A stretch of DNA of 35,658 nucleotides from an uncultured archaeon (GTDB lineage Archaea > Asgardarchaeota > Thorarchaeia > Thorarchaeales > Thorarchaeaceae), in NCBI GenBank assembly GCA_964590575.1, contig CAZPWM010000029.1:1-35658 (forward strand). The letters run 5' to 3'. A program made the position numbers and the translations under genes. Of this stretch, positions 1 through 35,658 are shown in pieces (position 1 is the stretch's first letter; each line of letters begins with the position of its first letter). The notes below the pieces were generated by a model. The model had not been told where the DNA came from, made no database searches, and saw only the letters and a program-made list of their open reading frames with translations.

Positions 1-1
1 A

Positions 2-820
2 GAGAGCGACATTGAGTTTGCCCTTAGTCTGACTTCTGCAGAGGGGTGGTCAAGCACAAGGTTGGATTTTGAGGAGCTACTAGAGTATGACCCTCATGCA
101 TGTTTCGTGGCCGATATAGATGATGAGTCAATTGGAATGGTCTGCGCTGTGCCTTACAATGGATTTGGCTACGTTAGCAATCTCATAGTTCTCGAGAAGC
201 ACCGACATGAAAGGCATGGAACAAAACTGATGGAATTTGCCATTAATTATCTCAAGAAGAGAAATGCGATGTCCCAGCTACTTGATGGTGTCCAAAAAGC
301 AGTCACATTGTATGAACGAATGGGGTTTAGAAAGATTTGCAAATCCCTGCGACTTGAAGGATATATCGAACCAAAAGAGTCCGATGATGTCAGGCAAATG
401 ACAAACAGTGATTTAGAAATAATAGATCAATTTGATACGAGAGTATTTGGTGCTTGTCGAAAGAAATTCATTCAATCTAGACTGAAACACTTTCCTAAAT
501 TATGTAAAGTCTTAGAGATAGATGGAGAGATGTGCGGGTACATCATGGGAAGTGAAAGAAAAGATTTCATCAGGATTGGTCCATGGGTTATGGCCCATCA
601 TTTCGAGTGTGCGGATGATTTGTTGAGGGCTTTTGCTACAGAAACTAGGAAGAAAATCCTGAAGATTGGAGTTCTTGAGAATAACAATCATGCAATCGAG
701 CTACTACATTGTCACAATTTCATTCAAACCACTTATTCATGGAGAATGATTAGAGGACAGGAAGGCGACTGGACCCTCTCCAATCACCTCTATGCAATAT
801 GCTCTCCTGCACGTGGTTAG
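2..820 (+). CDS. GNAT family N-acetyltransferase with a second C-terminal GNAT-like domain (5' truncated)
   Basis: The frame is open from base 2 (ESDIEFALSLTSAEGWSSTRLDF...), so the true start is outside the window. It has the acetyl-CoA motif LIVLEKHRHERHGTKLM, LYERMGF, and a second domain with RIGPW. Confidence 0.85.
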   Translation, partial: ESDIEFALSLTSAEGWSSTRLDFEELLEYDPHACFVADIDDESIGMVCAVPYNGFGYVSNLIVLEKHRHERHGTKLMEFAINYLKKRNAMSQLLDGVQKAVTLYERMGFRKICKSLRLEGYIEPKESDDVRQMTNSDLEIIDQFDTRVFGACRKKFIQSRLKHFPKLCKVLEIDGEMCGYIMGSERKDFIRIGPWVMAHHFECADDLLRAFATETRKKILKIGVLENNNHAIELLHCHNFIQTTYSWRMIRGQEGDWTLSNHLYAICSPARG

Positions 821-1989
821 TTTCTTCCTCGACGACGTTTCGCATCCTCCACCATCTGACCTAGATTCAAGTTGGAAACTCTGTCTGCTATCATTGGAGA
901 AATGACCAAGAAAACTGCGGCAAAGATTCCAATTACTAGGAAGTCGATAGGCAGTGTTACATATCCACCTTCAACAAACATTCGAATTAGTGAACGATAG
1001 ACGTTAGATACTGGAAGGTATTCGTTGAAAGTTCCAAACGATGCACCGACAAGTTCCAAGGGAGCGATTCCACCTCCGACAATCCAGTAGAATACACCTC
1101 CGAGAGCAGCTACAGGCACAACAAAGACAGAGTTTCTGAAGAATGCACCAGTGATAATACCAATTCCTGAACAGAAGAGAGCCAATAGAAACGTTAGTAA
1201 TAGAAATGTCAGAATCTCGCCATTTGGCCAGACGCCAAACAGAAGATAACTGAGAATAAACAGAAATGGAACCGCAGCGAAACTGATTACTACTCCACTA
1301 AGCATCTTACCTGTGTAGATAGCAATCGGTGATTGGTTAGAAAGAGTGAGTTCATCCATTGTTTCTTGCTCAAACTCTTGGGTCATAGCAGAGCCAGCTG
1401 CAAAAATGGCACCAAACATGACAGAATAGACGGAGAGTGTCCAAGCCATATATGCAAGTCTAGGTGGTGTAAATGGTCTAAGATTTACCATCTTGAAATC
1501 AGCCAGTGAGTCATTCAGTAGATAAGTCTGGTAGAATATATCCAACTTTCGTATAACAGGCATTCTAAGGTTCTTTGTGAGGTCCTCGTGTATATTAGCG
1601 ACTTGGATATGGATAGAAACTGATTCATTATTGGTCAATGCATCCTCGAATCCATCAGGTATTGTAATTACAAGAAGAATATCCCCATTCTGAAAGAGTC
1701 TGTTTGCAGTTTCTGCATCCATCAAAATTGGGTCCAATCTCGGAGGAACTGGGTCATACTCACCTAAGATTTCGATCAGTCCATCTGTATAGACTCCAGG
1801 ATTCTGTTCATTCAATACAACAGCGGTTTCAACTCCACTTCCGAAATAGACTCCGCCCATGAGACCTCCAAACCCAGCAAAGAACATGAGTGGCAGGAGA
1901 ATGACCAGTACAATCTTCTGGGGATTTCTTCTCCATACTCGAATCTCTTTGACGAAGCTGGCTTTGACAACTCTGAATGATATCATCAT
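817..1989 (-). CDS. ABC-2 type transporter permease
   Basis: Starts KEIRVWRRNP, followed by a TM helix, an extracellular domain with ITIPDGF, the EFEQETMDELTLS motif and several C-terminal TM helices. Confidence 0.9.
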   Translation of the reverse strand: MMISFRVVKASFVKEIRVWRRNPQKIVLVILLPLMFFAGFGGLMGGVYFGSGVETAVVLNEQNPGVYTDGLIEILGEYDPVPPRLDPILMDAETANRLFQNGDILLVITIPDGFEDALTNNESVSIHIQVANIHEDLTKNLRMPVIRKLDIFYQTYLLNDSLADFKMVNLRPFTPPRLAYMAWTLSVYSVMFGAIFAAGSAMTQEFEQETMDELTLSNQSPIAIYTGKMLSGVVISFAAVPFLFILSYLLFGVWPNGEILTFLLLTFLLALFCSGIGIITGAFFRNSVFVVPVAALGGVFYWIVGGGIAPLELVGASFGTFNEYLPVSNVYRSLIRMFVEGGYVTLPIDFLVIGIFAAVFLVISPMIADRVSNLNLGQMVEDAKRRRGRN

Positions 1990-3119
1990 GTTCGTTCAAC
2001 CTCCTTCTTCATCAGCCGTATGACTACAGCGGATATCACTATCCAAGTGCCAAGTAGATACAGTGTGCTGGTAGTCAATCCGAGAAGTGTATCAGAGAAG
2101 AAGACGCGAGGCCATAGGAAGAGTGAGTGTGTTGTTGGCAAAATCCCCATTCCTAACCGAATGAGTGCAGGGGAGAGACCAATAGGAGCCATGCCACCGC
2201 CCAATATAAATCCAGTAACAGTGAATAACACAGCAGCAAGGAGAGCTTGTTCTCGGTTGCGAATCTTCATACCAATCAATTCACCAATAGGAACTAAGGC
2301 TAAGATTGTCAACAGGAGTATCCCAAATAGGACGAGAATGTTGCCTTTTGGAAAGACATTCATGCTAAAACAGATGATGGGAGCAGAGATCAAGAGAGCC
2401 GAGAATGACCTGGGGATAGCTGCAATTGTTCGTCCGAGTATCAGTGCTAGGCGGGGTGTTGGGGAGTTCAAAGTATCTTGCAGGGCTTCTGTTTCGAACT
2501 CGGTGGCTGTCAACATAGCTTGACTTGCTAGGGAACATGCTATGAGTGAGAGAAGTATTGCGACTGCTGCCATATATTCAGCGTTCGAGGGTGTTGCCAT
2601 AAGGCTGAATGATTCGCTGATTGATATTGGAGCACCTGACTGGTCAAAGTCGGGATATACAGCCCCTTGATTGAAAAGTAGTACTGCAGCTTCGAGTCTA
2701 TGAACATAATTTTTGACAATATCATCATTAGCGTTATTGATAAACATCGTAACTGTTGCATTTTGACCTGATGTAATGTTTTCCCCAAACCCCTCTGGAA
2801 TCAGAATGTATGCAATCAATTCGGTATTGCGGTATAACTCATCAGCAGTATCAAGATCAAATCTTTCGATGCTAAACCACGTGTGATTTGTTGTAGAGAC
2901 CATATTCTCAATAATTCCCGCCATGTTGTTAGCTTCTGGTGAAGTATCTTCAATAACAAGACCACAGGCAAAAGACTCACCACCACCTACTGAAGCCCAC
3001 ATTATAGTGAAAACAAGAAGGAAAGCAAAAGGAATTATTAAACTTGGACCAAGAAACTTAGGATCTCGTTTTGCTTGCTTCAAGTCCTTTTTCACGATAG
3101 CGATTATCTCTCGTAGCAT
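1986..3119 (-). CDS. ABC-2 type transporter permease
   Basis: Motifs KKDLKQAKRD, ILIPEGF, EFETEALQDTLNSP and LPTTH; overlaps the next permease by 4 nt. Confidence 0.9.
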   Translation of the reverse strand: MLREIIAIVKKDLKQAKRDPKFLGPSLIIPFAFLLVFTIMWASVGGGESFACGLVIEDTSPEANNMAGIIENMVSTTNHTWFSIERFDLDTADELYRNTELIAYILIPEGFGENITSGQNATVTMFINNANDDIVKNYVHRLEAAVLLFNQGAVYPDFDQSGAPISISESFSLMATPSNAEYMAAVAILLSLIACSLASQAMLTATEFETEALQDTLNSPTPRLALILGRTIAAIPRSFSALLISAPIICFSMNVFPKGNILVLFGILLLTILALVPIGELIGMKIRNREQALLAAVLFTVTGFILGGGMAPIGLSPALIRLGMGILPTTHSLFLWPRVFFSDTLLGLTTSTLYLLGTWIVISAVVIRLMKKEVERT

Positions 3120-3120
3120 G

Positions 3121-4092
3121 TTAATCCCTCAATGTCGAACCAGTGATTGCCAGAAACACATCACCAAGGGAGGGTTCTCTCATCGAAGCTTGTTTGACAA
3201 CGAGACCATTCTCAGTGAGTCGACCAATTACGAGTGGTAAGTCTGAGTGTCCCATCTGACTACGAATCCATGCAGTGCGTGGACCTCCATTTAGTGGGTC
3301 AGAAACTTTTTCAACGTCGAGCTTAACTTTCTCAGTTAGCCATTCAGAGCCAACAGTAGATTCCATGCCTTCGATCAAAACTTCAATTAGATAGTCCCCA
3401 ACATACTCACGCTTAAGATCGCTGGGAGTGCCAGTGGCAACAAGGCGTCCATTGTCAATGACAATAACTCGGTCAGCTAATGCCTCTGCCTCATCCATAT
3501 AGTTCGTACAGAAGATAACAGTACGACCCTCATCCTTTATCTTCCGAACTTGATTCCAAATCAGATTCCGACTCTGAACATCCACTCCTAATGACATCTC
3601 ATCCAGTATCAACAGTTCCGAGTCATGAAGAATTGAGCGTACAAGGGCAAGCCTTCGTTTCATTCCTCCAGAGTATGTCTTCACCAAGTCATCCTTGCGG
3701 TGCGTGAGTCCCGCTAATTCCAGCATCTTTGTGATGCGAGTTTTCACCTCTGTTTTTGGGACTCCATACAACTCTGCGTGATATTCGAGGGCTTCATATG
3801 CAGTAAGGTCTTGGTAGAGTGCAGTTTCTTGCGGCATGAACCCTATCAGTTTACGGATTGAGTCTAGATTGTCTGTAACCTCAAGCCCAGAAACTTTCAC
3901 ACTGCCAGAGGATGGATTCAATATTCCGGTAATCAGTTTAACAGTAGTGGATTTGCCAGCCCCATTGGGACCTAAGAGACCTATAATCTCTCCTTTCTCT
4001 ACTGAGAAAGAAAGTTCATCCAGAGCTTTGTGACCGCCTTTGTAGATGTGCGTCAGATGTGATACTTCAACCATCGAGGTCAGTTGAACCAC
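3121..4092 (-). CDS. ABC transporter ATP-binding protein (DrrA/NodI-like)
   Basis: Walker A GPNGAGKS, signature YSGGM, Walker B LILDE, and C-terminal PSLGDVFLAITG. Confidence 0.95.
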   Translation of the reverse strand: MVQLTSMVEVSHLTHIYKGGHKALDELSFSVEKGEIIGLLGPNGAGKSTTVKLITGILNPSSGSVKVSGLEVTDNLDSIRKLIGFMPQETALYQDLTAYEALEYHAELYGVPKTEVKTRITKMLELAGLTHRKDDLVKTYSGGMKRRLALVRSILHDSELLILDEMSLGVDVQSRNLIWNQVRKIKDEGRTVIFCTNYMDEAEALADRVIVIDNGRLVATGTPSDLKREYVGDYLIEVLIEGMESTVGSEWLTEKVKLDVEKVSDPLNGGPRTAWIRSQMGHSDLPLVIGRLTENGLVVKQASMREPSLGDVFLAITGSTLRD

Positions 4093-4127
4093 CTGTGTTC
4101 TAAAGGAACTCTAAAACATATGGGTGT

Positions 4128-4150
4128 GTTGTCACCATTATAGTAACAAC
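4128..4150. promoter_or_regulatory. Palindromic operator GTTGTCAC-N7-GTAACAAC
   Basis: Near-perfect dyad in the divergent ABC/wHTH spacer; same core and spacing as the site at 4468-4494. Confidence 0.6.
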
Positions 4151-4190
4151 TAATACTTCATTACAGCTTGCTAGTTATTCGAGAAGTGTT

Positions 4191-4466
4191 ATGATGCTCG
4201 AGTTTCTCACAAAACCTGATGTCAGAGAGGTACTATTTCAGTTGATTTGGGGGGACAGGTTTGAGAAGGATCTCAAATCCAATATGACTTCTACTAAGAG
4301 TTTTGACATGATTCGTGGTAGACTCGTAGAAGAGGAGTTAGTATACGCTTTTCGGGGGGAGAACAATAACCCCTATCTCTCTTTGACTGACAAAGGAATA
4401 GCAATCGTAAATCGTCTTTATGAGATTGAGAGAATTATTGAAGGAGACGATGTAGACAGCGACTGA
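4191..4466 (+). CDS. Small winged helix-turn-helix protein
   Basis: 91 aa; LVEEELV...YLSLTDKG wing signature. Confidence 0.7.
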   Translation: MMLEFLTKPDVREVLFQLIWGDRFEKDLKSNMTSTKSFDMIRGRLVEEELVYAFRGENNNPYLSLTDKGIAIVNRLYEIERIIEGDDVDSD

Positions 4467-4467
4467 C

Positions 4468-4494
4468 TGTGTGTCACTTTTGGAGTGACACGCA
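4468..4494. promoter_or_regulatory. Palindromic operator TGTCAC-N7-GTGACA upstream of the TrmB gene
   Basis: gtgtcact-tttgg-agtgacac dyad immediately upstream of a TATA-like CTTAATAT at 4496-4503. Confidence 0.6.
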
Positions 4495-4534
4495 TCTTAA
4501 TATTCTGAGCTGTCTTTAACAACTGGGTGGTTGT

Positions 4535-5368
4535 TTGGTTCAGGACACTATCGTTGATGATCTTACTAGTCTCGGTTTAACTAAGAATGAAGCAAAAGCC
4601 TACCATGCACTAGTCAAGACTGGGAGAGCTACAGCCAGAGAGATTGCAGAGGAGTCTGGGATTCCACGCAGCAAGGTCTACGAGACCCTTGACCTGCTCG
4701 ACAAGCGAGGAATCATTAAGAAAGTGGCAGGCAGCGATCCTACTGAGTTTAATCCAGCTCCAGTAGATGCTGCACTGGACCATTTGGAGGAGAAGGTCAA
4801 GAGTTCTGCCTCAAGTGCACGGAAGGTTCTGCAAGGACTCCAAGCCATGCGGGATACGGAGTCGAAGGAGTTTGCATGGGCTGTAGAAGGGATGGAACAG
4901 GTCATTGTTGGGATGAGAACAGCCATCGAGGAAGCTCAGGAGTATGTGTTCATTGCCTCTGCATCTCCTGATCTCCTAGGAAGACTGAGAGGTTCATTCA
5001 GCAATGCAAGGAGTCGTGAAGTGAAGATAGAGGTGTTCACAACAACCCTTGGAGCTCAAGAGATTGCAGGACTTGAGCACTACCTCAAAGTGACAGTAAT
5101 CATGCCAAGCAAGGAGGTTCTCATGGAAAGCTTCAAAGAAGTCTTTCAAGCACCTGATTTGGACAAATTCGAGATGGAACCGTCACGAATGCTAATCATG
5201 AATGTAGACGGAAGGGAGAGTATAGGAGTATTCCTTCCGCCTGATGATACATCACATCCCTGGGCTCTTCACATTAGAAGCAGGCTAGTTGTCATGATCC
5301 AATGGCAAGTTGTCAAGACTGTCCTTTCAGGGGTGGAGGCAATGATACAGGGTGCTCTTTTAGGATGA
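4535..5368 (+). CDS. TrmB family transcriptional regulator
   Basis: LGLTKNEAKAYHAL...TAREIAEESGIPRSKVYETL HTH, plus a C-terminal effector domain. Confidence 0.92.
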   Translation: MVQDTIVDDLTSLGLTKNEAKAYHALVKTGRATAREIAEESGIPRSKVYETLDLLDKRGIIKKVAGSDPTEFNPAPVDAALDHLEEKVKSSASSARKVLQGLQAMRDTESKEFAWAVEGMEQVIVGMRTAIEEAQEYVFIASASPDLLGRLRGSFSNARSREVKIEVFTTTLGAQEIAGLEHYLKVTVIMPSKEVLMESFKEVFQAPDLDKFEMEPSRMLIMNVDGRESIGVFLPPDDTSHPWALHIRSRLVVMIQWQVVKTVLSGVEAMIQGALLG

Positions 5369-5617
5369 TTGAAATATAGAAGTCTTAGGACAACATATCC
5401 TACATCATGGATTTCGTGTTTTGATTCATATTTTAGCCAATCAAGAGAAGAAACATGCTTTTTGCTGCAAAAACACTCCTAGAACACATCCCTGACAAAG
5501 CGAAGGATGTTGAAGTCACATATGTTATGAATGAAACCTTCTATCAAGTTATATTCAGAAAATAGATTGCAATTCCGGTGATAATGCACCAAATGGTCAT
5601 TTCGATTATATCGTCGT

Positions 5618-5661
5618 AAAAAGAATAGAAGCGCTCAGGTGGCCTCCCACATGAGCACTTC
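5618..5661 (-). terminator. Hairpin plus U-rich tract terminating the micro-ORF cassette
   Basis: Minus strand reads GAAGTGCTCA-t-GTGG-gagg-CCAC-c-TGAGCGCTTC followed by TATTCTTTTT. Confidence 0.65.
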
Positions 5662-5751
5662 TTCAACAGTTACATCTCGTTGCTTAGTGGAACTAACAGG
5701 ACGTTCCTCTTTCCCTGAGGCAGAGCTCATGGTTTCGTTGTTTCGGGACAT
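5635..5751 (-). CDS. Micro-ORF 3, 38 aa (MSRNNETMSSASGKEERPVSSTKQRDVTVEEVLMWEAT)
   Basis: ATG 6 nt after the ORF2 stop, with AGGT SD-like sequence upstream. Its 3' end overlaps the terminator hairpin. Confidence 0.4.
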   Translation of the reverse strand: MSRNNETMSSASGKEERPVSSTKQRDVTVEEVLMWEAT

Positions 5752-5757
5752 TGTGAT

Positions 5758-5847
5758 CTACCTGTGCATGTAGGAGTGAGTGATAGCGTCTGTTGAGATT
5801 TCTTTCTTAAGCGCGGACTTCCTCTTGATTGTTTTTTCTAGTGCCAT
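5758..5847 (-). CDS. Micro-ORF 2, 29 aa (MALEKTIKRKSALKKEISTDAITHSYMHR)
   Basis: Strong SD GGAGGT 8 nt before the ATG; shares TDAIxxxYxxR with micro-ORF 1. Confidence 0.6.
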   Translation of the reverse strand: MALEKTIKRKSALKKEISTDAITHSYMHR

Positions 5848-5853
5848 AATGCT

Positions 5854-5961
5854 TTACCTCCGATAGATGTATGCGTACCCGATAGCGTCAGTTGTGTAAA
5901 CCTTCGCAATCTTGTTTTCCAACTTCTCTCGCCTGTTGTTAGTGTGTTTCATGCGATGCAT
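5854..5961 (-). CDS. Micro-ORF 1, 35 aa (MHRMKHTNNRREKLENKIAKVYTTDAIGYAYIYRR); alternative start 5952
   Basis: Lies about 33 nt downstream of a BRE-TATA, with GTGAT SD-like sequence upstream; shares TDAIxxxYxxR with micro-ORF 2. Confidence 0.6.
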   Translation of the reverse strand: MHRMKHTNNRREKLENKIAKVYTTDAIGYAYIYRR

Positions 5962-5993
5962 TGTTTATCACTAGACTAATACACACCATTTAT

Positions 5994-6006
5994 CTATATA
6001 AGGTTT
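5994..6006 (-). promoter_or_regulatory. Archaeal BRE-TATA promoter for the micro-ORF cassette
   Basis: Minus strand AAACCTTATATAG. Confidence 0.6.
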
Positions 6007-6102
6007 GTTAACCAAACTATATTCATATTATAATGTTGTCATTAAACCATTAAATAAGAAATGATTCTTTAACTGTACTGATAATGTGATAATGACTTCA
6101 TC

Positions 6103-6115
6103 AACAAACTTATAT
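6103..6115 (+). promoter_or_regulatory. Archaeal BRE-TATA promoter for the ArsR-like regulator
   Basis: AACAAACTTATAT, nearly the mirror image of the divergent promoter. Confidence 0.5.
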
Positions 6116-6256
6116 TGTCCCTCCTATCATTAAAATATGGATTTGGAGTGTAACACGCTTCTAGTGGGGTCTAATTCCAGAACCCGCGAGGAAAATGTCA
6201 ACAGACGATTCGAATCGCTTGATGGATGGATCAAAATTGCATTGGTGAATATTAAC

Positions 6257-7012
6257 ATGGGCGATGACTTTGAAACCACTGAAACCACGGACAGCCTTGA
6301 AGGGATTGTTGTAACGAAAGAGGGAAAAATTCCTCAAAGAGAGATTGTTTTTGTAACCAATGAAGAAATGGCTGCTGTTCTGGATGAGGTTGTTCGTTAC
6401 AACATTTTGCAAACTCTACGCAAAGGCATTGAGGATACTCATACAACAAAAACCATTGACAAGGCAACTGGAGATACGATTATCCGGCAAAAAGTCGTCA
6501 AACGTGATGTTCTATCAGTTGTTGAGATTGTTAAACTGTCACCAAACTGCTGTCAGGAAAGTGAAGAGATCACAAAGAATCAGGTCTACCACCATTTACC
6601 GAAACTGATCGAGTATGGATACGTTATCAAATATGGCACAATTACAAAGGGGAAACGGAGTACAGACTATTATCGTAGAACTGCGAAAGGATTCATGTTA
6701 ACTACGGGCGCTTGGGGTATTGATCAGAAACGTATCCGGGAAAAGCTGGAAAGTTTTACAGACAAGATGCTTGAAACCTTCAATCTAAAGGTCTCCAAAG
6801 AGAAACGTGATGAGCTACTTAATCTGAGCACCAAAAGAGTTCAGATGCAGTATGAATGGAGGACAAAGATTGCTGAGATGGTCAATCTAGATATAGCCAA
6901 CAAAGAAACACTCTCAATGTACGAGATGCTTTTGGATTACTATTCTGTGGGTTCAAAAGAATATATGGATACCATCTATAAAATCAGAGCTATTCTCTTC
7001 CCTGAACATTAG
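6257..7012 (+). CDS. ArsR-like winged-helix transcriptional regulator with a helical C-terminal domain (alternative start 6137)
   Basis: LDEVVRYNILQTLR...TKNQVYHHLPKLIEYGYV...YYRRTAK pattern. SD GGTGA at 6244-6248 favours the ATG at 6257. Confidence 0.8.
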   Translation: MGDDFETTETTDSLEGIVVTKEGKIPQREIVFVTNEEMAAVLDEVVRYNILQTLRKGIEDTHTTKTIDKATGDTIIRQKVVKRDVLSVVEIVKLSPNCCQESEEITKNQVYHHLPKLIEYGYVIKYGTITKGKRSTDYYRRTAKGFMLTTGAWGIDQKRIREKLESFTDKMLETFNLKVSKEKRDELLNLSTKRVQMQYEWRTKIAEMVNLDIANKETLSMYEMLLDYYSVGSKEYMDTIYKIRAILFPEH

Positions 7013-7043
7013 TCTTCAAAGACAGAAGAAGTGTGCAGCAGTC

Positions 7044-7418
7044 TTACACATGTCCACGCAGCTGTATAACAGTTTTCTTGATATCGAAGATTGTGAGTTC
7101 AGGAACTGCTGAGGGGGCTGCAAAGGCAATCACCCAACTATTCTCATCGATCAGTACTAGTATGAGATGACCTTTGTTATCATCAGCAGTTGCTATGTAC
7201 GAGTCATTGGAAGATGCCACACGTTTGTATGTCACTCCCCCAGCGGACACAGTCGGTGCGTCTTTATCAGCGGATTTTAAAATCCCGTCAATCTCTTCAA
7301 CTAGGTTCCAGTTCTCTGTCTGCCAGATGATTGTACCATCTTTTGCGACTGCGAATGCATGAATCTTAGGATTGTTTGCAAAGAGAAGATTCCATTCATT
7401 TCCTATTACTAGAGCCAA
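7044..7418 (-). CDS. Profilin-like protein (Asgard profilin family, divergent paralog)
   Basis: 124 aa; AFAVAKDGTIIWQTENWNL...GGVTY...IAT...KGHLIL...VIAFAAP matches the recalled Asgard profilin pattern. Confidence 0.75.
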   Translation of the reverse strand: MALVIGNEWNLLFANNPKIHAFAVAKDGTIIWQTENWNLVEEIDGILKSADKDAPTVSAGGVTYKRVASSNDSYIATADDNKGHLILVLIDENSWVIAFAAPSAVPELTIFDIKKTVIQLRGHV

Positions 7419-7447
7419 ACTAAAACCACCATCTTCAGTGAAGTAAG

Positions 7448-7476
7448 AGGGGAGAACTGTGTTGAAGTTTTCCCCT
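7448..7476 (-). terminator. Intergenic stem-loop between the profilin paralogs
   Basis: AGGGGAAAACT-tcaacac-AGTTCTCCCCT, 10 of 11 positions paired, followed by a pyrimidine-rich tract. Confidence 0.5.
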
Positions 7477-7499
7477 AAAACAATCTCACTCAGAAAATT

Positions 7500-7886
7500 C
7501 TAAATCTTACCTCTGAGGGTCTTCGCAGCACGGTCTACATCAACATAGACTCCATCTGGTTGAGCCTGAGCATCAGCCCATGCTACAACCCATCTGTCGC
7601 CTGTTGTTTCGATTTTGGTAAGTAGTAGAATTCCACTTCCTTGAACGTTTCGAGCAACTAGGCTCTCCGGAGTAGAACGCATTGTTGAATATTTTACTTG
7701 ATTCTGAACAATGCTGCTTGCGCGAGACTTCACAGCAGCCATCAAACCTGCTGCATCAGCTGTCAAGTCCCAATTATTACTCTGCCAAAGGACTTGTCCA
7801 GACTCGGAAATCACTCCAAAGGCTTGGACCATGTTGCCTGAACTGTTGTATGCTTGTGTATATGCATCCATTACAGGATCGCTCAT
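7500..7886 (-). CDS. Profilin (Asgard type)
   Basis: 128 aa; FGVISESGQVLWQSNNWDL...VKYSTMRSTPESLVARNVQGSG...WVVAW; strong SD GGGGTGA. Confidence 0.8.
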   Translation of the reverse strand: MSDPVMDAYTQAYNSSGNMVQAFGVISESGQVLWQSNNWDLTADAAGLMAAVKSRASSIVQNQVKYSTMRSTPESLVARNVQGSGILLLTKIETTGDRWVVAWADAQAQPDGVYVDVDRAAKTLRGKI

Positions 7887-8013
7887 CGTAATTCACCCCG
7901 TATAAATACGGTCTATGGAAACTCGGCGCAGCCTCTCCAAATAAACAAATCCTTGATGGCCCCGGATGTCAAAATTCAAACAGACTCATATGCGTACGCG
8001 CAATCTGAACATT

Positions 8014-8313
8014 ATGGTCAGAGCGATTTGGGAAACAGAGAGAGGAATATTGGTTCGAGTCGTTGTGCGACCCAATTCAAAAGAAAACAAGTTCATTGCT
8101 GAAGTAACTCAAGAGGAAATTCATATCAACTTGAAAGGACCAGCAAGAGAGGGAAAAGCCAATTCTGAATTGTTGAAGAAACTGGCGAAGAAACTGAACA
8201 TATCTACAGCGGATATCAGTCTAGTCGCTGGACATAAATCAAAAGAGAAAACCTTGTTGATTGTCGGCATAGATGCAGAAGAGATATCTAACAGACTCGC
8301 GGATGTGACATAG
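8014..8313 (+). CDS. DUF167/YggU (UPF0235) family protein
   Basis: VRPNS...PAREGKANSELLKKLAK...GHKSKEK. The ATG at 8014 fits the usual family length; the ORF track start is 7966. Confidence 0.9.
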   Translation: MVRAIWETERGILVRVVVRPNSKENKFIAEVTQEEIHINLKGPAREGKANSELLKKLAKKLNISTADISLVAGHKSKEKTLLIVGIDAEEISNRLADVT

Positions 8314-8395
8314 GCAGTTAAATATTGGATATAGAAGAATTCTTCCTCTACACAAATTGATTCTAAGTTTGTAATCCACCCGGAGATAAATTGCA

Positions 8396-10942
8396 GTGAT
8401 GAAAATAGACCGGACTACATTTCTGGGAGCCACATACGTAGTGGGTCTTGTTCTGGTCGCTTTGGCAATGAGCTCAGGGCGGTTCTTACATCCTGATGTC
8501 ATCATCACACTAGTTTTTGAGATGGCACTTCTCTATTTCTCGATATTTAGAGCACCACTCAAAAGAAATGAAATAGGAATAATGATCCTCCTTGCAATAG
8601 CCTATTTTACGCTTAGCATATTATTGGGAATCTTTTCAGATATGGTAATAGTAGCTATAGGTGGTGTTGCCATTTATGTCGCTATGACAATCAGAGTTAA
8701 GCTCGACACAACAAAAGCACTACTCGGAGGTCTTTATTCAGCAGGCATTTTCTATACGCTATTTCTTGTAGCACTTGGCAGAGGATTTGATCCGGATGTT
8801 TTTGGAGCGCTCGCTCTCGAGGTAATACTTCTCTATATGTCCCTCATGAAACAACCACCTGACAAGAAGGAACTTGCGGCGATCAGTACACTGATCATAA
8901 TCTATTTTGCGCTCAGCATTGCATTCATGTTTTTCTCTGAAGTAGTCCTCTGGGTGCTTGGCAGCCTTGCTCTGTATGGGGTTATTAGAGCCGAACCGAA
9001 ATTTCCCCTTACCAAACGAGCTATTGGAACAGGACTAATTGTTGGCGTGATAATGACCTTCATGGGTATTTATCTCGCTTTGAAGATTGGCCTAGTGTTT
9101 CTAGTCGGGGCAGAAATGCTAGGAGCACTATTCCTTGGTATAAAAGGCAGATACACTAGAGAAGAGAATACCGTGGTTGTGACTATTGCCAATACTTCCT
9201 CAATAGTAGCAATTGGTGTCATGTTGACGTATCCAGCTATCGCAATTTTCGAACCTTTGAACCCGCTTTTCAACACAAGTCTTGCAGCCTATGATCCCAC
9301 TGTGACCCTCATCTTCATCATGTTCACGACCGGCATCAGTGCATTTTTTGGAATCATTCTGCTTGCACCCTTTAGAAGCAGATTCAAGGATGAGCCTTGG
9401 CCTCATGTGCGACCTCAAGCTGAGTGTATTAATTCAATCGGTAGTGATGCTGAGTCAAGAAAAGCTGTAGCTATGGGACTGGTCGCATCAGGAGCTTGGG
9501 TAGGGACAACAAAGGTTGTCGAAGGTGTCAGTGGAACAACGCTAAGCACAGTGCCAAATGCGTTAGTTCCGATTGTTCCTGTATTCAGTGCCATTCCAGA
9601 TTGGATTGGTCTAAGCAACTCGCCCATGATTGCAGGTATTGGTTTTTTCGTCGGATGGAAACGAGCGCTTGTGATGGTAATGGGAAGTGTGCTTTCCATT
9701 CTGATTTGGATTTTCCTTGAAGGTGCTGATGGATCTATCCTTTATGCGTCACATCTAAAGAGACCTGAGATATTGTACGTAGCTCTTGGCATCTTTGTCA
9801 CAGTGATACTTGGAGATGTATTAGGCTCAAAAGAAGAGAAGAATCTAGCTCCAGAGGAAATCCAAGAGAAGATGAAGACATCAGATGATGGAGCAGTAAT
9901 AGTAGATACACCACATAAAACTAGTGACTTGTCAAGTGTTCTAAGAGTCAAAGAAGAACTATTCTCAATTGAAACCTTCAAAGAAGAGGTTCGACAAATC
10001 ATAGAGAACCCTAGAGAATACATGCGTTCAAGGAGAGGAAGAATACCACCATGGATAGCATTTGTATCACTGGGCTTATTCATGATCGTAGGTGTATTGG
10101 TGTTCTGGTTCATTAAACCATTTATGGAAAGTCAGACAACGCCGCTCGAGATTCATTGGCTCTTGATTGTATTTGGTACACCATTAACTCTTGTATCAGC
10201 CTATTTCACTGCGAGAGCAATAAGTGAAACCGGAATGCTTGCTGGGTACATTTCAGATATTATCGCCATTCCAGCAATTCTATTCTTCAAAGTTACATTT
10301 TCTGCAATCACTACATTCATGGGAATGCTTGGGGCAATTCAGGATGCTGCAATTGCGCTTCTGGTTCACCTAAGGCTAGGAAGATTAACAGGAGTTCGTG
10401 GGAGAAACATCACAAAGGCAGTCTTCATAGGAACTATGCTTGGCACGACTGTCGGTTCAATGATTACTTTTCAGATTTTCAGTAGGTATGGTTTTGGTAC
10501 AACTGACTTTCCCAGCCCGGCGGCGCAGCTTTTCGGATTCCTTGTGTTGAGTATTCAAGGATTAGGTGACAACTTTCAATTACCTGGGGTAAGTCAATTA
10601 GGAGGTAATGAAATACTTGCTTTTCTATATCTGATTGCTTGGGGAGTAGGTGGATTCCTTGCTGGCAGAGAATTGAACAAAAGAGGTCTGAGTCCCATTA
10701 GCCTTGTTGTAGGAGTGTTAGTTCCACCAGCGACATCAGCAACCCTTCTCATTGGTGCGTATATCAGCCACAAAACCAAACAAATACAGAAACCAATTCC
10801 TCATTCCGATCATTTACCACAACCAGTTGAAGTTTATGAAGCAGGCTACACCAAAACGAGTCGATTACTAAGTGGTGTCGTCGCGGGAGAAGCTGTTGTA
10901 ACTGTGATTTGGGTTCTGGTGAGTGCATTTATCTTCTTTTAG
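8396..10942 (+). CDS. OPT/YSL family oligopeptide transporter with an N-terminal membrane extension
   Basis: LTKRAIGTG...YLALKIG...EENTVVVTIA, RAISETG, FPSPAA and SGVVAGEA motifs. Confidence 0.85.
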   Translation: MMKIDRTTFLGATYVVGLVLVALAMSSGRFLHPDVIITLVFEMALLYFSIFRAPLKRNEIGIMILLAIAYFTLSILLGIFSDMVIVAIGGVAIYVAMTIRVKLDTTKALLGGLYSAGIFYTLFLVALGRGFDPDVFGALALEVILLYMSLMKQPPDKKELAAISTLIIIYFALSIAFMFFSEVVLWVLGSLALYGVIRAEPKFPLTKRAIGTGLIVGVIMTFMGIYLALKIGLVFLVGAEMLGALFLGIKGRYTREENTVVVTIANTSSIVAIGVMLTYPAIAIFEPLNPLFNTSLAAYDPTVTLIFIMFTTGISAFFGIILLAPFRSRFKDEPWPHVRPQAECINSIGSDAESRKAVAMGLVASGAWVGTTKVVEGVSGTTLSTVPNALVPIVPVFSAIPDWIGLSNSPMIAGIGFFVGWKRALVMVMGSVLSILIWIFLEGADGSILYASHLKRPEILYVALGIFVTVILGDVLGSKEEKNLAPEEIQEKMKTSDDGAVIVDTPHKTSDLSSVLRVKEELFSIETFKEEVRQIIENPREYMRSRRGRIPPWIAFVSLGLFMIVGVLVFWFIKPFMESQTTPLEIHWLLIVFGTPLTLVSAYFTARAISETGMLAGYISDIIAIPAILFFKVTFSAITTFMGMLGAIQDAAIALLVHLRLGRLTGVRGRNITKAVFIGTMLGTTVGSMITFQIFSRYGFGTTDFPSPAAQLFGFLVLSIQGLGDNFQLPGVSQLGGNEILAFLYLIAWGVGGFLAGRELNKRGLSPISLVVGVLVPPATSATLLIGAYISHKTKQIQKPIPHSDHLPQPVEVYEAGYTKTSRLLSGVVAGEAVVTVIWVLVSAFIFF

Positions 10943-11046
10943 CTGTGCTTGTCGACATGTCCTGCAAGTAGTTGTAGAAAATTCCATCTAGATGGCCATT
11001 GGTCAGAATGACGCTCTTCGACAGTGAAGTGTTCCACCGTTGGACT

Positions 11047-12435
11047 CTACCGTTTGTAGGTATCCTCAAGAGCCTTATCCCATTCGTCCACTTCTGACTC
11101 ATCACCCTTACGCTTTTTCCTAGCCTTGGCTCGAGCTCTACGGGCTTTCTCAGTTTCTTTTCTTTTTCTGGCTAAATCCTTCTTCCGCTTCTCCATCGCT
11201 TCCTTTTCTTCCTTTGTGAGCATTTCTTTCTCAACGACTTCACGCTTTGACAGCCAACTAATGAGGGCTGCAGCGAATGGAAAAACTCCAACAATAGGAA
11301 CAAGGAATAAAACTACGATCTCGGGTTGGAGCATCTCAACACTGTTCTCTATGCCAATTGGAAGATTAAGCAAAAGTCGAATAACATTGGGACTCATAAG
11401 TATGAACGATACTGCAACGACCGTAAGGAACCGAATTGCAGAACCAGTGATAGCAGAACCAATAACATATGATGAAGAAGGGGCAGCTGCTTTGGCAGTT
11501 AGTTCGTCCCGGGCTCTTGAATCACTCTGGAGCAGCTCGTCAACGTAAATCTGTAAGCGACGGACATCTGAAACAGCATCCAAACTTTCGAGCGCAGATT
11601 GACTTCCCATCACCTTTCGTTCCATTGCCTCTCTAAGGAATGAAAATGCAGTGGCACCTGTTGAACGACTCATACCAGTTGTGCTTACTTTCTCTCCTCG
11701 TTCAATTGCGTCTTGTTTCCTTGTGGCTTGACGCAATGCCAACAGTTGTTTCTTGAGTGTTTCTTCTCTATCTTCGACAGGTTTTCCAACTGATGAACTA
11801 TAAATCATTTGATAACTTACTTCAAGATATGCGAAGGACACGAACGCAAGAATCTGACCTTGTGTTAGAAAGAACTCCATGAAATCAGCTGGGAAAGGAC
11901 TAATATCGGGGACAATGAGGTGTCTGAAGGCTGCAAGAATCACTATAGCTTGAATTGAAATGAATGCCCCACCAACGAACCTATGGTCCATTCTAACGAG
12001 TGATTGAAGGAACAACGCTATACCTATTCCCGCACAGAGGAAGTATAGGAACAGAAATGTGTTGTTCCAGAGAGCTACTAGAACATTACCCAGGTTCATC
12101 TGAAATGATGCCCAGACTTGTTGAATATTGGTCAATGGGTCTGCTAGCCCATATGGTTGCATGTACCAAGTCCTGAGGACGAGTGTGTTGTAGAGACCCA
12201 CTATCACATTTTCCGGAAGTGCACCACCAGTAAAAGCACTGACAAGACCACTTACCATTGTCGTTGCAAGGAAGAACACTATCAAAGACAACATGCGAAA
12301 CACTGTGACAACGAATTCATAGGGAACGGCCCAGTGCCAGATGTCATTAGGGTTAAGAATATCATAAACTAGGAATGCCATGTAAGCAAACGTAGCAATG
12401 GATGCGATTCGAAGAATCCAGGTGACCACTTTCAA
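11047..12435 (-). CDS. Multi-pass membrane protein, last gene of the MoxR operon
   Basis: Several TM segments, a helical loop and a K/R/E-rich C-terminal tail; overlaps the DUF58 gene by 4 nt. Confidence 0.8.
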   Translation of the reverse strand: MKVVTWILRIASIATFAYMAFLVYDILNPNDIWHWAVPYEFVVTVFRMLSLIVFFLATTMVSGLVSAFTGGALPENVIVGLYNTLVLRTWYMQPYGLADPLTNIQQVWASFQMNLGNVLVALWNNTFLFLYFLCAGIGIALFLQSLVRMDHRFVGGAFISIQAIVILAAFRHLIVPDISPFPADFMEFFLTQGQILAFVSFAYLEVSYQMIYSSSVGKPVEDREETLKKQLLALRQATRKQDAIERGEKVSTTGMSRSTGATAFSFLREAMERKVMGSQSALESLDAVSDVRRLQIYVDELLQSDSRARDELTAKAAAPSSSYVIGSAITGSAIRFLTVVAVSFILMSPNVIRLLLNLPIGIENSVEMLQPEIVVLFLVPIVGVFPFAAALISWLSKREVVEKEMLTKEEKEAMEKRKKDLARKRKETEKARRARAKARKKRKGDESEVDEWDKALEDTYKR

Positions 12436-13754
12436 AATGTTGCCACCCCCCGTTGTTTTGCTTGTTCGTATGATCGGATAATTGTGGGCAGAAAATCTTC
12501 AGGCCCGACATTGATGACATTTATTCCAAATCTGGAGAGGGCTCGGGCTATCTTATTCCGACGCTCCCAGAGCTCTTCAGAAACTGCTTCAGAAAGCACC
12601 TTCTCTACTGGTCCAAATTGACCAACTGGTGCTTCAAACCATGGACCAAAGGGACTGATTACAAGAGATTTGTGACCATTCGCTACTAGGGTCTTCATTG
12701 CGTTAAGAAGTGGTGCAGGGCTCCTTTCAAGATCGGTCAGCCAGATGATTAGCGAGCGCTTCTTACTCTGTGTCACAACATGTGCAATAGCGGTTTCATA
12801 GTCACTCCACCCCTTAGGTTCTGCCATTGCCAGAACTTCAAGGACATCATACATGTGGTTAGGTTGTGTTCCAGGAGGAATGTATCCATGTACAATGTCA
12901 CTAAAGACACATGTACCAACAAGATCTTTCCTTTCAACACCCATGTGAGTGAGGAGGACAGCCGCTCGAATTGCATACTCAAGCTTTGTGTTTTCAGGGT
13001 AGCCGTTCCCCATGCTGCCACTGGTGTCAACCATACAAATTATTTGCACATTCTTTTCTTGTTCCCACTGTTTTACTACCATATCACCGCGCTTGGCACT
13101 GGCTTTCCAATCAATGAGTCTAAATTCATCACCGGGAACATATTCTCTAAAACCTGCGAAATCAGTACCCATTCCTACTGTTTTAGTACGATGGGCACCG
13201 AACATGAGACCAAGCTGTCTTTGCTTTGCAAATGACTCCAGTCGACGAACATCTTTCCAAGTTGGGTAGACCAAAACCTCAGTTTGTTCTTTCAGAATTC
13301 TCTTGTAATAATGTAGTCCAAGTCTGTCACGCATAATGACCTCAGTGGGACCTAGAAAATAACGACCACGCATTCGGGCTTGAAGAATGTACGAGAAGGT
13401 CATGCTGCTTCCAGGTTCAATCCTAGAGGCAATGAAGTTCTCACCAATTGCTAGAATCCAAGTTTCTGGATATTGGTCATGAACCTCAATGAAATCAAAA
13501 TGGCGTCGTGACACATTTCGGATTGTGACTCGCACCCGTAGGAAATCTCCAGAGAACACTTTCACTTTGTCGATTTGACGATCAACTTCAATACCAGCCA
13601 GATTGGCTGTCAACGCAAAGAGAGGCAACGTGACAACTAGACCAATCACACAATAGACTCCAAGAAGAACGAGGTAGAAGTTGATGAAGGAGAAACCACT
13701 AGTTAGTAGTAAGACTCCTGCGAACACTACCACGAAGCCTCTTTGCGTTATCAA
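12432..13754 (-). CDS. DUF58 / vWA domain protein
   Basis: REYVPGDEFRLIDWKASAK, MIDAS DTSGSM, and two N-terminal TM helices. Confidence 0.92.
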   Translation of the reverse strand: MITQRGFVVVFAGVLLLTSGFSFINFYLVLLGVYCVIGLVVTLPLFALTANLAGIEVDRQIDKVKVFSGDFLRVRVTIRNVSRRHFDFIEVHDQYPETWILAIGENFIASRIEPGSSMTFSYILQARMRGRYFLGPTEVIMRDRLGLHYYKRILKEQTEVLVYPTWKDVRRLESFAKQRQLGLMFGAHRTKTVGMGTDFAGFREYVPGDEFRLIDWKASAKRGDMVVKQWEQEKNVQIICMVDTSGSMGNGYPENTKLEYAIRAAVLLTHMGVERKDLVGTCVFSDIVHGYIPPGTQPNHMYDVLEVLAMAEPKGWSDYETAIAHVVTQSKKRSLIIWLTDLERSPAPLLNAMKTLVANGHKSLVISPFGPWFEAPVGQFGPVEKVLSEAVSEELWERRNKIARALSRFGINVINVGPEDFLPTIIRSYEQAKQRGVATF

Positions 13755-13797
13755 TTCATATCGTCCCCATCTAGCTTTTCATATGATTTTGTCGAAA

Positions 13798-14787
13798 CTA
13801 CTTCGGACAATCAGTTTCTCCGAGAATCTTAGTCACTACACGTTCCACGGTCAAACCTTCAAGCTCAGCCTCAGGCTTTAGGATGAGTCTATGATTCAGG
13901 GCTTGTACCGTGAGTCGACGAACATCCTCGGGGATGACGTAGTCTCTTCCGAGCATAGTAGCACGTGCTTTTGATGCATTCATGAGTACAAGTGATGCTC
14001 GTGGGGAACCTCCAAGTAGGATTTGTGGGTCATTTCGTGTGCGAACAACGATATCACGGATATAATTGATGACATCTTCTTCAATGAATACTGTTCTACA
14101 TGTGTTCTGCATTCTGACCATAGCAGCAGGATCCGCGAGAACACTCAAATCAGTAGCTTCACCAAGATGTTTTCTACGAATGACTTCAGCTTCATCCTGA
14201 TCTGTAGGATAGCCCAGTATCAGACGAAACATGAATCTATCAAGTTGCGCCTCTGGTAGGGGATATGTACCCTCCTGCTCCACTGGATTCTGGGTAGCAA
14301 TTATAAGAAATGGCTTCGGGAGCTTACGGGTCACACCCTCTATTGATACCTGTCGTTCTTCCATCACTTCGAGTAATGCACTCTGTGACTTGGGAGGACA
14401 CCTATTGATTTCATCAGCTAAGACAAGGTTCGAAAATACCGGTCCCTTTCTGAACCAGAACTCACCTGTTCGTTGGTTGAACACATTACTCCCCAGCAAG
14501 TCAGCTGGAAGTGTGTCTACTGTAAGCTGTATTCTTTTGAATGCGCAGCCCAGAATAGACGCAAATGTTCGAGCCATGTAAGTTTTAGCGATGCCAGGTA
14601 CACCTTCAAGTACAACATGACCATTTGAGAGGAAAGCGATTAGAACATCACGTAAGATGTCCTCTTTCCCTACGATTATGCGACTGCATTCTCGAATGAT
14701 ATCACTCGTGAGCTTATGTACCTCGTCAATCGACATGGTCGCTGAGGTATCAAAGGCCACAGTGTCGTTCGTATCTTCAGTTGTCAA
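13798..14787 (-). CDS. moxR: MoxR family AAA+ ATPase
   Basis: GHVVLEGVPGIAKT, LADEINR, ATQNPVEQEGTYPLPEAQLDRF and GGSPRA. Confidence 0.95.
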   Translation of the reverse strand: MTTEDTNDTVAFDTSATMSIDEVHKLTSDIIRECSRIIVGKEDILRDVLIAFLSNGHVVLEGVPGIAKTYMARTFASILGCAFKRIQLTVDTLPADLLGSNVFNQRTGEFWFRKGPVFSNLVLADEINRCPPKSQSALLEVMEERQVSIEGVTRKLPKPFLIIATQNPVEQEGTYPLPEAQLDRFMFRLILGYPTDQDEAEVIRRKHLGEATDLSVLADPAAMVRMQNTCRTVFIEEDVINYIRDIVVRTRNDPQILLGGSPRASLVLMNASKARATMLGRDYVIPEDVRRLTVQALNHRLILKPEAELEGLTVERVVTKILGETDCPK

Positions 14788-14795
14788 TTTTTATT

Positions 14796-16202
14796 CTACC
14801 TCTTTTTTGTGTCTATCATATGTGATTGGATATTACGCATGAAGAAGAAGAGCTCCATCATCTCATTCTCCTTTATCTTGATGCTCGGATTTGCTGAAAT
14901 CTCCTCAACTCGTGAGATTACTCTGAAAAACTCAGTTTCTTTCAGCGTTGGGTCCTTATAGTGCATTGTTTCCCATACTTTCTTGGAATCATATTCACTC
15001 CATTGTTGGGTCCTTCGTAATTCGCGCCGCAAACGGCGATATAACATCTTGACTACTCTTGCATAATTGCCTTCAGTCCGATAATACGTCATCCGTTCGC
15101 TGAAATATGTCTGCCCTCTTCGAAGGAATACATCTGAAACACTCTTGACTTCAGGCTTCTTTATCTCTGGCAAGTATTTCTTGATTCCCAGGGTTGTGAC
15201 GAGAGGATAAGCAGCCGACAAAATGGGTAATGATGAGAGCCATAGGACCCTTCCTAGGTATAGTCCAAAGAAGAATTCACTCTGCCACCATGGAATTTCA
15301 AGAAGCTGCTCACAGAATAATATAGGCTGGCTTGCATCACCATGTGATAGCCATTGGATTACATTGTCACCAAATTGACGATTTCCGGGAAATCTACCCC
15401 ACATGTCATTGTTGAATATGCTAGGATCACTGACTGCGACCAAGCGCCCACCATTGGGGTTGTCAGTCGTTGAGAGATCGATTGCTCCAACTACTGGAAG
15501 ACTGCCAGCCAATGATAACTCTTCAGGAGTATCAGGTTCAGGTGAGGGGTCTGTGATGTTTGTTTCACACCAAGACCTAGGTGTTGTCCAAGCAATGCCA
15601 CTCCTGCCAAGAAGGCAAAACGGATTGATGGCTGATGCCCAATTAAGATGAAGCTCAGTCACTCCAGCTGTTAGTGCTCCACCATCAAGACCAGCTCTGA
15701 AGTCCCTGATGATTGGTAGCCTAGGCTCTTTAGTAGTGTCATAGGAATCCAAATCAAGCAGAACTCCGTCTATGAACGATAAGAGTCCTTGAGTAGTATT
15801 GTCAGGTACGAACGAGTCCATCAAGGTGTTCAGCACACCCAGCGATGAAGTTGAAGACCCAAAGTCATCTGCAATGAGCACACCACCACCAGCCATTAGA
15901 TGCGTAAAGATGACTAATACTGCATCAAGGCTGAAGTCCCTAACAGGCCCCATGATAACAATCACTGCAGACCCGTTGTACCGCGAAGCCACACTCATGC
16001 TTGCTTGAATGGACATCACATCTCGACCGTTGCTTTCAATATTATTCGAGAACTGGCTGAGACCGGAATAAGATTCATTGTATATGGAAAAGTCGTAGTT
16101 ATAGGTAGCTTCTGCACCAACCAATGTACTTCCTGCTAGAATACCCACTGGAATCCATGCTAAGATGAATAAGATGACTTGAAAGGTCTCTTTCCAGCCC
16201 AT
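14796..16202 (-). CDS. DUF4350-like membrane-anchored protein
   Basis: FSIYNESYSGLSQF, GGGVLIADDFG and GRLVAVSDPSIFNNDM; N-terminal signal/TM and a later TM helix. Confidence 0.8.
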   Translation of the reverse strand: MGWKETFQVILFILAWIPVGILAGSTLVGAEATYNYDFSIYNESYSGLSQFSNNIESNGRDVMSIQASMSVASRYNGSAVIVIMGPVRDFSLDAVLVIFTHLMAGGGVLIADDFGSSTSSLGVLNTLMDSFVPDNTTQGLLSFIDGVLLDLDSYDTTKEPRLPIIRDFRAGLDGGALTAGVTELHLNWASAINPFCLLGRSGIAWTTPRSWCETNITDPSPEPDTPEELSLAGSLPVVGAIDLSTTDNPNGGRLVAVSDPSIFNNDMWGRFPGNRQFGDNVIQWLSHGDASQPILFCEQLLEIPWWQSEFFFGLYLGRVLWLSSLPILSAAYPLVTTLGIKKYLPEIKKPEVKSVSDVFLRRGQTYFSERMTYYRTEGNYARVVKMLYRRLRRELRRTQQWSEYDSKKVWETMHYKDPTLKETEFFRVISRVEEISANPSIKIKENEMMELFFFMRNIQSHMIDTKKR

Positions 16203-16220
16203 TCGTATCTCTCCGTTATC

Positions 16221-19200
16221 TCACTCTATGGTAGCAGTTGAATCTATTCTGGGATAGATGTCAGTGAAGATTCTCACAGCCTCCTCATACCTCTCACGAG
16301 TCATCTCGTGATGTGAGAAGCGAGCCTCTTCGTATGTCTGTACGAATTGTTCGACAGTTGCACCATCGAGGGGAAGTGTCTGTAGGACCCGATCCAGAAA
16401 CTCGCGAGCTGTCTCGGAATGAGCCCGCTCAGAGCCTATCTTTGTCCCACACATTTGCTCGAAGGTACGATACGCAAGAGTGATAGAAGCACCGTACTTT
16501 CCAGCATCTGCAAGTTTCTTGATATTTCGTAATTTGGTCGAGATATCAAGTCCTCTCGAAATTACAGGACTGCGAAACATTCCTTTTACTATGTACAGGT
16601 ACGCCAGAACAGCGACGACTGCACCTATAAGCAAGATACTTGCTATGAGTAAATCTGTTCCTTGCAATGGGTTACCACCTGCTGTTTGTATATTAATTGT
16701 GAAAATATTGGATTGAATATTACCAACTTCAGTTGATATGAGTGTGATTCTGATATTAATTACAGTTCCATCAGGTTGCGCGGCTACGTTATGTGTAAAT
16801 TGCCCGCGTACATCTGTGGTGAAATAGGGATTGACATCGGTACCATTGAAATTCAGCAGCGCTTGACGGAACATTATGAGATTCCCTGCGGTGTCTCGGA
16901 GTGTGCACTCAATTATGAACGGTTGACCTGGGTCAACCCTGAGGGGAATTAGAGAGAACACAACGTCAGTGAATACATGAACAGAATTATCCGAAATAGA
17001 CGAATCGGAATCTATGAATGAAGCACCGCTAAAGTCAGCGGTTATGTTGAAGAGTCCATCACCTTCATCCCAAGAGAAGGGTACTACTAGCACAAATCTC
17101 TCTGGGAACGGACCACTAAGAAGAAGGTCGGTAAGATATGTAGTACCGAGATAGATAGAAACCGATTCTCCAAATAAGGGGTTGCTATCATCATCATATA
17201 GTTCAACATCCATTGAGAAGGTTTCACCAGGCAATATTGCGATTTGATTTGTTTGAACGCTGACATGTGAATCAATGAAGACGAGAATCGTCCATACTGT
17301 TGGGCCATTCCTTAGTTCATGAAATGTCGAAGTGACAGCCACACTGATGAGGTACGAGCCTCGGGGTTGAAATGTGGGTACTAGAAGAGAAATGGAATAA
17401 CTGCCATCCCCAGCTGTGATAGCTGTAAAGCCCGTAAATCCACCATCAACCAAGACCTCTACTGTGACACCATCGGCCGCGGATCCATCATCATTGAGAA
17501 CATCTCCTGTAACAACTATAGTTTCACCTCTGCCTACGATGTTATCAACTGGTTCAGGGTCCATAAAGACATCTACGCGTTCGATGACTGTGACATCGTT
17601 GAAGAACTCAAGTGTATCAAGATCACCCCAAGCAATCGATGGTGCTCTGAACAAAGCATATCCTGACAGGACACCAATATCATTACTGTAAGGTACTGGA
17701 TGAGGATAACTGAATGCACCTAGAACAGGATCACTAATGGTGAAGTTGGCGACAAGGTTTCCGCCCCACCAAATCTCGATATTATATCCAAACAGGGGAG
17801 TAGTATTAGTGAACTGCAGAGTTCCTGAGAAGGTCAGAGTGCCTCCCAAGTAAACCACTGCTAGGTCCACAGCCGTAGTGATAGATGCCTGGTAGATATC
17901 AACTGTGATTGGTACAACTGGAGACTCTCCAAATGTGGCGTAACCAACAGGGTCTATGTAAGCCCAAACATGTTGCACATAGGTAAGAAGATCAAGGTCA
18001 TCTGGAATATCAAAGAAGATAGTGAATCTACCGCTCCCGTCAGTCGTAAAATCGTTGACTATAATCCCATTTGCAGTAGAATAATAGTCACCCCAATAGA
18101 TGTCCAAAGGTAAGTCTGCGTATGGAGTTCCGTTGTCCCACACCACCCTACCAGATATGTTCAATGTTTGATCCAGATAGATGGTAGTAGGAGTCACTAA
18201 GAACTCGGTAAATTGAGGTTCCGGTGCAATGACATTAATCGGCAGAAAAACTGTGGAGGTATTAGCTATCCAAGGATAAAGAGAATTAAACTCGATAAGG
18301 AGGTCATAGGACCCGGGAGAGAGAGTTCCTGGAATGACCCAGTTCAGATTGAAGGAACCATCTGATGCTGTGATATCAGTAGCTCGTGTAATTCCGAAAA
18401 GTGTTAGCTCGACGGTAACACCACCATAAGGAATACTTCCATTCACGTATTCAAGATTTCCAGTTGCAACAACAGTTTCACCAATTCTGTATGGACCCAC
18501 TGGAAGAATGATATTTGTGAATGTGGTCTGCCACTGAATCAGTGTGAGGATGTTATGGACCGACTCACTCGATGCAAAAAAGACAGTACCTGCATAATTA
18601 CCATAGACCTCAATATTAGTCCTGATAGAGTCCCAGCTCATTCCTGAGTAGGACAAATTACCCTGACCAGACACATCTGTTATGATGCTACCTAAGAAAG
18701 TGAGGGTTCCATTGTCCCAATATATTGGAACTGTGGCTCCTGAAAAATCGGTTCCATTGTGTGCAAAGTAAGCATGAACATAGACAGTGAGAGTGCCGTT
18801 TTGCATGATAGAGTTCGAATTGATTGTCACATCGAGATTAATCGTGTACTTTACTCGTGTGATGTCAAAGTAAGCGATAGTATCATTGATCAGAGGATTT
18901 GTACTGGTATAATTAACACGGAAGTAGACAATTCCTTCATTGTATGTTGCAAAGTTGAGTGGGGTGAGAAATCCTCCAGTTGAATTTGTTAGAGAATTGT
19001 CAAGATCAATCCAACCTCCACCACCCCAATAGGATACATACACCATTTCACCTACTAACGGCGGAGCTCCACCAACATAAGAAAGTACACCCTGAACATC
19101 AAAAGCTGTTTCATCGACATAGAGTTGGGTTGGGACTGTTAGCGTTATCTCAGTGTAGTATCGTTGAAGTTGTATCTGTGGAGCAACAGAGCTGAATGCA

Positions 19201-22200
19201 TCATCAACGAATATGTCCCCTGAGGTCCAATTTACAAAGACATCAATCAATCCGGGTTCATCTTGGGTCGGGGTGCAGTTGTAGAACATCTGATAGTATC
19301 CAGATGCATCAGTGGTCTTCTGAAACACATAGGTGTTAGATGAATTGACCCAGTGGATATAGACTGTTTCAAACTGAATTGGAGTATTGTTCGAGTACTG
19401 AAGAGTGCCATTTAGAAAAATGGTGTCGTTCAAATAGTAGAATGTGGAGTCTGCATGGATCGAGATGAGTGTGCCTGTGGCCTCAACTGACAGAGGCTCA
19501 TGGAATGACTCGCAATCATAGACTGTATAGTATGGTGATGTGTAGTTTGCCCAGATATAGACTGTTTCAATTGATTGTCCAATAGGGATTGTATATTGGT
19601 AGAAATAACCTCCTGTGGAGTTTGTCAGGTCGCTTCCAATATAATAGACTCCAGTGCTATTCTGTAACCAGAAATCAACCCATTCTCCAGCCATTGGAAA
19701 AGCAAACTCTGAGAGCTGTAGAATCCCTTGGATATCAACTGGTTGAAGAAGGAACACATGGTCCGGTGTGACAAAGATTGGGTCAAGGGAAACATCGAAT
19801 TTCTTCACAGTTGTGAAGCGGTGTACTGATTCTGAACTAGCGAGAGTTGGTTCCATTGAGGTGAAGCTGGACCAGTATTCTATTGGACCTTCATCAGACA
19901 AAAGAGTCGTGTAATTGAGTTCGTAATATCCATCGGAAGCGGTCAGTACAGACCCTATTAGGAAGTTCGACCCATTGTTCCAGTAGATATCGACCCATCG
20001 GCCGCCAATACCTGTGCCATTTGATACATGGGTCAAATATCCGAAGATTGTGATGTTCTCACCTATGTAAAGGGGATCGAATACTTGATTGATAGTGAGG
20101 TGTGTTCCGCTAGAGCCAACATTCACAGGAACGGTATAACTCCAATTACCCGCGATTAGTGGCCATGGAGAACTCCAGTTTGCATATGCAAAGTAGGTAC
20201 CATCTGGTTGCGTGATGGGAATGACGTAACTCCATGTGAACCCACCAGTGGAGTTCAGACCGCGTGTGGCATTAGCTTGTGTATGGAAAAAGACCCCTAC
20301 TTGTTGTCCTGGAGGCAAAGCCGTGCCATTGAGAAGATAGGCAACACCATCATAGTAGATTGTTGCTCCAGCTGACACATCGGTTGGAAAGACAAACAGA
20401 TCGAATCCCACGCGACCCCAGACTGTGACTGTTGAGTTGTTGGATGAGCGGGCTTCAAGCAACCGCGGAAAGCCATATTCGTCCCAGTCTCCCAAGTACC
20501 ACGACCACACAACGTGATTTCCCACCGTCATACGAGAGAGGTCTAATGGGTCTGCATAGATGTTAAGTTCGTAATATCCATACTCGCTAATGGACGCATT
20601 TCCCATGAATGAGTTATCCCAATAAATGCCGATATTCCTGTTATCATGATTCGAGCTATTTACAGGAACACCTCCAACCTTCATGGTGCCATAGACATGG
20701 ACTGTGTCCTCCCAGTAGGCAACATGAGTGTCTAAACCTTGACTGACATTGAGCTGTGTCGTTTCACTCAAAATAAAGCCACCTTCACCAGAGGGTGGTG
20801 TCGGATATGAGAAGGGGTTTGGTATTCCCACGGCATAAACCGAGGTGAAATTCGTGATTCTAATCGTTGAAGTCTGCCATGTAGCCGAGATGATGTGGTA
20901 GTCTACCGTCGCACTTGGTGGAAATATGTGTGTAATATTCGCTATAGGGTTATCAAGCGGTTGACCAATTGTTTGTGCACCAATATATACTGCATCAGTT
21001 TCGTCATTAAAGACTATGAGCTCCGGAGTGGTCACTGGAACACCGTCAATAGTGATTTCAGCACTCAGGTCGAAGGGAGTTCCAATCTGTGCCCATGGTT
21101 GTCCATTGGTAGGCCAGACGCGAAGTTGAACGTTTGGACTTGGTATATTGATGGGATCTTCACCACCCGTAATAGTATCCGGAAGTACTGCGGGAATGAC
21201 CTGAATCCACTCACCACCGGTTGAAGATCCCGACATTGGAATGAAGACTTCAGTCCAGAAAGCCATGTGTTTTACTTTGAGTGTTCTATAGGCGTCAGTT
21301 GGGTCAGGGTCACCAATTGCATAGCCCGCTGCCAATCGCGCAGGAATATGGAGATAGCGCATGAAGACGCAATAGGCTGTGGCAAAGTCCATGGGGAGAC
21401 CTCCTCCACGCTCAAGGAACCAATCAGTTACTTCTTGGCCAACTGGTGGTCGATCTAGTTGACTTAATGTTAGGTCAAAGGTGCTTTGGAAATAGAGCTG
21501 AACAGCCATGGCTGTTTCATATGCATTATTGCCAACTGTCAAGAATTGACTGATGTTAGCTTCCACCTCAGGAGATAGGGAAGGCAGGCCTAGATAGTTA
21601 TCTTTTCCCACACCGGGACCAGGAAGGGCATTTGCGACAATATTATTGATGTCTTGATTTTCGTACGTGAGCTGAAAAGTTACAATGACCTCTTCTCCAG
21701 TAGTCCCCTGAATGAATGGAGTGAAGAGTAATGTACCATAATCATCAGTTGTCAAGTCATAATCCAAGAGCCGACCAGGATCGGGATAAGGAGTACCATC
21801 CCCTGCAAAACTCCAGGTTGTGAAGGAATCCTCGATCACACGTATCGCTGGAAAGAGTGTAGGTAGTTCTATTGCACCGACAGTTGCCCCGGCGGTGGCA
21901 TTGAAGGCAACAGTATATACTTGATTAGTGGCTTCTCCAAATGTGATAAGTTGGTCAATATCATCAAGAGGAACTGGACCAACGTTGATTTTTCCCCAAT
22001 TTGAGCCATCGTAGTAATCATACGCACCCACCCGCCACAATTGTGGGGGGTCCGCAGGCGCTACCGTAAATATGACTTCCTCTAGATGATCCAATAGATC
22101 ATCGGGAAGAGGTAAATTAAGATTAACATCTGTATAATTGACATTGTCAAACCAGTTGGTTCGTCCTCCCGCAAACTCGTTATCATATGGCCAGTATGGA

Positions 22201-22415
22201 ATCTCATCATATTCATAATGTGGGTCATACTGACGAACAGCGCCTGATTGTATGATTACAAAATTATAAGTTGCCCAGACGAGACTAGCTACTATAAAGA
22301 TTGAGCTGATGAGGGTAGTAAGACCCATTCTTCTGCGGGAAGATTTCGTTGCGGCGCTCACTGGATTAGTCCTCTCGTTCACCATTTGGGAGATTTGGCG
22401 TGCGGTGTAACTCAT
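16221..22415 (-). CDS. Giant surface protein: transglutaminase-like domain (triad degenerate), about 13 Ig-like repeats, TM helix and DUF4129-like tail
   Basis: LWRVGAYDYYDG, IPARLAAGY and WTEVF; repeated TxxxG[YF] beta units; C-terminal SETAREFL...YEEARFS. Confidence 0.85.
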   Translation of the reverse strand: MSYTARQISQMVNERTNPVSAATKSSRRRMGLTTLISSIFIVASLVWATYNFVIIQSGAVRQYDPHYEYDEIPYWPYDNEFAGGRTNWFDNVNYTDVNLNLPLPDDLLDHLEEVIFTVAPADPPQLWRVGAYDYYDGSNWGKINVGPVPLDDIDQLITFGEATNQVYTVAFNATAGATVGAIELPTLFPAIRVIEDSFTTWSFAGDGTPYPDPGRLLDYDLTTDDYGTLLFTPFIQGTTGEEVIVTFQLTYENQDINNIVANALPGPGVGKDNYLGLPSLSPEVEANISQFLTVGNNAYETAMAVQLYFQSTFDLTLSQLDRPPVGQEVTDWFLERGGGLPMDFATAYCVFMRYLHIPARLAAGYAIGDPDPTDAYRTLKVKHMAFWTEVFIPMSGSSTGGEWIQVIPAVLPDTITGGEDPINIPSPNVQLRVWPTNGQPWAQIGTPFDLSAEITIDGVPVTTPELIVFNDETDAVYIGAQTIGQPLDNPIANITHIFPPSATVDYHIISATWQTSTIRITNFTSVYAVGIPNPFSYPTPPSGEGGFILSETTQLNVSQGLDTHVAYWEDTVHVYGTMKVGGVPVNSSNHDNRNIGIYWDNSFMGNASISEYGYYELNIYADPLDLSRMTVGNHVVWSWYLGDWDEYGFPRLLEARSSNNSTVTVWGRVGFDLFVFPTDVSAGATIYYDGVAYLLNGTALPPGQQVGVFFHTQANATRGLNSTGGFTWSYVIPITQPDGTYFAYANWSSPWPLIAGNWSYTVPVNVGSSGTHLTINQVFDPLYIGENITIFGYLTHVSNGTGIGGRWVDIYWNNGSNFLIGSVLTASDGYYELNYTTLLSDEGPIEYWSSFTSMEPTLASSESVHRFTTVKKFDVSLDPIFVTPDHVFLLQPVDIQGILQLSEFAFPMAGEWVDFWLQNSTGVYYIGSDLTNSTGGYFYQYTIPIGQSIETVYIWANYTSPYYTVYDCESFHEPLSVEATGTLISIHADSTFYYLNDTIFLNGTLQYSNNTPIQFETVYIHWVNSSNTYVFQKTTDASGYYQMFYNCTPTQDEPGLIDVFVNWTSGDIFVDDAFSSVAPQIQLQRYYTEITLTVPTQLYVDETAFDVQGVLSYVGGAPPLVGEMVYVSYWGGGGWIDLDNSLTNSTGGFLTPLNFATYNEGIVYFRVNYTSTNPLINDTIAYFDITRVKYTINLDVTINSNSIMQNGTLTVYVHAYFAHNGTDFSGATVPIYWDNGTLTFLGSIITDVSGQGNLSYSGMSWDSIRTNIEVYGNYAGTVFFASSESVHNILTLIQWQTTFTNIILPVGPYRIGETVVATGNLEYVNGSIPYGGVTVELTLFGITRATDITASDGSFNLNWVIPGTLSPGSYDLLIEFNSLYPWIANTSTVFLPINVIAPEPQFTEFLVTPTTIYLDQTLNISGRVVWDNGTPYADLPLDIYWGDYYSTANGIIVNDFTTDGSGRFTIFFDIPDDLDLLTYVQHVWAYIDPVGYATFGESPVVPITVDIYQASITTAVDLAVVYLGGTLTFSGTLQFTNTTPLFGYNIEIWWGGNLVANFTISDPVLGAFSYPHPVPYSNDIGVLSGYALFRAPSIAWGDLDTLEFFNDVTVIERVDVFMDPEPVDNIVGRGETIVVTGDVLNDDGSAADGVTVEVLVDGGFTGFTAITAGDGSYSISLLVPTFQPRGSYLISVAVTSTFHELRNGPTVWTILVFIDSHVSVQTNQIAILPGETFSMDVELYDDDSNPLFGESVSIYLGTTYLTDLLLSGPFPERFVLVVPFSWDEGDGLFNITADFSGASFIDSDSSISDNSVHVFTDVVFSLIPLRVDPGQPFIIECTLRDTAGNLIMFRQALLNFNGTDVNPYFTTDVRGQFTHNVAAQPDGTVINIRITLISTEVGNIQSNIFTINIQTAGGNPLQGTDLLIASILLIGAVVAVLAYLYIVKGMFRSPVISRGLDISTKLRNIKKLADAGKYGASITLAYRTFEQMCGTKIGSERAHSETAREFLDRVLQTLPLDGATVEQFVQTYEEARFSHHEMTRERYEEAVRIFTDIYPRIDSTATIE

Positions 22416-22583
22416 GGTGGATGAAAGTTACTCTCAAACGTCCTTTCCTAGCAATTAAAGGGTTGTTCCGCTGGACTCGATTTCCTTTATCGAAAGTATA
22501 TTGAGATGTACACTACTAGGAACCTCTCATTCTTAACGTAACTAGATAAGCGCAACCACTGTACAAAATTGGAGGCTTAGGCA

Positions 22584-23162
22584 TTGGAGTCAGTTCATAA
22601 TCGAATTGAGGAATACGTTCGAGAAAAACTCGTCAAAAATGGTAAGGGAGCACACACATTCGATCATACCAAAAGGGTGTTTGCGCTTTCCATCAGAATT
22701 GGCGAAGATTTGACTGCAGACCTGAAAATACTTGGTGCTGCTGCACTTCTCCATGATATTGGTCGTCCAGAAGAAGCTGAAACCGGGATTTCACACTCAC
22801 TATTATCAGGAGAGTTGAGTAATGAGATCTTGAAGAAAGTTGGTTTTACTGCTGCAGAGATTGATAAAGTAGTAGACGCTATCAGAACTCATAGATTCAG
22901 CGAGGGAATTGAGCCTAACTCGCTTGAGGGGAAAATACTGAGTGATGTCGACAAACTTGATGCTATGGGTGCTATTGGCGTGTTTCGCGCTATCGCCCAG
23001 GCTGCAAACACAGGTTCGGGGATTAGAGGATTCATAGACCATGCAGATGAAAAACTGCTGAAACTTAGAGATTTAATGTACACTGACCAAGCTCGGACCG
23101 AGGCAGAACTTCGCCATCGAACACTGGATGCATTTGTTAAGCAATTGAAGAGTGAGATATAG
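22584..23162 (+). CDS. HD domain phosphohydrolase
   Basis: AHTFDHTKRV...LLHDIG...HRFS...DVDKLDAMGA. Confidence 0.92.
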   Translation: MESVHNRIEEYVREKLVKNGKGAHTFDHTKRVFALSIRIGEDLTADLKILGAAALLHDIGRPEEAETGISHSLLSGELSNEILKKVGFTAAEIDKVVDAIRTHRFSEGIEPNSLEGKILSDVDKLDAMGAIGVFRAIAQAANTGSGIRGFIDHADEKLLKLRDLMYTDQARTEAELRHRTLDAFVKQLKSEI

Positions 23163-23169
23163 AGTAACA

Positions 23170-23742
23170 TCAACGACTCAGATAGAGTTCGAGATAAGAC
23201 TCACGAATAGATTGGGCAGGGTCCAGACCAAGGGCTTTCATTATTTTGAAGATGTTGTCTTTTGCATAAGCAAGCTCATCACTAGTCCTCGCAATGCTCT
23301 CAAGTTCTAAGAATAATCCGACATGTTCTACGTCATCGATACTTATCGTAGTCGCAGGTAGACTGAAGAATTGACGCTTCTTCATGATTCTTGCAACCAG
23401 TTTGAATCCGAGATTCTCAAGGATGAAGGTGATTTCCTCAGCGTTGTTTATTTTTACTGAAGACTCAAGCCGGGTCTTTGTTGTACTATCAATTTTTGGA
23501 CCTTTATAGGTAAGTTCGACCAAATCTGTAGAGATTTCGTCTTTTACTCTATCAAGGGGTTTTCTCAATCTCACTCTCAGAGCTTCATCGGTATCTTGAA
23601 AGGTTCTACAGGGATGGTCAAAATACGAGTCTATCTGAATCTCTTTGTTGGTCTTTTTTGCGCCAATATTCAATATTCGATGTTCCATTTCCTCTAATCT
23701 TTCAATAGAAACTTTGACCTCTACTTCATAGGTCTCTCCCAT
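23170..23742 (-). CDS. cyaB: CYTH domain protein (class IV adenylate cyclase / triphosphate tunnel enzyme)
   Basis: EVEVK, YFDHP, ALRVR, LTYKGPK and SYLEL. Confidence 0.88.
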   Translation of the reverse strand: MGETYEVEVKVSIERLEEMEHRILNIGAKKTNKEIQIDSYFDHPCRTFQDTDEALRVRLRKPLDRVKDEISTDLVELTYKGPKIDSTTKTRLESSVKINNAEEITFILENLGFKLVARIMKKRQFFSLPATTISIDDVEHVGLFLELESIARTSDELAYAKDNIFKIMKALGLDPAQSIRESYLELYLSR

Positions 23743-23843
23743 CTATATCAACCTCTGAGTATAATTACTGACACAATCTTCAGACTGTTAGATGTTTTCA
23801 TTAGATGGATGAGCCATAAGCCAAATAACGGTGACGAATCCCC

Positions 23844-25118
23844 ATGAGAAAGGCTGGTGTCACTTTGTCAAGAATACAGAGTATCAAATGCGCGAAGTGT
23901 GGAAAAACCTACGATAATTCCAATGTGCCTCCAAACGATGGATGTGGAGGAAGAATTGATTTCGACTTTGATTTAGAAAGTATCAAAGAAACAATAACGA
24001 GGGATAGCCTCGAGAAACGAATTCCAGGACTTTGGAAGTACTTCGAGTTGATGCCCCTCCAGCATGAGAAGAACATAGTGACATTGGGAGAAGGAGGAAC
24101 CCCACTTGTCGAAAGCAGAAGACTTGCTGATGAATGGAAGTTGAAGAACCTCTCCATTAAAATTGAGACTCTAAACCCCTCAGGGTCCTTCAAAGATCGA
24201 CCAATCTGTGTCGGAGTTAGTAGAGCACTGGAAGATGGCGCAAAAACGGTTTCAGCGGCATCATCAGGAAATGCAGCAGCCTCCATGTCCACATACGCAG
24301 CGAGAGCTGGTCTTCAAGCAGTTGTGTTCGTACCAGAAGATGCTCCCAAGGGGAAACTGATTCATTTGAGAACTCTGGGAGCCAAGGTATTCAGAGTTAA
24401 GAAAGTCCAAGATGGAGTCGATCCCACAACTACTCTATTACATGCTGCTTGTGAGAAGTTTGGCTGGACACCATCACCATCCTTTGGGCCATTCAACTGC
24501 TTCCAGTTTGAAGGTACCAAGTCCTTAGGCTACGAGATAGCTGAACAATGCAATTGGAACCCACCCGATTGGATACTTTTTCCAACAGGAAGTGGTGGGC
24601 TCATGGCGGGAACGATGAAGGGACTCTGGGAATTCAAAGAAATGGGACTGATCGATAACCTCCCGAGACCTGTGGTCGTACAACCTGAAGGCTGCGCACC
24701 AATTGTGAGGGCATTCAGGGAGAACCAAGACCCGTTGGACATCATACCCTGGGGCTCAAATGAAACTGTAGCAGGAGGCCTCGCTGATCCATTCCCATGG
24801 GATGGTGACGCAGCTCTAAAGTATCTCAGACTAGCAAGGGGTGAGGTAGTTGCTGTTCCAGACAATGAGATAGAAGAGTCACTTGTATTACTTGGTAAGC
24901 TAGAAGGGATATTTTCAGAACCAAGTGGTGTTGCAGCCATAGCTGGTTTGAAGACACTTGTTGAACAAGGAATTATTGATAGATCGGATAGGATTGTGGT
25001 TCCAATTACCGGTTCCGGCTTTAAGGATCTTGCAACCCCTGATAGACTGACGCCTGAAGTCCAATTGATTCCTCCAGATACAACTGCGCTCAAGAAGGCT
25101 CTAGAGAATTATGGATGA
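23844..25118 (+). CDS. thrC: Threonine synthase-like PLP enzyme (fold type II)
   Basis: LGEGGTP, NPSGSFKDR (PLP lysine), SSGN, EPSG and TGSGFK. Confidence 0.8.
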   Translation: MRKAGVTLSRIQSIKCAKCGKTYDNSNVPPNDGCGGRIDFDFDLESIKETITRDSLEKRIPGLWKYFELMPLQHEKNIVTLGEGGTPLVESRRLADEWKLKNLSIKIETLNPSGSFKDRPICVGVSRALEDGAKTVSAASSGNAAASMSTYAARAGLQAVVFVPEDAPKGKLIHLRTLGAKVFRVKKVQDGVDPTTTLLHAACEKFGWTPSPSFGPFNCFQFEGTKSLGYEIAEQCNWNPPDWILFPTGSGGLMAGTMKGLWEFKEMGLIDNLPRPVVVQPEGCAPIVRAFRENQDPLDIIPWGSNETVAGGLADPFPWDGDAALKYLRLARGEVVAVPDNEIEESLVLLGKLEGIFSEPSGVAAIAGLKTLVEQGIIDRSDRIVVPITGSGFKDLATPDRLTPEVQLIPPDTTALKKALENYG

Positions 25119-25124
25119 TGTGAT

Positions 25125-25580
25125 TTGATGAATAAGAAAGATATCAGGAAGTATATGGCTATAGCAATTGAAGAAGCCAAGAAAGGTCTCGCAAAGGGAG
25201 GAATTCCAATAGGTTCAGTGCTGGTCATTAACGATAGGATAGTTGGAAGGGGACACAATCAAAGGATACAGAAGGGGAGTGCCATTCTTCATGCAGAGAT
25301 GGATTGCTTGGAAAATGCTGGAAGATTGACTGCAAAGGACTACCGAAAATCAGTGCTCTTCTCAACCTTATCGCCTTGTGACATGTGTAGCGGAGCCGTG
25401 TTACTATATGGTATACCGACCGTTATAGTTGGAGAGAACAAGACATTCCAAGGACCTGAACAGTATGTCCGCGACCGTGGTGTGGAGGTCACAGTTCTTA
25501 ACGACCCCGACTGTATTGAGATGATGGAGAAGTTCATCCAGGATAATCCAATTCTCTGGAACGAGGATATAGGGGAATAG
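25125..25580 (+). CDS. Cytosine/nucleoside deaminase (Fcy1-like)
   Basis: Zn motifs HAE and SPCDMC, plus GIPIG, VGEN and C-terminal WNEDIGE. Confidence 0.9.
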   Translation: MMNKKDIRKYMAIAIEEAKKGLAKGGIPIGSVLVINDRIVGRGHNQRIQKGSAILHAEMDCLENAGRLTAKDYRKSVLFSTLSPCDMCSGAVLLYGIPTVIVGENKTFQGPEQYVRDRGVEVTVLNDPDCIEMMEKFIQDNPILWNEDIGE

Positions 25581-25606
25581 ATAATTCATCCATTGGGGAT
25601 ACAAGA

Positions 25607-26590
25607 ATGGCGAAAAAGGAAATACGACAGCTAGCAAAGGAACTAGCCAAAAATCATGGGTATCTCCAATATATGATTGAACGGTATATCTCTCTATGGG
25701 GCGAAGAGGACACTCTGAAGTTCATCGAAGCATGCGAGCAACCAATTAGAACATCAATTCGAGTCAACACGCTGAAGACTTCTGCAGGTATGGTCCTCCA
25801 CCGTTTGCAAAAGAAAGGCGTAAGACTTGAGGAAATACCATGGTTAGATGATGGTTATTATGCTGATTTTAGTGGCTCGTCACCTGGAGCATCACTTGAG
25901 CATATGTTAGGATTCTATTACGTTCAGGGTGTTCCATCAATGACTGCTGTGAGTGTTCTAGACCCTCAACCAGGGGACACGGTCTTAGATCTTGCAGCAG
26001 CACCAGGCGGAAAGACAACTCATATCGCACAGATGATGAAAAACACAGGATTGGTCATCTCAATTGAACAAGACCGGCAACGCATGTCTAGTCTTCAAAG
26101 CAATATAATCCGTTGTGGAGCTACTAACACGATGGTCCTTCGCGGTGATGCCAAGAAACTTGACAATCTACCCTTTAAACCTGATAAGATTCTGCTTGAT
26201 GCACCTTGTTCAGGAGAAGGATTGATTCCCTTGGACCCAACCAGAAAGACGAGTAAGACTATGGCAGATATCAGATTTTGTGCCACGAGAGAGGATGAGA
26301 TGCTGGTAGCTGCAGTGAACATCCTTGCTGAAGGGGGCACATTAGTTTATTCGACTTGTTCCATTGCTCCAGAAGAGAATGAATACATTGTGGATGATAT
26401 ATTGAAACGATATCCTGAGATGCATATAGTCCAAATACCATCCGAGTTTGGTTCGCCGGGATATACAGATCCCTATGGCATCAAACTGAATGAATCACTA
26501 AAACTATCTAGGCGGTTTCTACCGCACCTTCATGGAACTGAGGGGTTCTTCATCTGCAAGATGATGAAAAAGGAGGGAAACACAACGTGA
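25607..26590 (+). CDS. RsmB/Nop2 family rRNA m5C methyltransferase
   Basis: IRVNTLK, DLAAAPGGKT, LLDAPCSGEG, YSTCS and PHLHGTEGFF. Confidence 0.95.
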   Translation: MAKKEIRQLAKELAKNHGYLQYMIERYISLWGEEDTLKFIEACEQPIRTSIRVNTLKTSAGMVLHRLQKKGVRLEEIPWLDDGYYADFSGSSPGASLEHMLGFYYVQGVPSMTAVSVLDPQPGDTVLDLAAAPGGKTTHIAQMMKNTGLVISIEQDRQRMSSLQSNIIRCGATNTMVLRGDAKKLDNLPFKPDKILLDAPCSGEGLIPLDPTRKTSKTMADIRFCATREDEMLVAAVNILAEGGTLVYSTCSIAPEENEYIVDDILKRYPEMHIVQIPSEFGSPGYTDPYGIKLNESLKLSRRFLPHLHGTEGFFICKMMKKEGNTT

Positions 26591-27129
26591 AGATGGAGCT
26601 CGTCGATCCAATCGATTGGGGATCTGTCATAGAGCAGATAGATATCGAGTTCGGGGCAGGAGTGACAAAGAACCTCTTAGGAAATCGTGTGCCAGTAACT
26701 ATGTCCAGAGGGAGCACTAAGATATTCTATGCAATACCAACAGATTGGATGTCCAGATTGATTGATACAGCTGAAACCCTTGATATTCAGTTCATCGGAA
26801 AAGAGCTAGGTTCTATTGACAAGGGACGATTCAGATTGAGTCTTCACATTCTAGGTGAAATGACCGAACTGACAGAAAGTTGCATCATTGTGTCTCGACG
26901 GGGAGCAGAAGCATTTACCTATGGTAGGAGTATCATTAGAGAGTCTGTTCTGGAGCTAAATACGTCTCTGGTCAGAGGACAAAGAATTCTCGTACTCAAC
27001 GAGGATCGAGAGTGTTTAGGAATTGCATCGCTTTCAATGGATGCATCTAAACTGACTCGAATGGGGGCAGATCGGCTTGTTGCCAAGAATCTTGTTGATA
27101 TTGGTTGGTTCATCAGACGTTTGGGCTAG
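26587..27129 (+). CDS. Nip7-like PUA-domain ribosome biogenesis protein
   Basis: AEAFTYGRSI...VLNEDRECLG...NLVDIGWFIR; overlaps the Nop2 gene by 4 nt. Confidence 0.8.
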   Translation: MKMELVDPIDWGSVIEQIDIEFGAGVTKNLLGNRVPVTMSRGSTKIFYAIPTDWMSRLIDTAETLDIQFIGKELGSIDKGRFRLSLHILGEMTELTESCIIVSRRGAEAFTYGRSIIRESVLELNTSLVRGQRILVLNEDRECLGIASLSMDASKLTRMGADRLVAKNLVDIGWFIRRLG

Positions 27130-27872
27130 ACAAACATGTCGCTTGAGCGGTCTGAATCCTCGATAGATTTTCTCATCTTCTCCAGCCTTTCAATCTCTCG
27201 AGATTCTTCCAAGAGCTGTTCGACATTCGCCCCGATGCCATAGATTTCATTGATTTTTTCAAGCATTGTCGCTGCAGATCGTGGGTCCGGACGACCTCTG
27301 GTGGCATAAGTGAGCAAACCAAGAGCAGGAACATCATGCATCTCAAGCTCTGCAAGAAATAGAGCCAGAGGACCTGCTACAAATAGACCTTCTTCAAGAA
27401 GCGGAACTTTCCATTTTTCGCGCATTTCGCCATATGCGGTAGTTGGAACGCAGCGCATATCTTCTTCATCTTCCTTGAAGGATGAGTCTAGACCTCCAAG
27501 GAGTAGGGTTTCTTTGAATTTATTTTCAGCCACCCAACTTGCTAACTTGTCAATGAATCCCCATTGTTCAGACTGGTGTGGTTGAAATCGTGGGACTAGA
27601 AAGATTATCTTCTTCTTATCATAGGAATAGAGCTCAAATGGTAGAACAAGGCGTTCATTCTCCATTGAAACAAAGAGTGGAAGCATATCGCTCTTGATGA
27701 AACCAATGCGTTCAGCCTCTAAAGTGCGAGTCAGATGAGCGGTGCTCAAGAAACCTACTTCGCCCAAACCGTGAAATCCACAGATGAAGGTTGATTCAGG
27801 TTTAATTTTGAAGTCCTTCTTCAATATGATTTTAAAAGATGAATCAGTGGTAGCTACGAAAGCCATGACCAT
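27126..27872 (-). CDS. PAC2 family proteasome assembly chaperone
   Basis: GFHGLGEVG, LLLGGL, GPLALFL and PDPRSAA. Confidence 0.9.
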   Translation of the reverse strand: MVMAFVATTDSSFKIILKKDFKIKPESTFICGFHGLGEVGFLSTAHLTRTLEAERIGFIKSDMLPLFVSMENERLVLPFELYSYDKKKIIFLVPRFQPHQSEQWGFIDKLASWVAENKFKETLLLGGLDSSFKEDEEDMRCVPTTAYGEMREKWKVPLLEEGLFVAGPLALFLAELEMHDVPALGLLTYATRGRPDPRSAATMLEKINEIYGIGANVEQLLEESREIERLEKMRKSIEDSDRSSDMFV

Positions 27873-28087
27873 TCAAACCTCAATGGAGAGGACTGTTTTC
27901 ACAGTACCTCACTTGATTATGTGTTAGAATCTTGATAGATGCTTTTGAGACTTTGTATGTGTCTGTGTAAGATTGTCATTGGAGGGTCTGTTATACATAC
28001 TTTGCAGGGATACAGAGGGACCATGCAAGTTGTGCATTTTTGGACTGGCTCTACGGTATTTTGACCAGCCGTACATAAATCTAATAG

Positions 28088-28106
28088 GAGGATATACTAT
28101 ATCCTC
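28088..28106. promoter_or_regulatory. Perfect palindrome GAGGATATA-C-TATATCCTC, candidate operator
   Basis: 9-bp arms with a 1-nt spacer, 36 nt upstream of the pseudo-helicase start. Confidence 0.5.
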
Positions 28107-28142
28107 ATATCACCTTATGCGCATTTGACGGAGCGGGAATAA

Positions 28143-30344
28143 TTGAGCACCTTGAAGGAACTAGAGCGCCAGCAGGTCGCACCCCGTTTGTTGGAATTGC
28201 TCAGACGGCAAGGACTTGCCACACTCACTAGATTTCAGTCCGCCTCAGTTTCTCAAGGAATAATGAGAAGAACCAGTCAGATTCTCGTAACATATGACTA
28301 TGATGAAGCCTATCTGATAGGAGAGGTTGCACTTCTAAATCGCGTTGCTTCGGATCATAGAGCAAGAGCTGTTGTTCTTTGTCCAAATCCGCATCAAGCA
28401 GAAAAACGATTTCGAACAATAAGCCAGAAATGTCTTCGTTTAGGCATCGAGGCTTCAGATATCAGCCTGAGAAGGACTGCAACACGGAAGAGTGCAAGCT
28501 CTGGCAGAGTTATAGTTGGGACCTATACTTCACTGGACATTGCTTCACAAGTCAATCCGGATATTCTTGAAGGAGTGGTCTTTGTGTTGGTTGATCGGTT
28601 AGATTTGATTGGTCAGCCAGATATTGGAGCACGGCTCGAAACAGTTCTTGTTACATTATTGGGCAGGACAGATATTCAGTATGTGGCTATTTGTCCACCT
28701 CTTGAGGACATGGATGAGCTTAGTAAATGGTTGAGCGCAGAAATCGTAGAGGACCCTAAGACTGACATGAAAATGATTTTCAGTGTGAAGACCTTTGAAT
28801 CCTCAGATGATTCACTAGCAGACCTAACAGAGTTTGTCACCTATCGTCAGGGGCAAGTGATGATACTCTGTTCAAATATTACCACCTGTGAAGATCTAGC
28901 GCTCGAACTCGCAGGTATTAAAAAAGGCAGTAAGACAACAGCTATTAGTCTAAGACTATCACCAGAACATAGAGATGATCTCAAACATCTTGCACAAGAC
29001 ATTAAGAGAAAGTATCCACAATGTGAAACCACTGTAAAGCTGAGCCAAGCAATATCTAAGGGAGTTGCTTTTATCCATCGAGGAGTTGGAATTGTTCAAA
29101 GGAGATTGCTCTCAGAGGCATGGGAGGAAGGACTACTACCAGTTATTGTAATGCCAACTCGTTTTGCTATTGCAAGTGGATTACGAGCTACGGTTGTATT
29201 TCTGATGAGTGTTTTTATGCAAGAGTATGGAAAGGAAATATCTCAAGAAGATGCAGTTACAATATTGTCTGATTGGCAGCTGAGTGATGTTCTTGAAGCA
29301 GCGGGAAGAAGGGGGATTGACAATGAGGCATTTGGCATTGTTGTGGTTGACAACGAATCAGAAAGAATCCGAGTGATTGCAAAGTATTTCGAGAAAGATG
29401 CGAAAGGCAATTTGAGGCTGAGGCTAGGTGAAGTAGGCAGTGTAATGGATGAAACTGAGAATGTGCAGGATTTAGTGTTGAGACAGTTATGCGGAAAATC
29501 TAAGAAAGATGAAGACCCCTTCTCAATAATCGATCGCACATTCTGGGGAAGCAGTAGTCTTGTAACAGATATTAGACAGACTGAAAGGCAAGATGAAGCA
29601 GCTGTGGAGAACCTACTTACACTCCGTTCTACAAGAGCTACCGTTTCAAAAGCAAAAGAGATACCTGATAAGAGTGTCAAGCTTGTTTCAGTTCGACCAG
29701 ATAAGATAGAAGGTCTTGTGCACAGTGGAAGTAGAGAGATTTGGCATTATACAACATTGAGGGCAAAAGATGGTGTTTCATGCTCCTGTGAGTCGTGGAA
29801 ATATCAAGGAATTAGAAAACACAGACTCTGTAAACATCTGATAAAATTCGCAAGATATGCACTCAATGAGGAAGGCACCAAACCCTATGCCGCAGGTGTG
29901 ATATTGCAGGCTCTCCGAGGACTTGAAGTATATGATGAGCTAGAGGCGGATGGATTAATTATTCGCGATAAAAAAAGCACACGATGCACTAAACTGGGAG
30001 CAGACGTATCTGTTCTTGGAGTACCTGTGAAGGATGCAAAACGGGTGATGAAGGCAATTGCTGATAAAAAGAGCGACTTGAAGACTATACTGCGGAATAT
30101 TGTGTTGGCTCGGACTACTATTCCGAAAGAAGTTGTGACGCGTGTGTTAAGTAAATTGCCAGCAAAGAGTATTGAAGACATCCTATGTGAAGAAGACATG
30201 CCGGGTATTGTTGAGAACTGCTTGGAAGAGCTGGAGTACGCTAATTCAATCATCCTTAAACTCTTAGATTCCAAGCATGGTGCGAGAGAAGAGAGCAAGA
30301 ATCTTGAAGAAAGTCTGTTTCTATTATTAGAGTCCGTGAGGTAA
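28143..30344 (+). CDS. Ski2/Hel308-like SF2 helicase-fold protein with degenerate motifs and a SWIM zinc finger
   Basis: Q motif LTRFQ, IGARLE, LSKWLSAE, GVAFIHRG and AGRRGID. Walker A and DExH are absent. SWIM CSC-x13-CKH at 29781-29837. Confidence 0.8.
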   Translation: MSTLKELERQQVAPRLLELLRRQGLATLTRFQSASVSQGIMRRTSQILVTYDYDEAYLIGEVALLNRVASDHRARAVVLCPNPHQAEKRFRTISQKCLRLGIEASDISLRRTATRKSASSGRVIVGTYTSLDIASQVNPDILEGVVFVLVDRLDLIGQPDIGARLETVLVTLLGRTDIQYVAICPPLEDMDELSKWLSAEIVEDPKTDMKMIFSVKTFESSDDSLADLTEFVTYRQGQVMILCSNITTCEDLALELAGIKKGSKTTAISLRLSPEHRDDLKHLAQDIKRKYPQCETTVKLSQAISKGVAFIHRGVGIVQRRLLSEAWEEGLLPVIVMPTRFAIASGLRATVVFLMSVFMQEYGKEISQEDAVTILSDWQLSDVLEAAGRRGIDNEAFGIVVVDNESERIRVIAKYFEKDAKGNLRLRLGEVGSVMDETENVQDLVLRQLCGKSKKDEDPFSIIDRTFWGSSSLVTDIRQTERQDEAAVENLLTLRSTRATVSKAKEIPDKSVKLVSVRPDKIEGLVHSGSREIWHYTTLRAKDGVSCSCESWKYQGIRKHRLCKHLIKFARYALNEEGTKPYAAGVILQALRGLEVYDELEADGLIIRDKKSTRCTKLGADVSVLGVPVKDAKRVMKAIADKKSDLKTILRNIVLARTTIPKEVVTRVLSKLPAKSIEDILCEEDMPGIVENCLEELEYANSIILKLLDSKHGAREESKNLEESLFLLLESVR

Positions 30345-30414
30345 CATTTTTACGTAGGTAGACTCGTGGCGGCTTAGTCTTGGACAGTATTGAATCCACT
30401 GCGGTGATTGATCA

Positions 30415-31560
30415 ATGAAATTGTTTGAACATGAGGCAAAGGATATCTTCCGAGCCTTCAATATGCCAACTCCTCCGGGAGGGGTTGCTATGACTCCAAA
30501 AGAGGCAAAGGAGCGAGCATCAGAGGTTGGAAAACCTGTTGTCGTAAAGGCAATGGTACTCGCAGGTAAGCGAGGAAAAGCAGGAGGTGTTAAATTCGCA
30601 GATACTCCGCAGGAAGCAGAAAAATTCGCTGAAGAAATTCTTAAGATGCGTATCAACGACCTCCCTGTAGAAGCCGTCTTAATCGAGGAAAAACTAGACA
30701 TTGAACAGGAAATCTACGCGGGGATTACGATTGACAGGAATGAAAGGAAGTATGTCGTAATCGGTAGTGCAGCTGGAGGGATGTCAATCGAAGAACTGGC
30801 TGAGGAAAGTCCGGACAAGATCATCAAGATGTACGTTGAACCAAGTCTTGGTTTTCAGCCCTTTGAAGCTCGTCAGATGGCAATAGCAATGGGTTTCAAG
30901 GGCAAGCAAATCAATCAGCTTGGTAGCTTCTTCCTGAAGCTCTGGAATATTGTCGAGGCTTATGATGTTGAACTAACTGAAATCAATCCGCTCATTCTAA
31001 CCAAGGATGGTAAATTCTACGCTGCAGACGCAAGGCTGAATATCGATGACAACTCGCTCTTCAGACACAAATCTATCATTGAGAAGCTCAAACGTGAACC
31101 TGTTGAGCAGAATGAACGTGAGAGATTAGCCACTGAAAATGATATGGCTTATGTTGAACTTGAGGGAAACATCGCATGCATCTGCAATGGTGCAGGTCTT
31201 ACAATGGCAACATTGGACGCAGTATCACTCTTTGGAGGAAAAGCCAGTACATTTCTTGATCTTGGAGGTGGAGCAGATGCTGAGAGAGTTGAGAGAGGGA
31301 TAGAGATTGTTTTGATGTATCCTAAGGTGAAAGCAATCCTAGTCAACATAATGGGAGGTATCACAAGATGTGATGAGGTTGCTAAGGGCATTCTAGCCGC
31401 AAGGAATGATGGGGATATCACTGCACCCATGGTGATTCGTATGGTAGGAACTAACGAAGAAGAGGGTCAAGAGATACTCAAAAACGCAGGGATACCTTTC
31501 CTCAAGACGATGGAGGAAGCAGCTTCAAAGGTGGTTGAACTTGTGAAGGAGGTAGCATAG
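30415..31560 (+). CDS. sucC: Succinyl-CoA ligase (ADP-forming) beta subunit
   Basis: MKLFEHEAK, GKRGKAGGV, EINPL, NGAGLTMATLD and GGITRCDEVA. Confidence 0.97.
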   Translation: MKLFEHEAKDIFRAFNMPTPPGGVAMTPKEAKERASEVGKPVVVKAMVLAGKRGKAGGVKFADTPQEAEKFAEEILKMRINDLPVEAVLIEEKLDIEQEIYAGITIDRNERKYVVIGSAAGGMSIEELAEESPDKIIKMYVEPSLGFQPFEARQMAIAMGFKGKQINQLGSFFLKLWNIVEAYDVELTEINPLILTKDGKFYAADARLNIDDNSLFRHKSIIEKLKREPVEQNERERLATENDMAYVELEGNIACICNGAGLTMATLDAVSLFGGKASTFLDLGGGADAERVERGIEIVLMYPKVKAILVNIMGGITRCDEVAKGILAARNDGDITAPMVIRMVGTNEEEGQEILKNAGIPFLKTMEEAASKVVELVKEVA

Positions 31561-32430
31561 ATGGCAATTCTTGTTGACAAGGACACTAAGGTCATAGTTC
31601 AAGGGATCACTGGTGGCCAGGGAACATTCCACTCTGCTGCAATGCAAGCCTATGGAACAAAGATAGTCGCTGGAGTGACGCCTGGCAAGTCTGGAGAAAA
31701 TGTCAATGGCGTACCAGTCTATGATAGCGTTATTGAAGCAAAAGAGGCTCAGAAAGCAAATGCTTCGATCATCTTCGTTCCAGCTCCATTTGCTGGAGAT
31801 GCTGCTCTTGAAGCCATAGCAGCGAACCTAAACCCAGTTGTCCTGATTACCGAACATGTGCCTGTTAAAGACGAGATTCGTGTAATTCACGCTGCTAAGG
31901 CAAAAGGAATCACAGTGATTGGTCCAAATACACCAGGAGTTATTACGCCTGGTGTAAAACAGAAGGTTGGGATAATGCCAGGTCATGTCTTTTCTCATGG
32001 TGATGTTGGACTCATGTCACGTAGTGGAACATTGACATATGAGATTGCAGCCGGAATGACCAATGCAGGGATTGGAATATCAACAGCACTTGGTCTAGGC
32101 GGCGATCCATGTGTAGGACTCACAACAATTGAAGCTGTAAAACTGTTCAAGGAGGATAGGAACACTAAGGCGCTTGTCTTAGTAGGTGAGATTGGTGGAG
32201 ACGCTGAAGAACGAGCTGCAGCCTATATCAAGGAAGAGTATGATCTTCCAGTGGTTGGGTTTATTGCAGGAAGGACTGCACCCCCCGGAAAGCGTATGGG
32301 ACACGCGGGTGCCATAATAAGTGGAAGTTCAGGAACAGCAGCCGCGAAGATCAAGGCTCTGAAGGATGCAGGCATCGCAGTGGCAGACAAGCCAAGTGAT
32401 GTTGCAAGGCTCCTAAAAGAAGCGTTGTAA
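31561..32430 (+). CDS. sucD: Succinyl-CoA ligase alpha subunit
   Basis: QGITG, GPNTPG, SRSGTLTYE and RMGHAGA (phospho-His). Confidence 0.97.
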   Translation: MAILVDKDTKVIVQGITGGQGTFHSAAMQAYGTKIVAGVTPGKSGENVNGVPVYDSVIEAKEAQKANASIIFVPAPFAGDAALEAIAANLNPVVLITEHVPVKDEIRVIHAAKAKGITVIGPNTPGVITPGVKQKVGIMPGHVFSHGDVGLMSRSGTLTYEIAAGMTNAGIGISTALGLGGDPCVGLTTIEAVKLFKEDRNTKALVLVGEIGGDAEERAAAYIKEEYDLPVVGFIAGRTAPPGKRMGHAGAIISGSSGTAAAKIKALKDAGIAVADKPSDVARLLKEAL

Positions 32431-32464
32431 AGCATTTCATGGAATCTTTTTGTGGAACGAGCAC

Positions 32465-32476
32465 AAGCTTTTAAAA
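32465..32476 (+). promoter_or_regulatory. BRE-TATA for the rpl40e-tRNA-rpl38e unit
   Basis: AAGCTTTTAAAA upstream of rpl40e. Confidence 0.5.
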
Positions 32477-32551
32477 CACAACACAGCTGGAAAGCCGAGC
32501 GGGCTAACTAGAAACTACTCTGTTTGCCTTCAATGATATGAGGTCTAAAGG

Positions 32552-32710
32552 ATGCCAGTAGCTGACATCGAAAAACGTAGGCTAGCACAGCACTATCAGC
32601 TGTACAAGTCCATTTGCCGATATTGTGGAGCAACTAACCCAATGAAGGCAAAGAAGTGCAGAAAATGTAAGACAAAGGACCTCAGACCAAAGAGGCGAGC
32701 CAAGAAGTAG
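32552..32710 (+). CDS. rpl40e: 50S ribosomal protein L40e (missing from the ORF track)
   Basis: 52 aa [52 protein letters not shown]; CxxC...CxxC...LRPK; SD GAGGT. Confidence 0.95.
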
Positions 32711-32735
32711 TTCTTAGCGGGTTACGCCAAAATGG

Positions 32736-32866
32736 GGGCCGGTGATCTAGTTGGTTATGATGCCGCCTTCACAAGCAGGACTCATTTGAATTCCTTGGAG
32801 TTCCATGGATTGGGTCCCGGCTGAAACCGGCGGAAATCGAGAGTTCGAATCTCTCCCGGCCCACCA
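32736..32866 (+). tRNA. tRNA-Val(CAC) with a 54-nt intron at 37/38 (32774-32827) and encoded CCA
   Basis: Acceptor GGGCCGG/CCGGCCC-A-CCA; anticodon stem CCGCC/GGCGG; loop TT-CAC-A^C; T arm GAGAG-TTCGAAT-CTCTC; BHB helix TTCA/TGAA with CAA and ACC bulges. Confidence 0.93.
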
Positions 32867-32894
32867 CATTACAACAATAGTATGGTGCTTAACA

Positions 32895-33110
32895 ATGCCA
32901 AAACAAATCCATGATGTTGACAAATTCCTCGAAATGAGTGAGGATGCAGAGGAGTGTCGTGTTAAGAGAAGCAAAGATCAAGTCAAGCTCAAGCTCCGTA
33001 CTAAGGGTTATCTCTATACACTCATTGTTGAGCCTCAGAAGGCAGAGGAGATTCTCCAGCAGGTCAAGTGTCAGGTTATTGAGGCTAGATCCGGTAACGA
33101 GAAATCCTAA
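32895..33110 (+). CDS. rpl38e: Ribosomal protein L38e
   Basis: MPKQIHDVDKFLE...CRVKR...VKLKLRTKGYLYTL. Confidence 0.93.
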   Translation: MPKQIHDVDKFLEMSEDAEECRVKRSKDQVKLKLRTKGYLYTLIVEPQKAEEILQQVKCQVIEARSGNEKS

Positions 33111-34372
33111 ATCTCAACAGACTCATTTATTTCTGGAACATGAGCCACACGTTTTCGTCGCTCTAATCTCTCAGCTAGTGCGTCACATGATTCAGACTCA
33201 CCATGGACTATGTAGAATTTCGGCTCCCCAGGGATTTTCAATAGCATATCCAGCATACCCTTTGAGTCAGAGTGTGACGAGAGATGATGTTGAAGGACAT
33301 CAGCAGTCACTTCGAATAATCTTCCACCAACAGTGACTTTTCGTGTTGCTAGTAATTCTGCTCCAGGGGTACCAGGAATTTGGTAACTCACCAGAATAAT
33401 GGAGTTCTTCGGGTCATCATGAACTATCTTGAAATAAAGATGTGATGCGCCTCCCTTTAGCATCCCTGCAGGTGAAATTATTACTCCACCCTTCTTTACC
33501 GCATTTGCGCGGTCTCGATTGTCGATAATGATGTGGGATCGCTTGACAGCACGCTGGAAAGCTTGAGGACTCTGAAGGTACTCCGGATGCTTCACAAGAA
33601 TATCATTCACTCCTCGAGCCATTCCATCTACATAAATTGGGTATTTCTGTGGTAGGCCATTTCGTTCAAGGATACACATTATCTCCTGACTTCGACCCAC
33701 TGCAAAGGCTGGTATCAGGACTGTACCGCCGCGTTCCAGTGTTTCAATCACCGAGTCCATAAGAGCAACTTCAATATCTTCTCGATTGGGATTGGTTCGC
33801 CGCGCATAGGTACTCTCGGTTACAACAATATCGTGTTTTGGAAGGTTCTTTCTAGCACCAGGAGTGAGTTGAGATTCTATAGCATTGAAGTCTCCTGTGA
33901 ACAAAATCCTCTTACCATTTGCTCTGACTGAAACCATTGAACTTCCAGGGATATGACCTGCATTGAAGAGGGTCATCTCAAAATGATGTCCCAGTGGGAC
34001 CGTTTCTTCGTATGCTGTTGCTTGGCATTGTCGTTTTACAAGAGCAACATCCTTGAGTGTGAATGGTAGCGGACCTCTAGAGATCTTAAACATGTCACGA
34101 AGTAGTAAGATACTCAAATCACGAGTGGCTGGAGTGCAAAATAATGATGCCTCACTATTAGCAAGTATCCGCGGAATTCCTCCCGAATGGTCCAAGTGAG
34201 CATGTGTCAGTGCAACGCCCTGTAATCCGCCTGTGGGAATCATATCTGGAAATGAAGGAGGCTCTGTAAACTTCACACCATAATCCACTAAGACGCTTTC
34301 GTCGTTCTGCTCAACAAAGAACCCTGACCGACCAATTTCGCGGCAAGAGCCTAGAAATGTTATCTGTGACAT
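33107..34372 (-). CDS. MBL-fold beta-CASP ribonuclease (no KH domains; aCPSF2-like)
   Basis: THAHLDH, AGHIPGS, FTGD, ESTY, FAVGRSQE, SSHSD and VHGE. Confidence 0.92.
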   Translation of the reverse strand: MSQITFLGSCREIGRSGFFVEQNDESVLVDYGVKFTEPPSFPDMIPTGGLQGVALTHAHLDHSGGIPRILANSEASLFCTPATRDLSILLLRDMFKISRGPLPFTLKDVALVKRQCQATAYEETVPLGHHFEMTLFNAGHIPGSSMVSVRANGKRILFTGDFNAIESQLTPGARKNLPKHDIVVTESTYARRTNPNREDIEVALMDSVIETLERGGTVLIPAFAVGRSQEIMCILERNGLPQKYPIYVDGMARGVNDILVKHPEYLQSPQAFQRAVKRSHIIIDNRDRANAVKKGGVIISPAGMLKGGASHLYFKIVHDDPKNSIILVSYQIPGTPGAELLATRKVTVGGRLFEVTADVLQHHLSSHSDSKGMLDMLLKIPGEPKFYIVHGESESCDALAERLERRKRVAHVPEINESVEI

Positions 34373-34534
34373 AAATTATAACTTCCCATGCCCGAAGCAA
34401 CGCAAAGTGAAGAAAAAGGTTTGGAGCTGTTACCAAAAACTCGGACAAAGATGGACATCAGCTAACGATTATTTGTTGAATGAAGGTATTTGTATGAGCT
34501 TTTATTCCTTCACAATCACTACTTCATGACTCTG

Positions 34535-35658
34535 ATGTTGGTTCACAAAGCTTATCGATATGAACTTGACCCTAACAATTCACAGAAATCATCTCTTTTC
34601 CAGCATGCAGGAGTAGCTCGTTTTGCTTACAACTGGGGTCTTGAACAACGAATCATGCTCTTCAAGAGCAATCAGGGAACAGGCCAATTCACTGACGCTA
34701 TGAAACAACACAAAAAACTAAACAGACTGAAGAAGACTTGCTTTCCATGGATGTATGAATGTTCGAAGTGTGCCCCACAAGAAGCCCTTAGAAACCTAGA
34801 TAAAGCCTTCCGAAATTTCTATCGAGGTAGGAGGACGGGGAAGAGTGTAGGATTTCCCAAATTCAAGAGAAGAGGTGTGCAAGATTCTTTCAGAATGACA
34901 GGGACCATACGGTTCGAAGGGGGATATCTTCAACTCCCCCGGATAGGAAAAGTACGGGTTAAGGAGAAGAGAGAGGGATACCATAATGGACGAATTCTTT
35001 CTGTCACAGTGAGGAGAAGCGCTGACCGATGGTTTGTATCCATTACTGTAGAGGAAGAACTAGCCGACCCTACGTCAATACAAGGACCAAAAGTAGGCGT
35101 GGATCTTGGGATAAAGACTCTGGCAACGCTCTCTGATGGAACAACCTTCCCAAATCCTCGAGCCTTAGGAAGACGACTTAAGAAATTGAAACGATTATCA
35201 AGGAGTCTATCTAGGAAGAAACAGGGGAGTAAGAACCGTGAAAAGGTAAAGCTCAGACTTGCCAAGATGTATCTGAAGACCTCCTATATCAGACAGGACA
35301 CGCTTCACAAGTTGACGACCTATCTTGCCAAAAGCCACGGCACAATAGTGATTGAAGACTTGCATGTGTCAGGAATGATGAAGAATAGGAAGTTATCAAG
35401 AGCCATTGCAGATGCGGGGATGTACGAGTTCAGAAGACAGCTGGAGTACAAATGTCAGTGGTATGGATCACAACTCGTCGTCGCATCAAGAACCTATCCT
35501 TCATCAAAGACCTGTTCTAACTGTGGGAACAGGAAGAAGGAATTATCACTCTCAGAGAGAGAGTATGTATGCGAAGCGTGTGGAATACGAATCGACCGAG
35601 ATTTGAATGCTGCACGTAATCTAGTCACCGTCAGTTTGCCGGAGACTCAAACTGCCTG
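34535..35658 (+). mobile_element. tnpB: IS200/IS605/IS607-type TnpB RNA-guided nuclease gene (3' truncated by the window; alternative start 34526)
   Basis: Open frame MLVHKAYRYELDPNN...ARFAYNWGL...GFPKFK...GVDLG...IEDL...CSNC...CEAC...DRDLNAARNL with no stop before the window end; absent from the ORF track. Confidence 0.93.

Follow-up and report, generated by a model that had tools for sequence, protein, structure and literature searches.

This locus raises the question of whether an apparent intergenic gap in a thorarchaeal contig is occupied by genes and, if so, what their products might do. The window, i.e., the whole stretch of 35,658 nucleotides that was analysed, comes from an uncultured archaeon of the Thorarchaeaceae, and an initial annotation made from its letters had placed a complete transcription unit with three very short genes in this gap. 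We find the proposed promoter, the three ORFs, the Shine-Dalgarno sequences that take in the preceding stop codons, and the hairpin with its T-tract all in place on the minus strand (Table 1). ORF1 ends in YTTDAIGYAYIYRR, with the C-terminal motif TTDAIGYAYIYRR, and ORF2 ends in the motif ISTDAITHSYMHR; the 9-mer GACGCTATC is present in both, and both spacers measure 6 nt in the window, as had been described. All three ORFs lie in one shared frame in the window. The TATA box starts 40 nt ahead of the ORF1 ATG and, given the usual distance from TATA box to transcription start, the ORF1 leader is probably very short or absent. Another stretch of conserved DNA, at 5452-5565, lies outside the unit and corresponds to the 3' end of a convergent gene for a methyltransferase.

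Table 1. Positions of the features of the locus, numbered from the first letter of the window.
Feature	Position	Strand	Remark
Tricistronic unit, proposed to be autonomous	6017-5618	minus	gap region of the window
Upstream box GTTTG-N5-CAAAC	6017-6003	minus	candidate operator; complementary arms, the right arm merging with the BRE
Promoter CAAACC-TTATATA	6007-5995	minus	archaeal-type; BRE-like CAAACC and TATA box TTATATA
ORF1, 35 aa	5961-5854	minus	basic microprotein, class 1; stop TAA
GGAGGT, Shine-Dalgarno for ORF2	5861-5856	minus	last Arg codons and first base of the ORF1 stop
ORF2, 29 aa	5847-5758	minus	basic microprotein, class 2; stop TAG
AGGTAG, Shine-Dalgarno for ORF3	5763-5758	minus	ORF2 stop codon inside
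ORF3, 38 aa	5751-5635	minus	acidic microprotein, class 3; stop TGA
RNA hairpin	5661-5628	minus	from folds and covariation
T-tract TTCTTTTT	5625-5618	minus	predicted oligo-T termination signal of archaeal type
ArsR-like winged-helix regulator gene, 291 aa	6137-7012	plus	divergent; candidate local regulator

With respect to conservation, the DNA of the gap finds a match in 23 of the 24 further genomes that belong to the genus and in 0 of 16 genomes outside it. All three frames are open and of the same lengths in 20/20 orthologous loci at 67-81% DNA identity; the remaining frames are stop-free in just 0-16 of the 20. We observe pN/pS values of 0.46 for ORF1 (0.93 and 1.14 in the shifted frames), 0.33 for ORF2 (1.44 and 0.97) and 0.65 for ORF3 (0.99 and 0.90), so that in this dN/dS-type comparison every ORF lies below the shifted-frame range of 0.90-1.44, and all three frames are under purifying selection. 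The signals between the ORFs are kept as well, with GGAGGTA[AG] and AGGTAG each found in 20/20 loci and the ORF2-ORF3 spacer always 6 nt long and followed by ATG. The ORF1-ORF2 spacer is 6 nt in 11, 5 nt in six, 4 nt in two and 7 nt in one of the 20 loci, and its lengths of 4, 5 or 7 nt in 9/20 orthologues rule out an ORF1-ORF2 read-through fusion. Database proteins of 69-72 aa that resemble ORF2-ORF3 fusions are gene-calling artefacts in which TAG is read as Q ('...YRQITM...'). Over the 20 loci, mean column identity in the promoter block 6007-5988 is 0.91.

The initial annotation had named lost frames, or conserved nucleotides lacking codon periodicity, as what would speak against it at orthologous loci; we find the frames retained and a codon-position pattern present. 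A conserved RNA or DNA element in which the open frames are incidental would fit the RNA-level constraint on the hairpin, which is real, and the paralogous modules, in which promoter-proximal DNA is more conserved than the coding parts. It is hardly credible, however, given the codon-position pattern, the pN/pS values far under the shifted-frame controls, frames that stay open not only in all orthologues but also in paralogues diverged past DNA recognition, indels that are exclusively in-frame (ORF3 ranging from 34 to 40 aa) and 0 Rfam matches for window positions 5000-6600 on both strands at E up to 10. We are thus close to certain that this operon is real and that its microprotein genes are translated, and the proposed minus-strand unit with three translated micro-ORFs is well borne out at the level of sequence by conservation, pN/pS and in-frame indels.

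Thorarchaeota genomes carry this type of module at several loci each, and the window trio represents one of the copies ("group A"); the initial annotation had noted neither these paralogous modules nor the overlap of the hairpin with the end of ORF3. By our definition, which is seeded by the window trio and which that trio fits, basic peptides arranged in tandem have the C-terminal pattern [ST]T[DE]A[IL]..[AS]Y.YR(R), and after them comes an acidic peptide whose C-terminus, EVL.[LW]EAT, lies inside a hairpin. The profile search across Asgard genomes that had been suggested returned matches nearly confined to one Thorarchaeota family: the ORF2 profile matches 70 of 400 genomes of the phylum, with 27/27 in the genus, 68/85 among the other genomes of the same taxonomic family and one marginal match among 314 genomes outside it. 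There are 3-10 matches per genome, in several conserved chromosomal contexts, and 37 modules, drawn from several genera and contexts, show the basic-basic-acidic order. For the three peptides, Pfam (E up to 0.1) and NCBIfam (E up to 0.01) hold 0 matching families, an ESM Atlas search with ORF1 gave no usable match, database relatives are unnamed or called "hypothetical protein," and literature searches for the family found nothing. This is in line with the earlier remark that no described family could be recognised, and we report the three-microprotein family here as undescribed and multi-copy. Two long matches of the profile search, P0001 (20 stretches) and P0030 (7 stretches), were rejected as sums of short matches; both are surface proteins of Gram-positive type in which 'RQVSTDAVTG' is repeated. 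Linkage to tRNA genes as a general feature is ruled out, since ARAGORN found none in 7 loci and Rfam a single convergent tRNA, beside this genome's second trio.

ORF1 and ORF2 are paralogous (hhalign probability of 93.9% over the C-terminal 16 columns), as expected from the duplication that the shared 9-mer had suggested. Median net charge is +5 for ORF1, +6 for ORF2 and -3 for ORF3. Both basic peptides are hydrophilic (median GRAVY of -0.82 and -0.85), have a median maximal hydrophobic moment of 0.30-0.35 and combine a variable N-terminus with a conserved C-terminus; in ORF3, too, the N-terminal part varies and the C-terminus, TVEEVLMWEAT, is conserved. Cys is absent in 36/37 class-1 and 36/37 class-2 peptides, and judged by composition none of the peptides contains a hydrophobic segment or signal peptide. 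AlphaFold2 models ORF1 as a single helix over residues 2-34 (pLDDT of 77), and ORF1 is thus predicted to be helical; a complex prediction from the three peptide alignments, with ORF3 as partner, scored 0.02. The C-termini were also compared with the HbYX, PIP-box and WH2 motifs. A proteasome HbYX-type C-terminus was rejected, as Tyr is preceded by T, M, K, L or R and, in class 1 with its YRR ending, is not penultimate; PIP-box and WH2 motif were rejected because the positions misfit or fall within the variable part. A search for domain mimicry found no motif-bearing protein of at least 150 aa in this genome.

Divergent from the trio lies the regulator gene, whose ArsR-like character, proposed earlier, agrees with a phmmer match of residues 122-287 to PDB 1uly, the PH1932 transcription regulator (E = 1.5e-4), next to weak Pfam matches to PadR and HTH_20. 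The protein has a C-terminal helical domain and a coiled-coil-like tail, and TPR was not found. The suggested synteny check comes out positive: the ArsR-like gene adjoins the trio in 25/25 group-A loci, an arrangement newly described here, and a divergent peptide module is found no more than 700 nt away in 45 of the 52 family loci for which upstream DNA is available. This makes the ArsR-like protein a candidate local regulator of the trio, and its adjacency suggests that it could bind the GTTTG-N5-CAAAC box, whose GGTT(T)GG...CAAACC is retained in the group-A loci that were compared. The non-A paralogous modules have a different putative operator in common, AGTCACA-N3-TGTGACT, whose distance to the start codon does not vary. 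Elsewhere this element is found only before one bactofilin gene, itself preceded by an HTH_45/Sso10a-like winged-helix gene, and the sharing of an apparent operator between paralogous modules and a bactofilin gene is likewise new. The group-A module is located beside two profilin genes.

The pairing of regulator and peptide genes across the family is what one would expect if the peptides were exported signals or RiPP-type precursors that the adjacent regulator senses, as in RRNPP systems, with the ABC-2 exporter at 817-4092 serving export and the OPT oligopeptide transporter at 8396-10942 re-import. Both transporters are in the window and syntenic in other genomes, and the C-terminal "core" is conserved next to a variable N-terminus. 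The peptides, however, are strongly hydrophilic and have no signal peptide, hydrophobic stretch, Cys or double-glycine type site, so that the secreted pro-peptide of an RRNPP system is not recognisable from their composition, and the regulator, an ArsR-type protein whose tail resembles a coiled coil, is not a TPR-type peptide sensor. Synteny spans about 16 kb and includes unrelated genes, so the transporters are not singled out, and adjacency of the ABC genes is not seen in L172 and L173, from the two most distant genera that we examined. Among 77 neighbouring proteins at 20 paralogous loci we detected no RiPP-type modifying enzyme (radical SAM, YcaO, LanM, P450, etc.) and no gene common to all five genomic contexts. 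Of the neighbouring UbiE-like methyltransferase, this genome retains no more than a 41-codon stub, while the trio is intact, a combination not described before. RiPP precursors have a conserved leader and a variable or Cys/Ser/Thr-rich core, and here the pattern is reversed. The earlier idea of leader/core precursors is not upheld by the missing modifying enzyme, the missing Cys and signal segments and the methyltransferase stub; a RiPP-precursor or secreted-signal reading has little support, and we consider it highly unlikely.

The 3' end of the unit carries information at two levels. Positions 5661-5652 pair with 5637-5628 in a 10-bp stem, and the hairpin was missed by a simple terminator scan because its loop is 14 nt long. 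Its 5' arm, GAAGUGCUCA, consists of ORF3 codons (E-V-L-M), its 3' arm, UGAGCGCUUC, opens with the stop codon, and an inner stem, GUGG/CCAC, closes a 4-nt loop, such that the last nine codons of ORF3 make up the 5' arm and loop. Over 42 distinct ORF3 ends, 86.1% of cells pair, compared with 30-45% when the partners are slid; double-sided changes occur in 23 cells, which 0/500 shuffles matched, and pair 22-29 has changes on both sides in 15 cells. After the hairpin, most alignment rows have a T-rich stretch. We report as a new observation that the last nine codons of ORF3, to judge by these compensatory changes, double as a terminator hairpin. The end of ORF3 would be a clean natural case of dual coding for protein and RNA structure, in which a W-to-L amino-acid change (TGG to TTG) is offset by a covarying synonymous change (GCC to GCA) across the inner stem.

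A role for ORF3 as a protein is in doubt because its N-terminal half is near neutral (pN/pS of 0.72, against 0.54 for the C-terminal half) and the conserved C-terminus is confounded with the RNA hairpin, and what counts may be the translated RNA of ORF3 rather than its protein. ORF1 and ORF2 would then be the sole functional peptides and ORF3 a cis-acting, attenuator-like device, in which arrival of the ribosome at the hairpin-buried stop sets mRNA 3'-end formation, stability or read-through into the convergent gene. The hairpin geometry and its covariation fit such a device, as do the modules without ORF3, which bear a hairpin right at their last stop codon, and the convergent gene or tRNA that lies ~30-90 nt beyond in groups A and B and on contig C73. 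On the other hand, E-A-T is kept in 33/37 ORF3-type peptides while third codon positions vary; the start codon, Shine-Dalgarno and 6-nt spacer of ORF3 are invariant and its length stays within a few residues; there is no same-strand downstream gene to regulate; and archaeal termination is generally driven by oligo-T, which suffices without a hairpin. On balance we regard the cis-acting device as rather unlikely.

The opposite charges of the products and their multi-copy nature bring to mind toxin-antitoxin systems, with the basic peptides as harmful nucleic-acid binders, acidic ORF3 as antidote and copies kept by addiction. Tight translational coupling and palindromic operators upstream would fit this as well. 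Type II systems pair an antidote with every toxin, however, and ORF3 is missing from five modules (L051, L053, L055, L057 and L065), which consist of basic peptides only and end in a different hairpin; this genome (G000) has roughly eight basic-peptide genes and two ORF3-type genes. Furthermore, the loci occupy fixed chromosomal positions common to several genera, with no mobile-element genes found beside them, and the non-A modules use one operator common with a cytoskeletal gene rather than autoregulated operators of their own. A toxin-antitoxin function is thus improbable. Both the five ORF3-less modules and, further, the surplus of basic genes in this genome also weaken the idea of a 1:1:1 complex of the three peptides.

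The explanation we prefer, and consider reasonably likely, is an autonomous operon of three genes, whose cytoplasmic microprotein products would be produced together and act in trans. Translation of ORF1 would start leaderless or nearly so, and ORF2 and ORF3 would be translated by coupling to ORF1, so that the three peptides would be made together. How they might act is a more tentative matter: as trans-acting cytoplasmic modulators, the peptides may target a larger partner, either nucleic acid or an acidic protein surface, with acidic ORF3 pairing with or buffering the two basic peptides, and the neighbouring regulator would control transcription via the box that abuts the BRE. That the modules form a lineage-specific microprotein layer acting on the Asgard cytoskeleton is a speculative extension to which we assign a low probability; if it were true, one transcription factor would induce both a bactofilin polymer and as many as ten basic peptides, which would bind or tune cytoskeletal filaments.

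In a wider context, these genes escape gene callers. A collection of about 15 billion predicted proteins contains none of the three window peptides, and standard annotation is therefore blind to part of the Asgard proteome. The family is under selection, occurs in multiple copies, is tied to dedicated regulators, and has one putative operator common with a bactofilin gene, which would make it a tractable way into regulation in organisms near the origin of eukaryotes. The peptides are accessible by chemical synthesis, so their binding partners can be searched for without cultivation of the organism.

Several known systems resemble this module in part. The psm-alpha phenol-soluble modulins and aureocin A70 are leaderless multi-peptide operons of Firmicutes and, like the thorarchaeal trio, encode several paralogous peptides of ~20-45 residues head to tail in one short operon, without leader and predicted to be helical. 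Their products are hydrophobic or amphipathic, membrane-acting and exported, whereas the thorarchaeal peptides are strongly hydrophilic (GRAVY of ~-0.8) and, by their hydrophobic moment, do not match the amphipathic hydrophobic helices of leaderless bacteriocins and PSMs; moreover, the thorarchaeal module combines two basic peptides with one acidic peptide, its five contexts have no common exporter, and none of the searches found sequence similarity to psm-alpha or aureocin A70. RRNPP-type cassettes such as PlcR-PapR, Rgg-SHP and AimR-AimP also place a small peptide gene beside the gene of a DNA-binding regulator in a conserved pairing, but here there are three peptides without secretion signal, an ArsR-like winged helix instead of TPR, and an archaeal host. 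The bacterial attenuator leader peptides trpL and hisL share with ORF3 a 3' end inside a terminator hairpin followed by a T-tract; in contrast to them, ORF3 has neither downstream structural genes nor a run of regulatory codons, and the C-terminus of the peptide is itself conserved. Type II toxin-antitoxin modules are similarly small, multi-copy and translationally coupled, with upstream palindromes and products of opposite charge, while the thorarchaeal products are far smaller, match no toxin-antitoxin family in Pfam or NCBIfam, come from positionally stable loci and in some modules do without the acidic member. Also similar to the operon we propose are sP26 and sP36 of Methanosarcina mazei, trans-acting microproteins that modulate larger proteins: these too have fewer than 50 residues, their own promoter, a cytoplasmic location, no known domains and a restriction to one lineage. 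The thorarchaeal peptides would differ from them in being co-transcribed and coupled as a set of three, from a multi-copy module with a dedicated operator.

The gap between the TrmB-like gene and the ArsR-like winged-helix gene holds a real, unannotated operon of two basic peptides (ORF1 and ORF2, classes 1 and 2) and one acidic peptide (ORF3, class 3), here called the trio, which belong to an undescribed microprotein family restricted to Thorarchaeota. All elements of the minus-strand unit claimed in the initial annotation (promoter, three ORFs, 6-nt spacers, SD motifs overlapping stop codons, and a hairpin with a T-tract) could be located in the sequence. A match to the gap DNA, at 67-81% identity, is present in 23/24 other members of the genus and in none of 16 genomes from elsewhere; the promoter block (6007-5988) has a mean column identity of 0.91. 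All three proposed frames recur in each of the 20 loci retrieved, encoding 35, 26-30, and 37-38 aa, respectively, and differing in length by whole codons only. The annotated frame is stop-free in 20/20 loci and the other frames in 0-16/20, the highest count being that of the ORF1 antisense frame. The dN/dS comparison that had been proposed also favors coding, with pooled Nei-Gojobori pN/pS values of 0.46 (ORF1), 0.33 (ORF2), and 0.65 (ORF3) versus 0.90-1.44 when the same alignments were read in either shifted frame as a control. GGAGGTA[AG] 5' of ORF2, as well as AGGTAG plus 6 nt 5' of ORF3, is kept in every locus. In 11 loci, the ORF1-ORF2 spacer measures 6 nt, and the remaining nine have 5 nt (six loci), 4 nt (two), or 7 nt (one); therefore, the common frame seen in the window is not conserved, and this 4-7 nt variation rules out a read-through fusion. 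Because frame conservation, pN/pS, whole-codon indels, and kept SDs all point the same way, the three ORFs are almost certainly translated genes, and a non-coding element is hardly credible as an explanation of the gap.

Features of the trio locus, its surroundings, and related peptide modules
Feature	Position	Strand	Remarks
Gap holding trio	between TrmB-like gene 4535-5368 and winged-helix gene 6137-7012		768 nt
Promoter CAAACC-TTATATA	6007-5995	minus	read from sequence
ORF1	5961-5854	minus	35 aa
ORF2	5847-5758	minus	29 aa
ORF3	5751-5635	minus	38 aa
Spacers ORF1-ORF2, ORF2-ORF3		minus	6 nt each in window
GGAGGT	5861-5856	minus	overlaps ORF1 stop codon
AGGTAG	5763-5758	minus	overlaps ORF2 stop codon
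Hairpin	5661-5628	minus
TTCTTTTT tract	5625-5618	minus	3' of hairpin
UbiE-like SAM methyltransferase	5440-5565	plus	3' remnant, last 41 codons (5440-5562)
ABC-2 type transporter	817-4092	minus	three genes (ATPase, two permease-like)
Profilin paralogues, tandem	7044-7418, 7500-7886	minus	~30% identical
OPT oligopeptide transporter	8396-10942	plus	848 aa
Open frame	16221-22415	minus	2064 aa
Second full trio of this genome	C73:49-373 (L071)		at contig start; 33, 31, 38 aa
tRNA match, convergent	L071:461-579	minus	119 nt, 3' of C73 trio
Three basic peptides	C1:87878-88304		this genome
One (perhaps two) basic peptides	C43:1360-1620		this genome
Winged-helix gene, palindrome, bactofilin cassette	C7:39150-40826 (L098) in this genome (G000); L081 in genome G001		conserved
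Context A (window)			convergent UbiE-like methyltransferase, trio, divergent ArsR-like regulator, two profilins
Context B			desulfoferrodoxin, trio, 199-aa zinc-ribbon membrane protein, GNAT
Context C			EF-1-alpha, 139-aa membrane + zinc-ribbon protein, three basic peptides, aIF5B
Context D			138-aa protein (same as in context C), beta-propeller protein
Context E			DNA polymerase X, URO-D

The hairpin draws its 5' arm, inner stem, and loop from the last nine ORF3 codons (E-E-V-L-x-W-E-A-T), and its 3' arm starts with the ORF3 TGA stop. When 42 distinct ends of ORF3, taken from orthologous and paralogous modules alike, are compared, pairing holds in 86.1% of cells, versus 30-45% with partners slid by 1-3 columns, and 23 cells are changed on both sides, a count reached in none of 500 shuffles. 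In one pair, the second base of the W/L codon faces the third base of the Ala codon, so that an amino-acid change is compensated by a synonymous one. A simple terminator scan called nothing at the trio because the loop exceeds its limit, and no Rfam model matched window positions 5000-6600 even at an E cutoff of 10. The covarying hairpin within the last nine codons, together with a nearly free N-terminal half (pN/pS 0.72), would suit a reading of ORF3 as a cis-device, mainly a translated terminator rather than a protein, which we consider unlikely: E-A-T ends 33/37 ORF3-type peptides despite varying third codon positions, and this points to a protein-level constraint on the C-terminus besides the RNA one. 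ORF3 is missing from five modules, where the final basic-peptide stop is instead the site of a different hairpin. Two of these (L053 and L055) have in common a tRNA T-arm-like stretch ~80-130 nt after that stop, which both ARAGORN and Rfam (gathering-score cutoff) leave uncalled.

The suggested duplication of ORF1 and ORF2 is borne out by profile comparison (the C-terminal 16 columns, KVxTTDAIGYAYxYRR versus KQISTDAITHSYxYR, align with 93.9% probability), and many paralogues match both profiles. Across 37 modules, the classes have median pI values of 10.2, 10.3, and 4.8 and net charges of +5, +6, and -3, all being hydrophilic (GRAVY -0.64 to -0.85), with 36/37 class-1 and 36/37 class-2 peptides free of Cys. 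With the ORF1 alignment as input, AlphaFold2 models the peptide as one helix spanning residues 2-34 (mean pLDDT 77). Our favored, still tentative reading is that of trans-acting modulators: ORF1 initiation would be leaderless or nearly so, ORF2 and ORF3 may be translationally coupled, the divergent ArsR-like regulator would control the trio, and the peptides would jointly act on a larger partner in the cytoplasm. We regard a TA-like module as improbable, and secreted signals or RiPP precursors as slightly more so.

Of 400 genomes from the phylum, 70 contain a match to the ORF2 profile, including 27/27 in the genus and 68/85 in the family (this genome not counted), with 3-10 matches per matching genome and a single marginal match (E 0.008) among 314 genomes outside the family. 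When 1.84 billion representatives were searched exhaustively by profile, 33 proteins passed an E cutoff of 0.001; two of them are repeat proteins, set aside as spurious, and the others are peptides of 29-90 aa. Apparent ORF2-ORF3 fusions of 69-72 aa (P0002, P0006, P0009, P0011, and P0015) were rejected since a TAG stop is read as Q, and these public calls show that some gene-calling pipelines applied a recoded table to the MAGs concerned. Within this genome, the tRNA 3' of the C73 trio probably contains an intron, which would explain its absence from ARAGORN calls.

Pfam scans of 77 neighbours and clustering at 20 paralogous loci define at least five genomic contexts, with no enzyme common to all. 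The methyltransferase of context A begins its remnant 72 nt downstream of the TrmB-like gene end and is full-length or nearly so in 23/24 other group-A loci (those orthologous to the window's), being undetected in one (L007); it is dispensable for the trio, since only a remnant stands beside the trio here. The ~16-kb group-A gene order is conserved across genera and covers unrelated genes too, so it does not give a specific link to the trio. The ABC-2 and OPT transporters flanking the region would fit peptide export and import but are part of this wider order. The profilin pair, of which only the second member reaches the Pfam Profilin threshold, is syntenic with trio and regulator in 10/10 larger loci examined.

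The proposed synteny with the ArsR-like gene holds in all 25 group-A loci. Its product matches PH1932 (PDB 1uly, E 1.5e-4, residues 122-287), and among 52 family-wide loci of regulator relatives with upstream DNA, a divergent trio is full in 31, partial in 14, and absent in 7 (within 700 nt, E up to 0.01). A box, GTTTG-N5-CAAAC, abuts the trio BRE. The promoter region of the paralogous (non-A) modules, ~110 nt long, differs from that of the trio and hardly varies, with 96.4% identity over 111 nt between two modules of the same genome, far above that of their coding parts; it comprises the palindrome AGTCACA-N3-TGTGACT, a third half-site, and GCTATATATACT. The exact palindrome occurs at 12 sites in 4/5 genomes searched (control pattern, 0), 11 of them with a basic-peptide ATG 87 nt downstream. 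The remaining site lies in front of a bactofilin gene (413 aa; PF04519, E 5.5e-12), itself preceded by an HTH_45/Sso10a-like winged-helix gene; operator and promoter of this cassette are those of the paralogous modules. The bactofilin gene is present in 28/28 genus genomes, with the palindrome (up to 2 mismatches) 89-102 nt before its start in 24/26 loci and the winged-helix gene upstream in 26/26; this genome has one exact palindrome (C1 module) and one single-mismatch site (bactofilin). Since they have palindrome and promoter in common, paralogous modules and the cytoskeletal gene appear to form one regulon, and the window module appears to be under its own regulator, apart from it.

In line with the initial annotation, the trio peptides fall outside described families: no curated family matches them (Pfam, NCBIfam, and Rfam are empty), their database relatives are unnamed or "hypothetical protein," and the exact ORF1, ORF2, and ORF3 sequences are absent among ~15 billion predicted proteins. 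Full-text literature searches on Asgard/Thorarchaeota small proteins, small ORFs, and Asgard bactofilin gave no entry on this peptide family. By function, we take the nearest kinds to be leaderless multi-peptide operons, trans-acting microproteins, regulator-peptide cassettes, and attenuator leader ORFs, each of which differs from the trio in a defining feature.
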